Source: a virus. Taken from it: DNA of 64,000 nucleotides. The number at the start of each line of letters is the position of its first letter. The stretch's first letter is position 1. The notes below the pieces were generated by a model. The model did not search any database and was not told where the DNA came from. It worked only from the letters and a program-made list of their open reading frames with translations. This document shows positions 1-64,000 of the stretch, piece by piece. The translations under genes and the position numbers were made by a program. Where the stretch lies: the IMG/VR virus record IMGVR_UViG_3300045988_182866; one strand, 5' to 3'.

Positions 1-74
1 AGTCAATCTTTCTTTATGATTGATAGTACCAATGAGAATTTCTTCTCCTTCGAGAATTACTTTGTCAATCATGA

Positions 75-365
75 TTAAATTCCTTTAAAGAGTTCAAAAC
101 GCTTGATATGGCAAATTTCGTGCAGGACAAGTAAATAATATTCACCATCATCAAACCGCTCAAGATCATTAACATCAGCGATTTTTAAAATATAATTTTC
201 TTTAGTTTCTTCAGGCAAACAATCTTCTATATAAGAAGTAAACATTTCCCGCAATTCAAAAGTCTCTTCATCAATTTTGACTATATCAAAAGTAGTTCCG
301 AGGTCCGAATCAAGAAGAATGATATTTGTGCCATGTTCTTCAAATATTTGAGATATATTCATCAT
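75..365 (-). CDS. hypothetical protein
   Basis: 96-aa ORF, no recognisable motif. Confidence 0.4.
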   Translation of the reverse strand: MMNISQIFEEHGTNIILLDSDLGTTFDIVKIDEETFELREMFTSYIEDCLPEETKENYILKIADVNDLERFDDGEYYLLVLHEICHIKRFELFKGI

Positions 366-405
366 ATACTTTTATAGTATTGCTTTCCATAATTGAAGGA
401 GGTGT

Positions 406-1008
406 TTAGTCAATGATCATAAATTCATTACTACACAATTCTTCGACTTCTTTAGTAACCCACTCAATGAAAAAACCTCGCTTGAAATGGTCATCCTCAC
501 TAACAACATCAATCATTTTTCGTCTGTTAAGAATATCCCTTTCAATACTCTTAGGGCAGTAATCTCCTGAAAAAGGATTTCGAAGCCGACTCTTCAAAGC
601 TTGATTATCATAGTTCCAGAAATAAATTTTATTAGGGAAAAGTATTTTTCCTTTATTATGATATTCAAGAGCCAGCGTATATTTGTTTACAAACTCGGCC
701 GGGGTCATACCGAAAGAAGCTTCAGTTGAAAATCTCTCAATCATTAAAGAATGATTTGGATCTGTTCCATTTCTATAGACATCTTGAGCCAAGGACTTAA
801 TAGAAAATGAATATTGCTCTGCATTCTTTTTTAAGAAGCTGAATATATCATCATTATCCTTGATACTAGACTTTAACGCAAAGATTCTCTTGTATTTTTT
901 AGAATAAAAGAAAAGCTTAAGGAAAAAGGGACTTACAGAAAATATAGCGTCAGGATGTTCCTGAAGAAATATTTCAAGAGTTGAGGTATTCAAATTTATC
1001 AGAAGCAT
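406..1008 (-). CDS. hypothetical protein
   Basis: 200-aa ORF, no recognisable motif. Confidence 0.45.
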   Translation of the reverse strand: MLLINLNTSTLEIFLQEHPDAIFSVSPFFLKLFFYSKKYKRIFALKSSIKDNDDIFSFLKKNAEQYSFSIKSLAQDVYRNGTDPNHSLMIERFSTEASFGMTPAEFVNKYTLALEYHNKGKILFPNKIYFWNYDNQALKSRLRNPFSGDYCPKSIERDILNRRKMIDVVSEDDHFKRGFFIEWVTKEVEELCSNEFMIID

Positions 1009-1063
1009 AACTTCATTTTATAATTCTCCTTATTTGAGGATGGTGTCTGATATAAAAATAATA

Positions 1064-1097
1064 AAAGCTCGGATGGACTTTTATCCATCCGAGCTTT
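1064..1097 (-). terminator. rho-independent terminator
   Basis: GC hairpin gctcggatgg/ccatccgagc followed on minus strand by TTTTATTATTTTTAT, just 3' of ORF 1123..1458. Confidence 0.6.
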
Positions 1098-1122
1098 ATA
1101 ATACTCAAGTTAAATCAATTGC

Positions 1123-1458
1123 TTACTGAATACTCTGAGTCGGAACTTCAAAGTTCAGCATTTCAGCCGCAGGTTCGAAACTCGTAATTTCGTTAAGAAT
1201 ACTTTCAGGAAGAGAATCCTTCAGCGGTTCAACAACCATCTGATGCCAGGGTTCAACAATCTTTTCGTTCCAAGTAGCCTGGGCCTCTTCAGGAGTAGTT
1301 TTGCCAAGCAGAACCTTATTAGTCAGATTCGTCTTAGTCGTGCAAGCCTTCGACTGAACACCAGCATAATCACGAGCAGAAACACTCGCACGAATGCGAA
1401 TAACGGTTCCATTGGTCAGATGAGCGTTCAGGTCTACGTTCTTAATGTCTTTAGCCAT
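1123..1458 (-). CDS. hypothetical protein (GC-richer codon usage, own terminator; likely highly expressed)
   Basis: 111-aa ORF; strong terminator immediately downstream. Confidence 0.5.
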   Translation of the reverse strand: MAKDIKNVDLNAHLTNGTVIRIRASVSARDYAGVQSKACTTKTNLTNKVLLGKTTPEEAQATWNEKIVEPWHQMVVEPLKDSLPESILNEITSFEPAAEMLNFEVPTQSIQ

Positions 1459-1560
1459 TGTATGTTTTTCTTTCTATTTTAGTTTGTTTTGTTTTTTAAG
1501 TTAACCACTTAATGTGATTTACAGTTTTATAATAAGATTTAACTTATTGTTCAAAGGTGT

Positions 1561-1800
1561 TCAAGATTTCTTCTTGATATTTCTAGGATCACAAAATAGC
1601 ATCGGAATAAAGAACACTATATCAAGGCAAATTGCAAGAGGAGTATAAATCAATATTCCGAAGGATATAATCATTAGAGCAAGTTTGTCTCTAAATCTTG
1701 GAGCATCTCTCATATACTTGAAGCAAGTATAGATTAGCTCAAACTCAAATCTCAGAAACGGTAGTACCATCAGATGGACTGAATACAAAAGCCCGTACAT
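1561..1800 (-). CDS. small membrane protein
   Basis: 79 aa, hydrophobic segments. Confidence 0.35.
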   Translation of the reverse strand: MYGLLYSVHLMVLPFLRFEFELIYTCFKYMRDAPRFRDKLALMIISFGILIYTPLAICLDIVFFIPMLFCDPRNIKKKS

Positions 1801-2218
1801 ATTGAGCCAATGGAAGCCTCTGTCTCCATTCGGCTTTGAGCTGAGTAACTCTATTCCGATAATTCCGTTCAGATTTTGGACAAGAATTTATAATATCTTC
1901 GGAAATAATTTTACAATGCTCGATATAAACCATATTTTCCTGATAAGAAAACTCCCGCTTAGGCTGAAGGCCGTTCAAAGTTTTAATAAAAGAATCCCGC
2001 ATTTCAGATAAAGCTTGAATCTCTTCTTCATCTACGAGTTCCTGAAGCAAAGTTCGTTCAAGAGTATTTTTAATAATTTCAAGGCTTTCCCGAACTAACT
2101 CCAAATATCCATCATATCCGATCTTTTCGAATACAATATTTTTTAGGCTTCGGTCGGAAGCAGAGAAATATTCTTTCAGAAAATATCTTTGCATATATTT
2201 GTTTATCTGTAGTTTCAA
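1745..2218 (-). CDS. hypothetical protein
   Basis: 157-aa ORF. Confidence 0.45.
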   Translation of the reverse strand: MKLQINKYMQRYFLKEYFSASDRSLKNIVFEKIGYDGYLELVRESLEIIKNTLERTLLQELVDEEEIQALSEMRDSFIKTLNGLQPKREFSYQENMVYIEHCKIISEDIINSCPKSERNYRNRVTQLKAEWRQRLPLAQYVRAFVFSPSDGTTVSEI

Positions 2219-2261
2219 TCCACATACTTTGAGCTAATCAAAGTATGAAAAAGTTTAATGT

Positions 2262-2729
2262 TTACCTATAAAATGCCGCCGTTACAGTCAACCCGTTGTT
2301 GAAGACAACCTTACCGCAAATAATATAACCGTCCTCCTCTTCTTCATCAAATTTGGTAAAGCTCTTAATATAGCCATTAGCTTTGATAAAATCAAGAAAA
2401 TCTTTCTCTCCAAGGAACTTATAATTGTTCGGAGAAAATATAGTTATTTCACCGGTAGACTTATTTTCAATCGAGATAAGATTTGCCCGACTGCAATAAT
2501 AAAGGAACATGTTAGCATTCCGGTCAAAATTAACAATCTGTGCACCCTTCAAAGTAGTAAACCTAAAGTTAGAATGGCCGAGTTGTCCTTCATACATTCT
2601 AGCGAAGCTGTTAATATTTTCTTCAGTAAAAGGATTTTCCCGAATAACTTTAGAATGGAATACCCATTTACCTGCTTTGGTTCGTCTTTCTACGATAATA
2701 GTCCGGAATTTCTGGTTTGTCTCTAGCAT
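2262..2729 (-). CDS. hypothetical protein
   Basis: 155-aa ORF. Confidence 0.5.
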   Translation of the reverse strand: MLETNQKFRTIIVERRTKAGKWVFHSKVIRENPFTEENINSFARMYEGQLGHSNFRFTTLKGAQIVNFDRNANMFLYYCSRANLISIENKSTGEITIFSPNNYKFLGEKDFLDFIKANGYIKSFTKFDEEEEDGYIICGKVVFNNGLTVTAAFYR

Positions 2730-2738
2730 ATTTTGATT

Positions 2739-2942
2739 TTAGTGTATATTGTTAAGATTTTTATAAACTGCTTTAGTATATTCGTCCTTTTTAGAAACCC
2801 AACGTTTAGGCATGCTGATACGTTCTTTCTTAGAGAGGAATGACCAATGAGTTGCTTTACCGCCTTTTGTCTTTCCCTCTTTACTCCAAATGCCTGAAGT
2901 TTTCATACTTCTAGGAGTTGGCTCAATACTGTCATTCAACAT
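2739..2942 (-). CDS. small basic protein
   Basis: 67-aa ORF, K/R-rich. Confidence 0.35.
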   Translation of the reverse strand: MLNDSIEPTPRSMKTSGIWSKEGKTKGGKATHWSFLSKKERISMPKRWVSKKDEYTKAVYKNLNNIH

Positions 2943-3371
2943 AATTTTATGTTATTTGCGTTCTATTTTCTCAAAGGTGTTTTAACAATTGGAAATAAGT
3001 AAAAATTATTCCAATTATGAGTGCGATTATAAAAGCAATTATATTTGCTTGCCATTGTTTCATTTAACCAAAGAATACTTGATAAAGTTGATAAATGCCT
3101 GCAATAACAAGTATAACAATTGCTACGCCCAAAGCTTGCATAAAACCTTCAAATGATTCAGGATCAGCCATGATATTTGATATAGTTGATTGTTAAAAGA
3201 ATGATAAAACCAATTCCAAAACCAGTAAGCCAGGATTTTATCATATTAAAACTTATCTGGATTTTCTGAAATCCATTTAGATCCCCATGCCATTAGGCAA
3301 AGAACCAAAAGAATTGCAGGACCAACCAAAACCGGTTTAAGGGCCTCATATAGTTCAATAAGAAAAGTCAT

Positions 3372-3668
3372 TTAATAATATCCTATCCAGTTGTTAAGTG
3401 TTGCCAGTTCTTCTAATTTTGTTTCTGCTTCTTGAAGAGTCTTAAAAATAAAATCTTCTTTATTCAATCCTTGTTGAATATCCCAAATATATCCTCGTTT
3501 GATAAATTTGGAATGAAAATCTTCTCCTCCGATAATTACTCGGATAGAATAATCTTCTTTTTCAAAATGGACCACTTGAAGATAAATCCTGAAACCGTCG
3601 CCGTCCCCAATATGATATGTCTTTGACGGCTCCAGGACAAATTCCGTAATACTACTTTCGTTTTCCAC
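3372..3668 (-). CDS. hypothetical protein
   Basis: 98-aa ORF. Confidence 0.4.
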   Translation of the reverse strand: MENESSITEFVLEPSKTYHIGDGDGFRIYLQVVHFEKEDYSIRVIIGGEDFHSKFIKRGYIWDIQQGLNKEDFIFKTLQEAETKLEELATLNNWIGYY

Positions 3669-4044
3669 GCTGACCTTTCTTATATTCCCAATTCTTCATC
3701 TTAAGAAGATAATAAACCCTCCCAACTGCAATTCCAGAAAGAACGGACATTTGCTTAACTGTACGATCCGGAGAATAAAACTTTCGAAGTTGCTCAATCT
3801 CAGGTTCCCAATCTCGAGTTTGCCGCCCTGAAGTAGCCCGGCCGCCAATTTTACCAACATAAACAATATCGCAAAGATATTTGCCAAGTTTGAAAAGATT
3901 GTTAACAGGCTTAATATTGTCCTCAATATTCAAATCCGAAAAATAATCTTCCTTTGCTTTATTGAGAACATCTTCAATTGTTCCAAATTTTACATTAACA
4001 ATCTGAAAGTTTAATGTTTCAGTGTTGATAATTTTTATTTGCAT
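3652..4044 (-). CDS. hypothetical protein, possible C-terminal HTH
   Basis: 130-aa ORF; C-terminal basic helix-turn-helix-like segment. Confidence 0.45.
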   Translation of the reverse strand: MQIKIINTETLNFQIVNVKFGTIEDVLNKAKEDYFSDLNIEDNIKPVNNLFKLGKYLCDIVYVGKIGGRATSGRQTRDWEPEIEQLRKFYSPDRTVKQMSVLSGIAVGRVYYLLKMKNWEYKKGQRGKRK

Positions 4045-4091
4045 GATACTTTTATTATATTTCTTACCTTATTATTTGAAGGTGTTAGAAC

Positions 4092-4367
4092 TTAAACCAA
4101 ATAAAAGAAATGTTTCTTTTTGAAATTATACAAAATATACCTTTTTTGATCTTCATCATATTCAACTTCAGACTCTTCTTCTCGATAAAACATCTTAATA
4201 TCATTGGACAAGCGAGTAACTAAGATGCCATATTCCGGCCGTTCTTTAATTTCAATCGAAACTTCAACGGGCTTAAGAAAATCAAAATTAAGAGGAATAC
4301 CACAATATTTTACTTTTTTCCCTTTTAGCTTTTTAGCAAACTTTCTAAAGTCTATTTTATTTTTCAT
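4092..4367 (-). CDS. hypothetical protein
   Basis: 91-aa ORF. Confidence 0.4.
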   Translation of the reverse strand: MKNKIDFRKFAKKLKGKKVKYCGIPLNFDFLKPVEVSIEIKERPEYGILVTRLSNDIKMFYREEESEVEYDEDQKRYILYNFKKKHFFYLV

Positions 4368-4451
4368 TTAATTTATTTTTAAGATTGTTTTATTCTTTTA
4401 TAATATAATAATCTTATTATAAAAATAATTCCTTAAAACGATTTTTAGAAT

Positions 4452-4478
4452 AAAAAAGGCATTCGAATTGAATTCGAA
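4452..4478. terminator. palindromic hairpin terminator
   Basis: ggcattcgaatt/gaattcgaatgcc perfect palindrome followed by T-run on minus strand, 3' of ORF 4507..4932. Confidence 0.6.
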
Positions 4479-4506
4479 TGCCTTTTACAATATTAGATAA
4501 AATACT

Positions 4507-4932
4507 TTATTCCAAATAATCGGAAAGTGCTTTAACAAACTCTTTACCGATTTGAGTTATCGGTTCATTATAAAACATTTTACGATCGGCCCTAACAATA
4601 ATTTGCTTCTTTTTGGGCAAAATAGCTCCAGGCTCTTCTTGCCCGGCATAATCTTCAAGATATTGTCCGATACTCAAATTAGCAAGAAGAATATCATCGA
4701 TAAGTTCAAAAACATATTGAAAATCATCTTTACCAATTACATCACTAACTTCCCAATCTTCATCGTCATTGTATAAAAGAATAAAGAGTTTATCACGATG
4801 TTCAGGACTTTCGTAAACAGCCATATAAACCGGCATATCCTCATCAAGCGGTGCATCTACCCAGTTTTCAGGATTACGAGGGTCGGAAGCATCCGATTGT
4901 TCTCGCACCCTATCAATACTCCAATTTTCCAT
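4507..4932 (-). CDS. strongly acidic hypothetical protein
   Basis: 141 aa, D/E-rich. Confidence 0.5.
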   Translation of the reverse strand: MENWSIDRVREQSDASDPRNPENWVDAPLDEDMPVYMAVYESPEHRDKLFILLYNDDEDWEVSDVIGKDDFQYVFELIDDILLANLSIGQYLEDYAGQEEPGAILPKKKQIIVRADRKMFYNEPITQIGKEFVKALSDYLE

Positions 4933-4970
4933 AATATTATTTTATAATAAAACTTAATTTATATCGGTGC

Positions 4971-6371
4971 TTAAACCCAGTTTCTTCGAACTATTTCACG
5001 AATTTCAGAAAAAGTTTGTTCTCGAATCAGTTTGCCATTCTCAAAAACTAGATCTAAAATATCTCTTTCAGAAGTTTCTTGAATAGTTTGATATTTATTT
5101 ATTTCGTTAAGAATCAAAGACAAACGCCCCTTCTTAGAAGCTTTTGACATATCCAATGGACGTTTTTGAACATCATGCCATTTATCGTCATACTTCTGAG
5201 CGGAACATTTAAAAGCAAACCGGCAAGTATCTCGGTTAATTTTTTGAAGAAGTCCTCCACCCATGCCAAAAGCCCAGTTTTCCGATGACCAGCCGTTTTT
5301 TGCAGATTCTTCAAGAATACGATCCATATCGCTAATATTGATACCATCACCCCAAAGAGCCCGAACTTGATCCGGAAGAACTTTGAATCCTTTATTGTTT
5401 ACAGTATATCCGAAATATTGGCCGAGAAGTTCCAGTACCTGTTGAGATACTTTAATAATATCACCAGAATCAGGTCTGAATACAATTCGTCCATTTCGAT
5501 TGAGAATCAAATCCTTAAATTTTGTTCCGCAAACTTCAATGAATCGTTCATAATTGTATGAATCGATTACCATTGCCATAATTCCGTCAGGATTCTTATT
5601 CAGCAGTTCTTCAACTACGCCAAACTCTCCTTCTTCTCCTCGAGAAGTCATGATGGAATGTTCAGTAGCCCTGATGCTATATCCGAACATTTTATCAATA
5701 TTCTCATTATAGTATCGGGAAGGAACAAGCAAAGCTGGAACGGTATCAGTCCCATTAAAATTCAGCAAATGGGCAGAGCCGCCCAGCATAGAAGCTTCAA
5801 AATTTTCAGTTCCCCGGCATCCAAAATCGTGAAGTTGAAAATTGAGAATATTATTAAAATCTTCTCCTTCTTTATCTGAGGTAGTTGTCAGCCAATTAGT
5901 TAACATTAACTTCCCATAATAAGAAGTTGTGGCGACTGTAATCGGGTACCATATATGAGTAAGAATAGTTTCGGCAAAATTAGTTAAGAAAGGAACTTTA
6001 TCGTCAGTATTTTCAATAGTCATTAGAACATTGGAAATATCAATTAGGGAACCTTCTTTAACGGCCTTAATCCTAAGAGGAAGATGACCATTATATTTTT
6101 TAAGAATATATTCCCAACCTTCTTTATTAAAGATGCCAGGACCAATATGCCGAGTAATAAGATAATCAGCTTCATTAATCAGTTCCTGAGTAATAACAGG
6201 TCCTACAAAATATTTCTTAAGGATTGCCTGAAGGCCATAAAAAACAGTCTTAGGAAACTTAGAACCTTTACGGGCTTCGAAATAAGAATATACTCCTTGA
6301 GTATTGTTAGGTAACATCTTGTCATGAGTATATTTGTAAGAATCAGCAGAAAATAAAATATTATCGGTCAT
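4971..6371 (-). CDS. nadV: nicotinamide phosphoribosyltransferase (NAMPT/NadV)
   Basis: 466 aa; matches NAMPT family by length and conserved blocks (KKYNGHLPLRIKAVKEGS, RGTENFEASMLGG, GMGGGLLQ). Confidence 0.9.
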   Translation of the reverse strand: MTDNILFSADSYKYTHDKMLPNNTQGVYSYFEARKGSKFPKTVFYGLQAILKKYFVGPVITQELINEADYLITRHIGPGIFNKEGWEYILKKYNGHLPLRIKAVKEGSLIDISNVLMTIENTDDKVPFLTNFAETILTHIWYPITVATTSYYGKLMLTNWLTTTSDKEGEDFNNILNFQLHDFGCRGTENFEASMLGGSAHLLNFNGTDTVPALLVPSRYYNENIDKMFGYSIRATEHSIMTSRGEEGEFGVVEELLNKNPDGIMAMVIDSYNYERFIEVCGTKFKDLILNRNGRIVFRPDSGDIIKVSQQVLELLGQYFGYTVNNKGFKVLPDQVRALWGDGINISDMDRILEESAKNGWSSENWAFGMGGGLLQKINRDTCRFAFKCSAQKYDDKWHDVQKRPLDMSKASKKGRLSLILNEINKYQTIQETSERDILDLVFENGKLIREQTFSEIREIVRRNWV

Positions 6372-6375
6372 CGAA

Positions 6376-7281
6376 TTAAAGAGAAGAAATTAAAGTTTTG
6401 AATAATTGGCGATGAGCAGGATTAATGTCATCGATAGAAAGATCTTTGATATTGCAAAGATGCAACTCAGCAATATCATCATAAGGAGCAGGATTACCCG
6501 AAACCCGGGTCATCAAAAACAAAGTAGTCATTACTTGTTCTACCTCTCCAAAATATCGCCAATCCTTAACTTTAAAAGATCCGATATATTTTTCAATCTT
6601 GCATTTCAGACCAGTTTCCTCTTGTGCTTCCCGAATTGCGGCTTCTTCATAAGAATTATCTTTAGGATCAATAAATCCGCCCGGAAACCTCAATGTTTTT
6701 TCACCGGGTTTTTTGGCAAGATAAATCTTTGAATAAGAATCATCTGTAAAGATTGCACAATCTACCGTGGGATAATAATAAGTCCAATTATTCTGAGTTG
6801 CATAGATACATCCTCGACGGAAATCTTCAGAAGTACCAATATTCTTTTTCAGTTCTTCTCGCAACTTTGTTCCAGATAATGTCAATTTTTGCTGGTATTC
6901 ATAAGTCTCAAATTGACCGGTATAATGTTCAATAAAACTGTCTCTGGACCCATAAAGAATAACATCTGAATTACCATTAGTAATCGCCAAGATTTGTTTA
7001 TCAAGGTCAGAAGACCATTCTTCATCGGACATTACATCTGTTTTATAACAGATTTCAAACTTACCCGGATATTCTTCTTCAATCATCCTTTTCCTGGAAA
7101 CATAAGGAAGAGGATTATTCTTTGTACACCGAACATCTCTCGGAGGATTACCGAGAACAAGAATGTTCATGTAATGATTCTGACTAAGGACAAAATCTAA
7201 AATTTCTTTATGTCCTTCCGTTAATTTATGTACTTGAAACCGGCCAACTATTACGCCGATTGCGTTTTGTTTATTTGTCAT
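6376..7281 (-). CDS. natV: bifunctional NMN adenylyltransferase / Nudix ADP-ribose pyrophosphatase (NadM-Nudix, NatV-like)
   Basis: N-terminal cytidylyltransferase-type GRFQ..H..GH motif; C-terminal Nudix box GGFIDPKDNSYEEAAIREAQEETGL. Confidence 0.85.
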   Translation of the reverse strand: MTNKQNAIGVIVGRFQVHKLTEGHKEILDFVLSQNHYMNILVLGNPPRDVRCTKNNPLPYVSRKRMIEEEYPGKFEICYKTDVMSDEEWSSDLDKQILAITNGNSDVILYGSRDSFIEHYTGQFETYEYQQKLTLSGTKLREELKKNIGTSEDFRRGCIYATQNNWTYYYPTVDCAIFTDDSYSKIYLAKKPGEKTLRFPGGFIDPKDNSYEEAAIREAQEETGLKCKIEKYIGSFKVKDWRYFGEVEQVMTTLFLMTRVSGNPAPYDDIAELHLCNIKDLSIDDINPAHRQLFKTLISSL

Positions 7282-7335
7282 GTTTTTTGTTTGGTTAATT
7301 AAGGTTCAACTATTACAACCTTAAGTTAGTATTAT

Positions 7336-7746
7336 TTATCGTTCAACACGAACTTTAGCTTCTTTACCTAGATAAGTTGAAGTAATAATCTTACCAAGAC
7401 CTTCAACTTTAATATTTGGCAAAGGAGGATTTTCTTTATTAAGATATTTGCAAGGAATCATCAAACCAAAACGATTATCAGTAAACTTAACTAAATGAGA
7501 CTTCTTAAAACGAAGAGCATCAATTAGTTGGATAGCATATCCTTCAGCAATAATATCATTGGTTTCCTGATGAATAACCTGAATAACAGTATCATTATAA
7601 AGATTTTCTTCAAGATAAAGCTTGTTAAAAGCCCGAGCTCCAAAGTTCAACTGATTAGGATAAAACTCGTCAAATTCCTTATCATAAGAACATGTTACAA
7701 ATATAAATTGATTTGTATTGTTCTTTGTTACAAAAAATTTAATCAT
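7336..7746 (-). CDS. hypothetical protein
   Basis: 136-aa ORF. Confidence 0.45.
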   Translation of the reverse strand: MIKFFVTKNNTNQFIFVTCSYDKEFDEFYPNQLNFGARAFNKLYLEENLYNDTVIQVIHQETNDIIAEGYAIQLIDALRFKKSHLVKFTDNRFGLMIPCKYLNKENPPLPNIKVEGLGKIITSTYLGKEAKVRVER

Positions 7747-7786
7747 TATATTTTAATTTTAAGGATTAACTTAAATTCTAAAGGTA

Positions 7787-8800
7787 TCAAATATTGGAAT
7801 AATAATCCATTGACTTTGCCTTATAATGAGTACCGTCTTCAAACTCAATAACAACACCTTCTCCATCTTCTTTTGGAGCTTGTTGGAATTGAAGCAGGAG
7901 ATCTTTAGTTATAGTCATTTCTCCCAGAATAGGAACAGTTTCCAATTCTAAACCTAAAACTTCAGTGCACCACAAGAAATGGCCCTGAGTTCCATATAAC
8001 CCCCATTTCCAAATTGTATTATCTTTTGAGGGATGTATTGTTTTGAAAAGATTAAACTTTAAAGGACCTTTAGAATCTTTGTTAACTTTATTTCCATTAA
8101 CTCCATGCCCGGTAATTTCTCCTCGAACAATGATCGTTTCATTATATTTCTTTACCCACTTTTCCAAAGCAGGTCTTACAATTTCATGTCCGACTTTTGT
8201 ATATCGATTAAAACAATCATTTTTATAAGTGAAACGTCTTCCGCAACAATAAAATTCTCCGCCGGCAGTTAAAATATAAGTTGCGGAACAACCATCCATC
8301 TTTCGGGTCACAAGAGCTTTTTGTCCTAAAAGAAGCTGATGTTCAGGAATATTTTCCCAATTCTCTTCATCAGTCTTTGTAAGATTAAGGGGAAGATTAG
8401 GAAAAGCAACCGCAAGATCATTAGGAAGAGGAGGGCTATAATGGCCGATACCTAAGTCAATTGCTACTTGCTCAGGCTTTATATCAAGTATTAGATCCTC
8501 ATCATGAATACTATATTCAGATGCCAAATCTTTAAGCTTTACAAAAATACCATTGGAATATTCTCCTCTAAGCTTAACTGTTCGAACTCGATTTTCTTTT
8601 CCGGTATAATTTAAGAAAGGTTCAGCCCAAACTTTATTATTGGGAAGTTTTGCATCCGGACAAATAAACAATCCAATTTCATTTTCAATAAAACTACCCT
8701 TTGGTACAACAACGGGCCAATTGTTTACTAGCCCCAAATCAAGCTTATCCGCATTAGGGTGAGGATGAATATTTGTAATTCTAGAAAAAAGACAATCCAT
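7787..8800 (-). CDS. RNA ligase with N-terminal tRNA-binding-type OB domain (Rnl5-like)
   Basis: N-terminal HPHPNADKLDLG resembles EMAP/MetRS/CsaA tRNA-binding domain; central KMDG (KxDG) nucleotidyltransferase lysine motif. Confidence 0.6.
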   Translation of the reverse strand: MDCLFSRITNIHPHPNADKLDLGLVNNWPVVVPKGSFIENEIGLFICPDAKLPNNKVWAEPFLNYTGKENRVRTVKLRGEYSNGIFVKLKDLASEYSIHDEDLILDIKPEQVAIDLGIGHYSPPLPNDLAVAFPNLPLNLTKTDEENWENIPEHQLLLGQKALVTRKMDGCSATYILTAGGEFYCCGRRFTYKNDCFNRYTKVGHEIVRPALEKWVKKYNETIIVRGEITGHGVNGNKVNKDSKGPLKFNLFKTIHPSKDNTIWKWGLYGTQGHFLWCTEVLGLELETVPILGEMTITKDLLLQFQQAPKEDGEGVVIEFEDGTHYKAKSMDYYSNI

Positions 8801-8804
8801 GATA

Positions 8805-9065
8805 TTAATTTTTGACCGGAATAATTTCCGCAGAACCTTTAATAATATAAGTTTCTTTTGAATTTAAAGGAGTTACTTCAATATAATTGCCGTTTACTTT
8901 ATAATTTTTGGTGATTAAGGTATTGACAATCTGACCTTGTTCATTAAACTCGGTAATAATAACTACCGGAGCATTTTTCTTTTGGTGGCGGTCATACAAA
9001 ATCATTCCGCTAATTCCAGTCATTACAACTGTTGTAATTAAAGTAATCCAACCTGCAAAACTCAT
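8805..9065 (-). CDS. small membrane protein
   Basis: 86 aa with N-terminal TM helix. Confidence 0.4.
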   Translation of the reverse strand: MSFAGWITLITTVVMTGISGMILYDRHQKKNAPVVIITEFNEQGQIVNTLITKNYKVNGNYIEVTPLNSKETYIIKGSAEIIPVKN

Positions 9066-9227
9066 AATTCTTTGTCTGTGTATTCTCTATAAGCTTCGCG
9101 GAGAGTTTCCAGCCTTCCTTGTTTAGGAAGTTTAGAAGCCTCGGCAATAATAGCCTTGGCTTCTTCTTTTGGAAGTTCATAATAAAGCTTATTTTCTGCT
9201 CTTTTGATTTCTTCTTCTAAAGTCATA

Positions 9228-10712
9228 TTAAATGGTGATTACTTTATAACGTTCAGAATTAATAACAGACTCCATAAATTGTTCAGGATTTTTGCCCTGA
9301 AGAATCAGTTCAAACATTCCGGGCTTGCAGCCGTTAATAATAATTGCTCCTTCATCATTCTTAGTGACAGGCTGGTTGGCCTTGTAATCGGCAGCAACAT
9401 TCCAGTAAACAAGCTTAGGACATTCATATTCTGAATTCCTAAACACTTTCTTGATGGAATTCATTACATGCTCCGGCCATCTTTGCTGGTCAAACTGCAT
9501 GTCAGAAATAACAACAATTACCTCAGGCATTTCTTCCTTAGGAATATGATGCTTAATTGCAGTGTTAAGAACCAATTCAAATACGGCATAAAGGTTAGTA
9601 CTTAAACCTTGACGAGGATTATCCTCAATATTGGTAACCTTTCGCTTAATTTTATCTTCTGGATTTAAATTAACCAGATAAGGTTCAGAGGAAAAGGTAA
9701 TGAACTTATTCTGAAATACTCCCATATTACGTTCGGCAATATAAAGGCCGAGAGAAATAGAACAGTTCATTGGAAGTTCTTCATGACAAGTCATGGATCC
9801 AGAAACATCAACTACTGCAAGCCAGTTTGCATGGTCTTCCTCTCCAAAATAATTCGGAAGGGCTTTCCACATTTGATCCATCAATGCCAATTCCTTATCA
9901 TCATAAGTATGACGAACTTTTCGTACAATCTCATAAGGATAAAGAGTTTTAGAATTTACTTTAGCTTTACCATTTGCAAGTGAATTAAGATATTCTGTAT
10001 ATCTGTCATTATCATTTCGAGCAAATGCTTTTCGATACTTTAAAGCAGCTTGGCCCGGAACTTGGGAATAATCAAATTCATACTCTTTCTTAGAAAGATG
10101 AGACTCAATAATATTGATGGCCTTACGAAGACGAGAAAGCATTTTTCGATAAGATTTTTCATCCATTCCAAATACTTCTCGACGAATCTTATTTGCAATC
10201 GCCTTAGTATGTTTAGAAGACGTATTGCAAGAAGGAAGCCATTTCGCACAAAGAGAAATATCAGAACTACCTTTATCAAGCTTTTGAATATCTTCATTAA
10301 TTTGAAATTTAATAATTTCAGCAATATGATTACTGATACTTCTTTCGATTCCGTAAAGAGCAATCAAATCATCCCAACGTCCGTAAAACGGAATAAAACG
10401 AAGAACTTTACAAATAGTTTTAGGATCAATATCAATAAGTTCTTTCATTCCTTCTCGAAAGATATTTCTTTCACCTTGTCCGCCATTACCTCGAATATCC
10501 CGAAAATAAAAAAGAATACGAATACAAAAAAGCTTATCTTCAGAGTATGCCTTTCGAACAAGAGATTTCAAACGCTTAGAATCTGAGCGACAAGATGCAC
10601 CAGAAGCAAATAAATCAAGAAGACTGTCAAGAGTAGACTTGTATGCTGGACAACCGTTTTCAGTTTCTGTACTATTATTTTCCACTGTCATTGCTTTAAA
10701 AAGTTCACTCAT
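9228..10712 (-). CDS. von Willebrand factor A domain protein, Ro60/TROVE-like architecture
   Basis: C-terminal vWA with MIDAS motif VVDVSGSM.., helical N-terminal ~300 aa with YFRDIRGNGGQGER; overall layout as in Ro60/Rsr. Confidence 0.6.
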   Translation of the reverse strand: MSELFKAMTVENNSTETENGCPAYKSTLDSLLDLFASGASCRSDSKRLKSLVRKAYSEDKLFCIRILFYFRDIRGNGGQGERNIFREGMKELIDIDPKTICKVLRFIPFYGRWDDLIALYGIERSISNHIAEIIKFQINEDIQKLDKGSSDISLCAKWLPSCNTSSKHTKAIANKIRREVFGMDEKSYRKMLSRLRKAINIIESHLSKKEYEFDYSQVPGQAALKYRKAFARNDNDRYTEYLNSLANGKAKVNSKTLYPYEIVRKVRHTYDDKELALMDQMWKALPNYFGEEDHANWLAVVDVSGSMTCHEELPMNCSISLGLYIAERNMGVFQNKFITFSSEPYLVNLNPEDKIKRKVTNIEDNPRQGLSTNLYAVFELVLNTAIKHHIPKEEMPEVIVVISDMQFDQQRWPEHVMNSIKKVFRNSEYECPKLVYWNVAADYKANQPVTKNDEGAIIINGCKPGMFELILQGKNPEQFMESVINSERYKVITI

Positions 10713-10767
10713 ATTGATATTATTTGTTATTTCTTAATATCAAAAGGTGCTTTGTACTAAAAGTAAA

Positions 10768-10808
10768 AAGCTCAACAATACATACATGTGAAGTATTGTT
10801 GAGCTTTA
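10768..10808 (-). terminator. rho-independent terminator
   Basis: 13-bp stem aagctcaacaata/tattgttgagctt followed on minus strand by TTTTTACTTTT; ends the tRNA-Glu transcription unit. Confidence 0.65.
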
Positions 10809-11142
10809 ATGGGAGAAACAAATCACTCTTTTTATTATGAAGAAATTAAAGGTGACTGATAAGGTCTTTAACATAAAGTTGGGCATCCTCAAAACCCTTT
10901 GATAATTTTATCAAATTATCTTCCGATATTAGTAACCCTCGGGATCGGTAATCATCAATGCAGCTTTCACCTAAGGTCGGCGATGATGACCTCCTTAGTC
11001 AAGGAACCGTTATCAAGTAATTCCTGCCTGCTTTATATAACATCTGGTTATACGCATCATTTACCAGACTCTAGTAAAGAGAGGCGCCAGATTTTGATTT
11101 TAACCTTGATAATATTTTTGCCAAAGATAAATCTTTGTTACT

Positions 11143-11180
11143 GGAAACAACCACGTAGAGGTATATTACCGTATGTTTCC
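11143..11180 (-). ncRNA. conserved tRNA 3'-trailer hairpin element (ACCACGTRGAGG family)
   Basis: stem GGAAACA/TGTTTCC abutting tRNA-Glu 3' end; homologous to element at 16471..16531. Confidence 0.4.
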
Positions 11181-11253
11181 TATTGCCATCGAGATTCGAA
11201 CTCGAGATAGCCGGTAGAAAGCCGGCTGTGATAAACCACTTCACTATGGCAAC
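11181..11253 (-). tRNA. tRNA-Glu (anticodon TTC)
   Basis: cloverleaf read by eye: acceptor GTTGCCA/TGGCAAT, D-arm GTGA-AGTGGTTTA-TCAC, anticodon loop CTTTCTA, T-arm TCGAG-TTCGAAT-CTCGA; no encoded CCA. Confidence 0.8.
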
Positions 11254-11401
11254 ATATCAAGACTCAGCGGATTTGTTTTAAAAGAACAATGCTTAATGAT
11301 TGCTGTTTGAGTCTTTCAAAGAATTTAAATTTTCTTATTAGAGAATTGTTGGAGTATTGGGCATTTACAATCCAATTTTTATAGCAACTGGCCTACCAGT
11401 C

Positions 11402-11620
11402 TCAGGATTTCTTACGAACAAGAAACTTACGCGATTCTCGGAGAGTTTTAAACTCATTCATCCTTTGCCGATTAAAATTGAGACGACGAAGACCCTCATC
11501 ATACTGCTCCTCAAACGATTTTTCACTCTTAATTTCTTCCAGATTCTTAATCGTTTTTACGTCAAGCATCGTTCCAATTCGCATAATATTTCCTTTCGTA
11601 TTTTCGTTATTACTTAACAA
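11402..11620 (-). CDS. small charged hypothetical protein (TTG or internal ATG start)
   Basis: 72-aa ORF with protein-like composition. Confidence 0.3.
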   Translation of the reverse strand: MLSNNENTKGNIMRIGTMLDVKTIKNLEEIKSEKSFEEQYDEGLRRLNFNRQRMNEFKTLRESRKFLVRKKS

Positions 11621-11765
11621 CTTGTTACATTTTTATTATATTTTTTACCTTTATTTTTAAAGGTGATTTGAAATAATGGAGCAGACAAGTAAGATTTGCA
11701 CTTACAACTTTCTACTGGAATGTAGAATGACTTACTATTAAATCGATTGTCGCTTTTAAAAACTT

Positions 11766-11793
11766 GGTGCACCTACCGGGATTCGAACCCGGA
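11766..11793 (-). ncRNA. tRNA 3'-half-like fragment (T-arm + acceptor 3' strand + encoded CCA)
   Basis: minus strand reads CCGGG-TTCGAAT-CCCGG-TAGGTGC-A-CCA; no matching 5' acceptor/D/anticodon arms upstream. Confidence 0.35.
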
Positions 11794-12072
11794 CGTCTTT
11801 AAGACAATGGATTTTCATACTACTATTAGTTTCCTAATCCAATATTATTTTTTATATTGTTGTAGTCTGGACTATATCTTCATCTGTTCTAGATGTAACG
11901 TACATAGTCTCTGAACCTTCCTCATATTATTTCTAACTTAGAGGCTCGGCTGCTGATTGACCAATTTCCTATAGTTTTAAAACTTTCGCATCCGTTGTTT
12001 CCAACCATGTTGTAGTCATAGGAACTTTAAGGTTATCCCAGCAATTCTCGTTATTCTCATTCTTAGATCCCT

Positions 12073-12561
12073 CTAAGATGACTCCTTTGTTTTGTTTTTA
12101 GAACGATATGTATCAGTTTGAGCATGACAATTTGGACAAATCATTTCTAAATTTTCTAATCTATGGTCATAACTTACACCATTTTTATGGTGCAATTCCA
12201 TATTAAGAGGTTTTCCATTCCATTCAGTTATACCACATTTATCACATTTATTTTCTTTATAACCATAACGTAATAAATATAGTTTTACTTTATATGTTTG
12301 ATATGAAGGTCTTTTACCTTCTAAAAGATCTTTTAAATCATTTTCCGTAAAATAATTTGGATTTGACTTTTTAAGACCTTTAGCCCCTTGATTAGGTTTA
12401 TAACAATTAAACTTTTCAGCCCAACGTTTAAATGTTGAAAACTGCATATTCAATGTTATACATGCTTGTCGCATTGTTAAGCTCTCATTGACAACTTTTA
12501 TAAAGTATTCTTTATCGATCTTTTTCATGTTAAAGTTATTTAACATGAAATTGACAAACAC
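12073..12561 (-). CDS. HNH homing endonuclease
   Basis: CDKCGITEW..ELHHKNG..N..ICPNCH HNH/zinc motif, N-terminal HTH-like region; embedded in tRNA island. Confidence 0.8.
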   Translation of the reverse strand: MFVNFMLNNFNMKKIDKEYFIKVVNESLTMRQACITLNMQFSTFKRWAEKFNCYKPNQGAKGLKKSNPNYFTENDLKDLLEGKRPSYQTYKVKLYLLRYGYKENKCDKCGITEWNGKPLNMELHHKNGVSYDHRLENLEMICPNCHAQTDTYRSKNKTKESS

Positions 12562-12787
12562 TTTAAATAAAGTCCACAGCGTCTACCTATTCCGCCACAA
12601 GTGCTTGTGCGCTAGATACATTAATTATTAAGAATTAATTCTTAATACCTGGAATCGAACCAGGAATATCCATGTATAAATTATTGCTGTATGTATCTTA
12701 CATAAAACTAGACTCATTTTTTATTATATACACCAATAATATTTTAATTTGCTGTACGAGTCTATAAAATCTTTATAACTAACTAAG

Positions 12788-12880
12788 CACCAAAGGTTTG
12801 ACTCGAACAAGCAACTAACAACTAACAACTAACGAGTAACGAGTTAACAGCTTGCCCCTCTACTATTGAGGTACTTTGGT
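12788..12880 (-). tRNA. tRNA-like gene, possibly tRNA-Asn(GTT) with ~27-nt repeat-expanded variable arm
   Basis: acceptor ACCAAAG/CTTTGGT, D-arm CCTC-AATAGTA-GAGG, anticodon loop CTGTTAA, T-arm GCTTG-TTCGAGT-CAAAC (one mismatch); variable region built of GTTAGTT heptamer repeats. Confidence 0.35.
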
Positions 12881-12890
12881 ATTCAATTAA

Positions 12891-12942
12891 TTATCTGATT
12901 TGAGGAAATCTTTATCTTTATTAATTTCCTCAAATCAGATAA
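12891..12942. repeat. 19-bp inverted repeat / long hairpin
   Basis: ttatctgatttgaggaaat ... atttcctcaaatcagataa with 14-nt loop. Confidence 0.6.
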
Positions 12943-13238
12943 CTAATCAAAACTAGTTATTTGATTTATTACTTTGCATCAAAACAATTTTAATTCAATT
13001 ATCCGTCCTTCACAGGATTGATTTTTTTTTTGAATATTTCATTCGAAAAATTAGTTTCGCTCTTGGCTACTTATGCTCATCGCCGCGTAAAGGCTTTTTC
13101 GATGATGAACTGGTTGCAGCGGGCGGACATGCTCCGCTTAAGAGATGCTTATGAGACATCTGAGGCTACTAATACCTCTTTACTTTCCTGCTGCGATTTT
13201 CTGAGCAGTTTAAAATCTTGCTCAGGATTCTGAATTAT

Positions 13239-13358
13239 TTACTTACCTTTCTGAACCTTAATTACAGGAGGCTGATTAACAGTTTGTTGCTGTTGCTGAG
13301 AGCAAGAAGCTGTCAAACAAATTACAGAAGCGGTAAGAAGAATTGCAATGTTTTTCAT
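13239..13358 (-). CDS. small lipoprotein (39 aa)
   Basis: MKNIAILLTASVICLTASCS signal peptide with lipobox-like LTASC; below 60-aa ORF track cutoff. Confidence 0.4.
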   Translation of the reverse strand: MKNIAILLTASVICLTASCSQQQQQTVNQPPVIKVQKGK

Positions 13359-13401
13359 GATTTTATAATATTTTTTATCTTATTTTTTGTAGGTGCTCAA
13401 A

Positions 13402-13656
13402 TCAAATATATGAGTTTTGATATTTAATTGAATTGCGGAATTTTTTATCAGGATATTCTTTAATAAATCCTTCAGCAATTTTATCATCCCATATAGGTCT
13501 TTGACTAAATTTAGCACGAATATTGGGTTGATCCTTGGCCTTATATTCCCGATACCATTTTATGTTGTTTCGAGTTTTATAAATCCAAAATACTTTTCTG
13601 CTGTCAAGTTTATAACAAAACTTGTCCGGTATATTTTTTCTATATGATCTGCTCAT
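13402..13656 (-). CDS. basic hypothetical protein
   Basis: 84 aa, K/R/Y-rich. Confidence 0.4.
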   Translation of the reverse strand: MSRSYRKNIPDKFCYKLDSRKVFWIYKTRNNIKWYREYKAKDQPNIRAKFSQRPIWDDKIAEGFIKEYPDKKFRNSIKYQNSYI

Positions 13657-13674
13657 AGCTTTCTAGGATTGTAC

Positions 13675-14801
13675 CTAGAAAGCATTACGATAATTATTGT
13701 TCATATTAAAGATGTCTGCAATATTATTATCAACACTAGTTGCTTGAACACACTCAAGCAAAATATTTTCTTTCTCTACTTTATATACTAAACGATCAAT
13801 TCCATTTTCAATGAGATCATTCGGACCAAATACGATATGTTTCCATTCATAGTCATCATTAGAACCTTTTAACCGTTTAGCAATTCGAAGCGGATTAGTA
13901 GTAAACAAATTAATCGGTTCAGGACTAATATCGGTTTTAGTTATATATTCAAACTTATTGCCTGCCTGGGGAATAACTTTAATTCTATAATTGCAAGGTC
14001 TAAATTCAATGTTAATATCATTGATTATCTTATCTAGAGTTGTTTCGTAAAGATTACATTCTTCAGTAAGAGCCTGGAGAACATCAAAACTAAAGTTAAG
14101 AATAGATTTTGAAGTTTTTATAAATTGAGAAATATTAGTATCAATTTGTACTTTCAAATTATCTTTAAGATATTCTTGAATTACTTCGGAAGAAAGTGAA
14201 TCAAATTTAAAATGATAAAAGATTCTGCCAGGTCGGGAAAGGAAAAATTGATTAATCTTATAAAGATTATTACAAGAAAAAAGATAAAGATTCTTATTTT
14301 CATTTATCCCGTCCAAAAGACCGAGCAATCCAAATTGGTTTTCTTTTCCTGAATCCATTTCGCAATCATCTGTATTTTCATAGCTGAATTTATCAAATTC
14401 ATCAAAAATACAAACAACTTTTTCGTCAATCTTTTTAATAAAATCAGAAAACTTATTTAGGTTAATTTCTGATTAACAAGGATAACAGGAATATTATCCT
14501 CAATAGCTCTTTCAATACAAAGCTTAATCAAAAGGCTTTTTCCAGTTCCTTTCAGTCCGGACAATAGCACGCCGAGATTTTTATCCCTAGATTCATAAGT
14601 CTTAAAAATCCTTTGAACCTTATTATTCAAATCTCCATAAATCTTCCTATTGTTGAAAATAAAATTATGTTCTTTTAAGAACATTTGTCCCTGAGGACCT
14701 GCATTTATTGTATAAATTTTAGCCGGGAGATTCTTTAAAATAGTAATACAGTTTTCAGAAAGAACATCAACTGTATCATTGTTAATGATATAATTAGACA
14801 T
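13675..14801 (-). CDS. AAA+ ATPase, interrupted by a frameshift near 14455-14470
   Basis: Walker A GLKGTGKS in ORF 14457..14801; Walker B CIFDEFDK about 53 aa later but in the -1/+1 frame continuing into ORF 13675..14358. Confidence 0.55.
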
Positions 14802-15219
14802 TATATTTTAGATAATAAGAATAATAAAAAGATTTTTGGAATAAACAACCGCCTATTGCAGTTGAATGAGATACAAGCTCATAACCTTTTTTAATTAGAA
14901 AAGAAATAACTTCATTTAATATTTCCTCAAATATTTCTTTATCATGCTCTCTTTCATTTCGAAGAGTAAAGAATAAAAATTTAGGCCGTATAACATATTC
15001 CGGTAAAGAATAATCCTCAATAATAAAATAACCGGTTTTAGGCAATTCTTTAGTATAGCGATCTATTTTTAGATCAATTTGATCAAGAATATATTTGAGA
15101 CAATTAGACTTTTTAATTCTATATTTCTCAATATCAAGAGCTACTTTAAATCGTTTCTTTTCTTCTTTAAGCCTTTGTTTAAGAAAAGTTTTATATTCAT
15201 TTTTGTTAAACCAGCTCAT
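14794..15219 (-). CDS. hypothetical protein
   Basis: 141-aa ORF. Confidence 0.45.
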   Translation of the reverse strand: MSWFNKNEYKTFLKQRLKEEKKRFKVALDIEKYRIKKSNCLKYILDQIDLKIDRYTKELPKTGYFIIEDYSLPEYVIRPKFLFFTLRNEREHDKEIFEEILNEVISFLIKKGYELVSHSTAIGGCLFQKSFYYSYYLKYNV

Positions 15220-15523
15220 TGATTGATGCTTCTTTATAAAAGTTAGAAAGGATAAGAGTTATAATGAAAGGTTCTCCTTTACTCAATTCAATGTCATATT
15301 CAATGCCATTATTATCTTCTTCCCAAATAATATGAAGCTCATCGTTAAACACAACTGTTTCAATATTTTTAATGAGCAGCATATTTTTTACCTTTTGAGT
15401 AAGGTCAAACATTGATCCATCAAATTCAATGATTTTTCCTCCTATAAGGCAATCTTTAATAGTATCTTCATTGCCATGAGATACATGAAGATAAAATGGA
15501 ACTGAAACTGCAAAATTACTCAT
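15206..15523 (-). CDS. hypothetical protein
   Basis: 105-aa ORF. Confidence 0.45.
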   Translation of the reverse strand: MSNFAVSVPFYLHVSHGNEDTIKDCLIGGKIIEFDGSMFDLTQKVKNMLLIKNIETVVFNDELHIIWEEDNNGIEYDIELSKGEPFIITLILSNFYKEASINELV

Positions 15524-15576
15524 AAAAATATTATGAGATAAATCTTATAACTTAAAGGTGTTTAAGAAATAAATGG

Positions 15577-15648
15577 AAGAGTTGCTGGGGTACGATCCCA
15601 GAATAGGAGAGTCAAAGTCTCCTGTGTTGCCAATTACACTACAACTCT
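15577..15648 (-). tRNA. tRNA-Gln (anticodon TTG)
   Basis: perfect 7-bp acceptor AGAGTTG/CAACTCT, D-arm GTGT-AATTGGCA-ACAC, anticodon arm GGAGA-CTTTGAC-TCTCC, T-arm CTGGG-ATCGTAC-CCCAG (atypical T-loop). Confidence 0.5.
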
Positions 15649-15657
15649 ATTTGTTGG

Positions 15658-15729
15658 AGGCTTCAATCGGTTATGCTCCGATGTTACCGGGTTACAAATC
15701 CGGGGTTTTACTGATTAAACTATAAAGCC
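15658..15729 (-). tRNA. tRNA candidate, anticodon TGT (Thr), non-canonical D and T loops
   Basis: cloverleaf with acceptor GGCTTTA/TGAAGCC, anticodon loop TTTGTAA, T-stem ATCGG/CCGAT; packed between two tRNAs with 9- and 5-nt spacers. Confidence 0.4.
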
Positions 15730-15734
15730 GTTGG

Positions 15735-15805
15735 TACCTTGTATCGAAATCGAATCGATGACTTCTGAGTGGAAATCAGATGTTTTACCACTAAACTAAC
15801 AAGGC
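15735..15805 (-). tRNA. tRNA-Gly (anticodon TCC)
   Basis: acceptor GCCTTGT, D-arm GTTT-AGTGGTA-AAAC, anticodon arm TCTGA-TTTCCAC-TCAGA, T-arm ATCGA-TTCGATT-TCGAT. Confidence 0.7.
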
Positions 15806-15827
15806 ATTGGCAAGACACATTCTTTAT

Positions 15828-15882
15828 CTCTACCAATTGAGCTAGTATTCTCTTCTCAAGAATACTTGGGATTCGAACCCAA
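15828..15882 (-). ncRNA. rearranged tRNA-like element (T-arm, closed acceptor hairpin, D-arm-like motif in permuted order)
   Basis: minus strand reads TTGGG-TTCGAAT-CCCAA, GTATTCT-tgagaag-AGAATAC, TA-GCTCAATTGGTAGAG; no anticodon arm. Confidence 0.3.
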
Positions 15883-16015
15883 AACCGTTCATTTTTTAGA
15901 TGACTAAGAATAATTGCTGTTTGTGTCTTTTTTATGAGAAGACTTAGAGATATTAGTTTCATCCTTCCGGATTACTTGTGTTCATTACCACGTAAAGGTT
16001 TCTCTATCAATGAAC

Positions 16016-16087
16016 TCGGGTGCCAGAGGGTCGAACTCTGTTAATCATGCTCCCAAAGCATGCCCATAACCGTCCTGGCCACACCCG
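16016..16087 (-). tRNA. tRNA-Pro (anticodon TGG)
   Basis: acceptor CGGGTGT/GCACCCG, anticodon arm CATGC-TTTGGGA-GCATG, T-arm CAGAG-TTCGACC-CTCTG. Confidence 0.6.
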
Positions 16088-16470
16088 TTATACCGGTATT
16101 GTATGTCAGCTTCCTCAGAAGTACCGGGCTCCTATAGCTTCGTTAATCAGCTAAACGATTATTTCTTAACCCATCGTTCTAATGGTAATCAGTTCCAGCT
16201 CATTCTCTAACCACTAAACTGATAAGTCGTTGGTTAGGTAATTCTTTGTGACTAGCAAAGAAACACTATGTTCGATCTACAATTTTACTCATCACTATCG
16301 AGTCAACGGACTAATAGGCTAAGAGTGGGATCTTCGTATTTTTAATATGTCTATTTATGCGATTTTCGGAAAACCGTCCTATTTCCAAGGATAGACTTTA
16401 ATTCAACAGGCAATCATGTTTCCATGGGAAATTCAACCATTGAATCTTATAAGATTTTATCTTTAAAGAT

Positions 16471-16531
16471 GTAAGACTTAGCCAAAGTATTATCTTTGTT
16501 GCCCGGAATAAACCACGTGGAGGTGTCTTAC
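16471..16531 (-). ncRNA. conserved tRNA 3'-trailer hairpin element (ACCACGTGGAGG family)
   Basis: stem GTAAGAC/GTCTTAC enclosing CAAAGTATTATCTTTG hairpin and ACCACGTGGAGG; about 55 nt homologous to 11120..11180. Confidence 0.4.
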
Positions 16532-16539
16532 TTTATTCC

Positions 16540-16614
16540 TAGTCGTACTGGGAATCGAACCCAGAACCTCTCGCTTATAAGGCAAGTGCTCTCACCAATG
16601 TGAGCTATACGACA
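16540..16614 (-). tRNA. tRNA-Ile (anticodon TAT), 1-72 mismatch
   Basis: D-arm GCTC-ACATTGGTGA-GAGC, anticodon arm CTTGC-CTTATAA-GCGAG, T-arm CTGGG-TTCGATT-CCCAG, acceptor TGTCGTA/TACGACT. Confidence 0.55.
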
Positions 16615-16621
16615 ATTTTGG

Positions 16622-16704
16622 TTCATTGGGAGGGATTCGAACCCTCGAAATCTAAAGATGCCAAATTAAAAGTCTGGTGGTTTTAACCTCTTACCTACCA
16701 ATGA
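16622..16704 (-). tRNA. tRNA-Lys(TTT)-like with 14-nt variable arm
   Basis: acceptor TCATTGG/CCAATGA, anticodon arm CCAGA-CTTTTAA-TTTGG, T-arm GAGGG-TTCGAAT-CCCTC; unusually long variable region for Lys. Confidence 0.4.
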
Positions 16705-16821
16705 ATTAAAATTTATTAACTAGACACAATTACATAATTCAGTTATGGAACGAATATTTCTATTGCTGTGAGTGTCTAAAAAGTTTTTATAACTAATTTA
16801 ATTATTATTTTATTCTTATTT

Positions 16822-17667
16822 TCAGATGGTGCCTGCAAAAAGCCTTCTTCGAATTGACATTAAATCTTTTCCAAGATTATTTTCTCCAATCCCATTACAA
16901 ACTCCAAAATAAGTATCTCCCCAGGTATTTTCTTCAATAAGAATTGATTCTCCTGTTCTCATTAATAGAGTTTTAAATGGTTCTTGCTTGAATTTTTCTT
17001 CACAAACTGCATACATAACCATATTTTTAATTCTATCCCAATCTTTTCGAAGGGGAACAGTTTGACCTAATTTCCTAGCTTCTTTCGGAGACAATCCAAT
17101 AAATTGGGCACGAATACCAAGATCTTCAGTCTTAAGAGCTTGATAAGCAGCTTCAGTAGAATTAAAAACCATTCCTTCCGCTATTATTTTAACTTCGGCA
17201 AAATTAGAAAGAAATTTAAAAATGCCTCTAAAATCAGCAATTATACGAGGATAAGAAAAGAAATATCCATTTGTTCCTTTAAAATTATTGGAATCAACAA
17301 TATCCCAATATTTGTTATCATTAAAATTATAAACAAAAGCTTTTCCAAACAAAATTGGAGGAGGCTGATGAGAAATATTAGGCCTCCAGGCTTCCTGAAG
17401 AGTGACAGAATCAGCCCTATCTCTATAATAATAAGAAACAGAATTATCCTTTAAATCGGAAGGAATCCATGAACCAGCGGCAAGTTTATGCGGACTTAAC
17501 CTATGAATATTCCCATTTTTAATTAAAAGTTCTGGACAATCATTATAATGGCATAAAACATTTGATAAGAATTCCATATGATCAGAAGTTCTCATATCAA
17601 ATAGAAACAATTCTAACCAAACTTCTTTAAGACTATCATAGATAAAAAGTTGAGTAGGATAATTCAT
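16822..17667 (-). CDS. NADAR (YbiA-like, DUF1768) domain protein with N-terminal extension
   Basis: C-terminal half LSNFAEV..FNSTEAAYQALK..E..WGDTYFGVCNGIGENNLGKDLMSIRRRL matches NADAR family conserved blocks. Confidence 0.75.
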   Translation of the reverse strand: MNYPTQLFIYDSLKEVWLELFLFDMRTSDHMEFLSNVLCHYNDCPELLIKNGNIHRLSPHKLAAGSWIPSDLKDNSVSYYYRDRADSVTLQEAWRPNISHQPPPILFGKAFVYNFNDNKYWDIVDSNNFKGTNGYFFSYPRIIADFRGIFKFLSNFAEVKIIAEGMVFNSTEAAYQALKTEDLGIRAQFIGLSPKEARKLGQTVPLRKDWDRIKNMVMYAVCEEKFKQEPFKTLLMRTGESILIEENTWGDTYFGVCNGIGENNLGKDLMSIRRRLFAGTI

Positions 17668-18311
17668 TTTCTTTTAATTAAAATTCGTTCTTCTTTAGAT
17701 ATAGGATTAATTTGGCAACCTTTTATTTCAAATCGTTCTTTAAAAGCTTTTTGGTTAATATTCAAAATATAAAAATTCCTTATATCTAATCTATATTTTT
17801 GATAAATCTTGATTGTTTTTAATGAATATAATGTAGCGTAATTAGCTGACAAAGTGCAAAGACCATCAAATGATTGGCAAGAATAAAAATTAAAACCATC
17901 AAATATAATATACTTCTTTTTTAGAAGAGCAGCATGAATAACATTCCACCATTTAATTAAACCAGGATATTTTTCAATTAAAGTTTCCTTTAACCGGCAA
18001 TAAAATTTATAACCTTGTTGTGCCCTTTTACCCTCAAAAGCCAATTTTCTTTTATATTCTTTAATTCTTTTATTGAGAATTTTAACTCGAAGGTTATTAA
18101 ATCTAAAATGGAAAGAATCAATTAAAAGAACTGTTTCAGTATCAACCAACGATAAAATACTTTTTCCAGGAAAAGCTTCCTTAAATCGGAGCCAATGATA
18201 AATGTAATATTCAACAAGCTTCTCAGGGTTTTCTTTAAGATGATCTTCTATACTCCTTCCTAAAGGCTTAATAAGAGTTTTATATAACTCAACTTGAGAA
18301 ATCTTGTTCAT
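17664..18311 (-). CDS. hypothetical protein
   Basis: 215-aa ORF. Confidence 0.45.
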   Translation of the reverse strand: MNKISQVELYKTLIKPLGRSIEDHLKENPEKLVEYYIYHWLRFKEAFPGKSILSLVDTETVLLIDSFHFRFNNLRVKILNKRIKEYKRKLAFEGKRAQQGYKFYCRLKETLIEKYPGLIKWWNVIHAALLKKKYIIFDGFNFYSCQSFDGLCTLSANYATLYSLKTIKIYQKYRLDIRNFYILNINQKAFKERFEIKGCQINPISKEERILIKRK

Positions 18312-18555
18312 AATTAAAAATAAAAAAGTTAAGAGAGGGAGATTTAGTTGCTAAAGCCTCCAATAAGAGCCTGATACTCATTTTACCGGTCAACTTTACA
18401 CATCCTAATCTCTTATAAGAAACCATTAATTTAGGCAAAGTAATCAGTATACCTGCACTAAATGTATTCCTTAATAACAATCCTCAGTCTAGTAAAGGAG
18501 CTACCTTTATACCACTATTGGTCTAAACTTTTATTTGTCTTTCACTTAAAAACTA

Positions 18556-19668
18556 TTAGATGTTCATTAATTTATTATACACCTTGAAACCAATAGGTGT
18601 TTTGCGATAAATCATCCACAGTAGAGTTTGATTCAAGCTAGGATAAGTTTTCAATAACTGAACTACTTCATGGGCATCTTCATAAATATTGATTTCTTTT
18701 AACCTTTTTTGACATTCTTTATAAGGAAGAACTACGAATTGTTCAAATTTTTTACAAACCTCAATCATATTAGGTTTAATATATTCTGCGATCTCATAGT
18801 CAAATTGTTTTTCTACAAACTCATAAAACTGCTTTTGAACTTGTTCAGCTTCAAAAGTTTCCGGATTGAGATAACCATGTTCATACATCGCTTCAGCTAC
18901 TTTGAGTATAGAACTTAAGGTAGATTTCATCCGATGCAAAGTACAATACCAATCTGATTTTATCTTTTTAAGAAGCTGTCCATTATTAAAATAAACAACA
19001 ACTCCTTCAGCCGAAGTCCAGGATTTAATCTTTTCATTTAAATCAATGTAAGATTTAATATCCGGATATTCATATTGCCTTGGCCGTTTAAATTTATATG
19101 TATGAGCAATCGAGTTTAATTCTTTCTGAGTGGCATAAGAGTAATCTTTATGATTAACCTTTCCAATCAGGAATAAATCAGGATTATCATACTTGAGAAC
19201 AATCTGATTCGTTGGGGTTACCCATTCAAAAATCAAAGAAAAATCTGCAGTTTCGTAAGATTTAAAATATAATTCAATCTTGTACTGTTCCAATAAAGGA
19301 TTAAGTTCGGAAGCATTTTTCTGTTGATATGCAGAAATAGTACCTCTGGTTCGAACAATAAGTTTTCCTTTATATTTTGAAACAATCAGACATGAACCAT
19401 CTAACTTTTCGGTTAGAACAAAATCTTTATCATAGTATGGTGCAACTGGTTCAAAAGCTGGCTGTTCATTAAAATTCATGAACTTTCTAAATCCCAATGA
19501 AACTGGGAATCCATCAGAAACCCGCCAAATAGAAGAACGATAAATCTTATTTAAATCAGTAAATTTGGCAGAAATCAAAGGCGTAATCAGAACACAAAGG
19601 TCTCCAGCAATTTCTACTTCTTTAAAAGAAAATTCTTCTTCGGATTCTTTAAACCACTGATACTTCAT
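18556..19668 (-). CDS. rnlA: RNA ligase 1 (T4 RnlA-like tRNA repair ligase)
   Basis: 370 aa; KxDG motif LTEKLDGS, FEWVTPTNQIVLKYD, KKIKSDWYCTLHRMKS; these blocks and length match what I recall of T4 Rnl1 (374 aa). Confidence 0.85.
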   Translation of the reverse strand: MKYQWFKESEEEFSFKEVEIAGDLCVLITPLISAKFTDLNKIYRSSIWRVSDGFPVSLGFRKFMNFNEQPAFEPVAPYYDKDFVLTEKLDGSCLIVSKYKGKLIVRTRGTISAYQQKNASELNPLLEQYKIELYFKSYETADFSLIFEWVTPTNQIVLKYDNPDLFLIGKVNHKDYSYATQKELNSIAHTYKFKRPRQYEYPDIKSYIDLNEKIKSWTSAEGVVVYFNNGQLLKKIKSDWYCTLHRMKSTLSSILKVAEAMYEHGYLNPETFEAEQVQKQFYEFVEKQFDYEIAEYIKPNMIEVCKKFEQFVVLPYKECQKRLKEINIYEDAHEVVQLLKTYPSLNQTLLWMIYRKTPIGFKVYNKLMNI

Positions 19669-19882
19669 ACTTCCAACTAATTATTCCATTTTTATGACAG
19701 ACAGAAATTACTTCAATTTTAAATGAACAAGTATAAGTTATTTTAGTATTATCTTTAGATGACTCAACTGACAAATGAGAAATCAAATCTTTATGAGGCA
19801 TATCAAGAGAAACATAACTATTATCTCTTATATCAACAGCCTCCCAATGAACCCGGAATTCATTCCAATAAAGAAGGAACAT
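19649..19882 (-). CDS. small protein, paralog of 19885..20130
   Basis: shared N-terminal [LI][VL][HY]WN..R.HWEA.D motif. Confidence 0.4.
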   Translation of the reverse strand: MFLLYWNEFRVHWEAVDIRDNSYVSLDMPHKDLISHLSVESSKDNTKITYTCSFKIEVISVCHKNGIISWKYEVSVV

Positions 19883-19884
19883 AA

Positions 19885-20130
19885 TTAGAATCCAGCTGGA
19901 ACGCAGCCATTCTTAACCTGGAGGCTGCCGCCGGGAGTTTTAGTAATAGTAAATGTTCCAGAACGAGAAGGACATTTATAAATTACATAGGCCTCATTTT
20001 CAGAAGAAGAAATTGCAAGAGGCTGAGAAAGCTCATTTTCTCGAGGAATAGCCAAACCGATTGCATTACCAGTCTTGGTGTCCTTAGCTTCCCAACGATT
20101 TGATGAACGATTCCAATGTACGATAATCAT
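19885..20130 (-). CDS. small protein, paralog of 19649..19882
   Basis: shared N-terminal motif VHWNRSSNRWEAKD. Confidence 0.4.
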   Translation of the reverse strand: MIIVHWNRSSNRWEAKDTKTGNAIGLAIPRENELSQPLAISSSENEAYVIYKCPSRSGTFTITKTPGGSLQVKNGCVPAGF

Positions 20131-20180
20131 AATTTTAATTTCTAATTGTTAAATGTTATACTTTTATATTATTAAAACTC

Positions 20181-20411
20181 TTAATTTTTAGAGGTGTTCT
20201 TTACTTTTTCTAAATAAGCCTCAATTTTCAAAACTTCTTTATATGAAAATGATTTATCTTTACACTTAGGGCAAATATGTGTTAATACATCTGGAACAGT
20301 AATAACTTGGCCTTTTTTGTTGGTGAAAACAAAATCTTCAATAACTTTTTGATAATATGCTTTATCATAATTAAAGCATAGAATCTTCTCGTCTGGGACA
20401 ATATTGCTCAT
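20181..20411 (-). CDS. small hypothetical protein with CxxC
   Basis: 76 aa, CPKCKDK. Confidence 0.35.
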   Translation of the reverse strand: MSNIVPDEKILCFNYDKAYYQKVIEDFVFTNKKGQVITVPDVLTHICPKCKDKSFSYKEVLKIEAYLEKVKNTSKN

Positions 20412-21117
20412 AATATGTCATTGAAAGTTCATTAAGACAAATACATTTACAATTTTTAAAATCAAAACTTTCATCTACATGATAATGTCCAAAGAACCAG
20501 AATTTTGGCTGGTAAATATCAAAGATCTTATTAATTATTAGCTGTTCTTCTTGAAGGTCATTACGCAAGTCAGCATCCTGCAAATACCAATAATCGAGGC
20601 GATTATTAGAACACTTAGGAGGTAAGGGACCGCAATGGCTAAGAATACCATGAAGTCCTTTATTTTTAATAATATCTTTTTCAAGTTCATTATATTTGGG
20701 AAAACTAATATTTTCATCAGTCCAGTAAGATCTTTCTATATCTCTAAAACATCTATCAATAGATGTCCCTCCTCCTATACACATGAAAAGATCATCATTT
20801 AATAGAAGCAGTTGATGATCTTTCAAATGAATAATATTCTCATATTCTTCATCAATTAAATCATCTTTCCAATGAGAAGGGTTGTCATGATTTCCTCGAA
20901 GCAAATAAGCTTTACAATTAAGCTTTTTTAATTCATCATTAAGCCAGCCATAGTCAAAAGCATAATTATTATCATTAAAACCTACTCCAATATCTCCAAG
21001 AAGAATCAAATGGGCATCAGCGATATTAAGATCTTTTATCTTTTCAACCAGCTGAAACTTTTTACCATGAATATCTCCAATGAGATAAATGTCACCTTCA
21101 ATCTCAAGCATATTCAA
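20371..21117 (-). CDS. calcineurin-like metallophosphoesterase
   Basis: GDIHG, GDIGVG, GNHD motifs. Confidence 0.7.
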   Translation of the reverse strand: MNMLEIEGDIYLIGDIHGKKFQLVEKIKDLNIADAHLILLGDIGVGFNDNNYAFDYGWLNDELKKLNCKAYLLRGNHDNPSHWKDDLIDEEYENIIHLKDHQLLLLNDDLFMCIGGGTSIDRCFRDIERSYWTDENISFPKYNELEKDIIKNKGLHGILSHCGPLPPKCSNNRLDYWYLQDADLRNDLQEEQLIINKIFDIYQPKFWFFGHYHVDESFDFKNCKCICLNELSMTYYEQYCPRREDSML

Positions 21118-21583
21118 AATCAGGTTTAATTGTGCAAGTATTAAATCTATTCTTCATCCTTTGCATGGTTTCTTTTGGAATATCATGAATAGACCCATAC
21201 TGAGTTGTCATCTTAATTACAAATACTTTTACATTATATTGCTTGGCTGCTAGAAAATAAGCTTTAAACTCTTTATCTGCAAGAAAAGTATTAGAACAAA
21301 TACAGCTATGACCAGCTTTCAACCTAGAAAATGTCCTAGCTTGGCAAAAAATATGGGCGCTATGAAGATATTTTGGATTAAAATTATAATTTCCATCTTT
21401 ATCTTCAAAATATTGGTCCGCTTCAAAATAAGGAATATTAAACTGACTCGAAACCTCCTTCGCCAAAGTCGTTTTGCCAGAACCCGGTAATCCCTGAATG
21501 ATTATCAGACAAGGTGCCTTCGTTGTCAGGATCATCTTTAAAATGTTCTTCAGCTTTTCGTTTTGCATGGAGTTGTAAGTCAT
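21104..21583 (-). CDS. P-loop kinase (polynucleotide 5'-kinase-like)
   Basis: Walker A IIQGLPGSGKTTLAKE; sits between two phosphoesterases near Rnl1; N-terminal ~100 nt overlaps upstream ORF in another frame. Confidence 0.6.
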   Translation of the reverse strand: MTYNSMQNEKLKNILKMILTTKAPCLIIIQGLPGSGKTTLAKEVSSQFNIPYFEADQYFEDKDGNYNFNPKYLHSAHIFCQARTFSRLKAGHSCICSNTFLADKEFKAYFLAAKQYNVKVFVIKMTTQYGSIHDIPKETMQRMKNRFNTCTIKPDFEYA

Positions 21584-22208
21584 TATATTTTTCTTTTTTC
21601 CTTAAAATATCAAGGCACTCTTCCAAAGTAAAATAAATTCGATTCTTTAACTTCAACGCATTGTCAACTCCACAATCAAAAATTTTGCCAAATGAAGAAT
21701 CATCTGCATTTAAATGAGGACTGCCCCCATGACAGTGCCCGCAAAGAACTCCCAAAGCGGCATGATCCCAATCCATAATTGGAAAATGAGAAAGCCAGAC
21801 ATAACATTTCTTGGAAATTCTCAATGGAATATTAGAACCTAAAAGGGCAAGATTTTCATATTCATTATTACTGGTACCGCCAAAAATAGTATTCAATCCG
21901 GAACAGTGGTTACCAGTTAATGTATAAATCTTTTTAAATGGAAAAGTAGAAAATATTTTAATAATATCCGCAGAAGCATCATTAAAGATATTATCTCCTA
22001 GAGAAATCAAATAAGAATCTTTATTATTGATGGCAAGATTATATAATTGGTCCAGACAATAATCAGTGTATTCAGCACAAGAGTTAAATCCTCTTGCCCC
22101 GTAAAGAAATTCTTTGTCATGATTCAAATGAAGATCAGAAACAATAAAAATATTCTTATCATTCAATTCTTTAATCAACGGGCCAATGATATTATGTCTC
22201 AGAATCAT
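21438..22208 (-). CDS. calcineurin-like metallophosphoesterase
   Basis: SDLHLNHD, LGDNIFN, GNHC motifs. Confidence 0.65.
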   Translation of the reverse strand: MILRHNIIGPLIKELNDKNIFIVSDLHLNHDKEFLYGARGFNSCAEYTDYCLDQLYNLAINNKDSYLISLGDNIFNDASADIIKIFSTFPFKKIYTLTGNHCSGLNTIFGGTSNNEYENLALLGSNIPLRISKKCYVWLSHFPIMDWDHAALGVLCGHCHGGSPHLNADDSSFGKIFDCGVDNALKLKNRIYFTLEECLDILRKKEKYNDLQLHAKRKAEEHFKDDPDNEGTLSDNHSGITGFWQNDFGEGGFESV

Positions 22209-22309
22209 ATTTTTTATTTTCTTCTTCTAGCTGTCTTTTGATAACTGGATCGCCTAGCCAGTATATAAAATATTCTTTATCATCCTGAGATTGAATCCAA
22301 AGATACTCA

Positions 22310-23763
22310 AGGCTCTGTCCTACCACAGTGTTGATTTTTAAGGAATCTTTCATGCTGTAAGACTTAATGTGTTGATGTTACCATCAAGACAATGGGTGAA
22401 GCCCCACCCTCTACACCTTGGTCGGAGACCGACATCGGGTGCTTCTTTTCTATATCGATTTTAATTGGATTAAACATTGATTTGTGAGGTGAGAATGTTT
22501 TGCCGAGACCTCTACGCAGTATGTTAGCGGCACCATTGATGTCGGCGTTTAACATGCATCCAACAGAGCTTACAAACAACCCACGTTTCTTTCTCTTACC
22601 CATATATTCATCATAGTGACAAATATCCTCGTCGTCAAGGAATGAGCATTTGGAGGTGTGAGACTCATTGTGAGTTTCCACATTGATACCGGCTTCACTT
22701 GCTTTGTAAGACAACATCCAAATGAGTTGAGAATGTGGAATGCTCACAAAGTTCTGATTGTTTCGTTTACCAATGTTTACTTCCTGCTTCCATCCATCAT
22801 TATGACCGATAAAGCAGTTTCCGATTTTGTTTTCTACCATCAAATCAACCACTGAACGACTAGCCTTGTGCATATAATCTTTTGTTTTGTTATTGCGCTT
22901 TCTAGTAAGTCTCCTGAGTTTCTTTGATGTATTCATATCTCTCTCAGCCAACTTAGATACAATTTCAGCGTAAGTCTTGTTATAATATTGGTTGATGCTC
23001 TTTAATGGTCTGCCATTAACAAGGTGGGATATAGACCCCTCGTTTGAAGTTACAGCCATTAAGTTATCAATACCAATATCTATCCCTACTGCTTTGTTGT
23101 AGTCTAAGTCAACCGGAGAAATCTTTGTTTTGTAGAAGATTTGTATCTCTATACATCCTTGCTTTGGCACAAGACGAAGCTCTTGCAAGGAGGTGAGCTT
23201 CGTTTTAATTGGAAGCTTAAAGTCCTTGCGAATGTTTATCGTTCCGTCTTTCTGGATTTTCGCGTCATTATAAGAGAAGGCAACGGAAAATAACTTATCG
23301 CCATTTGCTTCTTTCTTATACCTGGGCATCCTTGGTTTCCCAGTGAATTTCTGTGGATTCTTCTTGTATGAGTTAAGAGACCTGAACCAAGTAGAGAATG
23401 ATTCGGCACACTTCTTCACAGTTTGTGCTGCTTCGTTATCCTTTAACAACGATCTAAAATCTTTGTCGTTTAACTTCCTCATTCTGGTGATTAGGTCAAA
23501 CACAGAGATAAATTTCTCTTTCCTGATTATGTCTGTGTATTCAGGAATGTTCTCGTGTTTGCCACTAAACGCTTGGCGGAGAATGTATAACGTTCTATTG
23601 TAAAGAGATGTATTCAGAGAGCATTCTTGCACAGCCCAACCATAGAAGGATGTCCCTTCTTTTATCTGGTGCGTTTCAACTCTGATTGCCTCTTCTTGCA
23701 TTCGCTGTTGTATATATTATACCATAGGTTTATCAGAAATCAACACTGTGGTAGGACAGAGCC
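22310..23763 (-). mobile_element. TnpB-only element bounded by perfect 28-bp terminal inverted repeats
   Basis: 22310-22337 is the exact reverse complement of 23736-23763 (AAATCAACACTGTGGTAGGACAGAGCCT); the TnpB ORF lies between. Confidence 0.6.
22364..23701 (-). CDS. tnpB: TnpB (IS200/IS605 OrfB, RuvC-like OMEGA nuclease)
   Basis: 445 aa; C-terminal zinc finger C..C..C..C and RuvC-III motif NADINGAANI. Confidence 0.85.
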   Translation of the reverse strand: MQEEAIRVETHQIKEGTSFYGWAVQECSLNTSLYNRTLYILRQAFSGKHENIPEYTDIIRKEKFISVFDLITRMRKLNDKDFRSLLKDNEAAQTVKKCAESFSTWFRSLNSYKKNPQKFTGKPRMPRYKKEANGDKLFSVAFSYNDAKIQKDGTINIRKDFKLPIKTKLTSLQELRLVPKQGCIEIQIFYKTKISPVDLDYNKAVGIDIGIDNLMAVTSNEGSISHLVNGRPLKSINQYYNKTYAEIVSKLAERDMNTSKKLRRLTRKRNNKTKDYMHKASRSVVDLMVENKIGNCFIGHNDGWKQEVNIGKRNNQNFVSIPHSQLIWMLSYKASEAGINVETHNESHTSKCSFLDDEDICHYDEYMGKRKKRGLFVSSVGCMLNADINGAANILRRGLGKTFSPHKSMFNPIKIDIEKKHPMSVSDQGVEGGASPIVLMVTSTH

Positions 23764-23773
23764 TAAATGTATC

Positions 23774-24280
23774 TTAACCGTCTCTGTATTCATGAACACC
23801 CATTCTCCACTCGGGATTTTCAATAAAATCTAAAACGTTATCTAAATCTGCATAAAAATCATTATCAAAAATGATTTCATCATCATATCCATCAGAATAT
23901 ATTGGACGTTGAATATAGAATTTTTCATTCGAATAATTTAAATTAAGAATATATCCAGACCTAAGTTCTAGACGTCGAATAATTTCTTTATAAGTTTCAT
24001 TCTCTTGAACCTCGGCATAAGAAATATATCTGTCATAATCTTCCTGATTCTGCCAAAAAGCCGGAATACCTGATAAAACTAAAGCAAGTTTGTTATCTGG
24101 GCTAACATCCCCAGTTTCATCAATCCACCAGTCAAAATCAATATTGACAACCTTATCTTTATCGGCTTTGGAACGAGCCCAACCTTTAAAAGATATTCTT
24201 TCAGACTTAATAGGGTAAGTATAAGAATGAACAGAAGATGAATTAGTTTCAAATACTCCAGAACGAGTTACAATTTTCAT
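23774..24280 (-). CDS. FETNSSS-motif family protein (paralog 1)
   Basis: N-terminus MKIVTRSGVFETNSSSVHSY shared with two neighbouring ORFs. Confidence 0.5.
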   Translation of the reverse strand: MKIVTRSGVFETNSSSVHSYTYPIKSERISFKGWARSKADKDKVVNIDFDWWIDETGDVSPDNKLALVLSGIPAFWQNQEDYDRYISYAEVQENETYKEIIRRLELRSGYILNLNYSNEKFYIQRPIYSDGYDDEIIFDNDFYADLDNVLDFIENPEWRMGVHEYRDG

Positions 24281-24283
24281 AAT

Positions 24284-24910
24284 TTAGCAAGAATAATATT
24301 CCGTTCTAATAATCATGGACCGATCAAGAAGGAATGGTTTAATAAGATTTTTTAAATTGGTATAAGTTGTACAATGTTTATCAAATAATTCAGGAAAGAT
24401 AAATGGATTTTCTCCATAACAACCATTATTGATAGGAATCCATCCTAATATTTCAGTAGGATTTTCTGGTTCTTTGAACATTTCACCTAGTTCAAATCCA
24501 TTATCACCGTATTCCTGTTGATAAATTTCTTTAATATCTTTTTGGAATTGAATAAAATCAGAATGATTAATCAATTTATCATAATTTAAACAAAATGATA
24601 CATCAACTTCATAGTAATCACTGAAATCATTAGTACTCCATTTGTCTAATTTATCAATTTGATCGATTTTATTTTGAAGGCAATCTCGATAAAAAGGATA
24701 ATAAGACTGACAAAGAGCTAAAAACTTATCAGAAAATGTCCATATTCCTTCAAACTCAGAATAATTAAATTGAATTTCCTTATCTAGAGGACTAACTTTT
24801 CCAAAGAAAAATTCCCAACCCGGAACTCTTCCTACCTGGCATGTATGAGAAAGAACATGTTCTGAAGAGCTATTCGTTTCAAATACACAATTACGAATTA
24901 CTTGTTTCAT
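24284..24910 (-). CDS. FETNSSS-motif family protein (paralog 2)
   Basis: N-terminus MKQVIRNCVFETNSSSEHVLSH. Confidence 0.5.
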   Translation of the reverse strand: MKQVIRNCVFETNSSSEHVLSHTCQVGRVPGWEFFFGKVSPLDKEIQFNYSEFEGIWTFSDKFLALCQSYYPFYRDCLQNKIDQIDKLDKWSTNDFSDYYEVDVSFCLNYDKLINHSDFIQFQKDIKEIYQQEYGDNGFELGEMFKEPENPTEILGWIPINNGCYGENPFIFPELFDKHCTTYTNLKNLIKPFLLDRSMIIRTEYYSC

Positions 24911-24911
24911 T

Positions 24912-25262
24912 TTAACTTATTCTGAACCAGGCTTTATAGCCAGGATAATTCTGAAGGCGCTTAGAAATAGTCGTAGTATCGCATTCAAAAATATTTGCAA
25001 CTTCAGCTTGAGAAAAACCCATGTAATTCAAAGTTGCAGCAACTTCAACCATACGAGGTGTAACAACTACTTTACTTTTACGTCCTCCGTCAAGTAGTTT
25101 ATTTGTTCGATTATTAACAGAACTAATTTCTACTTTAGTTTTACCTTTAAGCATATTAGCCTGATTTTTATTAAATCGAAATATATTTGTAATTACTTCA
25201 ACAGGAAGTATTTCAGAAAGATTCTTAGCAGCTTGGATGTCTTCTTTATAAATTCTAGCCAT
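24912..25262 (-). CDS. HTH DNA-binding protein (sigma-70 region 4 / transposase HTH-like)
   Basis: 116 aa; TPRMVEVAATLNYMGFSQAEVANIFECDTTTISKRL helix-turn-helix. Confidence 0.5.
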   Translation of the reverse strand: MARIYKEDIQAAKNLSEILPVEVITNIFRFNKNQANMLKGKTKVEISSVNNRTNKLLDGGRKSKVVVTPRMVEVAATLNYMGFSQAEVANIFECDTTTISKRLQNYPGYKAWFRIS

Positions 25263-25326
25263 TTTATAAATTAATTTATATTCAATTTAATTGAAATTAA
25301 TATCTTAAGATTAAAAGGTGCTTAAA

Positions 25327-25752
25327 TTAATTCCAGTTATTATCATTATCAATCATAATTACATAATGATGTCTTAAGAAATCGACATAATCAATCCCTT
25401 CTCTATCCAATAAATTACTTGATTGATGATCAATTGTAGAAGGTTCAAAAGATTCTTTAATATATATTTCAAAATTATTGCCAAAAGCATTATGAACTAC
25501 TTCAGAAAAATGTTCTATTGAATACTCATTGACTATAAAATAAACATATAGATAATTTAATTTTTGTTGAAGTGATTTAATATCATTGCCTACCCATCCG
25601 TAAGATCGAGGATATATGTACAATTTCTCATCTTTTAATAGTTTATTAAATTCTTCGTCAACAGAAATATTTTGATTATCTTGTGCCAAAGATAGCGTAT
25701 GGCATGAAGATGAATTTGTTTCAAATATATTTTTTCTAATTTTCTTTTTCAT
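25327..25752 (-). CDS. FETNSSS-motif family protein (paralog 3)
   Basis: N-terminus MKKKIRKNIFETNSSSCHTLS. Confidence 0.5.
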   Translation of the reverse strand: MKKKIRKNIFETNSSSCHTLSLAQDNQNISVDEEFNKLLKDEKLYIYPRSYGWVGNDIKSLQQKLNYLYVYFIVNEYSIEHFSEVVHNAFGNNFEIYIKESFEPSTIDHQSSNLLDREGIDYVDFLRHHYVIMIDNDNNWN

Positions 25753-26236
25753 TGTAAATTACTTTAAAAGGATCTACATGATTAACTTTTACAATTCTCC
25801 ATTTGGAACCATCCCAAAAATAATGGTAATCATCAAAATATTCTCCAAGATATTTCATATAAACATCTTCCATTGAAGCATGCTCATGAGCCTTGATATT
25901 ATTCCATTCTTCACCTGGACGATTACAATAAAACCTTGAAGCATTTTTATCGTCAGTCTCTTCACCTTTATAAGGAGAATCATAATTTTTATCCCAAATG
26001 GCAAGACCGACGGGTTGATTCAAAAAAGAAACATCACCATGGTTTACAATCCAGTCAGCCAGCTCCTGACTATTAAAATATGTTCTAAGCTGATTAAAAA
26101 GCCAGTCCGGATAACCGTCAGAATGATTATAAACAGAACGATAAATTCCATCCGTTCCCAATACTGTAATACAAGCAGAAGTAGACATTTTAGTTTTTAA
26201 TTTTGTTAAAGATTTCTTCAATAGACTTATAATCAT
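25736..26236 (-). CDS. hypothetical protein
   Basis: 166-aa ORF. Confidence 0.45.
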   Translation of the reverse strand: MIISLLKKSLTKLKTKMSTSACITVLGTDGIYRSVYNHSDGYPDWLFNQLRTYFNSQELADWIVNHGDVSFLNQPVGLAIWDKNYDSPYKGEETDDKNASRFYCNRPGEEWNNIKAHEHASMEDVYMKYLGEYFDDYHYFWDGSKWRIVKVNHVDPFKVIYNEKEN

Positions 26237-27194
26237 TTAAGTTATATCGATCTACCGATGTAGAATTTTTTGCAAATTCTTCCTTTACCAGATCAATATA
26301 CATAGTAAAACTGCCGTCATCGCCCATATAATGGGCTTTCCAATCTTCTGGAGAAACATACTTTTTAATATTAAGTTGTTCAAGTGCAAGATTATCAAAT
26401 GATAGAACCTTAAAAGACTCTAAATATTCTGGTATTTTTGCTTCAAGTTCGGCAATCTTTTTACGAATAGTCGCACCATGACAATTAATAAAATCTTTTC
26501 CCCGTCGAATTGATTTATATCCAAGAATAAGAACCTTTAATTCTTTTGAGACCAAAGGTTCAAGATTATGAATACCGGCAATAGTATGAATTACTGCATT
26601 TTCAGGAATATAAAGAGATTTAATTACTTTCTTGAGGTAATCAACAGAACCATTATAAGAAATACCTACGCCATAAACAAGCTTTTCCTTTTGCCATTGG
26701 CGAACTTTATTAAGGTTTTCTTCAATTTCAATATGATGCTGGTTAACTGTAATATTTGAAATTACTCCAAGATCTTTTAAACGAATAAGAAATTCTTCAA
26801 AATCAGGATGTTCAAAAATATTGCCTCCACCGATAGCAATTTCCTGTCCTGGATGAAGCATAGACAAAATTGGATGATTGATATTTCCATGAAGTCCGTC
26901 GACTACTGAATTTTCATGACAGAAAGCGCAACCCATATCGCATTTGTTAGTGATTTTGCAATCAATATTCTCTGGGAATTGCGCAATAAATTCATCATCT
27001 TCAGTAGTTCTGACCTTAGTACCATCTGAATAAATTTTTACATCATAATTTCCGTTCTGATACAAGTGAAGAAGGGGAGGTTCTGGAATTTTATAAATCT
27101 TCATTATATTCTTTGAGTAAATGAAATCATTGAAATTAACCGAGCTTAAGCAATAGGTTTTTTGAGACGAATTCTTAAACATGATTAGCATCAT
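26190..27194 (-). CDS. radical SAM enzyme
   Basis: CDMGCAFC (CX3CX2C) cluster-binding motif near N-terminus of 334-aa ORF. Confidence 0.75.
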   Translation of the reverse strand: MMLIMFKNSSQKTYCLSSVNFNDFIYSKNIMKIYKIPEPPLLHLYQNGNYDVKIYSDGTKVRTTEDDEFIAQFPENIDCKITNKCDMGCAFCHENSVVDGLHGNINHPILSMLHPGQEIAIGGGNIFEHPDFEEFLIRLKDLGVISNITVNQHHIEIEENLNKVRQWQKEKLVYGVGISYNGSVDYLKKVIKSLYIPENAVIHTIAGIHNLEPLVSKELKVLILGYKSIRRGKDFINCHGATIRKKIAELEAKIPEYLESFKVLSFDNLALEQLNIKKYVSPEDWKAHYMGDDGSFTMYIDLVKEEFAKNSTSVDRYNLNDYKSIEEIFNKIKN

Positions 27195-27355
27195 CGATAT
27201 TGGTATTATCTTAATAATACCTTTACTCTCAACTCCTGAAGGTGTTTAGACATATAATTTAAATTAATTTTTATAAATTATTTTTATAAACTTAGAGGAT
27301 AATAAGGATAAAAATTAAAGAGTTCATAAAAATAATTTTAGAAGATTTATAATAA

Positions 27356-27395
27356 AAAATCCCGAATCTCTTAACGAAATCCGGGATTCATATAA
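27356..27395 (-). terminator. rho-independent terminator
   Basis: stem aatcccg/cgggatt followed on minus strand by TTTTTATTAT, 3' of ORF 27414..28409. Confidence 0.5.
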
Positions 27396-27413
27396 TCACT
27401 GAAACAGAAAATC

Positions 27414-28409
27414 TTAAGAAATAGGAACTCCTAATTGAACCCAGGTATCGTTAACCCCGATAAAAACTTTACCGTCAGTTTGGAATATCAGGCCGCCATT
27501 AACGACTGTAACAGCAGATGCGTTTGCAACTTGCTGGCTAGTATTACATATCTGAACTTTATCAGATGTAGAAGTTATAGACTGATCTGTCTTAAGGGCA
27601 TATTTATTATCTGACCCAGTTTTTGTATAAGCAGTAGTCAGCAAAGCAAATTTACCATCACATTCAGCTTTTGTGTAGGTTGTAGCTTGCGGTGCAGCTG
27701 CATCTGCAGTGGTTTTAATAGCGGTTACCTCAGTCTTAGTTGCATATTTATTATCCGACTCGGTCTTAGTATAAACATCTGCTGAATTAGCTTTAGAACT
27801 TAGACTTGTATCAACTTCAGTTTTTGTATAGGTAGTAGATTTGGGAGCATATTTATTATCGCATTCAGTCTTAGTATAAGTTGTGGACTGAGGAGCAGCA
27901 GCGTCTGCAGTCGCCTTTACTGCATTTAAAGATGTAATAGTAGCATAGGTTGTTGGAATATTCTGCTCTGCAATTTTAGCATCAATTTGGCTATTAACCC
28001 ATGCTGTTTGAGTAAACTTATTATCGCATTCAGTCTTAGTATAAGTTGTGGACTGAGGAGCAGCCGCATTGGCGGTTGTTTCAACAGTCGTTAAAGCAGC
28101 CTTGGTGGCATAAGTTCCAGAAAGATTAAGAGCAGTAATCTTTTTATCAATTTCTGTATCAACTCCATCCATAGTAAGAAGAGGCTGACCATTGGAAAGT
28201 AAAGTACCCTTTAAATCAATTGTACCTGGAGTACTAAGATCAACAACTAACGTATTGTTTAAATCTTTAATATCTTTTGTACTAAGGCCATTAGGAAAAA
28301 TATCCTCGGAAGAACCAATCTTATGAAGACGAACTTCATATCCGTCCGGAACAGTCACAATCTTAGTTCTATTTGCCGTTACATCAAAATACCCGTCTGT
28401 ACTATTCAT
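27414..28409 (-). CDS. tail fibre-like structural protein with internal tandem repeats
   Basis: repeated AAAPQSTTYTKTECDNKY units; about 50-nt direct DNA repeats inside gene; T/S/A-rich. Confidence 0.5.
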   Translation of the reverse strand: MNSTDGYFDVTANRTKIVTVPDGYEVRLHKIGSSEDIFPNGLSTKDIKDLNNTLVVDLSTPGTIDLKGTLLSNGQPLLTMDGVDTEIDKKITALNLSGTYATKAALTTVETTANAAAPQSTTYTKTECDNKFTQTAWVNSQIDAKIAEQNIPTTYATITSLNAVKATADAAAPQSTTYTKTECDNKYAPKSTTYTKTEVDTSLSSKANSADVYTKTESDNKYATKTEVTAIKTTADAAAPQATTYTKAECDGKFALLTTAYTKTGSDNKYALKTDQSITSTSDKVQICNTSQQVANASAVTVVNGGLIFQTDGKVFIGVNDTWVQLGVPIS

Positions 28410-28456
28410 AAAGATATTTATTAATACGCCAGACGGAATCCTAAATACAAAACATA

Positions 28457-28822
28457 ATGAAACGAATTAATTTATCGTTATTCAATAATATTTTGAATAT
28501 GTGCAAAGTCTTGCACTGGAGTACTCATTCCTATTCTAAGCACATGGCTTTGGACCAGGCTTATGATGCTTTTAAAGATTCTTTTGATGAATATGTAGAA
28601 TGTGCCCTTGGAATTTATGGAAGGGAATCTGCGATTACTACAACCATTAATAACAAGATTGTTCCTGAAGATATTATGATTTCTTTTGTGGAAGATGAAT
28701 TTGTAAACTTTAATAATGAAGTTGCAAAGATTACCGGAGAATTTACGCAGCTTCAATCAATTTTTGATGATATTAAAGCTGCCGAATCCCAGCTTGTATA
28801 TCGTTTAAGAATGGGCGCTTAA
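28457..28822 (+). CDS. hypothetical protein
   Basis: 121-aa plus-strand ORF followed by terminator. Confidence 0.45.
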   Translation: MKRINLSLFNNILNMCKVLHWSTHSYSKHMALDQAYDAFKDSFDEYVECALGIYGRESAITTTINNKIVPEDIMISFVEDEFVNFNNEVAKITGEFTQLQSIFDDIKAAESQLVYRLRMGA

Positions 28823-28828
28823 AATTAA

Positions 28829-28860
28829 AAAACTCACCAGATTAAGTTCTGGTGAGTTTT
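28829..28860. terminator. bidirectional hairpin terminator
   Basis: aaaaaactcaccagattaagttctggtgagtttttt. Confidence 0.65.
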
Positions 28861-28863
28861 TTA

Positions 28864-29055
28864 TTAAATCTTCATCATGATAATCGATTTGACATATTCA
28901 GAAGCTGCTTTAAGCTTATCTAATGCCATATCAATGTCAAACCGTTCTCCAATAACCATTTTGCTATTAGCTATCTTCGCCCCAATAACTCGAATAAGGC
29001 TTTCTATATCTTTAGCAATATGCTTATATTCTTCCTTAGTAATTTCTTTTCTCAT
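28864..29055 (-). CDS. hypothetical protein
   Basis: 63-aa ORF. Confidence 0.3.
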   Translation of the reverse strand: MRKEITKEEYKHIAKDIESLIRVIGAKIANSKMVIGERFDIDMALDKLKAASEYVKSIIMMKI

Positions 29056-29071
29056 GGTAAAGTCTCTGAAC

Positions 29072-29323
29072 TTAATAAGTTTTTAATTTAACCCAAGTTT
29101 TATTATCTTGAATATCTTGAATTGTTTGTTGCACTTCAGAAAAATCTTTTAGGGTTAAGGCAGCTCTGACATTGGTGCGAGGCATGGTTGCGAATAATCT
29201 ATAGAATGAGCGATTATTAAACCTGTTTTTATAAGCATAAATGATTGCCGAAGTCTCATTTGTACATTCGGCTTTCCAGCAAATTGAGATATTGTAAAAA
29301 ATATGAAGAAAGAAATTATCCAT
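29072..29323 (-). CDS. hypothetical protein
   Basis: 83-aa ORF. Confidence 0.35.
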   Translation of the reverse strand: MDNFFLHIFYNISICWKAECTNETSAIIYAYKNRFNNRSFYRLFATMPRTNVRAALTLKDFSEVQQTIQDIQDNKTWVKLKTY

Positions 29324-29324
29324 T

Positions 29325-30116
29325 TTAACTCAATGCGTCCAAATGAATTTTCTTCATCAGGGACTGAATATTTTTTACCCAGTAACGATTTCCGGCTGCA
29401 TCCCAGCTTGGAGCATACCGTTTTTGAATTTTATTAATATCAATCAAACCCTTTTCATGATATTTCTCTCGAAGCAACTTACCCATATATATAAGGCACT
29501 CGTCCACAGATTCAAATGACCTGTAAGCATTTTTAGAGCCTTTAATACCGCCCAAATTATTCTTGCTTCTTGCTAATTTGCTTTTTCCATATCCAGATTC
29601 AAGAGCGATAAGGGCACAAAAGAAATGAGGCGAAATAGAATTAGCTTCCGCAATCTGAACCATTAATTCTCCTTTGCCTTCAAGAACTCCTCCCTTAAAC
29701 TTCTCATTGACGACATTTACATCAATCTTAGAAATGACTGAAGTGTCCTTGAGATCAGGAGCATCATCTTTAGTAATTTTGGACTCATATCTCTTAATTT
29801 CAGACTTAAGGACAGAAACTTCCGACTCTAAAGTAAGTAAGTCTTTTTGTTTAATTTCCAGCTCTTTTTTAGCTTTTGAGATTTTATTAATTTGTTTATC
29901 TCGTTGAGCAAGGGTAGATTTATTAGAAAGAAGAAGATTTTTAAGATTATTAATTTCTTTCTTATATTGTTCTTCTTTCGTTTTAAGTTCAAGTTTAGTT
30001 TCCAAAACTTGAGCCTGAAGCGAACCTGTTGTTTGATTATGATAAGCAAATCCAGATACGATGGAAAAGCTGAGTATAAAGACAACAGCCGTCTTTTTTA
30101 ATGATTGTGTAGTCAT
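29325..30116 (-). CDS. peptidoglycan hydrolase (FlgJ-type glucosaminidase domain) with N-terminal TM and coiled coil
   Basis: C-terminal ALIALESGYGKSKLARSKNNLGGIKG matches mannosyl-glycoprotein endo-beta-N-acetylglucosaminidase domain; N-terminal hydrophobic segment and long heptad-rich region. Confidence 0.7.
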   Translation of the reverse strand: MTTQSLKKTAVVFILSFSIVSGFAYHNQTTGSLQAQVLETKLELKTKEEQYKKEINNLKNLLLSNKSTLAQRDKQINKISKAKKELEIKQKDLLTLESEVSVLKSEIKRYESKITKDDAPDLKDTSVISKIDVNVVNEKFKGGVLEGKGELMVQIAEANSISPHFFCALIALESGYGKSKLARSKNNLGGIKGSKNAYRSFESVDECLIYMGKLLREKYHEKGLIDINKIQKRYAPSWDAAGNRYWVKNIQSLMKKIHLDALS

Positions 30117-30193
30117 AATACGATTGTCCAGAAGCTATACGATAGCAAACTGGATAATATGAGGATAAATGACCGAATCCTCAAAGGTTTTTA

Positions 30194-30451
30194 CTATTTA
30201 TCTGAATTCAAAATAAGCACAATATTACCATGTGAATCAATCAAATAAATCTTTTTAATATCATTGTTATAGATTTGATTTTTAAACTCAATAAGAGGAA
30301 TTAAACCAAAAACATTTTCCAAAATATTAAAGCATTCGGCATCTGACATTGTACCCAGACATTCCCAACTATAAGTTTCACTACACCGGTGGTGAAGGAA
30401 ATTTCTAATTTGATTGATATGTTTTTTTGAAGTAAAATAACGATAATCCAT
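30194..30451 (-). CDS. hypothetical protein
   Basis: 85-aa ORF. Confidence 0.35.
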   Translation of the reverse strand: MDYRYFTSKKHINQIRNFLHHRCSETYSWECLGTMSDAECFNILENVFGLIPLIEFKNQIYNNDIKKIYLIDSHGNIVLILNSDK

Positions 30452-30473
30452 ATTTATATTATAAAAATAGCCT

Positions 30474-30833
30474 TTATATTTGTAAGTGCTTAGAAATTAA
30501 ATCTTTAATTTGTTGATTGTTCTTTTTCCAATCATTTTCCCAAACTTCAATTAATTTGATACCATTTTCTTTACAAGCTTTTCGTTTATTCTTGTGATAA
30601 CCTGGTTCTTTCTCTTCGTGAAATTGATGCCAATATTCACCATTATATTCAAAAGCTAATTTAAGTTCGGGAAGATAAATGTCCAATTCTTTTCCGCCAA
30701 TAAATTTTCGAGTATTTTCTAAAATCTTGCCAGAATAAAGAGATTTAATATATTGGCAAAGCTCTTTTTCACCCCTGGAATAAGTTTGCGGGAAACATGC
30801 TCTGTCTTTAGCTGAGTATATGAAAGCAAACAA
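30474..30833 (-). CDS. DUF559/Vsr-like PD-(D/E)xK endonuclease domain protein (stand-alone copy)
   Basis: ELDIYLPELKLAFEYNGEYWH; about 80% nt identity to 3' ends of 35830..36735 and 38412..39503. Confidence 0.65.
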   Translation of the reverse strand: MFAFIYSAKDRACFPQTYSRGEKELCQYIKSLYSGKILENTRKFIGGKELDIYLPELKLAFEYNGEYWHQFHEEKEPGYHKNKRKACKENGIKLIEVWENDWKKNNQQIKDLISKHLQI

Positions 30834-30896
30834 AAATAATTTAGAAAAATATTAAAAAATACTAAATTTAAATAAATTAAAGGTTAAATATATGTA

Positions 30897-32069
30897 ATGA
30901 TTCATAAAGCATATAAATTCAGATTACTCCCAACAAAGGAGCAAGAGGAATTTTTATGTAAATCATTTGGTGCATCTCGATGGGTTTATAATTATTTCTT
31001 AAATTATAGAGATTCTAAATTCAAAAATGAAGGAGTAAGAGTTAATTATTTTGAGATGAAGAGAATGTTTCCTGAACTTAAAAAACAGGAAGAAACATCT
31101 TGGCTTAAAGAAATAAACTCTCAATCCCTTCAATGTGCTTTAATGAATCTTGATAGTGCTTATATTAAATTCTTTAAAGGATTATCAAAGTTTCCAAAAT
31201 TTAAGAAAAAGAATGGTAAACAGTCATTTGAAATTCCGCAACATTGGAAATTAAATGATAATACTGTTAAAATTCCTAAATTAAAAACTCCATTAAAATT
31301 TATTAAGCATCGTGAAATAAAAGGAGAAATTTGTTCTATCACTATTTCTAAATCGAAAACAAATAAGTATTTTATTTCTTTTTGTTGTGAATTAGAAAAC
31401 TATCATCAGCAAACTAAAGGTTCTGAAGTTGGTATCGATTTGGGTATAAAAGATTTATTGATATGTTCAGATGGAACGAAATATACAAATCATAAATTTT
31501 ATAAGAAAAATTTAAAGAAGTTAAAAAATCTTCAAAAACATTTAAGTCGAAAGAAGAAAGGTTCAAAGCGAAGAGAAAAAGCTCGTTTAAAAGTCGCAAA
31601 AGCTTATGAGAAGATAACCAATTCTCGTGAAGATTTATATCACAAGGTTTCTAACGATTTAATGAACAAATATTCTTTAATTTGTCTTGAATCTTTAAAT
31701 GTTAAGGGAATGATGAGAAATCATAAATTAGCATGTTCTATTCAAGATGCCGCTTGGTATAGTCTTATTTCAAAAATAGAATATAAAGCTAAATGGAAAG
31801 GTATTAATGTTGTTAAAATAGACCAGTTTTATCCGAGTAGTAAAACTTGTTCGGTATGTAATTGGAAGAAAAATGATTTAACGCTTAAAGACCGTGAATG
31901 GGTTTGCCCCAAATGCGGTACTCACCACGACAGAGACTTAAATGCAGCTAAAAACATTCTTGCTTGGGGTAAACAGTTGATTACTCTATCGGATGGAACG
32001 TCCGATTACGAGCATGGAGATGAAGTAAAACTAAAATCGTCTAAAAAGACGAGAACGTATCATCTATGA
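30897..32069 (+). CDS. tnpB: TnpB (IS200/IS605 OrfB)
   Basis: N-terminal YKFRLLPTKEQEEFL; C-terminal CSVCNWKKN..CPKCGTHHDRDLNAAKNI zinc finger plus RuvC-III. Confidence 0.85.
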   Translation: MIHKAYKFRLLPTKEQEEFLCKSFGASRWVYNYFLNYRDSKFKNEGVRVNYFEMKRMFPELKKQEETSWLKEINSQSLQCALMNLDSAYIKFFKGLSKFPKFKKKNGKQSFEIPQHWKLNDNTVKIPKLKTPLKFIKHREIKGEICSITISKSKTNKYFISFCCELENYHQQTKGSEVGIDLGIKDLLICSDGTKYTNHKFYKKNLKKLKNLQKHLSRKKKGSKRREKARLKVAKAYEKITNSREDLYHKVSNDLMNKYSLICLESLNVKGMMRNHKLACSIQDAAWYSLISKIEYKAKWKGINVVKIDQFYPSSKTCSVCNWKKNDLTLKDREWVCPKCGTHHDRDLNAAKNILAWGKQLITLSDGTSDYEHGDEVKLKSSKKTRTYHL

Positions 32070-32074
32070 AATGC

Positions 32075-32230
32075 TTAAAAGAAGGCGGTTTTACCGCCGA
32101 AGCTACTCAATCTTCAGCTGAGTAGAGGTTCACAACCCTGGTAAACTGATAGAGAATAGTCATACCTATCAGGACCATGCTTTTTTATGGCTTTTTCAAT
32201 AAACTTTTCAGTTGTAAACTTTACCATAAA
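32075..32230 (+). ncRNA. candidate omegaRNA/RE region downstream of tnpB
   Basis: stacked hairpins ggcggttttaccgcc and ctactcaatcttcagctgagtag directly after tnpB stop. Confidence 0.35.
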
Positions 32231-32234
32231 TAAA

Positions 32235-32277
32235 AAATCGCATATATGCCATTATTTGACATATATGCGATTTTTGC
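32235..32277 (+). terminator. rho-independent terminator
   Basis: 14-bp stem aaatcgcatatatg/catatatgcgattt then TTTTG. Confidence 0.6.
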
Positions 32278-32284
32278 TTAAAAA

Positions 32285-33445
32285 TTAAAGAGTTACAATA
32301 AACCGGCTAATTGAGCCTGGAGCTGTAGACACCGAATATCCTAAACGTAGGACCAAAGCCAGCATGGTAGCTCGAGAGATCTTATTCTTTCGACCAACAC
32401 TGCCGCAAAGCTGGGCAATATTAGTTCCTTGAATTATAGTGGGTCCTCCCAGAAAAACTGGAGACAGAGTACCGTCTTCCCTATTAACAAAATGATTCTG
32501 AATATTTCGTTCAATAGCTTCCCGAGTCTTGGAAATGTTGGCAGGGCTGCACATTTCATCAATTATTCCCCGATCAGAAGCTTCAACATTAACCGGAGTA
32601 CGATCCTTGGAACATTCCTTAACGTCAATGCCATCAACTTCTACATCAGGAGAAGTATAAGCTTCCTTAATTTCATTAAGAACTTTATATTTACTTACAC
32701 GGCATTTTTGACATTCACAATCAGTAGGAACTGAAACAACATCTTGAGGATTAACTTCTACCGCAACTACGCGCTTTCCAAAACCCTTAGCATAATCATA
32801 AGATCCAACATGCAATCCGGCACTACACCAGTTATTTCGATTTGCATCAACATCTGCAACTACTACTTCAATGACATCGCCGGGATTATTTCGAATTTGG
32901 TAATGCCCGTTTACTTTACCTTGAAGCACTCTGGTTTCGGCATTACCATGAAGCGAATACATATCTTCTCCAACACCCTTATAGGCAATAAAGGTACCTT
33001 CGGAAGTAATAGGCAATTCCTGATAAGAAAGGAAGTCATAAAGCTCTTCTCTAGAAGTTTCGGAAGGATTAGCCATCAAGTTATCAATAAACTTAAAGTA
33101 ATGGGTAAAATCAGTACAACCAGACTTCCAAAGAGAAATAAGCTTTTTTTGAAGACATTTGGGAAGAATCTGAGTCTTATAAGAAGCAATAGTAGTAATT
33201 ACACCATTTTCATCTCGTTCAACAAATTGGAGATTATCGTAATCTTTAATTGTTTCAGAAACGGAATTAATGATATAAGAAGTGGTATTTTCCTTAAGAA
33301 GCCTGAGAAGAGTTTTTTCATCATTGGCCATTACCGCATCGACAATATCAGTATAGCGAACATCATCGGGAGTAATCTTAACTGCTCGACCATCAACAAA
33401 GAAGGTCCAGCCTGAGGCATTCATAATATATGGAATAGAATTCAT
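32285..33445 (-). CDS. hypothetical protein (GC-richer)
   Basis: 386-aa ORF; CxC..C.KC cysteine cluster. Confidence 0.45.
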   Translation of the reverse strand: MNSIPYIMNASGWTFFVDGRAVKITPDDVRYTDIVDAVMANDEKTLLRLLKENTTSYIINSVSETIKDYDNLQFVERDENGVITTIASYKTQILPKCLQKKLISLWKSGCTDFTHYFKFIDNLMANPSETSREELYDFLSYQELPITSEGTFIAYKGVGEDMYSLHGNAETRVLQGKVNGHYQIRNNPGDVIEVVVADVDANRNNWCSAGLHVGSYDYAKGFGKRVVAVEVNPQDVVSVPTDCECQKCRVSKYKVLNEIKEAYTSPDVEVDGIDVKECSKDRTPVNVEASDRGIIDEMCSPANISKTREAIERNIQNHFVNREDGTLSPVFLGGPTIIQGTNIAQLCGSVGRKNKISRATMLALVLRLGYSVSTAPGSISRFIVTL

Positions 33446-33456
33446 ATTTTGTTTAA

Positions 33457-35805
33457 TTAATATAGTTTATAGTTGAGTTTTTTGAGAATTCGCTTAAAGG
33501 TTAATTTAACTTTATCTTTTGTTTGAAATCCTGCACCATTTAAAACCGCTTGTATTTTTTCTTTTACAGAAGAAGTCATAATATAGGTTGAAATATTATC
33601 CAAACAAACTGATGACATAGTATAAAAGAAATTCAATATTTCTTTATCTGAAAGCTTTTTAATTTCAGCATCAAACTCTCTTTGAATATTATAACATTGA
33701 ATTGAAAGATCAAATATATCCATTATGAATCGGTTAAATCCTCCTCTATAAAGATTAATTTCATATCTTGTAGAGATAACCGGATAATCAGGAGTCGATG
33801 CAGAAATTTTTGGAGCTGTATATCCTGTTACAGATTTAAAATCAATATCATAAATCCTGCAGATATTAATGATTTGATCTGGAAGATAAACGAGTTTATG
33901 CTTTTTACAATATTCAATATAGGTTTCTTTCCATTTAATTTCTATAGCTGAAATGCACCCGAGAGAAACAAATTTATCGTAATGGTTTTTATAAAGCTTT
34001 GCTATTCGTTTAATGCCAAAATCTGTACAAAGATGAGACTGATAAAGCTGCGTCGGACTATTATAATTAACGAAATTTGTACAAAAGGCCAAATAAGAAT
34101 TAAGGTAGTTATCATTATTCATGCGCATTGAAGGATAAAATACTAACGTATTTTTGTATTCTTTCTCATCAATAATTTCACCGGTATAATAATCCCGGAG
34201 AACTACCGCTTCACCATCTGAAGACTTTATTCTTTTAGGCCTGACATATGTTGAATGCTTAACAATATCAGAATAATTAAACCAATCGATATTTTGCCTA
34301 AAGCACGGCTTGTCGTTAAAAGTAAAGGCCGTCCTTAAATTAAGGAAATTTGCTTTTTCTTCTTCATCTTTAACAAAACAAAAAATATGAGTTCTTCGAA
34401 GATCAAAGACTTCTGCTCGATAATCATTCCCCCTAAGGTGAACAAGATAATTATAAAGGGCATTAATTATTTCACCATAAGGAAGCTTGATAGGATCTTT
34501 ATCTTGAACGATAAAGATTATTTCACCGTCAAACTTCTTAATGGTCGGATTTGAATAAAGGCTTTTCGTTTTAAGATTAATATTAGTAATATTGCCTGAA
34601 CCTGCATAATAATTTTTTGCAACTGAGCAAACAGTATTCAAATAGCAATCCGGCCATTTAATAATTGAACTATTTCGATAAAATAAAGTACTTTTTGAGT
34701 TAGCTTTATTGATAATATCTGAACAAAGTAAATCACTGTCAATAAGTTTATCGACATAATCATTAATAGTCTTTTCATAATTTTTATTAATGATTTTAAA
34801 TTTACCCTTAATCCAATCATTTGTGAAATTGTTTATTTCAATCGATTCTCTGGTAGGAGAAATCGGAATTTCACCGCGTTTAAAAAATAAAAGAACGGTA
34901 CAAGCATTTTTAATGATATTATATTCATTAAAGATTTCATTAGGAATATCAATCTTGTAAATGTTATCCCCATCATAAGCATAATAATTACAGCTCTTAA
35001 AAAATGAAGAATAAAAAGTATTAGAAGACCGGTAATTCGGAATCAGCAAAACTGTATCTTTAATATAAAGAACTCGGGATTTGTCAAGAAATTCTTTATC
35101 TCGATACTTTGCAAATCTTGGGGTTTTTTCGTAAGGGACATAATTTTCCCATTTATCCTCCGGTACGTCTTCAATGTCTATTTTTTCCGGATAACTCCTA
35201 AGTTCAATGACAGGTTCATCACTATTGAAGCCAAAAGTAATATACGCATCCTTGATTAAATCAAGGAACTTGTAATAATCATCAGAATTATTAAGAGGAA
35301 TCTTTACCTCAATACCCGTATCATTCAAATCACAGGGTTCAGAATGAATCAAAGAAGCAATAGAATCATTACCATCAATGCTTGAAGAAAATGTATATTT
35401 TGTTCCTTCAAATCGAGAAATTACCAAATAAAGGCCTGTATATGCCGCAGGAGCCTTAGACCCGATTCCAAATCCTCCAATGGATGTATTTTCTTGATTC
35501 TTGGTAGATTCAAAATATTGAAAGAAAACTTGAAAAGTATCTTCTTTGCTAAGACCCCTGGCAAAATCACGAATAGAAAGTTCATTTTTTGTAAGATGAA
35601 TAGAAACAGGCCTTTTAATGCCATATTTTACATGTCCATCCAAAGCATTGCTTAACGTTTCAAAAAGTGTTGCCTTAAATTTGTCTGAATAGATCCTATC
35701 GCGCAAAATAGAAATTGCCATTCCTACGCGCTCGGCCGAGATAGACTGTTTGACCTGTTCGGCTATACCTCCGCAAATACTTTTATTCTCTTCAAAAACC
35801 TTCAT
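33457..35805 (-). CDS. GHKL-superfamily ATPase, HSP90/HtpG-like N-terminal domain
   Basis: N-box FETLSNALDGHVK (compare HSP90 ELISNASDALDK) and G2 box GGFGIGSKAPAAY in first ~130 aa of 782-aa protein. Confidence 0.6.
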   Translation of the reverse strand: MKVFEENKSICGGIAEQVKQSISAERVGMAISILRDRIYSDKFKATLFETLSNALDGHVKYGIKRPVSIHLTKNELSIRDFARGLSKEDTFQVFFQYFESTKNQENTSIGGFGIGSKAPAAYTGLYLVISRFEGTKYTFSSSIDGNDSIASLIHSEPCDLNDTGIEVKIPLNNSDDYYKFLDLIKDAYITFGFNSDEPVIELRSYPEKIDIEDVPEDKWENYVPYEKTPRFAKYRDKEFLDKSRVLYIKDTVLLIPNYRSSNTFYSSFFKSCNYYAYDGDNIYKIDIPNEIFNEYNIIKNACTVLLFFKRGEIPISPTRESIEINNFTNDWIKGKFKIINKNYEKTINDYVDKLIDSDLLCSDIINKANSKSTLFYRNSSIIKWPDCYLNTVCSVAKNYYAGSGNITNINLKTKSLYSNPTIKKFDGEIIFIVQDKDPIKLPYGEIINALYNYLVHLRGNDYRAEVFDLRRTHIFCFVKDEEEKANFLNLRTAFTFNDKPCFRQNIDWFNYSDIVKHSTYVRPKRIKSSDGEAVVLRDYYTGEIIDEKEYKNTLVFYPSMRMNNDNYLNSYLAFCTNFVNYNSPTQLYQSHLCTDFGIKRIAKLYKNHYDKFVSLGCISAIEIKWKETYIEYCKKHKLVYLPDQIINICRIYDIDFKSVTGYTAPKISASTPDYPVISTRYEINLYRGGFNRFIMDIFDLSIQCYNIQREFDAEIKKLSDKEILNFFYTMSSVCLDNISTYIMTSSVKEKIQAVLNGAGFQTKDKVKLTFKRILKKLNYKLY

Positions 35806-35829
35806 GCTTAAATTACAATAACAAAATTA

Positions 35830-36735
35830 CTATAATTTTTCTCTAATTTTCTGGAGGTGTTCAGATATTTCTTTTTTAATGGTTTCTGCATTAGTTTTCC
35901 ATTGGCTGTCCCAAACTTCAATTAAAGTGATTCTGGCATCTTTACAAAGTTGCCTTTTATTTTCATGATAGCCAGGTTCTTTTTCTTCATGTATTTTATG
36001 CCAGTATTCGCCATTATATTCAAGGGCAAGTTTTAATTCAGGAAGATAAATATCCAATTCTTTTCGACCAATAAATTTTCTTGTATTTTCGAGAATTTCT
36101 CCAGGATAAATTGATTTGATAAAATCGCATAACTCCTTTTCACCCTTAGATTTCTTTTCATGAAGGGCACATTTTAAACATCCCCGCCCAGTTAAGTGAT
36201 TATACGCCATTTGAGCAAATTTACCATGGACAGGACAAATAATAATCACATTTGTTTCTGCATTAATATAAATTGTTTTCGAATAATCGAATTTATGTCC
36301 ATGCACTTTTTGAGCACGGTTAATAAATTCTTTTGTGGTTAAACGCTCCAATCCTACGCAACTTTTGCATCCATGCCCCCTTAAATGATTGATGGGATAT
36401 TGCTGAAAAGGTCCATGAACAGGGCAAATAATAGGTACTTTTGCATGATTATTTTTATAGTTTACTTTAGAATAATCATATTTGTTCCCATGAACCTCTC
36501 TTGCTTTCTTTATAAACTTCTCAGTCGTTAAAGATTTTGCATCAACTGCACATTTAAAACATCCCTGACCTCGTAAATGGGCTCCGGCTCTTTGTTGGAA
36601 AGGTCCATGAACCGGGCAAATAACAGTTATAGAACTATAAGCATTTTTATAATTTACTTCAGAATAATCAAAAAAGTCTCCATGTATTTTTCTAGCCCTG
36701 TCAATAAAAATTTCAGTGGTTATTCTGTTGGGCAT
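35830..36735 (-). CDS. putative homing endonuclease: 3x zinc-binding KYDYS repeat modules plus C-terminal DUF559/Vsr-like nuclease
   Basis: repeats F.KA..VHG.KYDYS.V.Y....K..IICP.HG.F.Q....HL.G.GC..C; C-terminal ELDIYLPELKLALEYNGEYWH. Confidence 0.65.
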   Translation of the reverse strand: MPNRITTEIFIDRARKIHGDFFDYSEVNYKNAYSSITVICPVHGPFQQRAGAHLRGQGCFKCAVDAKSLTTEKFIKKAREVHGNKYDYSKVNYKNNHAKVPIICPVHGPFQQYPINHLRGHGCKSCVGLERLTTKEFINRAQKVHGHKFDYSKTIYINAETNVIIICPVHGKFAQMAYNHLTGRGCLKCALHEKKSKGEKELCDFIKSIYPGEILENTRKFIGRKELDIYLPELKLALEYNGEYWHKIHEEKEPGYHENKRQLCKDARITLIEVWDSQWKTNAETIKKEISEHLQKIREKL

Positions 36736-36810
36736 AATAGTTTTTATTCAAAAATAAAAAATCCTCAGATCAATTAAGACCTGAGGATTTTCGGTTATCA
36801 TGATTACAAA

Positions 36811-38415
36811 TCACTTTTCAGATTGTTCATCAACCAAGAATGTTTCTGTTGTTAGAATCAAACCTGCCGATGCAGCGGCGTTTTCAATTGCGCAACGACA
36901 TACACTAAATGGATCAATAATTCCCGCTTCTAACATGTCTACTAACTTTTGCGTCTTAATATCAAACCCGATACTGCCTTTAGCTTTTGCAACCTTTTCG
37001 ATGATAACATCCGGTCGTTCAACTCCGGCATTCTCAAGAAGAGTCTTAAGAGGAATATCAAGAACCTTTCGCATTAAGTTAACACCGGCATTAAAAGATT
37101 CATCTCCTGTTTCAAACTTAATAGACTTGTTTTCTTTAATCTTAGCGAGAACAGATCCTCCTCCTGGAATAACTCCGGATCGTAAAGCCGCTTGACAGGC
37201 ACACACCGCATCGTCTACACGATCCTTAATTTCATTTAATTCAGATTCAGAATTACCTCCGATATTAAGAACACATACTCCTTGGGCAAGCTTGGCAATT
37301 CGCTTATTAAGCACATCTTCTTCCCAGGAACCAGGACTGCAATTATCTCGTTCCTCTTTAAGCAAATCAATATGTTCTTTAAGCCTTTGAGGATTTCCTC
37401 CGCCTTTTAAGAAAGTTGTATATCGTTTATCACAAACAATCTTTTCACAGGTGGCAAAATCTTCCTCTCTAATAGAATTAAAATCACGTGAAAGAAGTTC
37501 AGTAAAATATGTACCCCCTAAAGTAATTTCAAGATCTTCCATTTCTCTCTTCATGCCGTCTCCATATCCGGGACACTTAATGGCACAAATGTTAATAATG
37601 CCTTTAATCTTATTAATGACAAGAGTTTGAAGAACTTCGGATTCAATATCCGGAGCGATAATAAACAAAGGCCTTCCACGAAGTTCTTTAGTATTAAAGA
37701 CCTTTTGAAGAATAGGCATAATTTGTTGATTATTCGTCAATTTAATTCCGGATAAAAGAATTAAGGGATTTTCAAGAATACATTCTTGTTTAGTCGTATT
37801 ATTGACAAAATAAGAACTCATCCAGCCTCGAGGAACTCGTAAACCTGCAATAAACTGGGAAGAAGATTCATTACTCCTGCTGTCATTAATAGTAATGGAA
37901 CCATCCAAACCTACTTTTTCAACAGCTTCAGAAACAAGATGTGCAATTTCTTTATCCCAGTTGGTAGAAACTAAAGCAATTTGGTGAATCTGTTCTGGAG
38001 AACATTCCTGCTTAATATTTTCTTTAATATAGTTGGCAATTGTCTTTGCCGCTGAAATAACTCCGCGTTGAATTAAAATCGGATTATAACCTGTTTCAAT
38101 CAGCTTCATGCCTTCAGATGCAATAGCCCCAGTGAGGATTGCGCTGGTACTGGTCCCATCACCAGCCTGGTGCGCTGATTGCTCGGATGCTTGACGAATA
38201 ATATCTGCACCCATTTTTTCAAGTACATCAGGCGGATTTACATGACGAGCTACTGTAACGCCGTCTTTTGTAATATATGTCGCATTACCCATTCGATATA
38301 TTACATTTCTGCCGCCAGGCCCGAGCGTCGAAGAAACTGCATTAGCAAGTTTCTTTACACCATTAAGCAGTTTCTTCCTGCCTTCATTTCCCATATAAAT
38401 GTTTTGTTGAATCAT
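36811..38415 (-). CDS. groL: chaperonin GroEL
   Basis: 534 aa; LGPGGRNV, AGDGTSTSAILTGAIASEG, VVALVSTN..-type blocks. Confidence 0.85.
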   Translation of the reverse strand: MIQQNIYMGNEGRKKLLNGVKKLANAVSSTLGPGGRNVIYRMGNATYITKDGVTVARHVNPPDVLEKMGADIIRQASEQSAHQAGDGTSTSAILTGAIASEGMKLIETGYNPILIQRGVISAAKTIANYIKENIKQECSPEQIHQIALVSTNWDKEIAHLVSEAVEKVGLDGSITINDSRSNESSSQFIAGLRVPRGWMSSYFVNNTTKQECILENPLILLSGIKLTNNQQIMPILQKVFNTKELRGRPLFIIAPDIESEVLQTLVINKIKGIINICAIKCPGYGDGMKREMEDLEITLGGTYFTELLSRDFNSIREEDFATCEKIVCDKRYTTFLKGGGNPQRLKEHIDLLKEERDNCSPGSWEEDVLNKRIAKLAQGVCVLNIGGNSESELNEIKDRVDDAVCACQAALRSGVIPGGGSVLAKIKENKSIKFETGDESFNAGVNLMRKVLDIPLKTLLENAGVERPDVIIEKVAKAKGSIGFDIKTQKLVDMLEAGIIDPFSVCRCAIENAAASAGLILTTETFLVDEQSEK

Positions 38416-39503
38416 GATTTACAATTATTATAGCATGTTTCTTTGATAAACTTTTTTAATTTTTCCTTATTCTTTCGCCACTGAGTATCTAAAATTTCTA
38501 TTAATTTTATACCTTTTTTCTCACAATCTTTTTTCTTTTGAACATGATAGCCTGGATATTTTTCTTCCTTTAACTTATGATGGTAATCACCGTTGCATTC
38601 AAAGGCTAGATTTAATTCAGGAAGATAAACATCAAGTTCTTTTTTTCCAATAATATCTCTTGGGTTTTCTTGAACCTCGCCTGGATAAATTGATTTAATA
38701 TATTGACAAAGTTCTATTTCACCTTTAGATCTTTTTGATGCCGCTAAGCATTTAGGGCAACCGCTTCCGCGTAGATGCGTATTGGGCAACTGTAAAAATG
38801 GGCCATGTTTTTTACAAGTTATAATAATTTTTGTTTTTGCATTTTTATAAGCTACCAAAGAATAATCATACTTGTCTCCATGAGTAGCTCTAGCTTTTTC
38901 TATAAATTCTTCAATAGTTCTCTTATTATTTCCGGCACAAAATGGGCAGCCGGAGCCTGAAAAATGCTTATCAGGGCGTTGTTCAAAAACTCCATGTATG
39001 GGACATATAATTTTTACTTTTGTTCTTTTATTTTTATAAATTACTAAAGAATAATCATATTTGGTTCCATGAACTTCAATAAATCTTTTTCTAATCTCTT
39101 CCTCAGTTAAAAACTGATTTTTAATTGCACATTTTTTACATCCTTTTCCTATTAAATGGCTTGATGGATCTTGCTTAAGGGTACAACCACATTTATTACA
39201 TTTTATGATTACCTCGGTTGTTGAATTTATATAATTAACTAAAGAATAATCATATCGGCCTTTCCCATGAATTTCTTCAGCTTTTTCTATAAATTCTTCT
39301 GTAGTCCTGTTAAATCCTTTACATTTAGGACAACCATGGCCCATTAAATGAATGTTGGGAATTTGCTCAAAGTAGCCATGTATGGGACAAAATATTTTAA
39401 TTAATGTTTTTGTGTTAAAATATACAACTTCAGAATAACCATACTTATTGCCATGTATTTCAATAGCTTTTTTAATAAACCCTTTAGTTGTTAATCTTTT
39501 CAC
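38412..39503 (-). CDS. putative homing endonuclease: 4x KYDYS zinc modules plus DUF559 nuclease
   Basis: paralog of 35830..36735. Confidence 0.65.
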   Translation of the reverse strand: MKRLTTKGFIKKAIEIHGNKYGYSEVVYFNTKTLIKIFCPIHGYFEQIPNIHLMGHGCPKCKGFNRTTEEFIEKAEEIHGKGRYDYSLVNYINSTTEVIIKCNKCGCTLKQDPSSHLIGKGCKKCAIKNQFLTEEEIRKRFIEVHGTKYDYSLVIYKNKRTKVKIICPIHGVFEQRPDKHFSGSGCPFCAGNNKRTIEEFIEKARATHGDKYDYSLVAYKNAKTKIIITCKKHGPFLQLPNTHLRGSGCPKCLAASKRSKGEIELCQYIKSIYPGEVQENPRDIIGKKELDVYLPELNLAFECNGDYHHKLKEEKYPGYHVQKKKDCEKKGIKLIEILDTQWRKNKEKLKKFIKETCYNNCKS

Positions 39504-39662
39504 GATTTTTAATCATTATAGCACGAATTAATAAATTTCTGCCCGCAATTTGAATCTAAATCTTCGAAAGATATGGAATTACCGCAAGGAGGATGCTTAT
39601 ATTGAACGGGAAAATATCCTTTCTGGCAGCAGCAAGAAGACAGAAGAAATATTACTAATAAT

Positions 39663-40085
39663 TTAACCCCAAGTGAATAATCCATAACCCCAGTACCGGC
39701 TTATATTAGGAAGAGGATTTGGTGTTTCTTCAAGGAAAATAGTCTGGCCGGGATGCCGCTTTTCATATACTTGCTTTACAAGGAAAATAATAAGAGATAT
39801 GAAAAAGTCAATTATAAAATGAACGTTATCTGTCTGTCCCTGTAAAATATTTTCGATGAGGTCAAATTTATTTTCTTTAAGATAATCAATTAGCTCAACC
39901 GGAAGAATATCATCTTCGCCAGCGGCAAAAATATTATCATCAAAATCAAACCCTAGTTCAGATTTAATGCCATCTAAACATTGTTCAAATTCTTCTTTAG
40001 TAAGATCAGTCTTTAACCATACTATATCTCTTTCATCATGTCCATCTCCGGACAAATCACCATATTCAAAACTAAAAATATTCAT
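39663..40085 (-). CDS. acidic hypothetical protein
   Basis: 140-aa ORF. Confidence 0.4.
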   Translation of the reverse strand: MNIFSFEYGDLSGDGHDERDIVWLKTDLTKEEFEQCLDGIKSELGFDFDDNIFAAGEDDILPVELIDYLKENKFDLIENILQGQTDNVHFIIDFFISLIIFLVKQVYEKRHPGQTIFLEETPNPLPNISRYWGYGLFTWG

Positions 40086-40145
40086 ATCAATATAAATGGA
40101 AATTCCGCCTAATATTAAATTAGGCAGAATTTCTTTATTTGTTAA

Positions 40146-41195
40146 TTAATTACCAGCAGGTTTAAAATCTGCAATATTCAGAACCTTAAACAAACCATCG
40201 TTTTGATTAGCTCCTCCCATAATCAACATTGAAGGAAGTTTAATATCTTTAAAAGATTCAAAAAACTTAATTCGTGCATAATTACTTCCCATTGCTGCAT
40301 TCAATTCTCGAATTGCTTCAGCTTCAAGCTTCTTACCTTGAGCTTCTGCGGTCTTCATAGCAAGAAGAGCTTCTGCTTCATTTTTCTTTTGAGCAAGCAT
40401 GGCCAAAGACTCTTGTTCTCGGCGATACCTTGCAGCATCAGATTCAGCCTTAGCCTGAAGAAGTTTACCTTGAGCTTCTGCAGCCATCTTATTGGCAATT
40501 GCCCGGCCTTCTGCATTAGCAATCTCTTCGGAACGCTTTGCAATTTCAAGCTGGGTAGCCTGGCGTTCATATTCCTGAGTAGCCTCAACCTTCTTAGTAA
40601 TACCAAGAGTCACCGATTCAGGTGGAATAGTGGAACCAATAGTTACACTTTCAACAATAAATGGAGTGCCATTAAGTTGCTTCTTAAGGTTAGTTTCTAC
40701 CATCTTGGTGATTTCCGGAATCCTAGAAGGAGCTTCTAGACCTTTAAACTTAGCAATAGCAGATCGTACTTCGGTACGGAAAGGTTGCTGAATAAATGAA
40801 GCGTAAGCATCTTGAGCAATAGCTTCCGGGCATCGAGCTGTTTCAGAGATAGCTCCATAATTTTCAACAAATTCCTTTACTTTTTCACTGTCGATACGAT
40901 AAACAAGATAAGATTCAGCCTTCATCTTAAGCTGGTCCGAACTACGAACATCATCAAAAGTTTCAGTCTGAGTATAAGGAGTTACGCAAATCTTAATAGA
41001 ATTCTGCCTCCATACCATACCTGTACTACCGGGTCCTTTAATTACTTGCTTAAATTCCTTCGAACCAAATATAGGTTCGGAATAAACATAACCTGCGTAA
41101 CCGCCATCGATTTTTTCATTTGAAAAATTAACGGCAAAAATAATAGCCGCAACAACGGCAATAATTAGAAATAGAGCTGCAAAAAAATCCTTCAT
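40146..41195 (-). CDS. SPFH/band-7 (prohibitin/HflK-like) membrane protein
   Basis: N-terminal TM helix, SPFH-like core, A/E/Q-rich coiled-coil tail. Confidence 0.7.
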   Translation of the reverse strand: MKDFFAALFLIIAVVAAIIFAVNFSNEKIDGGYAGYVYSEPIFGSKEFKQVIKGPGSTGMVWRQNSIKICVTPYTQTETFDDVRSSDQLKMKAESYLVYRIDSEKVKEFVENYGAISETARCPEAIAQDAYASFIQQPFRTEVRSAIAKFKGLEAPSRIPEITKMVETNLKKQLNGTPFIVESVTIGSTIPPESVTLGITKKVEATQEYERQATQLEIAKRSEEIANAEGRAIANKMAAEAQGKLLQAKAESDAARYRREQESLAMLAQKKNEAEALLAMKTAEAQGKKLEAEAIRELNAAMGSNYARIKFFESFKDIKLPSMLIMGGANQNDGLFKVLNIADFKPAGN

Positions 41196-41237
41196 GTTTT
41201 ATTTTCTTTTTATTTTTTAATGTGACTAATATTAATG

Positions 41238-41687
41238 TTATACAGAAATATTATTAGTAACTGGAATTCCAACCACTGGAATCTTGGTCTTTAACTTAAT
41301 CTTATAATCCCCCACAACTAAATCCTTTGCCTTTATCTTAGAAATAGCATTGGAAACTGTAGTGATATTATATTTTTTACCTCGTTGAGACTTCACAACA
41401 TCGATAAGATTTCGTTCAACTGCCAACTGAACTTCTGAATCACTAAGTTCCTCAGGAGCTTGAATAATTACATAAGAACGATCTTGAAATTGTTCGACTT
41501 CTGTATCATCCAAAACAATCGGCATTACAAGAAATCGATTTTTAACTCGATTTTTCTTTTCGGTCAATTCTTTCTCTTGCTCAACAAGAGCCTTTGCTTC
41601 CTCCAGAATAATTTTTTGTTTATCCTGAGGTACTTTAGAAGCCGCAAGAATCATCTCAAGGTCTTCAATATCAATTTTTAGTGCCAT
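41238..41687 (-). CDS. hypothetical protein
   Basis: 149-aa ORF. Confidence 0.45.
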   Translation of the reverse strand: MALKIDIEDLEMILAASKVPQDKQKIILEEAKALVEQEKELTEKKNRVKNRFLVMPIVLDDTEVEQFQDRSYVIIQAPEELSDSEVQLAVERNLIDVVKSQRGKKYNITTVSNAISKIKAKDLVVGDYKIKLKTKIPVVGIPVTNNISV

Positions 41688-41690
41688 AGT

Positions 41691-42257
41691 TTATATTTGA
41701 TATGTGATTAAATCCGTTGTCAATTTATTAATTGTTTCAATAAATGCTACCGGGATAGCTTCTTCAATTTTTAGTAAAAGTAATTTTAAGTTCTCATTAA
41801 CTTTAGGGCCAAATAAAATATATTGAGTATCATTGTTTAAATCGACAGAATAAGCTTTAAAATTTGCTTGATTAAAACTTATAACTGTAAATCTATCAAC
41901 AATTAAATTGTTTTTTAAAAAAGTCTCTCTGACAAAATTCTCAAGATCTCTGGAATAAATTCCTCTATGATGATCTACTTCTACTTCAATTAAAAAAGAT
42001 TGATTTATATCAATAAAGTGGTCAAATGAAGCTATTCCTAAAGTATTCCACCAAGTAAAATACCTTTCATTAAGGCCATTCTTTACTTTAATGATTTTGC
42101 TTTTATTGGCAAATGGAGAGTAAATTGTAAAAGCATGTTTAAAATCTTCAATAGTCCTGTAAGCAGGATCTTCAAAGAATTCTTCTTCAAATAAATCGAC
42201 TTGGTAAGTTTTACCATTACCAAGTCGATCAATAAGTTTGAAAACTGCTTGTTTCAT
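41691..42257 (-). CDS. hypothetical protein
   Basis: 188-aa ORF. Confidence 0.45.
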   Translation of the reverse strand: MKQAVFKLIDRLGNGKTYQVDLFEEEFFEDPAYRTIEDFKHAFTIYSPFANKSKIIKVKNGLNERYFTWWNTLGIASFDHFIDINQSFLIEVEVDHHRGIYSRDLENFVRETFLKNNLIVDRFTVISFNQANFKAYSVDLNNDTQYILFGPKVNENLKLLLLKIEEAIPVAFIETINKLTTDLITYQI

Positions 42258-42931
42258 TAACTCTCAGCAACACGAGCCTTCAAACGGGCAAGAGCATCTT
42301 CTTTAGATACAGATTCAATAAATTCATTCATTTCATCTTTAGTATCATTAAGAGTTCCGCTTACTTCAATTGAAGCATCGGCCTTAGAATCTTTCTTTTC
42401 AAGAATCTTATCTACATCTGCCAGCATCCCGTTAAAATCATTTTTGCCTGAAATATTCGCAATATCCTTCAAAGCAGCAAGATCTTCCTTCATAGCAGCA
42501 GATGCAGCCTTCAACTTAATCTGTTCAATTCGAGAATCATAAGAATTAAGAACAACTCTTTGATTACTAATCAACTTATCATAAGTTGCAGTTGCTTCTT
42601 CAAGAGCCTTTTCAGCCATATCAAGCTGTGCCTTAGTATTTTCATATTGAAGAGAAAATTCGGCGGCAAGACTTTCCTTGCCATTCTTAAGAGCAAGAAT
42701 GGCTCGTTCATTGAGAACTTGAACCTTTTGCTTAAGACTCTTTACATTTTTAGTCATGTTGTTTACTGTAGTCTTTACAGCAACCAATCGTTCATAAATT
42801 TCTTGCTCGGCCTTGCTCTTTTCATCTTCGAGAGACGCAATAAGAGCATCAACATTCTTACTTTCAAGTGAATTTACACCAAGATTAAGCCAGCCAAACA
42901 AAACACGTCCCAAACGTCCAATAATTCTCAT
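42257..42931 (-). CDS. PspA/IM30/Vipp1 family protein
   Basis: N-terminus MRIIGRLGRV.. and ERAILALKNGKESLAAEF parallel PspA MGIFSRF.. and ALTNGEENLAREAL; coiled-coil throughout. Confidence 0.7.
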   Translation of the reverse strand: MRIIGRLGRVLFGWLNLGVNSLESKNVDALIASLEDEKSKAEQEIYERLVAVKTTVNNMTKNVKSLKQKVQVLNERAILALKNGKESLAAEFSLQYENTKAQLDMAEKALEEATATYDKLISNQRVVLNSYDSRIEQIKLKAASAAMKEDLAALKDIANISGKNDFNGMLADVDKILEKKDSKADASIEVSGTLNDTKDEMNEFIESVSKEDALARLKARVAES

Positions 42932-42937
42932 ATATTT

Positions 42938-43207
42938 TTAAATTTTAATTTTTTGATTTTCGTCCAAATATTTGTATTCGTTAAGTATTACAAATTGATT
43001 TTTAATACTTTCTTTATCCCAATTAACTCCAATTTCTTTGAATTTATTAACGCTTAATTTAATTTCAGTCTGCCCGTTTCTTATTAACCAAAACTTGGCT
43101 TTTTCATCAATTGTTATTTCTCCATCAGAAGGAATTAAAGTATGGTAATAATTTTCAAGAAATGCTTTTTGATTGCGCGTCCAAAGCCATTTAGGATAAT
43201 CAAGCAT
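42938..43207 (-). CDS. hypothetical protein
   Basis: 89-aa ORF. Confidence 0.4.
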   Translation of the reverse strand: MLDYPKWLWTRNQKAFLENYYHTLIPSDGEITIDEKAKFWLIRNGQTEIKLSVNKFKEIGVNWDKESIKNQFVILNEYKYLDENQKIKI

Positions 43208-43245
43208 ATTAAAATAATAAACTTTTACTATTCTTTTAAAGGTGA

Positions 43246-43710
43246 TTAATTTCCTGCGTATTCAACTAAAAGAACAGAAATATCATGCTTTGTTCGAAAA
43301 TTATACAAAAGATTTTCAAATTCTTTTGGTTTTACTCGTCCTATACCGCATCCCAAAAAAGGCATTACAACAGTATTAAGATGATGAGTGTTCATAACTT
43401 CAAACAAATCGCAAAGAGACAAAGAAATATCTCCCAAATTTGCTATTGAACCAGGATAAAACATGGTTGGAACATTGGCAATCATTTTCCAATTATCTTC
43501 ATCGGACAAATAAAAATAATGGCCTTTACCAATATTAACCATTTTAGAATTACAAGAGTTCTGATAACTCCAGTACATTTCAGGAAATTTATCGGCAAAA
43601 GCTTTTGCAACTCCTGCTCCCATTACTCCGATACAATTGACGGCATTGCAAATTACATCCGCCTTTGTATCAAAGATATTTCCTTTTGTTTTAATAACTT
43701 TAAGAGACAT
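43246..43710 (-). CDS. Macro domain protein (ADP-ribose binding/hydrolase)
   Basis: GNIFDTKADVICNAVNCIGVMGAGVAKAF macrodomain signature. Confidence 0.75.
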   Translation of the reverse strand: MSLKVIKTKGNIFDTKADVICNAVNCIGVMGAGVAKAFADKFPEMYWSYQNSCNSKMVNIGKGHYFYLSDEDNWKMIANVPTMFYPGSIANLGDISLSLCDLFEVMNTHHLNTVVMPFLGCGIGRVKPKEFENLLYNFRTKHDISVLLVEYAGN

Positions 43711-44015
43711 TATAACTCTGGTTCATATTCAATATTACGAAGAATGAATTCTTCCAACCATTCTTGTGAAAGAACTCCAGTGTAGGATTCAAGCTTGTCA
43801 TAGTTCTCATCACAAGCAACAAAAGTAGGAACAGATCGAATTTCGAACTTTTTAACATAAGGCATTGCCGAATTATCCTGATCGACAACAAAACTCATGA
43901 ATTCGATTTCAGGATCTTTTTTATATTTTTCAACTACACGTTCCCAGGCTGGTTTCATCATACGGCATGGACCACATGTAGAAGAAGAAAAAAGTAAAAA
44001 TTTAGTCATTATCAA
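43710..44015 (-). CDS. thioredoxin
   Basis: CGPC active site in 101-aa protein. Confidence 0.8.
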   Translation of the reverse strand: MIMTKFLLFSSSTCGPCRMMKPAWERVVEKYKKDPEIEFMSFVVDQDNSAMPYVKKFEIRSVPTFVACDENYDKLESYTGVLSQEWLEEFILRNIEYEPEL

Positions 44016-44226
44016 AAATAATAATAGTTAGTAGAGCGATAATTCCCCCGAAAATAATTCCAAGAATAGTAGCAGCAATAGAAATCCAAGTTGGAGAAAA
44101 TAACTGAATCCAATTCCAATTAGTAAAAGGCTCATAACCAAACCAATACCAAAATAGAATCATCATCTGAAGAAATCCTCCAACAGATAAACCATTATTA
44201 ATAGCTTTATTTGTTATATTCTTCAT
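44002..44226 (-). CDS. small membrane protein
   Basis: 74 aa, two TM segments. Confidence 0.35.
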   Translation of the reverse strand: MKNITNKAINNGLSVGGFLQMMILFWYWFGYEPFTNWNWIQLFSPTWISIAATILGIIFGGIIALLTIIIFDND

Positions 44227-44248
44227 TAAAAATATAATATGAAAATTC

Positions 44249-44584
44249 TTAGTTATCGAAAGTGCTCAACTCTGAAGTTTGAAGTTCTGCATTCCAAATT
44301 GGTTTCCAACTATATTTGTCATCATAAGGAGTCATAGGAATAATCCTGGGAGCTTCTTTATTATTAATAACTTTTTCTTTATTAATAATATCTTGAGCCT
44401 CTTTATAACATTTCTCCATAATAGATGAAATATTATCAGACTTAATAGTTGCTATCGGCTTCTTTTCCTCTTCAATAATAATATTAATAATCTTCCTAAG
44501 TTTAAAATCTGACAACTTGGAAAGATCAATTTGTTTTACCATTTTGATAAGGATTTCTCTTTGAGTTTCAGTTTCCGAGCTCAT
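44249..44584 (-). CDS. hypothetical protein
   Basis: 111-aa ORF. Confidence 0.4.
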   Translation of the reverse strand: MSSETETQREILIKMVKQIDLSKLSDFKLRKIINIIIEEEKKPIATIKSDNISSIMEKCYKEAQDIINKEKVINNKEAPRIIPMTPYDDKYSWKPIWNAELQTSELSTFDN

Positions 44585-44798
44585 CTTTAAATTTGTTTAA
44601 AAGTTTTTGTTGCTGTTCTTTTGTCAAGGAATTAAAGAATTTAAGAAAAGGATTTTCTCGAATCTTCTTAAATTCTTCCCCAATAGTCTTGAATGTTTCA
44701 TCAAGCTCTTTTTTGAAATTAGAAATTTCGGCCGATTGAATCTTTTTTCGAAGATCTTCTACTGGTTTTGGATCACGTGGTTTAAATTTTAAGCTCAT
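44568..44798 (-). CDS. hypothetical protein
   Basis: 76-aa ORF. Confidence 0.35.
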   Translation of the reverse strand: MSLKFKPRDPKPVEDLRKKIQSAEISNFKKELDETFKTIGEEFKKIRENPFLKFFNSLTKEQQQKLLNKFKDELGN

Positions 44799-45100
44799 GA
44801 ATATTTTCCGTTTCTTTTCTTAATGGTTCTTAATTCTTGAATACTAGCTAATTCTTTTTCTTCGTTAATATAATAATTAAAAATTAACTTTGCAGCTTTA
44901 TATTGTGCATCCATATCATTCCATTTATATGGAAAAATCGCAAGAATTGTATTCCCTGTAATTATTCTAAATTCAGAATTAAAATGAACTCCTCCCCAAT
45001 CATCGACATAACTATCTTCAAATCTAACTAATTCAATCGATCCCGATTTTTTGTCGTGCTTCTCTATATTTTTCATCAATTTTTTTCGAGGATTTCTCAA
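44795..45100 (-). CDS. hypothetical protein
   Basis: 101-aa ORF. Confidence 0.4.
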   Translation of the reverse strand: MRNPRKKLMKNIEKHDKKSGSIELVRFEDSYVDDWGGVHFNSEFRIITGNTILAIFPYKWNDMDAQYKAAKLIFNYYINEEKELASIQELRTIKKRNGKYS

Positions 45101-45365
45101 GAAATGCTTTTATCTTATCTTCAAAAAGACTTTCAAGACAAATTATTAATGCCACTAATAATGATATAGGCCAAAATATAGATAAGAATAATTTAAAAAA
45201 TAAAGATTCCTTTATTCCTTCATATAAAAAACAATATAAAAAACTAAATGGATGCTTTATTGCTTTTTTAAAACTAAAATTTAAATTAAAATCTATAAAA
45301 TCATAAAGATTAAATCCTAAAAAAGATAAAAAAGCAATAATGATATATCCTGCTAATATATTCAT
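45033..45365 (-). CDS. membrane protein
   Basis: 110 aa, hydrophobic. Confidence 0.35.
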   Translation of the reverse strand: MNILAGYIIIAFLSFLGFNLYDFIDFNLNFSFKKAIKHPFSFLYCFLYEGIKESLFFKLFLSIFWPISLLVALIICLESLFEDKIKAFLEKSSKKIDEKYREARQKIGID

Positions 45366-45697
45366 AATTCTTTAATTTCTTCGGGAAGAACTTTTTTACG
45401 AAGCAAACTTTCTTTAAACCATTTGAAGTTTTTAATAGAAAACCAGCTAAATTTTTCATCAGGCTTAAAAAATTCTTTCTTAAAAGATAGAAGATCGTTA
45501 AATATTTCCACCCTCATCTGATTATAAAATTTATCATCTGTAACTACAATAATTTGACCATTTTCCTTTTCATAAAGAGTCAAAATATCTCCTTCTGTTT
45601 GACCAAAATAAATTTCTTTGGCGTTAAACTTATATGTTATTCCATCAGATCTATTGACAATAGTCCGATCAATACAGTCTTTACAGTCTTTATCCAT
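45362..45697 (-). CDS. hypothetical protein
   Basis: 111-aa ORF. Confidence 0.4.
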   Translation of the reverse strand: MDKDCKDCIDRTIVNRSDGITYKFNAKEIYFGQTEGDILTLYEKENGQIIVVTDDKFYNQMRVEIFNDLLSFKKEFFKPDEKFSWFSIKNFKWFKESLLRKKVLPEEIKEL

Positions 45698-45714
45698 AAT
45701 TTATTAAATATTAA

Positions 45715-46857
45715 TTATTTTCTAATTGCTTTAAACTTCCCAAACCTAGGTACATTAAGATCAGGAGTTAAATCCTGATAAATGATAGTTGCCATCTTGC
45801 CTTCATAAAGTGCTCGATTTTTGAAAAATTCACGTTTAGCAGGTTCATCCCAGCCTTTACCCATACCTACTGAAAATTGAACTCCATTTTCATCTTCACA
45901 AATTATTTGTGCTGCTTGTCCGGCATGATTACCCCGTCCATCAAGAATTTGAACAATCTTATATTCGCTATCTTGAAATCGCTTATACTTTACAAGATTA
46001 GAAGAACGTCCTTCATCATAAGTCATCTCGGGATTACGAAGCATAATTCCTTCAAATCCATTTTCGATTGCATCATCTAAATAAGCTTCTACCTCTTCAA
46101 AAGAATTAACTTCAAATTGAGTAACACCCAAACTATACTTTAATGTAATATTATTAATCTGAAGGGGATAAAGATGATGACAACATTGATTAAGCTTGGT
46201 ATGCTTATTACGGTCCTTATAAGGAATCTTTGTATTTCGTTCCGCAAAATCAAAAGCATGAAATTTAATAATGCTTTTTGTTTTTGCCAGGAATTCTTCA
46301 GTAATATTCTTAGTTCTAGAAATCAAAGATGCAACTTGATTAAAATCATCTCTAAGTTCATGAGAATATAATTCTCCATCAATAATTGCATTAGGATTAG
46401 CAATGAAATAAGGTTTCAACTCCTCAAATACATGAGGGCATGAAAGAATCTCATGATGAGTCCTTGAAAACATTCCTTTAGCACAAATATAACATCTAAA
46501 GCCATCTAATTTGGCAGAAGCAAATTGAGGAAATTTAATAAATTTCTTTCTTGCTTTAAATTCTTTGGCAAGAGTTACTTCAAATTGTTTTTCAGTTGGA
46601 ATAGTATCTTGAAACCCCCTTTTCCTTTGCTTTTCAATTCGAGATTGTACTTCTAAAGCACATTGCTGTTCAGGAGTAGTAGCATTAGAACGACCTTCAT
46701 TCTTACCTTCACAATAAGTCGGTTCAGTCGTAGTAATAGCTCCCCCTACTCGACCAGAAGACATAGTATACCAATTACTGGAATCGTCATAAGATATACT
46801 CCATGTAATAGGATTGCCTTTCTTATCGAGATTAAACAATTCGAAAGATTTAATCAT
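45715..46857 (-). CDS. ATP-dependent DNA ligase
   Basis: KLDGFR (KxDG), EGIMLRNP, LVKYK motifs; 380 aa like T7-type ligases. Confidence 0.8.
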   Translation of the reverse strand: MIKSFELFNLDKKGNPITWSISYDDSSNWYTMSSGRVGGAITTTEPTYCEGKNEGRSNATTPEQQCALEVQSRIEKQRKRGFQDTIPTEKQFEVTLAKEFKARKKFIKFPQFASAKLDGFRCYICAKGMFSRTHHEILSCPHVFEELKPYFIANPNAIIDGELYSHELRDDFNQVASLISRTKNITEEFLAKTKSIIKFHAFDFAERNTKIPYKDRNKHTKLNQCCHHLYPLQINNITLKYSLGVTQFEVNSFEEVEAYLDDAIENGFEGIMLRNPEMTYDEGRSSNLVKYKRFQDSEYKIVQILDGRGNHAGQAAQIICEDENGVQFSVGMGKGWDEPAKREFFKNRALYEGKMATIIYQDLTPDLNVPRFGKFKAIRK

Positions 46858-46895
46858 TATTTTTTAATAAATTATTTCTTAAAAATCGATGGTGT

Positions 46896-47219
46896 TTAAA
46901 CTATCTCCTTAAAGTCAAAAGTCTCATCATCCTCATTGATAAATGAAACAAGATGGTAAGTTTCATCAGAAAATCCGTCTGAAACTTTTACTTTAATTTC
47001 CCACCCTTCCCCGAACAATCCTCCATAAGTACCCCAGAAAATTTGAGAAGCACAAAATTTAGCAGCATCCGCCATATTTTGGATATTGTTAGCTTTAATA
47101 TCATATTTGTTAACAATCAAATAACCTTGTTTCTTAACTTTTCCGTCATCCCAAAGTTCTTTAGCAATGCAAACATAATTTGCATCCTTAAGAAGTGACA
47201 TATTAATCTTTTTACTCAT
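46896..47219 (-). CDS. hypothetical protein
   Basis: 107-aa ORF. Confidence 0.4.
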   Translation of the reverse strand: MSKKINMSLLKDANYVCIAKELWDDGKVKKQGYLIVNKYDIKANNIQNMADAAKFCASQIFWGTYGGLFGEGWEIKVKVSDGFSDETYHLVSFINEDDETFDFKEIV

Positions 47220-48258
47220 AAAAATTTAAAATATAATTCTTAAAAAATTCCTTATCAGGTTTTTCAGGTAATTTTGACTTATTAAACAATTCTTTTAATT
47301 CTAAAGATTTTTCATTTGCCAACTTCATTAGATAATCATATTCAAAATCGCCATTTCTAATCTTTAAAAGAAATTGTCTTAAAATAGGATTACATTTAAC
47401 CGTTAATGTTCCATCTTTTAAAATCTCTCTGCAAAGACTCATAAGACGGAAAAGATGCATCATATTCTTTGTATCATAAAAGGTTTTATCAGACGTCTTT
47501 TCTACATTTGTTGCATATCTTTTTTCATTCCTTTTAGCAACCCAATCCCAGTATTCTTTATATTCTTTACAATATTTCTGATAAGCCGGAATATTAATAA
47601 TCACATAGGCTGCGGTATTTGCATTTTTTGGAACCGATGTAATATTAATGTTCATGTCTAAAATAGGTCCGGCTTTACAAGGATGATTATAAAGTACATA
47701 AACATTTTCAGCATGATTCATTTTACAAAGAGATAAATTAGTCTCTTTAATACCACAGCATTCCAACCAGTCTCGATAAGGAATAGAATGTTGATAGCAC
47801 AACACCCAGCTAAAATCTTTTAACGTTTTTCTTTCTTTAGGAAAAGGATTAGCTGACTTTTTATTAACGTTTTTGGCCTTTAAAATTTGAGATTCAGCAT
47901 AAGCTCCAAAAGTATAAAAACATTTCTTGGAAAGAACTTTTTCAATTAGTGGATCAAATCGTTTATCCCTAATTTTAACATGTTCAGGATCAGTAGTAAA
48001 CAAAACTTCAAGAGCCGAAGGAGTATTCTTTCTTAGTTGTTCAAGGAAGAATCCAATCTCGGTATAGATAGTATCATTATTATTCTCCTGGATTACCTTT
48101 TCATATTCACCAACTAATATATCTTTAACAGGATGAGCAAAAACACCTCTAATATCAACATCCGAATCTTTAGTATTCAACCCATAAGAAATACTTCCCG
48201 CAATAACGCTCAATAATACTTCTTTACCCTTCAGAGGTCCTTCTCCACTTAAACACAT
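47212..48258 (-). CDS. Pol-beta superfamily nucleotidyltransferase domain protein
   Basis: GSISYGLNTKDSDVDIRGV (GS..G..SDxD) NTase motif at N-terminus of 348-aa protein. Confidence 0.6.
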   Translation of the reverse strand: MCLSGEGPLKGKEVLLSVIAGSISYGLNTKDSDVDIRGVFAHPVKDILVGEYEKVIQENNNDTIYTEIGFFLEQLRKNTPSALEVLFTTDPEHVKIRDKRFDPLIEKVLSKKCFYTFGAYAESQILKAKNVNKKSANPFPKERKTLKDFSWVLCYQHSIPYRDWLECCGIKETNLSLCKMNHAENVYVLYNHPCKAGPILDMNINITSVPKNANTAAYVIINIPAYQKYCKEYKEYWDWVAKRNEKRYATNVEKTSDKTFYDTKNMMHLFRLMSLCREILKDGTLTVKCNPILRQFLLKIRNGDFEYDYLMKLANEKSLELKELFNKSKLPEKPDKEFFKNYILNFYE

Positions 48259-48376
48259 GAATTCATTTTATAAATTTCCTTAAAACTTGAAGGTGTTTAA
48301 TGGTAAAAATAAAAGAGAGAAATGCTTGAAAAATAAAGCATTTCTCTCAAGTTATATAGCTTTTTCTAAGCTTCTT

Positions 48377-48817
48377 TTACGCTTTAGGGACGACTTTTAC
48401 CGGACGTCCGGTCTTAATCGCCAATTGAATGCCAGAGTCAATAGCAGACTTGATAGATTCTAAAGCCATCATCAATTTTTCATTATCATGAATCTTTGCC
48501 ATATTTTCGTCATATACATTCATGATTTCAGAAACAACCTTATCTACAATTTGCTTCGAGAACAATTTAGACAAAGCTTCTGTCAGCTTGGCCTGAAGTT
48601 CATCCCGGGTAACTTGATCGTTCTTAATAATAGTTCCAATAATGTCAGAAGCCTTTTGGAAAGCCGCCAATGTTTCAGCATCCTTTCGAATAGACGAGGA
48701 CACAACACATGCTCCGGAACAAACCATCAAATCTTCTTTTCCTTGCTTATCTAAAAGCATATTTTGAGAACAGGAACACATAATTCCCCCTACCAGCAAT
48801 GATAAAATAATTTTCAT
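48377..48817 (-). CDS. lipoprotein
   Basis: MKIILSLLVGGIMCSCS signal/lipobox. Confidence 0.45.
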   Translation of the reverse strand: MKIILSLLVGGIMCSCSQNMLLDKQGKEDLMVCSGACVVSSSIRKDAETLAAFQKASDIIGTIIKNDQVTRDELQAKLTEALSKLFSKQIVDKVVSEIMNVYDENMAKIHDNEKLMMALESIKSAIDSGIQLAIKTGRPVKVVPKA

Positions 48818-48827
48818 ATAATTTTAA

Positions 48828-49664
48828 TTAATTTACTTCTTCAAGAACTTCAAATCTATTTGTGCGAATCTTTCCATCCTTGAAAGAGATATAATGAAGA
48901 TCTTTAAAAAATATTCTTACTTTGATAATTTTTTCAGAACAATATACTTTGGCATTTATATAATCCCAAACACTTAATCCAAAAGAATTATCTACATCAT
49001 CCTTGTCGCATATATCCGTATATGTGTTGCCTACTTCATATGTTATACGTGATGTCATAGTAGAAGTATTATCTTTCTTAATTCCCTTATAAGCTATAAA
49101 AGAATGTTCATCGTAATCTTCATACTTAATACCTGATGTTTTTTCCGCAAATCTTAGTGTTTCCTTCTTATTTTCTTCAGGCTCATGAGCTTTATTATAT
49201 TCTCTCCAGAGCGTTTCTGCCAAAAACTCGGGCTTGTTGTCATAAGCTTGAAGCAATTCTAAAATAGTCAACAAAGTTTCTTTATCTAAAGTTTCATCTT
49301 GAACAATAATAGCTTTGGCAATTTTTAAAGCAATGTTAAATTGTGCAATAGCCGTTAAACCACTGTTGTTAATCTTTGCAAAAAACTTATAAAGAAAAGG
49401 AACACAAAATAATTGATAGTTTACATCAGATTTATAATAAGATTTATAAAACTTTTCTATAAACTTTGTTCTAAATGCTTCATTTTCAAATCTTGGATTT
49501 ATATGATAAAGAATAATACTTTCAAATAATCCATATTTGTCAAGCAAAGAAAAAATCTGATTGTCATTTAAACAATCAGATTTTTTAGAAGCACAAAATA
49601 ATCTTGCAAAATATTCGTTAGATGTACAATCTTGAAATGTTTTATTTTCAAAAAGGAAATCCAT
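48828..49664 (-). CDS. hypothetical protein
   Basis: 278-aa ORF. Confidence 0.45.
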   Translation of the reverse strand: MDFLFENKTFQDCTSNEYFARLFCASKKSDCLNDNQIFSLLDKYGLFESIILYHINPRFENEAFRTKFIEKFYKSYYKSDVNYQLFCVPFLYKFFAKINNSGLTAIAQFNIALKIAKAIIVQDETLDKETLLTILELLQAYDNKPEFLAETLWREYNKAHEPEENKKETLRFAEKTSGIKYEDYDEHSFIAYKGIKKDNTSTMTSRITYEVGNTYTDICDKDDVDNSFGLSVWDYINAKVYCSEKIIKVRIFFKDLHYISFKDGKIRTNRFEVLEEVN

Positions 49665-49670
49665 ATATTA

Positions 49671-50357
49671 TTAACGAAGAGTAGAATCGATAATATCTTT
49701 TGTTCTTGGAGGAAGCCATCCTTCTGGCTTAATTACATCAAAAGTACTTCCGCGCTTTCCGACATTATCTTTAGTTGCACGAATCTTTTGCATGTTCCTG
49801 GCCTGAACATCATTCCACAAAGCCTGGGCAGGCATGTTCATGAGATTTAACAAGCCCGACGCAACATAAATCAGATCGGTTAAACCATCTGAAATTTCAT
49901 AAATATTACCTTCCTTGTGCGCTTTATCAATTTCTGCAAGTTCTTCATAAAGATGGCCGATCTTTACTTTCATTTCCTCTTCAGGGAGAATACCAAATTG
50001 ATCCTTTCTCCAAAGACCATATTTTTGCTGAAAAGCCATTGTATCATCAAAAATATTAGTACTCCAAGTATTCATCAAAGAATGATATTCTTGTGCGTCA
50101 AGATCTTCATCATTAATATATTCAAAATAACCAGTTAACATTACTTCCACTAAAGTAGATGGAATCCATGTACGAATAGTCATTTGCTTATTTTCTTCAA
50201 TATTTTTAATGGGATCTCCTTCCAGCATAGGAGTCTTTGCTCCATTGCCCCATAGATAAAATTGAAGGTCGCCATCTTCAGTAACAAAATTACTGCTCTT
50301 CCTGTTTACCACATATCGATTGTGGTCCTGCTCGCAATGAAAAATTAGATATTTCAT
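49671..50357 (-). CDS. MazG-like nucleotide pyrophosphohydrolase with N-terminal extension
   Basis: EELAEIDKA..EISDGLTDLIYVASGL MazG-type helices. Confidence 0.6.
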   Translation of the reverse strand: MKYLIFHCEQDHNRYVVNRKSSNFVTEDGDLQFYLWGNGAKTPMLEGDPIKNIEENKQMTIRTWIPSTLVEVMLTGYFEYINDEDLDAQEYHSLMNTWSTNIFDDTMAFQQKYGLWRKDQFGILPEEEMKVKIGHLYEELAEIDKAHKEGNIYEISDGLTDLIYVASGLLNLMNMPAQALWNDVQARNMQKIRATKDNVGKRGSTFDVIKPEGWLPPRTKDIIDSTLR

Positions 50358-50363
50358 ATAAAA

Positions 50364-50870
50364 TTAAAGTGTTTTAAGATAATCATATCGAACTACCTTA
50401 TGTTGAAGGTCAGGGTGACATGACTTAAAAGTTAGATAAATGTCCTGATACTTGTCATAAATTTTTGACATAACATCAACATTAGAAATATATTCTTCTT
50501 TAACCTTCATGCAATCGACATAGTTTTTAAGGTAAATCCCCTTATCCATAGGAAGACAAAAAATAATAAGGTCAAAAGCATTTAATAGGTCATTAATAAA
50601 ATCTTTACCTCCATCCATGTCCGGACAAAAATGAATACGCGGTTCATTTCGAACTACTGATCCATAAACATATTCTGAAATAAGATGACGATCAATAATT
50701 ACATTATCATGTTCTTTTAAGAACTCAAAAGACTGCTTAATTTGATCTGCATATTCAAAGTCATCCTCATTGTAAGAATAGTGAATATATTCGCATTTTA
50801 AAGCTTCTTGCAAAACTTTTGCCAAATGTGTTTTCCCGCCTGAATCGGGACCATCCAAATAAATTTTCAT
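50364..50870 (-). CDS. P-loop (d)NMP kinase (thymidylate kinase-like)
   Basis: LDGPDSGGKTHLAK P-loop; sits in nucleotide metabolism cluster. Confidence 0.55.
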   Translation of the reverse strand: MKIYLDGPDSGGKTHLAKVLQEALKCEYIHYSYNEDDFEYADQIKQSFEFLKEHDNVIIDRHLISEYVYGSVVRNEPRIHFCPDMDGGKDFINDLLNAFDLIIFCLPMDKGIYLKNYVDCMKVKEEYISNVDVMSKIYDKYQDIYLTFKSCHPDLQHKVVRYDYLKTL

Positions 50871-50871
50871 A

Positions 50872-51138
50872 TTAATCTTGAGAGGTAAAATTATAACTTA
50901 TATTATTTTCTAATAGAATCTTAACAAATATTTTTATAATTCCATCAACTTCTTTTCGTTCTCTTGAAGAGAAAATAATAGAATTTTTAAAAATAACAAG
51001 ATGGTCTGTTTCATTATCATCTTTCTTAAAGATAATAGAATTATCATCTTCATGTTCAAGATAATATAAATTTTGATCTTCTGTTAAAAGAAAAATCTCT
51101 TTTTCATCTTGTTCAAAATTAAAGATTTGATATTTCAT
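50872..51138 (-). CDS. hypothetical protein
   Basis: 88-aa ORF. Confidence 0.35.
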   Translation of the reverse strand: MKYQIFNFEQDEKEIFLLTEDQNLYYLEHEDDNSIIFKKDDNETDHLVIFKNSIIFSSRERKEVDGIIKIFVKILLENNISYNFTSQD

Positions 51139-52064
51139 ACAGCTACAGGCATATTAATAATTTTAGCTGGCTTATAATTTTCAATAGAAAACCAATCTAA
51201 TTGAAAATCTTCTAATTTTTCTACATAATCAGGGCCGGAATAAATTAAATTTGGAGGTACATTAATTGTTGAAGAAATCATTTCTCTTACTCCCTCCATT
51301 TGATTTACATAAATGTGACTATCTCCAAATAACCCATAAACAGTTCCCACTTCATGATTTGTCATTTTAGACATCATAAAAAGAAGCAAAGAATAAAGGC
51401 AAATATCAAAAGGAACTCCAACAGGCATATCACAAGATCTTTGAATCCATCGAAGATGCAAGCGCCGTTTACCATTTTCCAAAGATTCAGAATAAAACTC
51501 TCCGCCCCAATGGCAAGGGGGAAGTGCCATATCATTTAGTTCTCCCGGATTCCACATTGAAAATACTAATCGTCTATCATCAGGATTAGTTCTGAGAGTA
51601 TTAATGATATTTTGAATTTGATTAATAGTCGCCCGTTCTAAAATATCATTTTTAGAAACATTAAAATAACCGCAATCCCATTCCATTAATTGCTTGCCAT
51701 ATACAGGACCCAAATCACCTTTTTCATCAGCCCATTTATCCCAGTAATGTACATTTTCATTTTTAAGATACATTACATTATTCCTATCAGTATTAGGAAT
51801 AGGATTTTGAGCTTGAAGAATGCCAAGAATCCAGAATAATTCTACTAATGCCCCTTTAAAAAAGATTTTTCGCATTGTAATTAATGGAAAATAACCTTTG
51901 GTCAGTAATTTTCCAGAATTCCAGCTAGTATTAAAAATACTTTTAGTATCAATACCCGTTCTATTAGATTTAAGAACCCCCTTCTCAAGGATCTCCAGCA
52001 AAATCCTGCGATAACAACTCTCAGGCTTGTGTAAGAAGCCTATTTCCTTTATATCTCCACTCAT
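51135..52064 (-). CDS. thyA: thymidylate synthase (ThyA family)
   Basis: NRTGIDT, ELFWILG, GDLGPVYG, ALPPCH, QRSCD..G.PF.I..Y blocks. Confidence 0.85.
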   Translation of the reverse strand: MSGDIKEIGFLHKPESCYRRILLEILEKGVLKSNRTGIDTKSIFNTSWNSGKLLTKGYFPLITMRKIFFKGALVELFWILGILQAQNPIPNTDRNNVMYLKNENVHYWDKWADEKGDLGPVYGKQLMEWDCGYFNVSKNDILERATINQIQNIINTLRTNPDDRRLVFSMWNPGELNDMALPPCHWGGEFYSESLENGKRRLHLRWIQRSCDMPVGVPFDICLYSLLLFMMSKMTNHEVGTVYGLFGDSHIYVNQMEGVREMISSTINVPPNLIYSGPDYVEKLEDFQLDWFSIENYKPAKIINMPVAV

Positions 52065-52087
52065 TTCTTTTTATCTTATCAGTATTC

Positions 52088-52636
52088 TCAATTATCCATG
52101 GTGTTTTGCCATCTTATAAATTTCTCAATAGCGAGCCTGTAATCACCTACTGTATGAATTTCTAATTGAGCTGGAATAAATTTCCAAAGCAGATAAAGAC
52201 TGCTAATATCTGAAAAATAGGTATCATGATAAATGTCCATCAATTCTTCAATATAAAAAATAGAACGGTAGACAACTTTGGAATATTTTAAAAGCGTATC
52301 ATAAAGCATACTTCCGCCAATGCAAACCACCTCTTCTTCGGAATCTTTAAATTTATCTATAAAATCGCATATATTAATTTTAATAACATTATCAGGCAGA
52401 TTAAGAGGCAAATCCCGGGAAGTAATAATAAAATGATTTAAGCGATTTTTTAAAGGTTTAAAATTCAAACTTTCAAAAGTGTTATAACCCATCACAACAC
52501 TTTTTCCTTCGGTAACATTTTTAAAATGTTCCATATCTCTTCTAGCTATTTCTTTATATTTTTGACCTTTCCAGGGAAGAGAATTTTTATGTCCAATAGA
52601 ACCATTGGGAAGCATTGCAAAAATTGAAGAAATCAT
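52088..52636 (-). CDS. folA: dihydrofolate reductase
   Basis: MISSIFAMLPNGSIGHKNSLPW ... VVMGYNTFESL. Confidence 0.85.
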   Translation of the reverse strand: MISSIFAMLPNGSIGHKNSLPWKGQKYKEIARRDMEHFKNVTEGKSVVMGYNTFESLNFKPLKNRLNHFIITSRDLPLNLPDNVIKINICDFIDKFKDSEEEVVCIGGSMLYDTLLKYSKVVYRSIFYIEELMDIYHDTYFSDISSLYLLWKFIPAQLEIHTVGDYRLAIEKFIRWQNTMDN

Positions 52637-52704
52637 TGTTTTTTAATATTTTATTACTTTTTTAGGCTCAGCTATAATCTTAAATAAACTTATATTTTAA
52701 AAAG

Positions 52705-53346
52705 ATGAATAGCTATAGTTACGATGAGGAGAAAGATAAATGGGAGGCAGAATTAGTTGCAACTAAGGACCGTATAGCTAGACGAATTTATTCAACAAAA
52801 GATTATTACTATTGTTGCTGGAAAATGGCAAGGCATGGATTATTAATTCTTGATTACCGGGGGTTAATTATAGATGTTAACCCGTATTTTTGTGAAAAAA
52901 TTGGATATTCTCGAGAAGAATTATTGGGAAAAAATATTAATGATTTTTGTGTTAAAGCTGAAGATCTTCATGCTTCTGATTCTATTAATATTTTAACTTT
53001 ACTTCAATCGATTAATCAACAAAGTACAAATCAATGCGAATTAAAAACTAAAGAAACTAAATTATTTCGTGTAAGATGGGTCGCAACCAGAATTCCAGCA
53101 TCATTATCTAGTCCATTCTCACATAGTTTAGTATGTGTATACTTTTTAAGTGAAACTAATTATTCTAAAATTATTGATGAGATTAATAAAATTAAAAAGA
53201 AAGAATCGAATATCCTTTGGAAGATACTCGATTCTCTTTGGGCAAAATGCTTAATTTTTTTAATTATTATTCTTACAGCTATTGGTGGAAGTTTACCAGA
53301 TATTGTCTCAAAGATAATATCTTTATTTGCAAATTCTCCACTTTAA
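52705..53346 (+). CDS. PAS-domain protein with C-terminal TM helix
   Basis: CEKIGYSREELLGKNINDF PAS signature; hydrophobic C-terminus. Confidence 0.5.
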   Translation: MNSYSYDEEKDKWEAELVATKDRIARRIYSTKDYYYCCWKMARHGLLILDYRGLIIDVNPYFCEKIGYSREELLGKNINDFCVKAEDLHASDSINILTLLQSINQQSTNQCELKTKETKLFRVRWVATRIPASLSSPFSHSLVCVYFLSETNYSKIIDEINKIKKKESNILWKILDSLWAKCLIFLIIILTAIGGSLPDIVSKIISLFANSPL

Positions 53347-53520
53347 TAAAGTAAGCTCTTCATATAAAAATCAGAACATTCAATATCAAAATCTTTCTGA
53401 GTTTCAATATTTTCCGCTGGATAAAAAGTTGTTACAATTGTTAAACTATTCTTTTGATAAACGGAAATTGATCCGTTATCATTCAAAGAAAATTTAAATT
53501 TATCAATGGTACATTCCATA

Positions 53521-53787
53521 TTATTCGTCCTCGTTTTCTTCTTCGTCGTCTCGTTCTTCTAATTCTTCAAGCAGTTCATTAAGTCGAGATAATGAACACT
53601 CGGGAATATATTCTTCTTCATCAGGTTCCACAATAGCAGTTGTAATATTAGCTACAATACCTTGAACCATATCAGCTAAAGAATCATCTACATCTGTATC
53701 TTCAATATCGGCAATTAATTTATTACAAATTACTTCAACCTGAGTTTGATAATTTTTAAATCGTCGTTTAAATTGTTTAAGAGTCAT
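53521..53787 (-). CDS. highly acidic small protein
   Basis: C-terminal EELEERDDEEENEDE. Confidence 0.35.
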   Translation of the reverse strand: MTLKQFKRRFKNYQTQVEVICNKLIADIEDTDVDDSLADMVQGIVANITTAIVEPDEEEYIPECSLSRLNELLEELEERDDEEENEDE

Positions 53788-53873
53788 GTGTGTTACTTAT
53801 GGTTTCTAATTTTATTAGAAATTATTTTACTGAACAAAATTCAAAAATTTCTTTTTATTTTTTGAATGATAAT

Positions 53874-54593
53874 TCATTGAGAGGTATTTATATTTTTCTT
53901 ATAATGATTAAGCATCAGAATAATCTCATGCTTCATAAAATTTGTTGGAATAACTTCCCAATTTCCGGTATTCATATCTAACCAGAAAATGAGCAGTCCT
54001 TTGCATTTCTTCTTAGTCAGAATTTCATTCATAAATCCATAAATTCCTAACTGAAGAGCATATGTATTAAATTCACATTCAGATAAATGATTTAATGGAG
54101 CTTTCATCCATTTACCATAATCTGAACCAAATCTAAATTTTTTATTTGTTTTAAAATCGCCAATGATGAATGTACCATCTTCTAATTCAAATAGAAGGTC
54201 ACCAGTACCGGCAATTTTAAAATCATGATTATATAACAACTTTTCAGAATATATTTCTGAAATATTTGGAATATATTTTTCTACTTTTAATTGAAATTTT
54301 TCAATGATCTTCTTATACAAAGGATCAACTTCTCCATACTTTACATAATTTTCAAGAGCAGCATGAAAATCAGTACCTCTATCACATGCAAAATTTTTAT
54401 TATCTTCCCATTCTTTAAGAATTTCTTCTTGACTTACTCCTCTTTTCTTTGCAACCCATTTAGAAATATTTTCTGCATCAAACTTTTCCTTATATCGCCC
54501 TAATAATTTAGAAACTGAGCAATATTCTTCATTTGTTTCAATATTAATATATTGATGAGTATCTTCTAAAAATTTAATCGGGATATAGCTCAT
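53874..54593 (-). CDS. PD-(D/E)xK family nuclease
   Basis: GTGDLLFELEDGTFIIGDFKT D..E.K motif. Confidence 0.55.
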   Translation of the reverse strand: MSYIPIKFLEDTHQYINIETNEEYCSVSKLLGRYKEKFDAENISKWVAKKRGVSQEEILKEWEDNKNFACDRGTDFHAALENYVKYGEVDPLYKKIIEKFQLKVEKYIPNISEIYSEKLLYNHDFKIAGTGDLLFELEDGTFIIGDFKTNKKFRFGSDYGKWMKAPLNHLSECEFNTYALQLGIYGFMNEILTKKKCKGLLIFWLDMNTGNWEVIPTNFMKHEIILMLNHYKKNINTSQ

Positions 54594-55110
54594 TTAATTC
54601 TTTAATTTTCTTTTCAATCATGTAAATTAAATTTCTAATTAATCTTGAACTTTTCCAAGGAAGATTAGAATATTCAAATATATTTTTCTTTTTAATATTT
54701 TCTAAACTTATGAAGGTGTCACACATATAATCTGTCTCATCAGGAGAAAATAGATTAATAATTTCTCCTGAAAGGTAACCTATCGTTATAGTCGGATGAA
54801 AATCATCAAATGTATATTGAGATGATGTTATCAACTGTAATATTTCATTTACTGTGAGAGGATATTGAGTATTATCATCTTTTAACAAAAACATTAAAGA
54901 TAAAAATTGTATTTTACCTCTAATAAATTGTTTCCAAATTTCATATGGATTATCTGTATTAAAACATTTTTTAAGAATGGAAGTATTGATGAAAAATTTA
55001 TTATAAACATTCCATTTAGATCCACATTTTTTAGAAAAGATTTCGTTTTGAACATAGTAATCCAATATATCTTGGAACTTTTCTACTGTATTTTTAAATT
55101 TTTCGTCCAT
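54574..55110 (-). CDS. hypothetical protein
   Basis: 178-aa ORF. Confidence 0.4.
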   Translation of the reverse strand: MDEKFKNTVEKFQDILDYYVQNEIFSKKCGSKWNVYNKFFINTSILKKCFNTDNPYEIWKQFIRGKIQFLSLMFLLKDDNTQYPLTVNEILQLITSSQYTFDDFHPTITIGYLSGEIINLFSPDETDYMCDTFISLENIKKKNIFEYSNLPWKSSRLIRNLIYMIEKKIKELNELYPD

Positions 55111-55112
55111 TT

Positions 55113-55457
55113 TTAATTCAAATAAGATGGTTCTCCGCCAAATAATTGTTCTTTAATATCTTCATTTAAATCAAATACTTCAACCTCTAAACTATCATAA
55201 TCATCAAACCATCCTTTATAATAAACATTTGATTGTAGAAATATTTTATCATAAGGTATTTTATTAGATTTAATATTGCTTATATCATTTTGTGTGATAG
55301 GAACTGCAATAATAATCAAATTATCTTCAGATTTTAATCTACATTTAATGCAAATATATTCATCATGATGTCCAATATTATTTCGATTAAGATCTTCTGA
55401 TATGAATAAAAATGGACCATCATACCACATTAATATATCTATTATATTTAATATCAT
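55113..55457 (-). CDS. hypothetical protein
   Basis: 114-aa ORF. Confidence 0.4.
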   Translation of the reverse strand: MILNIIDILMWYDGPFLFISEDLNRNNIGHHDEYICIKCRLKSEDNLIIIAVPITQNDISNIKSNKIPYDKIFLQSNVYYKGWFDDYDSLEVEVFDLNEDIKEQLFGGEPSYLN

Positions 55458-55590
55458 ATATTAATATTAATTAATGACATAAAATTTAAAGGTGATTAAT
55501 TATTATATTAAATTAATTTAACATTCATAAGAATGATATTGATACCTATCTGAATTTTTAAAGGTGTTCCGATTATCTTTAAATATTAAT

Positions 55591-55851
55591 ATGGCTGAAG
55601 ATAATAAAATTGATCCTACCCTTTGGGTAAAACTTATTGCTTGGTTAAAGGCTCGTTTAAGTGAAAGTTCTACCTGGTCTGCTTTAGTAGTTTTAGGATC
55701 CTACCTAGGATATGTTTGGGATCCTGCGCTAATTGAACAAATTTGTTTAATTGGTGTAAGTTTACTGGCAGTTATCCAAATTATTCGTAAAGATCCTGTA
55801 ACAGCGGTTAAAGAATTAACTCCTGAAGAATCTAAAAAAGAAAAAGAATAA
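55591..55851 (+). CDS. holin-like membrane protein
   Basis: ATG at 55591 (MAEDNK..); two hydrophobic helices; immediately upstream of amidase. Confidence 0.45.
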   Translation: MAEDNKIDPTLWVKLIAWLKARLSESSTWSALVVLGSYLGYVWDPALIEQICLIGVSLLAVIQIIRKDPVTAVKELTPEESKKEKE

Positions 55852-55938
55852 AGAATTTTTTATTTGTATGGATAAAAAAGAAGTCTTGAGAATAAAATCT
55901 TGAGACTTCTTTTTTGTATGAATGTAACTATTATTAGT

Positions 55939-56628
55939 ATGGAACAAAAAGAACGAATTAAAAGAATTCAAAAAGCTTTGAATGTCAACGCAGATGGTAT
56001 TATTGGAGATAAAACTCTTACAGCTATTGAAGGGCTGCTGAATTTAAATAAACCCATAGAGGATAACATGGGATATTCCGTAGTCATAAGTATAGGTCAT
56101 TCTACTGCAGATAAAGGCGCAGTAGCATCGGATGGTCATATTGCCGAATATGACTATAATAAAAAGCTGGCAGATATTATTAAAAAGGAACTTGAAAGTA
56201 CAAAAAGTCTTTCTGTTCATGTCGTTAATCGCTTAACTGACGGAGGAGGGAAAGGTGTTTCTGCTTCCGTTAAAGCTATAAACATGTATAAAAGTGATTG
56301 TGCTATTGAGCTTCATGCAAATGCCTATAATGGTACTGCTTCTGGCTCTGAAGTTCTTTATTGGCATACTTCAACTAAAGGCAAGAAACTTGCGACCGAC
56401 CTTCAAGAAGCTATTATTAAAGTTTTAAATCTTCCAAATAGAGGTATTAAGCCATTATCCGGTGAAGATCGAGGTGGGGGAATTCTTAAAGGAACAGTTG
56501 CGCCGACAGTAATAACTGAACCGTTTTTCATCGATAATCCTAAGGACCTTAAATTAGCTGAAGATAAAATTGAACAGTTAGGAGTAGCTATGGCTAATAC
56601 TATTATCAAATATCTTTATACAAATTAG
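55939..56628 (+). CDS. endolysin: PG-binding domain plus N-acetylmuramoyl-L-alanine amidase
   Basis: IKRIQKALNVNADGIIGDKTLTAIEG (PG_binding_1) then Amidase_3-like ISIGHS..D.GA; ORF track alternative start 55900. Confidence 0.8.
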   Translation: MEQKERIKRIQKALNVNADGIIGDKTLTAIEGLLNLNKPIEDNMGYSVVISIGHSTADKGAVASDGHIAEYDYNKKLADIIKKELESTKSLSVHVVNRLTDGGGKGVSASVKAINMYKSDCAIELHANAYNGTASGSEVLYWHTSTKGKKLATDLQEAIIKVLNLPNRGIKPLSGEDRGGGILKGTVAPTVITEPFFIDNPKDLKLAEDKIEQLGVAMANTIIKYLYTN

Positions 56629-56660
56629 GATGATTTCTATCATCCTTAAATATACTCTAT

Positions 56661-58190
56661 ATGAACCTTTCTTTATTGACAGTATTATGTCATGGCAAAA
56701 ATAATAGCCAACTTAAAGAATTATTAAAAAATAATAAAATATTAAATTTTATTAATACTTTTATTAAAGATAAACCTTATTATGAAACACCCTTTAGATT
56801 TTTAAAATTGTTGAGTAAAAATGCAACATTACCTGCCTGTATTATATGTGGAAATATTATTTCTTATAGTATTTGGAATAGACGTAATAATGCTAAATTT
56901 TGTTCTAAAACTTGCAAATATTCTAAAGAAGGTAAAGAAAATACTAGAAAAAATATTGAAAAAACATTAATTGAAAAATATAAGGTTAAAAATATTTTAC
57001 AACATAAAAAGTTTAAAGAAAAACAAGAATTAACTTGTTTAGCAAAATACGGAACTAAATTTTATTCAAAAACTTCAGAATGTAAAGAAAAAGTTAAGAA
57101 GACGTCATTAGAAAAATTTGGTACAAATAATGTGATGTTCAATAAAAAGGTTTTAAAAAATATAAAAAATAATAATTTATTAAAATTTGGGGTTGAATGG
57201 CCTTTATCAGATAAAACTATTCATAAAAAAACTATGAATAGTCTTGTTAAAAAACATTTAGAAAAGCTTAAAAAGTTTAATTTAACTTTGTTAGATGAAT
57301 ATCAATCCACAAAAGAATACTATAATTTTAAATGTGCTACATGTGGTAATACATTTAAAGATCATTTAAAAAATGGTAGAATTCCTATATGCAAACATTG
57401 CTTTCCTTCTAATACTTCTATTGGGGAAAAAGAATTATCAAACTTTATTAAACAATTTTCTTCTAATATTAGCTTAAATGATAGAACATTAATAAATCCT
57501 TTAGAATTAGATATTGTTATTCCAGAAAAACATTTAGCAATAGAATTTAATGGGCTATATTGGCATTCTGAAGAACATGGTAAAAATGAAAATTATCATA
57601 TTAATAAATCATTATTATGTAAATCTAAAAACTTTAATTTAATTCATATATTTGAAGATGAATGGCTTTTTCAAAAAAATATAATAAAAGGTATTATAAA
57701 AGATTATTTTAATAGCAAAAAAATAAAAACAAATTTTATTACATTTAAAAAAATCGATAATAAATTAGCTAAAAAATTTAATGAAAAATATAATATTCTT
57801 GGACATATTACTACAAAAAATAATTTTGGACTTTTTTATAAAAATAGATTAATACATGTATTATCTGTTGGAAAACCAAGATTTAATAAAATTTACAAAT
57901 ATGAAATTTATCGATTATCCTCAACATTTAATTTTAAAATTGAAAATTATTTTAAAGTTTTAATTGATAATTTACCTTTATCAATTAAAGAATCATTAAT
58001 ATTTTATGAAAATAAACGTTTTCCTATTATTAATAAAACATTATTAGATAATTTGATATTTTTATCAAATTCTAAGCCAAGCTATTTTTTTGTCAAAAAT
58101 AAAAATAGATATTCAAAATATAATAAAATAAATAGATTTGATTATAAAATTTGGGATTGCGGATCAACACTTTATCAGGTTAAATATTAA
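56661..58190 (+). CDS. putative homing endonuclease: K/N-rich zinc-ribbon N-terminus plus C-terminal DUF559/Vsr-like nuclease
   Basis: CIICGN..C..C and CATCGN..CKHC; C-terminal LELDIVIPEKHLAIEFNGLYWH. Confidence 0.6.
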   Translation: MNLSLLTVLCHGKNNSQLKELLKNNKILNFINTFIKDKPYYETPFRFLKLLSKNATLPACIICGNIISYSIWNRRNNAKFCSKTCKYSKEGKENTRKNIEKTLIEKYKVKNILQHKKFKEKQELTCLAKYGTKFYSKTSECKEKVKKTSLEKFGTNNVMFNKKVLKNIKNNNLLKFGVEWPLSDKTIHKKTMNSLVKKHLEKLKKFNLTLLDEYQSTKEYYNFKCATCGNTFKDHLKNGRIPICKHCFPSNTSIGEKELSNFIKQFSSNISLNDRTLINPLELDIVIPEKHLAIEFNGLYWHSEEHGKNENYHINKSLLCKSKNFNLIHIFEDEWLFQKNIIKGIIKDYFNSKKIKTNFITFKKIDNKLAKKFNEKYNILGHITTKNNFGLFYKNRLIHVLSVGKPRFNKIYKYEIYRLSSTFNFKIENYFKVLIDNLPLSIKESLIFYENKRFPIINKTLLDNLIFLSNSKPSYFFVKNKNRYSKYNKINRFDYKIWDCGSTLYQVKY

Positions 58191-58299
58191 ACATAAACAT
58201 GTTTAAAAATATTCTTCGATTTATCGTCTTTATCGCTTATAAATGGATTGAAGGAACTAAACGAAAGTAAAGCACCTTTTTAAATCCAGTTAATCTTTA

Positions 58300-58345
58300 A
58301 ACTAAAATCAGTGAAGGTCAATGAAGGCTTTCACTGATTTTTATT
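58300..58345 (+). terminator. rho-independent terminator
   Basis: aatcagtgaa..ttcactgatt stem then TTTATTTTTT. Confidence 0.6.
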
Positions 58346-58349
58346 TTTT

Positions 58350-58853
58350 ATGAAATTAAAACTTTCCAGTGTTGATAGAATTGCTGCAAGTATTATAAAA
58401 CAAGAAGATATTGATGGATATAATCTTGTAAAATATATTATGTATTTTACCTACTGTTTTCTTTTAAGTTTTTATAATATTGACTGTATTCTGGTGAAGT
58501 TTAAAACATCCAAAGGATCAATTATAATTGATAGAAAACGTCCTATTGATTTAAGTGTTGAACCAATTCAACAAGGTTGTCTTGTATCTTATGTAATTAA
58601 ATGTGTTTGTAAAAACTTAAAAGGGCTAAAAGCAGATGAAATTAATAAAATGATTACTGTAATTGGAAGCCCATATCATACAGTGATCTCTCAAGGTAAG
58701 ACAAAAATTAAAAAGAAAATCATTAAAGAATATTTTAATAATTTCTATAATATACTTCCAAAATACGAAGTTATGGAAGATAGAATTACAACAACATTTA
58801 ATATTCTTAGACTTTTAGCTAATATTAAATCAAAGCCTTTTCATCATAGCTAA
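58350..58853 (+). CDS. hypothetical protein
   Basis: 167-aa ORF. Confidence 0.4.
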   Translation: MKLKLSSVDRIAASIIKQEDIDGYNLVKYIMYFTYCFLLSFYNIDCILVKFKTSKGSIIIDRKRPIDLSVEPIQQGCLVSYVIKCVCKNLKGLKADEINKMITVIGSPYHTVISQGKTKIKKKIIKEYFNNFYNILPKYEVMEDRITTTFNILRLLANIKSKPFHHS

Positions 58854-59459
58854 ATTTAATTTGGAATAATCTTCCATCCAAGGAATAATCTTTACGTTTA
58901 ATCCAAGTTTATTTTTCATTACCTTAATATCTCCAGATAATTCATAAGCTAAATCTTCACTAAAGTAAATTGTTTTAATAAGATTAGAAAGATTATATTT
59001 TGGAGGAAGTTTAATAGATTTACTTTTAGAATAAAGTCGATCCTCCATTTCATTACCTTTATGAGCACGGCCATAAGGCTGGTAATCAATAGCTGTAATC
59101 TGAGTATTTCTTAAATTAGACAATGCCTCTTTATCAAATTCAACAATAACAGAAGTATCTGGATCAAAATGATTTTGAATTAATCCAGGCCGTAAAGATC
59201 TTGCAAAACTTCTGGAATAAGGATATTCTTTATTTTTTTTATAAACTAGAGAATTCTGAAGCTTTTTAATATTTTCCTGAGAATCATCCATAACATTATC
59301 GTCAATATCTATATTCTCAAATTTATTATCTGTTAATTCCCATTCTTTATCTCGTAATAAATGAACTAGTTCTTCAATATCCATAACTCGATAAATTGAG
59401 CCTGGACTTTTAGATTCGATTAAAAATTTAGAAAATTTTAAATGTTGGGATAGCTTCAT
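58830..59459 (-). CDS. hypothetical protein
   Basis: 209-aa ORF. Confidence 0.4.
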   Translation of the reverse strand: MKLSQHLKFSKFLIESKSPGSIYRVMDIEELVHLLRDKEWELTDNKFENIDIDDNVMDDSQENIKKLQNSLVYKKNKEYPYSRSFARSLRPGLIQNHFDPDTSVIVEFDKEALSNLRNTQITAIDYQPYGRAHKGNEMEDRLYSKSKSIKLPPKYNLSNLIKTIYFSEDLAYELSGDIKVMKNKLGLNVKIIPWMEDYSKLNLAMMKRL

Positions 59460-60061
59460 ATAATCAATTTATCGTCAGGAATTTTTGTATACATTTGGGC
59501 AAAGGCAAAAGCACAAGAACATTCAATAGGTCCTGTTTGAGAATAGTCATAAGAAAATCCATTTAAGGAAGTTGGAAAGGCTTCCGAAAAGATGAATTGA
59601 ATCTTTGGCTTATTATATTCATCTAAGCCAATTGCACTAACATTTGTCCAATATGACTCTAATCTAAAATAATCTTGTTTAGAAATTAAATTATTTGGGT
59701 CAGGAATTGCGAGTTTCTCATCATGAATAAGATTTAACCAATTATAAAGAGTAATATAGTTAGTATAATCTCCATTAATCTCAAATGAAAAAGTTAATAA
59801 AGGAAATGGTTCTTTAGAATGAGAGGAAACATAAACATTTCCAGAAGCATATCGTTGTGAAATTGCTTTAATGGTAATATCAGGAATTTTAATTTTACTA
59901 AGAGCAAACTGAACTGAATTTTTATTAACAGATTCTTTGGAAATATTAAGAGTTGTCTTATTCAGACGCATTAAAGGCTGTGGCATATTAAAAAGAAATA
60001 TCCACTTATCTGCCCTTGTCTTATTAAGGGGACTTTGAATAATCGGTTGTTCAGTATTCAT
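59456..60061 (-). CDS. hypothetical protein (possibly structural)
   Basis: 201-aa ORF upstream of terminase. Confidence 0.4.
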   Translation of the reverse strand: MNTEQPIIQSPLNKTRADKWIFLFNMPQPLMRLNKTTLNISKESVNKNSVQFALSKIKIPDITIKAISQRYASGNVYVSSHSKEPFPLLTFSFEINGDYTNYITLYNWLNLIHDEKLAIPDPNNLISKQDYFRLESYWTNVSAIGLDEYNKPKIQFIFSEAFPTSLNGFSYDYSQTGPIECSCAFAFAQMYTKIPDDKLII

Positions 60062-61065
60062 TAAACAATGTCTACTCTGGATAAAAGATTTAAATTAGAT
60101 ACCATGAATGATGCAGGATATTTTTCAAACCGGCAAAATGCTGTTTTATTAGCACTTATTTTGGTAATAACATTCTCCGCTTTAGGAAATGTAATGCTTA
60201 TCTCAGTATTTCCAGAGTTTTTAATAGCAACCGTATAAGAAAATATATTAATATCTGGCATATTAGTAAAATTCCAATCTACAGTTTTATCAGCATTAGT
60301 TTGAATAATATAACAAGGATCAATGCCGTCTGAAGCATAATCAAAATTCATATTATCGGTATAATTAATGATTTTATTATGACTTATTTCAGAAGCACTA
60401 ATAGCATCATCAACATATTTTTTAGTTGCTGCATGATTATCATTAGTAGGTGTTACAATTGTAACAGGTTTACCTTCAATTGATGGACCGCTATCTCTTA
60501 CATAGAAACCATTTTCTACACTATCAACATTTGCATACATTGCTACTACATCAGCCTTACAAACCCAGGTATAATAATTTCCTTCATTTGAACCATACTG
60601 TACAGAACGATATGTTGGATAGATTTCCTCTTTCCAGGTCCTATCATTATTAAAAATTATGCCTCCTTGCCAAGAGGCAGATAATTCGCCGCCACTGGCA
60701 ATATTTGCAATTACTTGCTGATAAGTTACTGTATGAGGATTAGACTTATTATCAATATGTGCAGTTAAATCTGTAGATTTGGCAAATGTATCTGAAATAA
60801 GATCATCAGGAACTATACCGGAAGTAGGAATTAATAATACTTCATTAGGAGAAGTACCAGCATTATAATTTACTGCAGTTCCAAAATCTTTTTTAAAATA
60901 ATTAGAAACTGTTCCTAAAGTAACTTTATTAGCTTCTTCCCCATAAACAGAATTAACTGAATCAAATTGTAAAACATAAAATAGACTAGTGTCTGCTAAA
61001 GGATCAGTAAGCGCCGGTAACTGATCTAATGTTACTAAATTAAATTCTGAAGGTGACGAAGCCAT
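60061..61065 (-). CDS. hypothetical protein (possibly structural/fibre)
   Basis: 334-aa ORF. Confidence 0.4.
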   Translation of the reverse strand: MASSPSEFNLVTLDQLPALTDPLADTSLFYVLQFDSVNSVYGEEANKVTLGTVSNYFKKDFGTAVNYNAGTSPNEVLLIPTSGIVPDDLISDTFAKSTDLTAHIDNKSNPHTVTYQQVIANIASGGELSASWQGGIIFNNDRTWKEEIYPTYRSVQYGSNEGNYYTWVCKADVVAMYANVDSVENGFYVRDSGPSIEGKPVTIVTPTNDNHAATKKYVDDAISASEISHNKIINYTDNMNFDYASDGIDPCYIIQTNADKTVDWNFTNMPDINIFSYTVAIKNSGNTEISITFPKAENVITKISANKTAFCRFEKYPASFMVSNLNLLSRVDIV

Positions 61066-61082
61066 TGTTAAAATATTTAAAG

Positions 61083-63468
61083 TTAGAACCAGTTAGGTAA
61101 ATCTCTGACACCAAATTGGTCAAAGCTATTCGGAAGGGTAATCTGGTTTCGATATTCATCCAAACTAAGAGTTTCTCCAAAATCTAAAAGATTCATTTGC
61201 TTTTTTTGTTTAAAATCATTACTTGATGTAATAGTATTAATTTGGCCTTTACTAAATCCGGCCATTACTCCGATAAATGGAGATTCCATATCCAACTCTT
61301 TATAAAGAGTATTAGCCCAATCAGTCCTGGGATCCATTTCCCATCGTTTTTTAATAACAAGAGGAATATTATTGACGTCTTTTTTATCAACAATAAGATA
61401 ATTGTTAATTACTTTCTTATAAAGAGCAAAAAGACTCCAACATAAAGCCAAAACATGGTCATCATGGAATCCTGGTTGAGCACACCATCGAATATTATTA
61501 CTTTGATTACGAATGCAAGTAAATGTTCTTAATTCTTCAATAGTTTTTTTATCATAAATTTTGACAACTCGACGGTCATGAATATAATATTTCATATTAT
61601 GAACGCCTTCGCTTTTTGTCACTCTATTGGTAATAATACCCGGGAGAACTTTTCGCCCTGGGGTTTGCGGCCCGTATCCTGAACCGAAATTAATAAATCT
61701 CGGATAATTATTTTCATAGAACAGCTTTTCACAAACATGGGCCCCAGGGCCGTTTCGTTCAACTGACATAATAGGAGAATACCACTGTTTTGCAATTTCC
61801 AAGACTTTAGCCGCAAAAGTAGTAATATCCATTGTATTAGTTGAATATCTGGCAGCCTGCTCAATATTCAAGGGGTCAGTAATATCAAAAATTTGAATAA
61901 CTGAATAGTCTTGTCCTACGCCTTCAGAAGTATCAACTCCCATGGTATAGATTTTTTCGGAATCAGGTTTTTTCCAAATATAATAATTTCCATCTTCTAA
62001 TATGTTTAATGGTTCAATTAATTCTTTTGTGAACTTATCAAACATGTTAGGATCAAATGGAGAGCCCGAATTATTAAGAAACCTACATTCATATTCTTGA
62101 GTAAATGTATCATAGCTCATTGTGCTCAATTCAGCATCTTTCCAAGCTTCTGTTCTGCCAGGGAAATCAAACCAAAAAGCTTTCTCTAACGCAAAATCGT
62201 TTCTTCCTTCTTCCGCCTTAGATACCAATTCATGAAATTTATTACCTACGCCCTTAGGAGTAGATGCCACAATAAGCTTTGCATTTTTATTATTATTAAA
62301 ACGAGAAGCAAGAGTAGGAGTAACAGCAGCCCAGAAAGCTTCAGCATCTTTAGGAGGAATAATAGCAAACTCGTCAAGAAGAAGAACATCAATAGCTAAA
62401 CCACGAATAGCATCAGGTGAAGTAGCTGATGTTAAGATACGAGAACCATTCGCTAATGTAAAGAATGTTTTATTAAATTCAAGAACACCGCCCTTAATCC
62501 AGTTTTCCATCATTTGGAAAGCCAGACGAACACGCATAAAAATTTCGGTTGCTGTTGACTGTTTGTTAGCGACAATACATACAGTTTGGTCAGGATGAAA
62601 TACTGCAACCCATGTAGCAACGATAGTCATTAAGGTCGTATTATGGGAAAGAATACCGTTGGCATAATATAAATGATTTGAATCTTTAGCTAATTCAAAA
62701 TCATACATATTTTCCCATTCAGATGTTGCAATTACATCAACAACTTTATCTCCTCCATAATTAGTTGCAATATCTTCGCCAAGTGAATCTTTAGCAAAGA
62801 CTTGCTCATCTTTCATAGTAATTAAAATATGATTATCGGCACATTCGAGAATATTACCTGTCTTGAATTTAATAATATATTTTTGATAAGGGACAGTTTT
62901 ATTAATAGTTTTAATATCTGTCCATTCCTGATTTGAAGAAATTTGCCAATTTGAAGCATCAAGAACTTCTTCAAATTTTCTAAAAATTGTTTTAGATAAA
63001 TCTTTAAATTTTTTAAGCATTTTTAAAGGTAATTTTGTTAATAAACTTTTTAAGCTTATTTTGAATTTTAATTAATTTAAAAAAGATTCCAACGTTAATC
63101 TTAAAGGATAAATTTAAAGGCTTATAACGCACGCAAATTGGCACACTTGGAGAAAGACATTTGCCCCACTGACGAGAGCTTATAAGCAGTGTCTTCTTAT
63201 TGCGCTGAATTGTTTTTAAGATTTTTTTCTGTTTTTCAAAAAGGGTAATATGTTCTTTTTGACCGCTTAACGCAGAAATAATATAAAAGTGATTTTCAGC
63301 AAAATAGATAATATCTTTCTTACACCGGGCAATCTCTTTAATCATCGCCGGAGTATAGGTATAAGTTGTAGTATTCTTAGGTAAATTAGGATTATTAAGA
63401 TAATATTCCTCATTTGCTACTACTTCTTCACCCCTAAAATCAATGATCTTTGTAGCTTTTTTAGGCAT
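61083..63468 (-). CDS. terL: terminase large subunit containing a mini-intein in the Walker A P-loop (frame break inside intein)
   Basis: extein SRQWGK|..|TTLM gives Walker A; Walker B DVLLLDEFAII; intein blocks C-LSPSV.., GNILECADNHILIT, DSNHLYYANGILSHN; ORFs 63013..63468 and 61083..63020 are in different frames. Confidence 0.75.
62640..63159 (-). other. intein (Hint domain) inserted after GK of terminase P-loop
   Basis: starts with Cys after SRQWGK, ends ..NGILSHN immediately before TTLMTIV. Confidence 0.6.
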
Positions 63469-63471
63469 AAC

Positions 63472-63951
63472 TTACAGAATTTTATTGATGAAAGAATCAG
63501 GATGAATCAAAGTATTAGTAACATTCATAATCAATAATTCTTTAAAAGTACTATTGATAATAGTATAAAGATATTCATCCATAGAATGAGCATTATCAAT
63601 AATAATCAAATCATAGGTTTGTCCTCTTAGAGCAAATTCTGCAGAGTTCATTGATTTAAACCTAATAAGAGAATTATTACCGAAATAAAATTCAGATTTA
63701 TTGTAATCACGAACACAACCTATAATTTCATTGTTAAGTTCATTTAATGTATCAAGAGCAATACCCAATTCATTAATCATTAAATCAGCCATTTTCCTAT
63801 TCTCAGTAATGAATAAAATTCTGGAATTTGGATTATAATAAGCCTGGGCAAGAGCAAGGGCGATACAAGTTACTGATTTATTAGACTTTCGATTATCAGA
63901 AGATAATAATAATTTTAAACGTTTTTTATTAGACCGCTTAAGAACTTCCAT
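63472..63951 (-). CDS. hypothetical protein upstream of terL (possible small terminase subunit)
   Basis: 159 aa, position immediately 5' of terL; Walker-B-like DLIIIDNAHSM. Confidence 0.35.
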   Translation of the reverse strand: MEVLKRSNKKRLKLLLSSDNRKSNKSVTCIALALAQAYYNPNSRILFITENRKMADLMINELGIALDTLNELNNEIIGCVRDYNKSEFYFGNNSLIRFKSMNSAEFALRGQTYDLIIIDNAHSMDEYLYTIINSTFKELLIMNVTNTLIHPDSFINKIL

Positions 63952-64000
63952 AGTGAATAAAGAAGATTCAAATGGAATTGCCCGTTCTTTGGAATTAATC

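Follow-up and report, generated by a model that had tools for sequence, protein, structure and literature searches.

A NARP2-type pair of NAD+ salvage genes with a divergent second enzyme: a candidate counter-defence operon in a widespread human-gut phage

The question raised by this locus is whether two adjacent phage genes encode a complete route from nicotinamide to NAD+ and, if they do, whether that route serves the phage against the defences of its host. The genes lie in a 64-kb window, the whole stretch of DNA that was analysed, which is part of the genome of a human-gut phage of ~205 kb (about 201-206 kb). This phage is very widespread and without close cultured relative; a megablast search of a 3.4 kb region against GenBank phages returned nothing. 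NARP2 of Vibrio phage KVP40 consists of NadV (Nampt) and NatV (Nmnat/Nudix) (Lee et al. 2017; Osterman et al. 2024), and it enables a phage to get past defence systems that deplete NAD+ (Osterman et al. 2024). We put the probability at roughly three in four that the pair described here is an operon of the same type, which would rebuild NAD+ from nicotinamide in two steps and act in counter-defence during infection. The computed basis for this reading consists of the enzyme families, their conserved catalytic motifs, the predicted fold and a conserved operon linkage.

No new mechanism is proposed. The pairing of nadM with nadV, its occurrence in large phages and the anti-defence role of NARP2 are all published, and the value of the present analysis lies in cataloguing, that is, in placing a NARP2-type operon in a phage so widespread in the human gut. 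The novelty lies in a NatV subfamily that is both compact and divergent and that can be traced to bacterial salvage operons under NrtR control, in Bacteroidota and elsewhere.

The operon and its Nampt

The upstream gene, encoding a 301-aa NMN adenylyltransferase-Nudix protein, is followed on the same strand by that of a 466-aa Nampt/NadV (Table 1). Their separation by only 4 nt is an operon arrangement, and so short a spacer makes translational coupling of the two genes likely. Beyond Nampt lies a 141-aa acidic open reading frame, probably co-transcribed with the NAD+ pair, and then a hairpin whose 15-bp stem is followed by a T run and which likely marks the end of the transcription unit. Neither the 141-aa frame nor a 136-aa one that also flanks the pair matches any Pfam or PHROG family. 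Both were considered as conserved parts of the module and rejected, as they are not kept beside the pair in 77 other viral loci; a tblastn search with the 141-aa frame gave no match in 77 related viral loci. An Rfam scan detected no regulatory RNA near the operon, tRNAs being the sole matches.

Table 1. Features of the operon and of two further genes in the window
Feature	Position	Strand	Basis
301-aa NMN adenylyltransferase-Nudix protein	6376..7281	(-)	Open reading frame, exact coordinates
T21-E-G-H24, (T/H)xGH nucleotidyltransferase signature	7210..7221	(-)	64-sequence family alignment
S136-G-T-K-L-R141, ISxTxxR-type second ATP-binding motif of NMN adenylyltransferases	6859..6876	(-)	Family alignment
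Nudix box G202..L225 (GFIDPKDNSYEEAAIREAQEETGL)	6607..6678	(-)	Family alignment
Intergenic spacer, 4 nt (TAA-ttcg-ATG), from upstream stop to Nampt ATG	6372..6375	(-)	Direct sequence reading
466-aa Nampt/NadV	4971..6371	(-)	Open reading frame, exact coordinates
141-aa acidic open reading frame, between Nampt and hairpin	4507..4932	(-)	Open reading frame
Terminator-like hairpin, 15-bp stem then T run	4454..4486	(-)	Consensus scan
NADAR-domain open reading frame	16822..17667	(-)	Pfam, 66.7 bits (gathering score 35.1)
Macro-domain open reading frame	43246..43710	(-)	Pfam, 45.3 bits (gathering score 22)

At the level of sequence comparison, the assignment of the 466-aa protein as a Nampt with a predicted intact active site is established. 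It scores 542.5 bits against the NCBIfam model NF006629, for which the cut-off is 405, bears the Pfam domains NAMPT_N and NAPRTase, and matches PHROG 448 (E 1.8e-148) as well as structures of human NAMPT (E ~1e-110; 2gvg, E 1.4e-109; 370 bits). Conserved relative to 2gvg are Y18, F193, R196, D219, H247, R311 and D313, together with G353-D354-G355, G383-G385, R392, K400, K415 and K423; every human NAMPT active-site residue that was checked, including those binding PRPP and nicotinamide, is kept.

Nampt is homologous to the Namat of NARP1 (Adps + Namat), a system that likewise rebuilds NAD+ in phage-infected cells but does so from ADPR-PP, the product of a PRPS-like Adps, and the 2019 phage records found by tblastn with the 466-aa protein include enzymes of both kinds. 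The protein might on this account be a NARP1-type Namat, joining nicotinamide to ADPR-pyrophosphate, but we consider this extremely improbable. Identity to the Adps-linked Namat of phage wV8 and Staphylococcus phage SAML-229 is 27-32% (122-227 bits), compared with 38-40% (~300 bits) to Nmnat-linked phage Nampts, and human NAMPT is matched more strongly still. By these comparisons the enzyme groups with the Nmnat-linked Nampts, apart from the Adps-linked Namat of NARP1. Its partner, moreover, is a predicted Nmnat, and no PRPS-like Adps gene lies adjacent to it or elsewhere in the 64-kb window. The last observation agrees with Osterman et al. 2024, who report no phage that carries both NARP1 and NARP2. 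Pfam scans of nearly all open reading frames, some of them concatenated, across these 64 kb of the ~201-206 kb genome detected no PRPS/Adps, PnuC, NadR, PncA or ADP-ribosyltransferases. The pair also differs from NARP3 (PnuC-like transporter and NadR-like enzyme; Sci Adv 2026), another phage NAD+ restoration system ending in an NMN adenylyltransferase step, in which the pathway starts from imported nicotinamide riboside.

The NMN adenylyltransferase-Nudix protein

Most source annotations, like Pfam, label the 301-aa protein NUDIX only (residues 172-296, 60.4 bits), and the Pfam family CTP_transf_like finds no match in it. The best of the NadM-Nudix models (NF003791, among the NCBIfam PRK05379 models) gives 44.9 bits, far under its cut-off of 409, and in single-sequence searches the N-terminal domain matches NadM-type NMN adenylyltransferases weakly (PDB 2qjo, E 1.4e-9). 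A profile built from 64 homologues, by contrast, matches the NadM-Nudix proteins 2qjo (E 5.8e-21) and 2qjt (E 1.2e-20) across both domains, and also the archaeal NMNAT 1f9a. A lack of NAMPT or NMNAT profile matches, named in the first-pass annotation as grounds for rejection, is not what is seen; the cut-off of the curated NadM-Nudix model is far from reached. The E-values rule out chance for the gene identifications.

The predicted structure points in the same direction. The protein divides into a predicted NMN adenylyltransferase domain (~aa 1-165) and a Nudix hydrolase domain (~aa 166-301). Its AlphaFold2 model has a pLDDT of 92.6, and the six best Foldseek matches in the PDB are NadM-Nudix chains (2qjo, 2qjt, 2r5w), aligned over the full length with E-values of 6e-17 to 7e-15. 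The TM score is only ~0.42, because the orientation of the domains differs between the model and NadM-Nudix. Among profile-profile comparisons, hhalign gives 99.6% (E 6e-25) with the canonical NadM-Nudix protein of Synechococcus phage BUCT-ZZ01 and 97.9% probability (E 3e-13, ~22% identity) with KVP40 NatV, a protein characterised by experiment, whereas BLASTP against NatV aligns the Nudix box only.

The motifs of both domains can be located, each with its own departures from the norm. The (T/H)xGH signature stands two residues farther from GRFQ, as read from the HMMER alignment to 2qjo, so that GRFQVHKLTEGH in the 301-aa protein corresponds to GRFQPFHLGH in NadM, and the first His of the NadM signature is replaced by Thr (T21). 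Of the 64 homologues, 33 have T and 27 have H at position 21, while R14, F15 and H24 are each present in 63. Within the nucleotidyltransferase superfamily TxGH is a regular form of this motif, found for example in phosphopantetheine adenylyltransferase. The second ATP-binding motif aligns with the equivalent NatT..R segment of 2qjt and is likewise well kept (S136 in 57/64, G137 in 55/64, T138 in 50/64, R141 in 64/64), and D82 and W89, conserved across the 64 homologues, align with the D..W of NadM. The Nudix box keeps its RExxEE core, but Asp stands in place of the first Glu, and an extra residue in the spacer turns the canonical Gx5Ex7REUxEExGU spacing into Gx5Dx8RE, with a one-residue gap relative to 2qjo; G201, G202, E221 and E222 are invariant, with R217 in 61/64 and E218 in 62/64. 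Loss of catalytic residues, which would have undermined the original proposal, is found in neither the Nampt active site nor the Nudix core. Some 40-60 residues present between the two domains of NadM are missing from the 301-aa protein.

A skeptical reader could take the weak scores against NadM models, the NUDIX-only labels and the altered signature loop, with T for H and a two-residue insertion, to mean that the protein is a Nudix hydrolase alone, acting on ADP-ribose, NADH or a signalling nucleotide, with a degenerate or regulatory N-terminal domain and NAD+ completed by host NadD or NadR. We regard this as very unlikely. Homologues of only ~40% identity show little or no variation at R14, F15, H24, D82, W89, G111 and R141, which is unexpected for a decayed domain; the T of the signature is a normal superfamily variant, as noted above, and the predicted fold is both confident and NadM-like. 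Profile, fold and motifs together identify the N-terminal domain as a predicted NadM-type NMN adenylyltransferase, and the protein shows the features of a NadM-Nudix, namely (H/T)xGH with ISxTxxR, an REUxEE core and a two-domain fold like that of 2qjo and 2qjt. The assignment holds because profiles, AlphaFold model and motifs agree, and because the synteny with Nampt and the NrtR gene of Arcicella, described below, bear it out. The protein, a relative of NadM-Nudix/NatV that is both compact and divergent, belongs to a distinct subfamily outside the curated equivalog. Its substrate preference could differ from that of NadM-Nudix, given the weak scores, the changed signature loop, the Nudix spacing and the lost interdomain residues.

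How closely, then, does the pair resemble KVP40 NARP2? Both enzyme families, the domain architectures and the predicted chemistry, from nicotinamide and PRPP to NMN and on to NAD+, are the same, and the Nampt is 38% identical to KVP40-type NadV. The phage genome encodes both a Nampt-clade enzyme and, by remote homology, an Nmnat. In other respects the two differ: the Nmnat/Nudix protein is a remote homologue of NatV (~22% identity; 301 aa vs 341 aa), with its shifted (T/H)xGH and x8 Nudix box spacing, and natV and nadV are widely separated in genomes of the KVP40 type. The pairing described as KVP40-like in the first-pass annotation therefore stands as regards enzyme families, whereas the tight operon resembles the cyanobacterial nadM-nadV. 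The NrtR-regulated slr0787/slr0788 of Synechocystis (PDB 2qjo) share the nadM-then-nadV order, the fused NMNAT-Nudix and the fold, but slr0787 is only ~20% identical to the 301-aa protein, and the present pair belongs to a phage and has no NrtR in its vicinity. The nadM-nadV pairing itself has been known since 2008. We conclude that the pair is a NARP2-type module, a further candidate for a described type of phage counter-defence, in which the second enzyme is unusually divergent. The first-pass claim of a route from nicotinamide through NMN to NAD+ is upheld by the very strong NAMPT profile match, the motifs, the fold and the correspondence to NARP2.

Proposed role during infection

From their sequences, we infer the following activities for the two enzymes. 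Nampt would convert nicotinamide and PRPP to NMN, from which the HIGH-type nucleotidyltransferase domain at the N terminus of the 301-aa protein would form NAD+ with ATP. The C-terminal Nudix domain would cleave ADP-ribose (most likely) or NAD(H) (possibly) to yield AMP and ribose-5-phosphate, the latter being returned to PRPP by host PRPP synthetase. During infection, NAD+ would in this way be kept available while TIR, SIR2 or SEFIR effectors of the host cleave it to nicotinamide and ADP-ribose. That the pair has such an anti-defence role is suggested by analogy with KVP40.

The benefit to the phage may instead be metabolic alone. The salvage genes of KVP40 were originally proposed, reportedly, to raise the NAD(P) supply for phage metabolism, and the present pair could be a host-derived nadM-nadV operon acting as a general booster of NAD(P) for nucleotide and redox metabolism in the long infection of a large-genome phage. 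NrtR-controlled copies of this operon are found on bacterial chromosomes, and among the products of the window are thymidylate synthase, DHFR and thioredoxin, all dependent on NADPH-linked redox chemistry. According to Osterman et al., NARP2 increases NAD+ even in cells that lack a defence system. We nevertheless think a metabolic role without counter-defence unlikely: KVP40 NARP2 overcame NAD+-depleting defences, the window's phage DNA ligase is an ATP-dependent one and so creates no demand for NAD+, and the genome is rich in genes of counter-defence type, namely NADAR, Macro and RNA repair. The two roles are in any case compatible rather than mutually exclusive.

The genomic context fits counter-defence, since alongside the NADAR and Macro open reading frames the window encodes two RNA ligases, RlaP and tRNAs. 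The NADAR and Macro genes, first pointed out as signs of a broader investment in NAD/ADP-ribose metabolism, are real, both scoring above the Pfam gathering thresholds. Judged by their domains, however, they are better explained as putative removers of ADP-ribose from DNA or protein, of the NADAR/AdfN and Macro types, for example anti-DarTG factors, than as part of NAD+ synthesis.

Distribution and natural variants

Functional linkage of the 301-aa protein to Nampt is strongly indicated by gene neighbourhood. At 72 of 80 IMG/VR loci a NAMPT-family gene lies within 6 kb of the homologue, and at 62 it is the very next gene downstream, with the same orientation; no other neighbour gene is conserved at these viral loci. 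In one relative, a Gad2-like gene flanks the NAD+ pair. The corresponding figures for GTDB genomes are 63/80 (nearby) and 56/80 (immediately downstream). Bacterial chromosomes, of Bacteroidota and others, thus carry the same operon as part of NrtR-controlled salvage, so that the module originates from ordinary salvage metabolism. Directly upstream of the same pair in Arcicella aurantiaca is a gene for an NrtR regulator; the nadM-nadV of Synechocystis is also regulated by NrtR, which responds to ADP-ribose.

Catalogued phages rarely carry the divergent NatV subfamily, whereas uncultured ones commonly do. Only 5 of 50,697 catalogued phage records are found by tblastn with the 301-aa protein at E<=1e-5, but at least 297 IMG/VR contigs carry the subfamily, as does a human-gut phage of very high prevalence. 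An Nmnat partner can, it appears, belong to a divergent subfamily that standard models call 'Nudix hydrolase' only, and this bears on estimates of prevalence, the published figure for NAD+ reconstitution among phages being about 1.1%. We suggest, tentatively and at less than even odds, that the compact NatV-like subfamily, recognizable by a shifted (T/H)xGH, a shorter stretch between the domains and a Gx5Dx8RE Nudix box, is a large branch of NARP2 largely missed by surveys seeded with KVP40 NatV. If that is so, NAD+ reconstitution would be considerably commoner than ~1.1% in uncultured large phages, including probable Bacteroidota gut phages, and rare disrupted alleles could reflect the metabolic cost reported for NARP2.

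Such alleles exist. The many products of 264, 236 and 203 aa in a cluster listing raised the suspicion that the Nmnat-Nudix gene is disrupted in most variants of the phage, and this was rejected: the gene is intact in 10/10 contigs of >200 kb found through a neighbouring gene and in 7/8 contigs found by a DNA pattern. As these samples are unbiased, disruption is a minority state and the first impression a bias of the listing. The few natural variants that do carry disrupted copies indicate that the NAD+ module is not essential.

The two enzymes

The 466-aa protein is a predicted nicotinamide phosphoribosyltransferase (Nampt), in agreement with the first-pass annotation, which had placed it in the NAMPT family. 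It scores 542.5 bits against NCBIfam NF006629 (curated cut-off 405), contains both Pfam domains, NAMPT_N and NAPRTase, matches PHROG 448 (E 1.8e-148) and can be aligned over its whole length with human NAMPT structures (E about 1e-110). Residues kept in the alignment with human 2gvg are Tyr18, Phe193, Arg196, Asp219, His247, Arg311, Asp313, Gly353-Asp354-Gly355, Gly383-385, Arg392, Lys400, Lys415 and Lys423; in the human enzyme these make up the nicotinamide and PRPP sites, and the histidine that is autophosphorylated is among them. Because Nampt and Namat, the partner of Adps in the NARP1 pathway, are homologues, the protein was compared with both kinds. Identity to Nmnat-linked phage Nampts (KVP40-type phi-pp2 NadV, D479, BUCT-ZZ01 and Tunturi_5) is 38-40%, at about 300 bits, whereas that to the Adps-linked enzymes of Escherichia phage wV8 and Staphylococcus phage SAML-229 is 27-32%, at 122-227 bits; these two are 43% identical to each other and less so to any Nmnat-linked Nampt. 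The 466-aa protein is therefore assigned as Nampt, and Namat is rejected. Some viral relatives, such as L014 (6896..8647) and L043 (9434..11095), pair Nmnat-Nudix with a longer NAMPT-family protein of 553-583 aa that has just 24-29% identity to Nampt and to Namat alike and appears to represent a third clade.

The NadM-Nudix identity proposed for the 301-aa protein stands on profile, fold and motif comparisons, but not on the curated models: no NCBIfam NadM-Nudix model scores above 45 bits, where the cut-offs are near 400. PHROG family 395 ('cytidyltransferase') gives 35.5 bits, the only Pfam domain is NUDIX (residues 172-296), and BLASTP finds no similarity to KVP40 NatV outside the Nudix box. 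By tblastn (E<=1e-5), this variant is found in 5 of 50,697 phage records, namely four 'huge phage' assemblies and Tunturiibacter phage Tunturi_5; the canonical NatV type is found in 485 of 50,697, near the published 1.1%. A profile of 64 homologues matches NadM-Nudix crystal structures across both domains (2qjo, E 5.8e-21; 2qjt, E 1.2e-20), followed by archaeal NMN adenylyltransferases, and in hhalign the probability is 99.6% for a canonical phage NadM-Nudix (E 6e-25, 285 columns) and 97.9% for KVP40 NatV (E 3e-13, 274 columns, 22% identity). The AlphaFold2 model is confident (pLDDT 92.6), and its top six Foldseek matches in the PDB are NadM-Nudix chains aligned over their full length. Together with the conserved residues, these comparisons and the predicted fold argue that the Nmnat/Nudix assignment holds.

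Conservation was read among the 64 sequences, which share just ~40% identity. GRFQ is followed by (T/H)xGH, where position 21 is Thr in 33/64 and His in 27/64 and H24 is kept in 63/64; Asp82 and Trp89, which align with the D..W of NadM, are invariant, YGSRDSF is among the diagnostic motifs, and SGTxxR is conserved, with R141 in all 64. The Nudix domain retains GG, R217, E218, E221 and E222, so that the catalytic residues of the Nudix box, whose loss would have told against the first-pass annotation, are intact. The subfamily is nevertheless divergent from NadM/NatV: in the window's protein two extra residues separate the signature from GRFQ, Thr takes the place of His at its first position, the Nudix box has the form Gx5Dx8RE in place of Gx5Ex7RE, about 40-60 interdomain residues are missing, and the length is 301 aa as against 340-360 aa.

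A two-gene module and its proposed role

By sequence reading, 4 nt separate the stop codon of the Nmnat/Nudix gene from the Nampt ATG. A strong terminator-like hairpin lies 3' of the small ORF that follows, and a transcription unit of Nmnat/Nudix, Nampt and the 141-aa ORF is therefore likely. A small inverted repeat, perfectly conserved among near-identical contigs, is present in the 54-nt leader that separates the upstream ORF from the start of Nmnat-Nudix.

Among the best 80 of 297 IMG/VR contigs encoding a relative of the 301-aa protein, a NAMPT-family gene lies no more than 6 kb away in 72 and immediately downstream on the same strand in 62, and at the viral loci compared no other gene of the window is kept next to the pair; the two genes thus behave as a unit of their own. 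Phages are not the only carriers of the subfamily: GTDB genomes hold 137 relatives, mostly in Bacteroidota, Ignavibacteria/Kapaibacteria and CPR, and for the best 80 of these a NAMPT-family gene lies within 4 kb in 63 and immediately downstream in 56. Arcicella aurantiaca DSM 22214, an isolate, carries the pair among genes that look chromosomal, and directly upstream of it stands a gene with NrtR winged-helix and Nudix domains. NrtR is an ADP-ribose-responsive repressor that binds the nadM-nadV operator in Synechocystis, and its presence here lends independent support to the pair being a genuine NAD+ salvage operon borrowed by phages. The gene order at this locus (L112, 3124..7432) is NrtR, Nmnat-Nudix, Nampt, AbiH. 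At viral locus L004 (6001..12287) the pair is followed by TPM_phosphatase, Gad2-like and DruA-like genes; at L033, which has no Nampt nearby, two standalone Nudix genes and a weak isochorismatase-like match flank Nmnat-Nudix.

The pathway itself is already published. The nadM-nadV 'salvage II' route has been described in bacteria, the NadV/NatV pair has been characterised in KVP40 (Lee et al. 2017), and, under the name NARP2, the pair has been shown to overcome NAD+-depleting defence systems; the co-occurrence of NadV, NadM, NADAR and Macro in viruses has also been surveyed. The likeness to KVP40-type phages drawn in the first-pass annotation extends to the two-enzyme pathway but not to the arrangement: natV and nadV lie apart in those genomes and are adjacent in the window, as they are in Tunturi_5, and almost adjacent in BUCT-ZZ01, with a single small ORF between them. 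That the pair carries out the predicted two-step conversion of nicotinamide to NAD+ is very probable. We give a probability of about 0.75 to the reading as a whole, in which an NAD+-rebuilding operon would keep NAD+ available against NAD+-cleaving host effectors; counter-defence as the main selected role is favoured only modestly.

Disrupted alleles occur in near-identical contigs, with lesions at the 5' end of the Nmnat-Nudix gene, which is otherwise identical to that of the window. L172 lacks 1 nt in codon 5/6 and has a stop at R462 of Nampt, L173 lacks 20 nt including the ATG and has a +1 frameshift in Nampt, and in L174 codon 5 (Q5) has become a stop (CAA>TAA); in other cluster members the gene is called at 236 and 203 aa. 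In unbiased sampling it is intact in 10/10 contigs of >200 kb and 7/8 pattern-matched contigs, and the disrupted alleles are therefore a small minority, either a polymorphism or in part assembly errors.

The phage and its other genes

Features of the window discussed in the text
Feature	Coordinates	Strand	Remarks
Terminator-like hairpin	4486..4454	-	3' of small ORF
Small ORF, 141 aa	4507..4932	-	no assigned function
Nampt, 466 aa	4971..6371	-	coordinates exactly as first annotated
Nmnat/Nudix, 301 aa	6376..7281	-	coordinates exactly as first annotated
5' lesions	7260..7295	-	in L172, L173, L174
Inverted repeat	7301..7322	-	AAGGTT N10 AACCTT
RNA-repair-type genes	7787..8800, 9228..10712, 18556..19668, 47212..48258		near NAD+ operon
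tRNA genes	11180..16704
NADAR ORF	16822..17667	-	domain residues 152-276, after 150-residue extension
TnpB-like gene	22364..23701	-	OrfB_IS605, Cas12f1-like TNB
TnpB-like gene	30897..32069	+	OrfB_IS605, Cas12f1-like TNB
GroEL-type chaperonin	36811..38415	-
SPFH/Band-7 protein	40146..41195	-
PspA/IM30-like protein	42257..42931	-	weak
Macro ORF	43246..43710	-	also matches PHROG 335
tRNA-Asp call	43453..43540		ARAGORN; inside Macro ORF
Large terminase	61083..63951	-	apparently interrupted

Both the NADAR and the Macro domain were recovered where they had been reported; the 150-residue N-terminal extension of the NADAR protein has no family match. The current literature credits phage NADAR proteins (AdfN) with reversing DarT1 DNA ADP-ribosylation, and phage macrodomains with DarG-like roles. 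By analogy, the two genes indicate that the broader NAD/ADP-ribose investment suggested earlier is directed against ADP-ribose-based host attack and not towards NAD+ synthesis. A link to the Nudix domain is possible, as its expected substrate, ADP-ribose, would be a product of both reactions. The tRNA-Asp call is probably a false positive, as Rfam gives no support.

The window is phage DNA. It encodes a T4-type large terminase and a GroEL-like chaperonin, as well as thymidylate synthase, DHFR and an ATP-dependent DNA ligase; there are also two RNA ligases, RlaP, two TnpB-like genes and 7-8 tRNAs. An adjoining protein of 136 aa recurs unchanged in 3,215 blocks of the public assembly index, among them many contigs of 201-206 kb, one labelled human gut metagenome; the window is part of an uncultured phage of ~201-206 kb that is very common across public metagenomes. 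Megablast against GenBank phages gives no match, and the terminase has only about 33% identity to any catalogued phage. A Shine-Dalgarno core occurs in the 20 nt upstream of none of 63 genes, as against 11% in background sequence, which, together with the leaning of the Nmnat/Nudix subfamily towards Bacteroidota, suggests a Bacteroidota host.

The RNA-repair-type set comprises Rnl2/PHA02142-like and T4 Rnl1-like RNA ligases, an RlaP-family nucleotidyltransferase, the tRNA genes and a DUF2828/DUF7788 protein (PHROG 850, 'RNA-binding protein'), and is consistent with the countering of host anticodon nucleases. One TnpB-like gene is opposite in strand to nearly all other genes. In the terminase region, a 645-aa ORF begins with a Hint/intein-like segment ending ...SHN, then has a Terminase_6N match, and shares 8 nt, in another frame, with a 151-aa ORF that ends near ...GKCLSPS; upstream there is a ResIII-like segment. 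The apparent interruption could be due to an intein or to some other insertion.

Follow-up and report, generated by a model that had tools for sequence, protein, structure and literature searches.

TnpB, the ancestor of Cas12, is as a rule associated with transposons whose excision leaves no scar (IS200/IS605 and IS607), and this association underlies the current model for transposons carrying RNA-guided nucleases; to our knowledge, few links of prokaryotic TnpBs to cut-and-paste DDE transposons have been reported. The locus studied here, a tnpB gene enclosed by perfect inverted repeats in a 64-kb stretch of viral DNA (the window, which means the whole stretch analysed), raises the question of what kind of mobile element the gene belongs to and how this element spreads. 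The element does not belong to IS200/IS605. The mobile unit of 1453 bp (22311-23763) is very probably a non-autonomous member of an IS1595-family lineage, which carries tnpB and a guide-RNA scaffold as cargo and which would be moved in trans, acquire its guides from the insertion sites and spread by homing.

Inverted repeats of 27 bp delimit the mobile unit exactly

Two copies of the 28-mer AAATCAACACTGTGGTAGGACAGAGCCT, and no more, are present in the 64-kb window (22310-22337, minus strand; 23737-23764, plus strand), with 0 mismatches, and the 28-mer was absent from all 100 dinucleotide-preserving shuffles of the window even when up to three mismatches were tolerated. The preliminary description had reported perfect 28-bp terminal repeats with limits at 22310 and 23763; the inverted repeats are real and lie at these places, but the functional end is 27 bp long (GGCTCTGTCCTACCACAGTGTTGATTT, beginning at GG), and 23763 falls one base short of the 28-mer. 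We assigned the 27-bp end from GG because the 8-bp target duplications are exact only with that start; the 28th pair (22310/23764) is flanking sequence, and A or T is found at that position in other copies. The whole element, on the minus strand, spans 22311-23763, as judged from where the homology with copies at other sites begins and stops and from an empty-site contig (L063). Its left terminal inverted repeat, upstream of tnpB, is located at 23737-23763 (the 27-bp sequence above on the minus strand), and the right one, downstream of tnpB, at 22311-22337 on the plus strand, where it reads GGCTC...ATTT, which becomes ...AAATCAAC...GAGCC in the tnpB transcript.

When five copies from two unrelated phage lineages were aligned, the similarity extended from AGGCTC to GAGCCT and the flanks were unrelated; further independent insertion sites were found in L009, L021, L090 and the Akkermansia contig CANRET010000056.1. 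Homology among copies at unrelated sites ends at the outer edges of the repeats, which bears out the proposal that the repeats are element termini. The repeat does form a multi-copy family, but this family is defined by element boundaries and is not, as the preliminary description had considered, one unrelated to them. The GC content is 39.8% in the element and 31.7% in the window. A 7-nt inverted similarity of the window flanks (AAGATAC) was rejected as an extension of the repeat; the flanks are 283 bp apart in the empty site, and we take the similarity to be a coincidence.

Perfect 8-bp AT-rich duplications were found at 14 of the 21 scored end pairs that carry this repeat: 11 of the 19 in the first scored set, composed of MITEs, cassettes, a transposase element and two tnpB copies (TATGAAAA and AAAAGCTA), and another three in other metagenome contigs, at the L003-type site. 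A perfect 8-bp duplication was found also in L090, whose repeat is diverged (TTATTGTA), and the tnpB copies flanked by perfect 8-bp duplications are L003, L035+L031 and L090. The target-site duplications, a check suggested for this locus in advance, are accordingly present at sibling copies and absent at the window copy, because a 283-bp replacement or deletion has removed one side there. This deletion accounts for the window site only; three of the four phage insertion sites carrying this repeat are without a duplication, and one has a perfect duplication. An insertion sequence of the IS1595 family generates A/T-rich 8-bp repeats (PMC12561309).

A search for empty sites had been suggested too, and one was found in an otherwise near-identical phage contig (L063), which retains the intact site and is identical to the window up to 23764 and from 22310. 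The element replaces 283 bp of a phage gene (4018-4300 of this contig); the contig has an intact 153-aa ORF at the insertion locus (3958-4419), and no palindrome was found in its empty site. In the window, a 53-aa ORF (22192-22353, minus strand) is the truncated 3' remnant of this 153-aa gene, fused to an ATG within the element. Among ten listed places of the neighbouring gene, nine carry the element and one is empty; in one of the nine (L067), tnpB is split. The flanking genes are all on the tnpB strand, and related contigs bear phage genes, among them those for T4-type RNA ligase, gp23, gp19, UvsY and RecA-like proteins. Counted across phages, the element occupies at least four different sites.

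The TnpB protein and the predicted guide-RNA scaffold

The tnpB gene (22364-23701, minus strand) encodes 445 aa and matches the Pfam families OrfB_IS605 (PF01385, 74.4 bits) and Cas12f1-like_TNB (PF07282, 38.9 bits) as well as the NCBIfam model NF040570 guided_TnpB (152.7 bits; cut-off 100). It lies between the repeats as had been stated, but does not fill the space exactly: 35 nt separate the left repeat from the ATG and 26 nt the stop codon from the right repeat. The RuvC-I motif is G-I-D-I-G, and D208, E346 and D387 are invariant across 21 homologues at 51-89% identity. The canonical position of the RuvC-II glutamate reads IGHND, and the alternative, invariant E346 is placed six residues before C352; to judge from this conservation, nuclease activity would depend on E346. 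The zinc finger mentioned in the preliminary description proved to be degenerate, with both CxxC pairs missing and C352 alone invariant in the 21 homologues; H363 is nearly invariant. An AlphaFold2 model from the 21-sequence alignment had a mean pLDDT of 59, with values below 50 over the RuvC and C-terminal part, and a phmmer search of PDB sequences with TnpB gave no match at E <= 0.001. None of 50,697 phage records matched the locus in a megablast search; a protein-level search found only relatives at 44% identity or less. Homologues of the protein number ~5,700 in all. A candidate sigma-70-like promoter for tnpB (23716-23743, minus strand), assigned by its match to the consensus, consists of TTGATT within the left repeat, 16 nt and TGgTATAAT; it agrees with the consensus at 10 of 12 positions and has an extended -10, and the L003-type copies do not conserve it.

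A probable omegaRNA (reRNA) scaffold was assigned to 22311-22447 on the minus strand, comprising the 3' end of tnpB, a spacer and the right repeat, on the basis of conservation and a consensus fold. The predicted scaffold is the best-conserved part among diverged copies, and its last ~135 nt including the repeat are common to ORF-less MITEs. Inside it, a covarying hairpin, GUCGG-UCU-CCGAC (22421-22433, minus strand), shows two-sided changes: three of its four pairs change on both sides, one pair occurring as GC, AU, CG and UA over 11 sequences, and none of 500 shuffles matched its covariation score. The pairing of the right repeat with the upstream scaffold that RNAalifold predicts shows no two-sided changes and so finds no support, and an Rfam search of both strands with E up to 1 gave no match. 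The omegaRNA prediction that had been proposed as a check thus yielded a conserved 3' region, a covarying hairpin and a consensus fold, but no Rfam family. In L090 the right repeat and the stop codon of tnpB overlap.

The scaffold probably extends across the right end into the DNA beside it. By analogy with TnpB and Fanzor RNAs, which continue from the scaffold into the flank (PMC10711439), the predicted guide would be TTGAGTATCTTTGGATTCAA (22291-22310, minus strand), or one starting up to 8 nt further out. This sequence is unique in the window, and it is intact in the empty-site contig at 4301-4320. No consistent TAM was found across sites, either from sequences 5' of the left end or from those 5' of the duplications.

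Candidate source of the transposase and proposed mode of spread in phages

The preliminary description had noted that no TnpA is present, and we agree: precomputed Pfam hits show no Y1 or resolvase domain in the neighbouring genes, no Y1_Tnp was found among the neighbours of ~12 distinct tnpB sites, and no resolvase domain or serine TnpA was found beside any close relative. An IS1595 transposase was likewise found neither across the window (tblastn) nor in any phage locus examined. The ends do occur in bacterial chromosomal contigs. The repeat core matches 39 stretches of a genome contig collection, 31 of which are in rabbit-gut MAGs of 'uncultured Akkermansia sp.' with several copies per MAG, where the bins may include misassigned contigs. 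One element (L058, 102-4193) is bounded by the same repeats and encodes a 351-aa transposase (208-1263) together with a D12 methyltransferase cargo; the 351-aa protein matches NCBIfam transpos_IS1595 (NF033547) with 177 bits (cut-off 75) and also Pfam DDE_Tnp_IS1595. Over their 27 bp the window ends are the same as those of this element, where the repeat proper has 0 mismatches at either end. There are eight further transposase matches at 87-98% identity on other contigs, and the transposases whose 5' end is in the locus (L036, L057, L040 and L059) start ~80 bp inward from a repeat. Because the IS1595 transposase is absent from the window element and present in L058, we regard the former as a non-autonomous derivative and not as an IS in its own right. 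The same ends in the Akkermansia MAGs also bound a further tnpB copy, cassettes with other cargo and MITEs of ~250 bp; elements sharing these repeats hold unrelated contents, including protein-only cassettes and the transposase, and tnpB and the transposase were never seen together within one element. The transposase-bearing hosts found are rabbit-gut MAGs only, and the window phage is from human-gut samples.

From these features, we infer the following sequence of events. An IS1595-type transposase of a host bacterium would move the element in trans. The omegaRNA would be transcribed from the 3' end of tnpB via the right repeat into the flank, so that the guide gained at each insertion would match the right flank of that insertion. 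The TnpB-RNA complex would then cut element-free genomes having that flank, such as co-infecting phages like L063, and repair off the occupied genome would copy the element in. Such cutting and repair would explain why phage variants with a left flank of only 84% identity share a 99.9-100% identical element at one junction: in L002, L073 and L085, the element is 99.9% identical and the adjoining 500 bp on the left side 84%, and diverged phage variants have this junction in common, with the 283-bp deletion included. This mosaic identity could also stem from ordinary phage recombination, not from nuclease-driven homing.

Judged from sequence comparison, the association of TnpB with these ends is old, because a TnpB at 52% identity has a diverged version of the repeat together with a perfect 8-bp duplication. 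Several relatives are without the ends. L010 (83% identity) lacks inverted ends, and a small hairpin lies upstream; in L010 and L012 the left repeat is lost and degenerate right-end remnants persist; and no inverted ends beyond chance were found in L010, L012, L017, L018 and L089 by a search that may miss repeats overlapping ORFs. Many related phage TnpBs (55-62% identity) are also without inverted ends. Together with the lack of a transposase in phage loci and the shared junction and deletion around a 99.9% identical element, these relatives agree with the idea that the window copy is a transposon fossil, persisting and spreading solely as a free-standing gene for an RNA-guided homing nuclease via co-infection recombination and keeping its repeats because the right one is in the scaffold. 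We consider this possible but rather doubtful: both repeats of the window copy are perfect, the left one, which has no obvious RNA role, is conserved as well as the right one across copies 78-100% identical, and the occupation of the different phage sites, one with a perfect duplication, indicates real transposition into phage DNA.

It is very improbable that the repeats act mainly in RNA and are not transposon ends, their pairing within a read-through transcript serving to bracket, stabilise or process the mRNA of tnpB and the omegaRNA. A perfect 28-bp duplex would be very stable, and the shared strand of the flanking genes makes read-through from upstream possible; however, identical repeats bound unrelated contents including protein-only cassettes and the transposase, the duplications indicate a role at the DNA level, and relatives work without the left copy. 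Pairing in the transcript, which the preliminary description had raised, also finds no support in the sole good promoter-like site, which begins inside the left repeat and faces inward, and the left copy would therefore not be transcribed with tnpB unless by read-through. Still less credible is a classical tnpB-only IS200/IS605 element (IS1341-type) inserted by a Y1 TnpA in the middle of a pre-existing palindrome, of which the 'repeats' would be the split target: TTGAT at the inner edge of the left repeat resembles the ISDra2 TAM, and L010 is without inverted ends and has its hairpin upstream, but the repeats accompany the gene to at least five unrelated sites with flank similarity stopping at their outer edges, 8-bp duplications flank them, the same ends bound a DDE transposase gene, their internal stem is only 4 bp, and the joined palindrome was found neither in the empty site nor in scans of the collection, where inverted pairs all enclose at least 65 bp. 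The IS200/IS605 family is normally without inverted ends (PMC13565253), which would suit a split target; we rejected an insertion into a palindrome with TTGAT as TAM in view of the empty site and of the flanks that independent copies have.

Returning to the IS1595-type derivative, we tentatively extend it to a wider picture, less likely than the assignment itself, in which modules of TnpB and guide RNA have long been resident in IS1595-type transposons, home against element-free phages, and have the ~250-bp MITEs as guide-RNA-only satellites. Transposition would supply new sites, and the read-out guide would make TnpB a programmable homing nuclease converting co-infecting competitors; MITE satellites would add to the targets that a resident TnpB has over the bacterial genome. 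If true, bacteria and phages would have their own counterpart of the Fanzor-DDE partnership. The locus is a compact study system, having 27-bp ends, a candidate transposase, occupied and empty phage alleles, deletion derivatives and scaffold-only MITEs, and it could reveal guide-RNA read-out through the end of a DDE transposon and show whether the nuclease acts as a homing device in phage populations. For annotation, it indicates that a solo phage tnpB need not be an IS605 relic.

Comparison with known systems

Work published in 2023 (Altae-Tran et al., PMC10691335) had linked prokaryotic TnpBs to DDE transposases and inverted ends and had described solo TnpBs that share these ends, and a review gives ISL2, IS630 and IS1031 as DDE families for TnpB (PMC13565253). 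The tnpB flanked by terminal inverted repeats is thus real, as the preliminary description had it, but less unprecedented than supposed. The main text of PMC10691335, which reports six DDE associations, and that of PMC13565253 make no mention of IS1595 as a TnpB partner; relative to these main texts, the IS1595 partner, the phage setting, the empty site and the MITEs retaining only the guide-RNA scaffold are new here. As presented in the main text of PMC10691335, the DDE-linked TnpBs are like ours in lying inside a transposon with symmetrical inverted ends, in having the tnpB 3' end less than 250 bp from an end, and in including solo copies presumed to be moved in trans. They differ in that the partner here is of the IS1595 family and never in the element of tnpB, that copies are in large bacterial phages, and that ORF-less MITEs keep the scaffold. 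With the IS1595 family as summarized in PMC12561309 (Siguier et al. 2009; ISApl4), the element shares inverted ends, A/T-rich 8-bp duplications and passenger genes, and the autonomous member L058 has the DDE transposase with an N-terminal zinc ribbon; unlike that family, the window element is without a transposase, and its passenger consists of an RNA-guided nuclease and the RNA that goes with it.

The likeness to Fanzor contexts that had been pointed out is apt, since TIRs and TSDs also mark the cut-and-paste transposons in which Fanzors are found (PMC10711439). In Spodoptera frugiperda ascovirus, a large virus, the Fanzor1 element is likewise non-autonomous, with a sole gene, TIRs and short TSDs (PMC10711439, PMC3627910), and Fanzor is similar also in an RNA scaffold thought to include the TIR and in a non-canonically placed catalytic glutamate, for which E346 is the candidate here. 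In contrast, the host here is phage and bacterial, the RuvC-I motif is D-I-G and not the D-P-G of Fanzor, and nothing points to a direct evolutionary connection. With the IS1341 group of IS200/IS605 (tnpB only) and PATE, the element shares the protein family, a scaffold (here a predicted one) over the tnpB 3' end and short ORF-less derivatives. Those elements, however, have no inverted ends or duplications, insert adjacent to a TAM and move as single strands by Y1, all of which fail here; the preliminary description was right to set the locus apart from IS200/IS605, as the 8-bp duplications of sibling copies and the IS1595-family DDE transposase bounded by the same ends make clear. IS607 has a serine recombinase TnpA and neither inverted ends nor duplications, whereas both are present here and no resolvase domain is nearby. 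Finally, the homing endonuclease genes of T4-like phages (Seg and Mob; PMC13565253) resemble the locus in being nuclease genes wedged between conserved phage genes, in their presence or absence among close relatives and in a sharp change of identity at the junction; the element differs from them in its proposed RNA-guided target recognition, in its arrival as a transposon with defined ends, and in homing that we infer from the pattern of identity.

Inverted ends and the enclosed gene

The perfect inverted pair around tnpB reported in the preliminary description was confirmed, and its interpretation was supported in the main point. The 28-mer AAATCAACACTGTGGTAGGACAGAGCCT occurs exactly twice in the window, inverted and without mismatch, at 22310-22337 (minus) and 23737-23764 (plus), and 100 shuffles gave nothing comparable with up to 3 mismatches permitted; a repeat finder returned the same pair with an inward extension to 39 nt at 87%, a gain no greater than chance. 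The repeat proper is a 27-bp terminus; the 28th base pair, A or T in other copies, lies outside it, because the 8-bp duplications found at sibling copies fit an element starting at GG. So delimited, the element occupies 22311-23763 (minus, 1453 bp), and its GC content is 39.8%, compared with 31.7% for the window.

Between the repeats lies a single long ORF (22364-23701, minus strand, 445 aa), whose product matches Pfam OrfB_IS605 and a Cas12f1-like TNB domain and scores above the cut-off of the NCBIfam TnpB model. No gene neighbouring tnpB carries a Y1 or serine recombinase domain, in agreement with the reported lack of TnpA. In an alignment of 21 homologues (51-89% identity), D208 (GIDIG), E346 (NESHTSKC) and D387 (NADING) are invariant, and IGHND stands where the canonical RuvC-II glutamate would lie. 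The zinc finger ascribed to the protein was not borne out, both CxxC pairs being absent, and the AlphaFold2 model was poor over the nuclease half. This arrangement recalls the TnpBs with a rearranged glutamate that have been considered in connection with the ancestry of Fanzors (PMC10711439); the RuvC-I motif, however, is not DPG.

Copies at other sites and the IS1595-type ends

Searching public collections with exact and degenerate patterns of the repeat found it in other contigs, both at the same and at independent sites. Two contigs of the same phage lineage (L001, L002) have the element where the window has it; L003 and L004 represent a different phage, in which GC is higher, the flanks (with an amidase gene among them) are unrelated, and TnpB is 86% identical at the protein level. 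In the five-copy alignment, similarity starts exactly at AGGCTC and stops exactly at GAGCCT, and the two lineages are unrelated outside. Independent sites were also found in the large phage contigs L009 (TnpB 89% identical) and L021 (78%), and in the Akkermansia MAG contig CANRET010000056.1 (80%), where the neighbours are ordinary bacterial genes (amidohydrolase, MBL-fold protein, HsdM/HsdS). Since boundaries coincide with the repeats at unrelated sites, the moving unit is the repeat-bounded unit.

Other mobile elements were observed in these phages. Intein-containing anaerobic ribonucleotide reductase (NrdD) genes lie near tnpB (L009 5934-8813; L010 and L011 1-3323), where mobile elements are clustered. 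Some related phage genomes have at least two TnpB-family genes: the 210-kb NODE_11_length_210273 (L011 and L017) encodes both P0023 (83% identical) and P0035 (62%), and L021 has a second TNB-domain gene (8349-9347) 3 kb from its tnpB copy.

When the element was taken as starting at GG, a perfect 8-bp A/T-rich direct repeat was present in 11 of the 19 scored pairs, including two tnpB copies, MITEs and the transposase-bearing element of L058. The duplication is TATGAAAA (tnpB strand) at the L003 copy, with the same duplication at this type of site in three more metagenome contigs, and AAAAGCTA at the Akkermansia tnpB copy. A/T-rich 8-bp duplications are documented for an IS1595-family IS (PMC12561309). 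The window copy itself has no duplication at its ends, neither beside 22310 nor beside 23763, where the preliminary description had suggested looking.

The degenerate core GCTCTGTCCNANCACNGTGNTGA matched 39 stretches in a collection of species-representative genomes; rabbit-gut MAGs labelled 'uncultured Akkermansia sp.' account for 31, each MAG having several. In the all-copy listing, at least seven interior types without relation to one another adjoin the conserved 27-bp terminus GGCTCTGTCCTACCACAGTGTTGATTT. Inverted pairs bound the tnpB elements (1452-1459 bp), 633-634-bp elements with a 179-aa ORF (L030, L032), a 1240-bp element with a 279-aa ORF (L050), six MITEs of 247-252 bp, a 65-bp double-end relic with two ends back to back (L029 512-576), and a 4092-bp element (L058 102-4193) encoding an IS1595-family transposase, a D12 adenine methyltransferase and two more ORFs. 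The transposase (351 aa), encoded by the first gene, carries an N-terminal zinc ribbon and is recognised by Pfam DDE_Tnp_IS1595 and, at 177 bits (cut-off 75), by NCBIfam transpos_IS1595; eight more matches of 87-98% identity were found in other contigs, and in those with the 5' end inside the locus (L036, L057, L040, L059) the gene lies about 80 bp inside a repeat. The rest of the L058 element (1397-4118; the D12-class N6-adenine methyltransferase with 275-aa and 157-aa ORFs) is probably restriction-modification cargo. The window unit is very probably a non-autonomous IS1595-family element carrying tnpB, and its proposed mobilisation in trans by a host IS1595-type transposase is well supported.

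Further relatives were also compared. L090, whose TnpB is only 52% identical, has diverged ends (GGCTGTGTTAAACCACAGTGTCCAAAA and GGCTCTGTTAAACCATCGTGTCCAAAA) with a perfect duplication TTATTGTA, its right repeat overlapping the tnpB stop codon; this TnpB lineage has therefore been associated with such ends for a long time, and not through a one-off capture. In L010 (83% identical) and L012 (70%) the left repeat is lost and the right one is degenerate but recognisable, and an inverted pair sought in L017, L018 and L089 (55-62%) was not found above chance.

The empty site and possible exchange among phages

Contigs encoding exactly the adjoining 168-aa protein gave ten places, of which nine, including L067 with its split tnpB, have the element and one, L063, supplies the empty site that had been proposed as a check. 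L063 is identical to the window through the sequence ending in GGTTAAGATACATTTA, up to window 23764, and again from that beginning with TTGAGTATCTTTGG, window 22310 downward. Between these flanks it has 283 bp belonging to an intact 153-aa ORF (L063 3958-4419), and therefore insertion went together with the loss of these 283 bp; what is left of this gene is the 53-aa ORF at window 22192-22353, which is joined to an ATG of the element. Deletion beside an end is not confined to this site, as L004 (~2292) lacks 38 bp abutting the left end in comparison with L003 (1998-2040). This form, the L029 relic, L075 1637-2846 (internal deletion of 249 bp, duplication kept) and L067 4080-5417 (tnpB split into two ORFs) are decay products of the element. 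The contigs of the ten places come from human-gut samples, one of them, of 202,854 bp, with a T4-type RNA ligase gene nearby.

Three small features of the junctions are recorded here. The ATG at 22351-22353, close to the inner edge of the right end, begins a frame reading outward through 22311-22337; in L003 its counterpart shares the frame in which the downstream amidase gene starts, in L009 it is out of frame, and the frame may be due to chance. Five clustered substitutions 23-29 nt past the right end (window 22282-22288, CTCAGGATG, versus L063 4323-4329, CCTTAGACG) make two synonymous codon changes and one Q to L change in otherwise near-identical flanks, and could lie at the border of a target site or of a conversion tract, or be accidental. 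AAGATAC, an inverted match of 7 nt between the two flanks (22294-22300 and 23769-23775, at 4 and 5 nt from the ends), is probably a coincidence because these positions are 283 bp apart in the empty site.

In L002, L073 and L085, the element at the window's junction is 99.9% identical to the window's. The right flank is about 99% identical over 1.75 kb (L073) or more than 4 kb (L002, L085), whereas the 500 bp adjoining the left end are 84% identical, and the 168-aa gene there (window 23764-24280) is likewise about 84% identical, which places an abrupt mosaic break at the left junction. This pattern agrees with homologous recombination having carried the element from one diverged phage to another; the right side, with the longer conversion tract, would be the one on which a guide-directed break falls. 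Ordinary phage mosaicism also fits, and we therefore count the pattern as weak support for homing.

The tnpB 3' end and known systems

Among diverged copies, the best-conserved stretch consists of the right repeat together with the tnpB 3' end and the short spacer between them. The ~250-bp MITEs have their final ~135 nt, from AAGAAGCACCC to the repeat end, in common with this stretch; their first ~110 nt are unrelated to tnpB and they contain no ORF. These MITEs (L025 1940-2191, L027 6777-7024, L037 5014-5260, L043 432-679, L061 7382-7629 and L072 288-537), which have the same ends and 8-bp duplications and retain the omegaRNA-like scaffold with the covarying hairpin described next, may be guide-RNA-only satellites. 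RNAalifold, applied to 11 aligned sequences from tnpB copies and MITEs, predicted three local helices. Of the four pairs in the hairpin at window 22421-22433, three show compensatory changes, and one appears as GC, AU, CG and UA; the hairpin loses its pairing when the partners are slid, and its covariation score was reached by 0 of 500 shuffles. Its conservation as a structure, though within the coding sequence of tnpB copies, points to a putative functional RNA. A predicted longer-range pairing of the repeat (UGGUAGGACA) with the upstream UGUCUUAGUA is unsupported, with no two-sided variation among the 11 sequences. This conserved region with its covarying hairpin is a candidate for the omegaRNA, and no Rfam family matches it. 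In Fanzor RNAs, the TIR and TSD lie within the scaffold and the RNA continues ~15 nt further (PMC10711439); by analogy, a guide would be read from the flank at ~22291-22310 or slightly beyond, a sequence unique in the window and intact in the empty-site phage. Such read-out through the end, together with nuclease-driven homing, is plausible, with the balance of our judgement leaning somewhat against it.

The IS200/IS605 and IS607 groups are defined by the lack of inverted ends and duplications (PMC13565253, PMC6188088), and these features fail in the present case. In their main text, Altae-Tran et al. (PMC10691335) describe TnpBs associated with DDE transposases in six branches, every one with inverted terminal repeats, and name IS630; they further report solo TnpBs that have these ends on both sides and are presumed to be moved in trans. 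The DDE partners given in a 2026 review are ISL2, IS630 and IS1031 (PMC13565253). IS1595 is absent from the main texts of both papers, and our literature search for TnpB together with IS1595 gave nine papers, in none of which the title or abstract names both. As far as these main texts go, DDE-linked TnpBs with inverted ends are already known, and the new points here are the IS1595 partner, the bacteriophage copies, the natural empty site and the scaffold-only MITEs; for specialists the locus is a neat, usable example more than a surprise.

Follow-up and report, generated by a model that had tools for sequence, protein, structure and literature searches.

A groEL gene that lies between two genes with related nuclease domains raises the question of whether these nucleases are mobile and, if so, whether they carry the chaperonin gene with them. 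The window, that is, the whole 64,000-nt stretch of DNA under analysis, comes from IMG/VR record IMGVR_UViG_3300045988_182866, and the analysed stretch spans positions 30474-39503 plus 56661-58190. The carrier is a T4-related human-gut phage of ∼200 kb that encodes both rIIA and rIIB, and we compared it with >30 near-identical relatives (human-gut phage genomes of ∼200 kb each, 95-100% identical, given L numbers here). Four genes, HE A, B, C and D, have in common the domain ELD..PE..LAxExNGxYWH; all four open reading frames are as initially annotated, and groEL is indeed bracketed by C and B (Table 1). Each HE copy is polymorphic across the relatives, independently of the others, and groEL is present in every relative examined. 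We consider it probable that A, B, C and D belong to the Hef-like branch of the EDxHD (Vsr-like) family of homing endonuclease genes (HEGs), and that they are free-standing, selfish elements to which groEL is merely a neighbour.

Table 1. Features of the analysed stretch (positions in the window)
Feature	Position	Strand	Description
HE A 3' remnant	30474..30833	-	Nuclease domain only; TTG start; first ∼9 codons from tnpB element
tnpB-only IS200/IS605-type element	30812..32132	+	OrfB_IS605, Cas12f1-like_TNB, HTH_OrfB_IS605
HE A 5' remnant	32135..32227	-	MVKFTTEKFIEKAIKKHGPDRYDYSLSVYQ...; ends at tnpB element right end
HE B	35830..36735	-	301 aa, intact; three zinc modules (aa 6-62, 70-126, 133-189) and nuclease domain; phrog_559 E 5e-60
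groEL (Cpn60)	36811..38415	-	PF00118, E 1.7e-59; between HE C and HE B
HE C	38412..39503	-	363 aa, intact; GTG start; four treble-clef zinc modules (aa 5-61, 67-125, 133-189, 196-252) and C-terminal Vsr-like/EDxHD nuclease domain; DUF4379 43.6 bits, DUF723; phrog_559 E 2e-75
24-nt imperfect direct repeat flanking HE C, downstream copy	38412..38435	-	TGCTATAATAATTGTAAATCATGA; identical to empty-site sequence
24-nt repeat, upstream copy	39500..39523	-	TGCTATAATGATTAAAAATCGTGA; junctions versus L001/L002 empty sites
HE D	56661..58190	+	509 aa; phrog_3339 E 1e-65; inserted block 56623-58193

Within the window, the HE genes resemble each other far above chance (tblastn E 1e-14 to 1e-92), and they match known phage families (phrog_559 for B and C, phrog_3339 for D; E 1e-60 to 1e-75). 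Homologues were found in metagenomes (4,335) and in 1,266 phage records, where they are labelled ‘Hef-like homing endonuclease’ or ‘homing endonuclease’. The initial description of these genes as putative homing endonucleases, their domain being Vsr-like and of the PD-(D/E)xK type, agrees with the predicted fold and the conserved catalytic core. The AF2 model of HE B aa 130-301 (pLDDT 95) resembles I-Bth0305I (3r3p; TM 0.79, rmsd 2.9 Å), the DUF559 structure 3hrl (TM 0.78) and 1vsr (TM 0.52), and the EDxHD prototype I-Bth0305I is also the top sequence-profile match in the PDB, at a marginal E of 0.023, with 3hrl next. Phage Hef-type endonucleases have been assigned to the EDxHD family (Taylor et al. 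2011, PMC3239194), and the core residues E (GEKEL), D (ELD), E-x-N (EYNG) and H (YWH) are kept by all four copies as well as by homologues of the subfamily. The E...D...E-x-N-G-x-Y-W-H core and the C-terminal catalytic domain of ∼100 aa are those of I-Bth0305I, but that enzyme is intron-encoded with NUMOD/HTH motifs (PMC3239194), whereas the HEs are free-standing with tandem zinc modules. Moreover, the fifth EDxHD position (Asp222 in I-Bth0305I, Asp97 in Vsr) is not Asp in the window but, depending on the alignment, either His (‘YH’, invariant) or Asn/Gln (variable), so that HE activity could differ. The same fold and a D / E-x-(D/N)-G-x2-H signature are found throughout the DUF559/Vsr superfamily (3HRL, 1VSR), but the Vsr zinc site is missing from the nuclease domain, and the proposed DUF559 membership did not hold at the Pfam level: the window HE proteins gave no DUF559 (PF04480) or Vsr match in a Pfam search, their nuclease domain matched nothing at gathering score (best MTES_1575 and PvuRts1I-like, E ∼0.02), and PF04480 is a precomputed match in 1 of 120 among the homologues listed (P0077).

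The three modules of B and four of C reported initially were found, with a core of 57-59 aa and a period of 63-66 aa rather than a length of ∼50 aa. They are treble-clef modules of the CapR/DUF723/DUF4379 type, with ligands C-x2-H/C ... GC-x2-C. All four genes share the nuclease domain, but in D it is central (∼aa 245-350 of 509) and not C-terminal, preceded by DUF7487 and zinc ribbons and followed by an extension of ∼160 aa; D is a separate lineage, with 36-43% amino acid identity to the other copies. In the nuclease region, DNA identity is 77% for A/B (251 bp), 73% for A/C (275 bp) and 65% for B/C (634 bp), below the ∼80% first estimated for three copies.

Two of the four genes show clean presence and absence. 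Of 30 related genomes that are informative, 11 carry HE C and 19 have a clean empty site with a precise junction. Blast segments against an empty-site genome overlap at 39523-39500 and 38435-38412, the two copies of the 24-nt repeat (20/24 identical). The downstream copy codes for the last HE C residues (CYNNCKS*) and holds the groEL start codon, which the HE C stop overlaps (ATGA), while the upstream copy, a diverged duplicate of the region where groEL translation natively initiates, now provides the HE C start codon. At the other end of groEL, HE B begins 76 nt past the groEL stop, with a terminator hairpin in between. Fixed differences between HE C+ and HE C- genomes are confined to this upstream repeat; HE C is found on both upstream haplotypes, and linkage of its presence with flanking SNPs fades within ∼150 nt, although generally high recombination would likewise erase this linkage. 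L023-L026 carry HE D, whereas L018-L020 have a clean empty site in its place. The amidase gene upstream of HE D has, in its final ∼50 nt, 7-8 mostly synonymous changes private to HE D+ genomes, compared to 0 in the preceding 747 nt and 1 in the 800 nt downstream. A TAAACA mini-repeat is present at the HE D site. The HE C and HE D ORFs are intact in every genome that carries them.

The state of HE B and HE A is different, with numerous degenerate alleles (frameshifts, in-frame and out-of-frame deletions, tnpB and IS1595 insertions) and no empty site for either found among the relatives. HE B has three modules in the window, two in L001 and L166, and four in L009, L012, L013 and L161; it is frameshifted in L004 and L168 (as read from metagenome assemblies, at the assembly level only), interrupted by IS1595 in L011 and L012, and mostly deleted in L002. 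HE A is intact in some relatives (e.g. L002, 372 aa, four modules), but its window copy is a split pseudogene in which a tnpB element stands in for ∼720 nt of zinc-module coding sequence. The 5' remnant matches the first 94 nt of intact HE A in L002 without a difference, and the 3' remnant corresponds to the C-terminus of that gene; what had been taken for a stand-alone nuclease beside tnpB is thus the end of a disrupted HE A. A 26-nt patch (30781-30806) is unlike the intact HE A alleles and similar to another Hef paralogue (CFPQTYS).

The tnpB element (ORF 30897-32069) has the TnpB domain set of IS200/IS605 tnpB-only elements (OMEGA) and a structured 3' region (fold z = -3.1), a putative omega-RNA scaffold that abuts the flank; Rfam gave no match for the element, and it lacks tnpA. 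Its left end directly follows TTTAG (30807-30811), a candidate TAM, and its right end reads ...GAGGTTCA. The element is at the HE A site in eight related genomes. In L013, it interrupts the last HE A module precisely between GGTTGCC and CTAAA, directly 3' of TTTAG and without target duplication, as for IS200/IS605 elements; unlike typical elements, the window insertion comes with the ∼720-nt loss and the foreign patch on its left flank. No close tnpB copy was found elsewhere (≤50% amino acid identity in 185k genomes and IMG/VR).

The dispersed copies are also substrates for rearrangement, as had been suggested, but the genes lost are rIIA-rIIB, situated between HE B and HE A, and not groEL. 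B and A are paralogous and in direct orientation, and can thus serve as recombination sites. Indeed, seven contigs from several assemblers, including one of 197,844 bp at ∼68x, carry a hybrid gene with the 5' part of B and the 3' part of A and lack rIIA-rIIB. The hybrids have four distinct clean crossover points, all within the nuclease-coding region, and assembly chimeras are unlikely since the longest exact B/A match is only 17 nt. These results strongly support repeated deletion of rIIA-rIIB in natural variants by B x A recombination between the nuclease repeats, with at least four crossovers.

It is very improbable that HE C and HE B together mobilise groEL as cargo between phages, the ‘HEG-island’ mechanism proposed for genes bracketed by HEGs (Barth et al. 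2023, PMC10448857) and suggested here by an HEG on either side of groEL and by the first ∼130-230 nt of groEL that HE C+ genomes have in common: groEL is present in 34 of 34 related loci covering it regardless of the state of C or B, even in L002, which lacks HE C and most of HE B; C and B vary independently of one another; beyond 150 nt, groEL SNPs show an r2 of ≤0.3 with HE C presence; the close homologues examined included neither a C/B chimera nor a variant without groEL; and in L003, the sole distant relative recovered, a Hef-like gene lies ∼6 kb from groEL, without synteny. Among 50,697 phage records, no groEL is more than 38.6% identical to the window copy, which gives no sign of recent transfer. 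The mobility of the chaperonin region suggested initially is therefore not supported, and the bracketed groEL, unlike genes of HEG-islands, is not co-mobilised. The opposite case, a dead nuclease core with conserved gene order, fails as well, since the core is conserved and gene content is polymorphic among relatives.

A second explanation is that nothing homes: the genes would be ancestral and in the course of being deleted, and might encode domesticated nucleases or DNA-binding proteins of the zinc-finger type. The presence and absence of C and D could come from loss only, as recombination could excise C precisely at its 24-nt repeat and D at its TAAACA mini-repeat, and the abundant degenerate alleles and lack of empty sites at A and B fit this explanation. 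We consider it improbable, however, because HE C occurs on differing flanking haplotypes with very short linkage, because the synonymous changes private to HE D+ genomes cluster at the junction, a pattern that a target-site variant or co-conversion with a foreign donor would produce, because the C and D ORFs are intact in every carrier, and because phage annotations widely describe the family as mobile. Hef, its founding member, was reportedly found by Sandegren and colleagues in 2005 to promote homing.

A further explanation, unlikely but less so than these two, is that the nucleases act mainly in competition between phages, by marker exclusion, by breaking down DNA of relatives that co-infect, or by stimulating recombination or amplification of adjacent loci. 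Free-standing T4 HEGs cause marker exclusion (review PMC2988022), and amplification of anti-defence loci has been reported for SegB (PMC13096335). The HEGs here adjoin rIIA-rIIB and groEL, accessory or host-interaction genes, and repeated B x A recombination at a mere 77% identity would be easier with breaks nearby. Against this, the copies are often pseudogenised, which speaks against strong selection for any single one, PADLOC gave no matches, and benefit and selfish drive are indistinguishable from the present data. If this explanation were true, the HEs would have a selected function beyond selfish spread.

As free-standing homing endonucleases, the HE genes belong to a known phage HEG family and are not new in kind. 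Like Hef of phage U5 and the Hef-like genes of LIMEstone1 (F-LimIII/VII/VIII/X), CP220 and Acj9, they are free-standing between conserved genes of a T4-related phage and fall into homologous protein families (phrog_559, phrog_3339), and their tblastn matches are annotated ‘Hef-like homing endonuclease’; they differ from any deposited phage protein in sequence (≤47% identical over most of their length, ≤56% over a shorter stretch), in a zinc-module number that varies within the population, and in their neighbourhoods (groEL, rII and amidase, compared to nrdB for Hef). With T5orf172 HEGs (Barth, Dunham & Seed 2023, PMC10448857), they share ‘beads-on-a-string’ CapR/DUF723/DUF4379 zinc DNA-binding modules, in-frame module gain and loss via recombination between degenerate repeats, inter-HEG recombination and the bracketing of conserved genes, but the nuclease is Vsr-like/EDxHD rather than T5orf172/GIY-YIG-like, and inter-HEG recombination deletes the intervening rIIA-rIIB rather than swapping domains.

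We infer that the tandem treble-clef modules, each independently folded, would read a long DNA site, and that the Vsr-like nuclease domain would cut an HEG-less phage genome during co-infection, such that recombinational repair from the HEG-bearing genome would copy the HEG and up to ∼150 nt of flank into the empty site. Each of the four would then be a selfish insertion between genes, independent of the others. The population picture is well documented, and the copies may represent successive states: HE C and HE D, with clean presence and absence, would be at the spreading stage; HE B would be near fixation, yet variable and sometimes broken; and HE A would be decaying, in the window struck by a tnpB element with loss of its zinc modules, and B x A crossovers that delete rIIA-rIIB leave a single hybrid HEG.

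The four putative homing endonuclease genes (HEGs) of the window, HE A to HE D, encode a common domain of ∼100 aa with the signature GEKEL...ELD(I/V)xxPE...LAxExNGxYWH...YHxxK...C. By tblastn within the window, HE A and HE B are 73% identical in amino acid sequence (DNA 77% over 251 bp), A and C 59% (DNA 73% over 275 bp), and B and C 52% over 289 aa (DNA 65% over 634 bp); D is 36–43% identical to A, B and C in amino acid sequence. Thus, the ∼80% DNA identity over 300 bp that the initial annotation gave for three copies was too high. That annotation was right in assigning a nuclease domain to all four genes, but not in placing it always at the C-terminus, as the domain of D is central.

The family, fold and conserved core of these proteins are those of Hef-like endonucleases. 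HE B and C belong to phrog_559 (E 5e-60 and 2e-75) and D to phrog_3339, ‘homing endonuclease’ (E 1e-65), based on PHROGs; homologues were found by tblastn in 1,266 phage records, in which the label ‘Hef-like homing endonuclease’ recurs, and a metagenomic protein search returned 4,335 relatives. A single-sequence phmmer search of the PDB gave no match for the HE proteins, NCBIfam gave nothing meaningful and PADLOC gave no matches. A profile of the domain had as its top PDB match, although a weak one (E 0.023), I-Bth0305I (3r3p), the prototype of the Vsr-like EDxHD nucleases, followed by the DUF559 structure 3hrl. The AF2 model of HE B residues 130–301 (pLDDT 95) matched 3r3p in Foldseek with a TM of 0.79 (rmsd 2.9 Å), 3hrl with 0.78 and Vsr itself (1vsr) with 0.52, as well as RAP (Vsr-like) domains. 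The modelled catalytic domain thus has a Vsr-like α/β nuclease fold, and phage Hef-type endonucleases were explicitly placed in the Vsr-like ‘EDxHD’ family by Taylor et al. 2011 (PMC3239194). Membership in DUF559, as initially proposed, is not borne out by Pfam: the nuclease domain had no match at gathering score, and in isolation it did not match PF04480 (DUF559) even at E up to 10, the best matches being PvuRts1I-like_N (E 0.02) and MTES_1575 (E 0.026).

The E of GEKEL, the D of ELD, the E-x-N of EYNG and the H of YWH align with E170, D196, N208 and H213 of 3r3p, and the Glu, Asp, Asn/His (‘x’) and His of EDxHD are invariant or nearly so across the copies and their homologues. No conserved Asp was found in either at the final position (Asp222 of I-Bth0305I, Asp97 of Vsr); depending on the alignment, that position falls on the ‘YH’ His, which is invariant, or on a variable residue (N/Q/H/E/Y). 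Since the Glu, Asp, Glu-x-Asn and His are kept and only the last Asp is not, the core, for which catalytic death had been considered at the outset, is not obviously dead, yet it is a variant.

HE B and HE C also carry zinc modules with the pattern FIxKAxxxHGxKYDYSxVxY...C-x2-(H/C)G...HLxGxGC-x2-C. As first counted, there are three modules in HE B and four in HE C, but they are larger than the ∼50 aa then assumed, with a core of 57–59 aa and a period of 63–66 aa. Pfam names them DUF723 and DUF4379 (‘probable treble clef zinc finger’), with 28.1 bits for DUF723 in HE B (cut-off 20.9) and, for DUF4379 (cut-off 24.5), 43.6 bits in HE C and 71.5 bits in the intact A of a related genome (L002); D has DUF7487. 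Scores above cut-off, the C-x2-(H/C)...C-x2-C ligands and the tandem copies all place them among the CapR/DUF723/DUF4379 treble-clef modules, and in the AF2 model the module is a helix, a β-hairpin and a helix. Tandem Repeats Finder reported no tandem array at the DNA level in the window because the modules are too diverged; the repeats are detectable only by blastn/tblastn self-comparison. The same modules are found elsewhere joined to other nucleases (ECQGxQH-type, FHGDYWHGNP-type and T5orf172), in agreement with Barth et al. 2023 (PMC10448857).

Coordinates of the homing endonuclease genes and of other features in the window and in related genomes (L numbers)
Feature	Genome	Position	Strand	Remarks
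HE A	Window	30474-30833	-	ORF listing
HE B	Window	35830-36735	-	ORF listing
HE C	Window	38412-39503	-	ORF listing
HE D	Window	56661-58190	+	ORF listing
85-aa gene	Window	30194-30451		Joined to groEL via the hybrid HE in rII-less variants
Hairpin before HE D	Window	56626-56660		Between amidase stop and HE D start
tRNA genes	Window	11181-16704	-	Cluster of seven (Rfam)
331-aa protein gene	Window	27414-28409	-	Repeated units
Band_7/SPFH neighbourhood	Window	40146-41195	-	Band_7/SPFH, PspA_IM30, macro-domain and thioredoxin proteins encoded here and by upstream genes
IS1595-family element	L011	4590-9035		In 5' end of HE B, near window 36645-36724
IS1595-family element	L012	1464-6449		In 5' end of HE B, near window 36645-36724
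Segment replacing HE B	L002	11666-12037		372 nt
Second TnpB	L002	5007-6244		Inserts at window 43257-43259
Second TnpB	L005	1565-2815		Inserts at window ~45600-45634
Second TnpB	L166, L169			
232-aa gene	L162	495-1193		Also in L164 and L170; between RlaP-like gene and DNA ligase, outside the part of the window analysed

Related loci were recovered by groEL scans and exact-protein look-ups. A megablast of window 30000–40000 against 50,697 phage records gave no match. At 100% identity, the window corresponds to a portion of a human-gut metagenome contig of 202,854 bp, and more than 30 loci, on contigs of up to 204 kb, are 95–100% identical to it. There are 738 indexed blocks with a 140-aa marker gene, and thus the phage is very common. 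Relatives at intermediate distance were not found, as an rIIA scan of IMG/VR gave the same two contigs only; the sole distant groEL relative recovered (L003) has no synteny with the window. Among the near-identical relatives, gene content is polymorphic at every HE copy. Other genes vary as well: a 232-aa gene is polymorphic in presence, four relatives (L155, L156, L158 and L166) have a split or truncated Band_7 gene, and the 331-aa protein is built from repeated ‘TTYTKTECDNKY’-type units, with discontinuous alignment and lower identity (86–93%) among relatives at ∼27650–27900, suggesting variation in repeat number.

Both HE C and HE D are present or absent at a fixed site between near-identical genomes, one of the features that define HEGs functionally. 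HE C is found in 11 of the informative genomes and missing from 19, with precise junctions. The empty site, at the junction of the 140-aa marker gene and groEL, reads ...GTGCTATAATAATTGTAAATCATG(groEL), and genomes with the gene carry its 1,092 nt between a diverged and an exact copy of the empty-site 24-mer; the diverged copy provides the GTG start of HE C, and the exact copy codes for the C-terminal residues of HE C and holds the groEL start. Fixed differences between genomes with and without HE C are confined to the 24-mer, the gene is found on both upstream haplotypes, and linkage is very short: on both sides, r2 between HE C presence and flanking SNPs is 0.7–1.0 within 150 nt and 0.4 or less, mostly <0.3, beyond. 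HE D is missing from three genomes (L018–L020), which have 6 nt in place of 1,571 nt, again with a precise junction, and an empty site with a mini-repeat formed by TAAACA and TAAACATG. Substitutions private to genomes with HE D, mostly synonymous, are clustered in the last ∼50 nt of the amidase gene upstream, with none in the 747 nt before the cluster and one in 800 nt downstream, a pattern that would be expected of a variant target site or of co-conversion over a short tract. Only in genomes with HE D, a hairpin (GGATGATTTCTATCATCC) directly follows the amidase stop and precedes the HEG, for which it could serve as a terminator or as an element of translational control.

ORF positions confirm that groEL is bracketed by HE C and HE B: its start is overlapped by the stop of C (ATGA), and B starts 76 nt past its stop, beyond a hairpin and T-run. 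HEGs on both sides of a cargo, as in an HEG island, are found in C–groEL–B and also in B–rIIA–rIIB–A. However, we found neither co-inheritance of groEL with the HEGs nor a high-identity groEL shared with other phages, and the island, present in position, is not supported for groEL here. groEL is retained in 34 of the 34 loci that cover its position, whatever their HEG state, and even in L002, in which C is absent and B deleted; C and B vary independently of one another, groEL SNPs are unlinked to HE C past ∼150 nt, and the closest phage groEL is 38.6% identical. A hybrid of the C N-terminus and the B C-terminus, sought among close homologues, was not found. The mobility initially suggested for the chaperonin region is thus not supported in this population, and an older groEL mobilization event may lie beyond the reach of 95–100% identical genomes and L003.

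HE B and HE A have decayed by many independent routes. HE B has 2, 3 or 4 modules, depending on the genome; it is frameshifted in L004 and L168, broken in L011 and L012 by a 4.4–5-kb IS1595 element with cargo genes, and replaced in L002 by 372 nt that leave a 3' stub. This replacement segment looks non-coding and has a strong hairpin. The IS1595 element encodes a 341-aa transposase and, among other cargo, a TRL-like lipoprotein and a DUF805 membrane protein; the cargo is bacterial-looking and could hint at the host. Together with gene starts that are poor in Shine-Dalgarno motifs, the IS1595/TRL cargo makes a Bacteroidota the probable host. HE A is intact (372 aa, four modules) in five genomes (L002, L008, L017, L164 and L170), frameshifted in another five (L001, L004, L165, L167 and L168), internally deleted in L005 and L010, and disrupted by tnpB in the window and seven other genomes.

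The window copy of HE A, initially read as a stand-alone nuclease beside tnpB, is a product of this disruption. On the minus strand, window 32227–32135 reads MVKFTTEKFIEKAIKKHGPDRYDYSLSVYQ, which matches the beginning of the intact L002 gene exactly; this 5' remnant stops where the tnpB element has its right end, and the match to L002 picks up again within ORF A, at 30780. What is left as ORF A is thus the 3' part of a split HE gene, from which ∼720 nt of module-coding sequence are missing. In another genome (L013), the same element lies exactly between GGTTGCC and CTAAA of the last module, 3' of TTTAG in its own orientation when compared with the intact allele, and all modules are kept; at its left flank, a 26-nt patch that resembles another Hef paralogue (CFPQTYS) is found in place of 20 nt. 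A simple tnpB insertion is ruled out for the window allele by the missing ∼720 nt and the foreign 26-nt patch. The L013 allele suggests that tnpB was acquired by recombination from another Hef-like gene, and we infer that an additional deletion then arose in window-type genomes.

The element encodes a TnpB with HTH (E 6e-17), OrfB_IS605 (RuvC; E 1e-28) and zinc-ribbon TNB (E 6e-27) domains and lacks tnpA. The 3' region of the element is structured (z = −3.1). In Rfam, the tnpB region matched neither an omega-RNA nor any other family. The predicted omega-RNA gives as candidate TnpB target TTTAG, the candidate TAM, plus GGCAACCTCTTCCGCT; elsewhere in the window the guide matched the flank itself only, and the exact predicted empty target is in none of the recovered loci. 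Scans for further copies of this TnpB, meant to delimit the IS and to point to its host, returned only homologues of 50% identity or less. TTTAGGGCAACC and TTTAGGACAACC, at window 38751–38762 and 39324–39335 (+ strand), antisense to GCPKC codons, overlie HE C modules 4 and 1 and resemble the TAM plus flank of L013; two such matches are not above chance. A second, unrelated TnpB (366–370 aa, Cas12f-like TNB), missing from the window, is found in relatives at two or more additional polymorphic sites.

Recombination between HE B and HE A has removed rIIA and rIIB from some genomes. Among close protein clusters, 11 of 14 are hybrids with the N-terminus of B and the C-terminus of A, and hybrids make up ∼6% of B-type sequences, a rough indication only, taken from counts of cluster members. 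The hybrid contigs (L154–L160), one of them 197,844 bp at ∼68x, have the order groEL, hybrid HE, 85-aa gene and glucosaminidase, and lack rIIA, rIIB, the start of A and tnpB, the affected span being window 30474–36735. The hybrids are clean single switches from B to A at four different positions, and thus at least three or four independent events are needed. Assembly chimerism is unlikely to account for the rII-less contigs, since the longest exact run shared by B and A is 17 nt and several assemblers and four breakpoints are involved. B and A are old paralogues whose modules are unrelated in sequence, which makes deletion the parsimonious reading of the change. The idea that the dispersed repeats are substrates for rearrangement is therefore strongly supported, at rIIA–rIIB instead of groEL.

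These genes are Hef-like/EDxHD free-standing HEGs with CapR/DUF723-type modules, a family whose mode of spread is already known. Here, the zinc modules together would specify a long target, the Vsr-like domain would cut HEG-less genomes in co-infection, and repair would copy the HEG into the empty site. A joint reading, which we consider rather improbable, would make rIIA–rIIB a facultative cassette between Hef-like HEGs in direct orientation, and tnpB an element spreading among Hef-like genes. Breaks by the HEG endonucleases or the resident TnpB would lead to recurrent recombination between the homeologous repeats (77% identical), which would toggle the rII genes in natural gut phage populations. 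The rII genes are determinants of sensitivity to host abortive-infection systems. The candidate TAM and guide of tnpB (TTTAG followed by GGCAACC) fall on the ‘G-C-P-K’ codons that are conserved among the zinc modules, a match through which tnpB may spread specifically among Hef-like genes. If true, an RNA-guided nuclease would be parasitizing the genes of protein-guided homing endonucleases.

For annotation, short ‘stand-alone nuclease’ ORFs beside tnpB can be split pseudogenes, and flanking HEGs do not by themselves show that the gene between them is mobile. The population-level picture is instructive and largely confirms published ideas, lending support to those of Barth et al. 2023 (PMC10448857). 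Its value lies in the data set: in a very abundant human-gut phage, stages of HEG turnover are on view within one 10-kb stretch, from invasion, change in module copy number and frameshift decay to capture by tnpB and IS1595 elements and deletion of the core genes rIIA–rIIB between paralogous copies.
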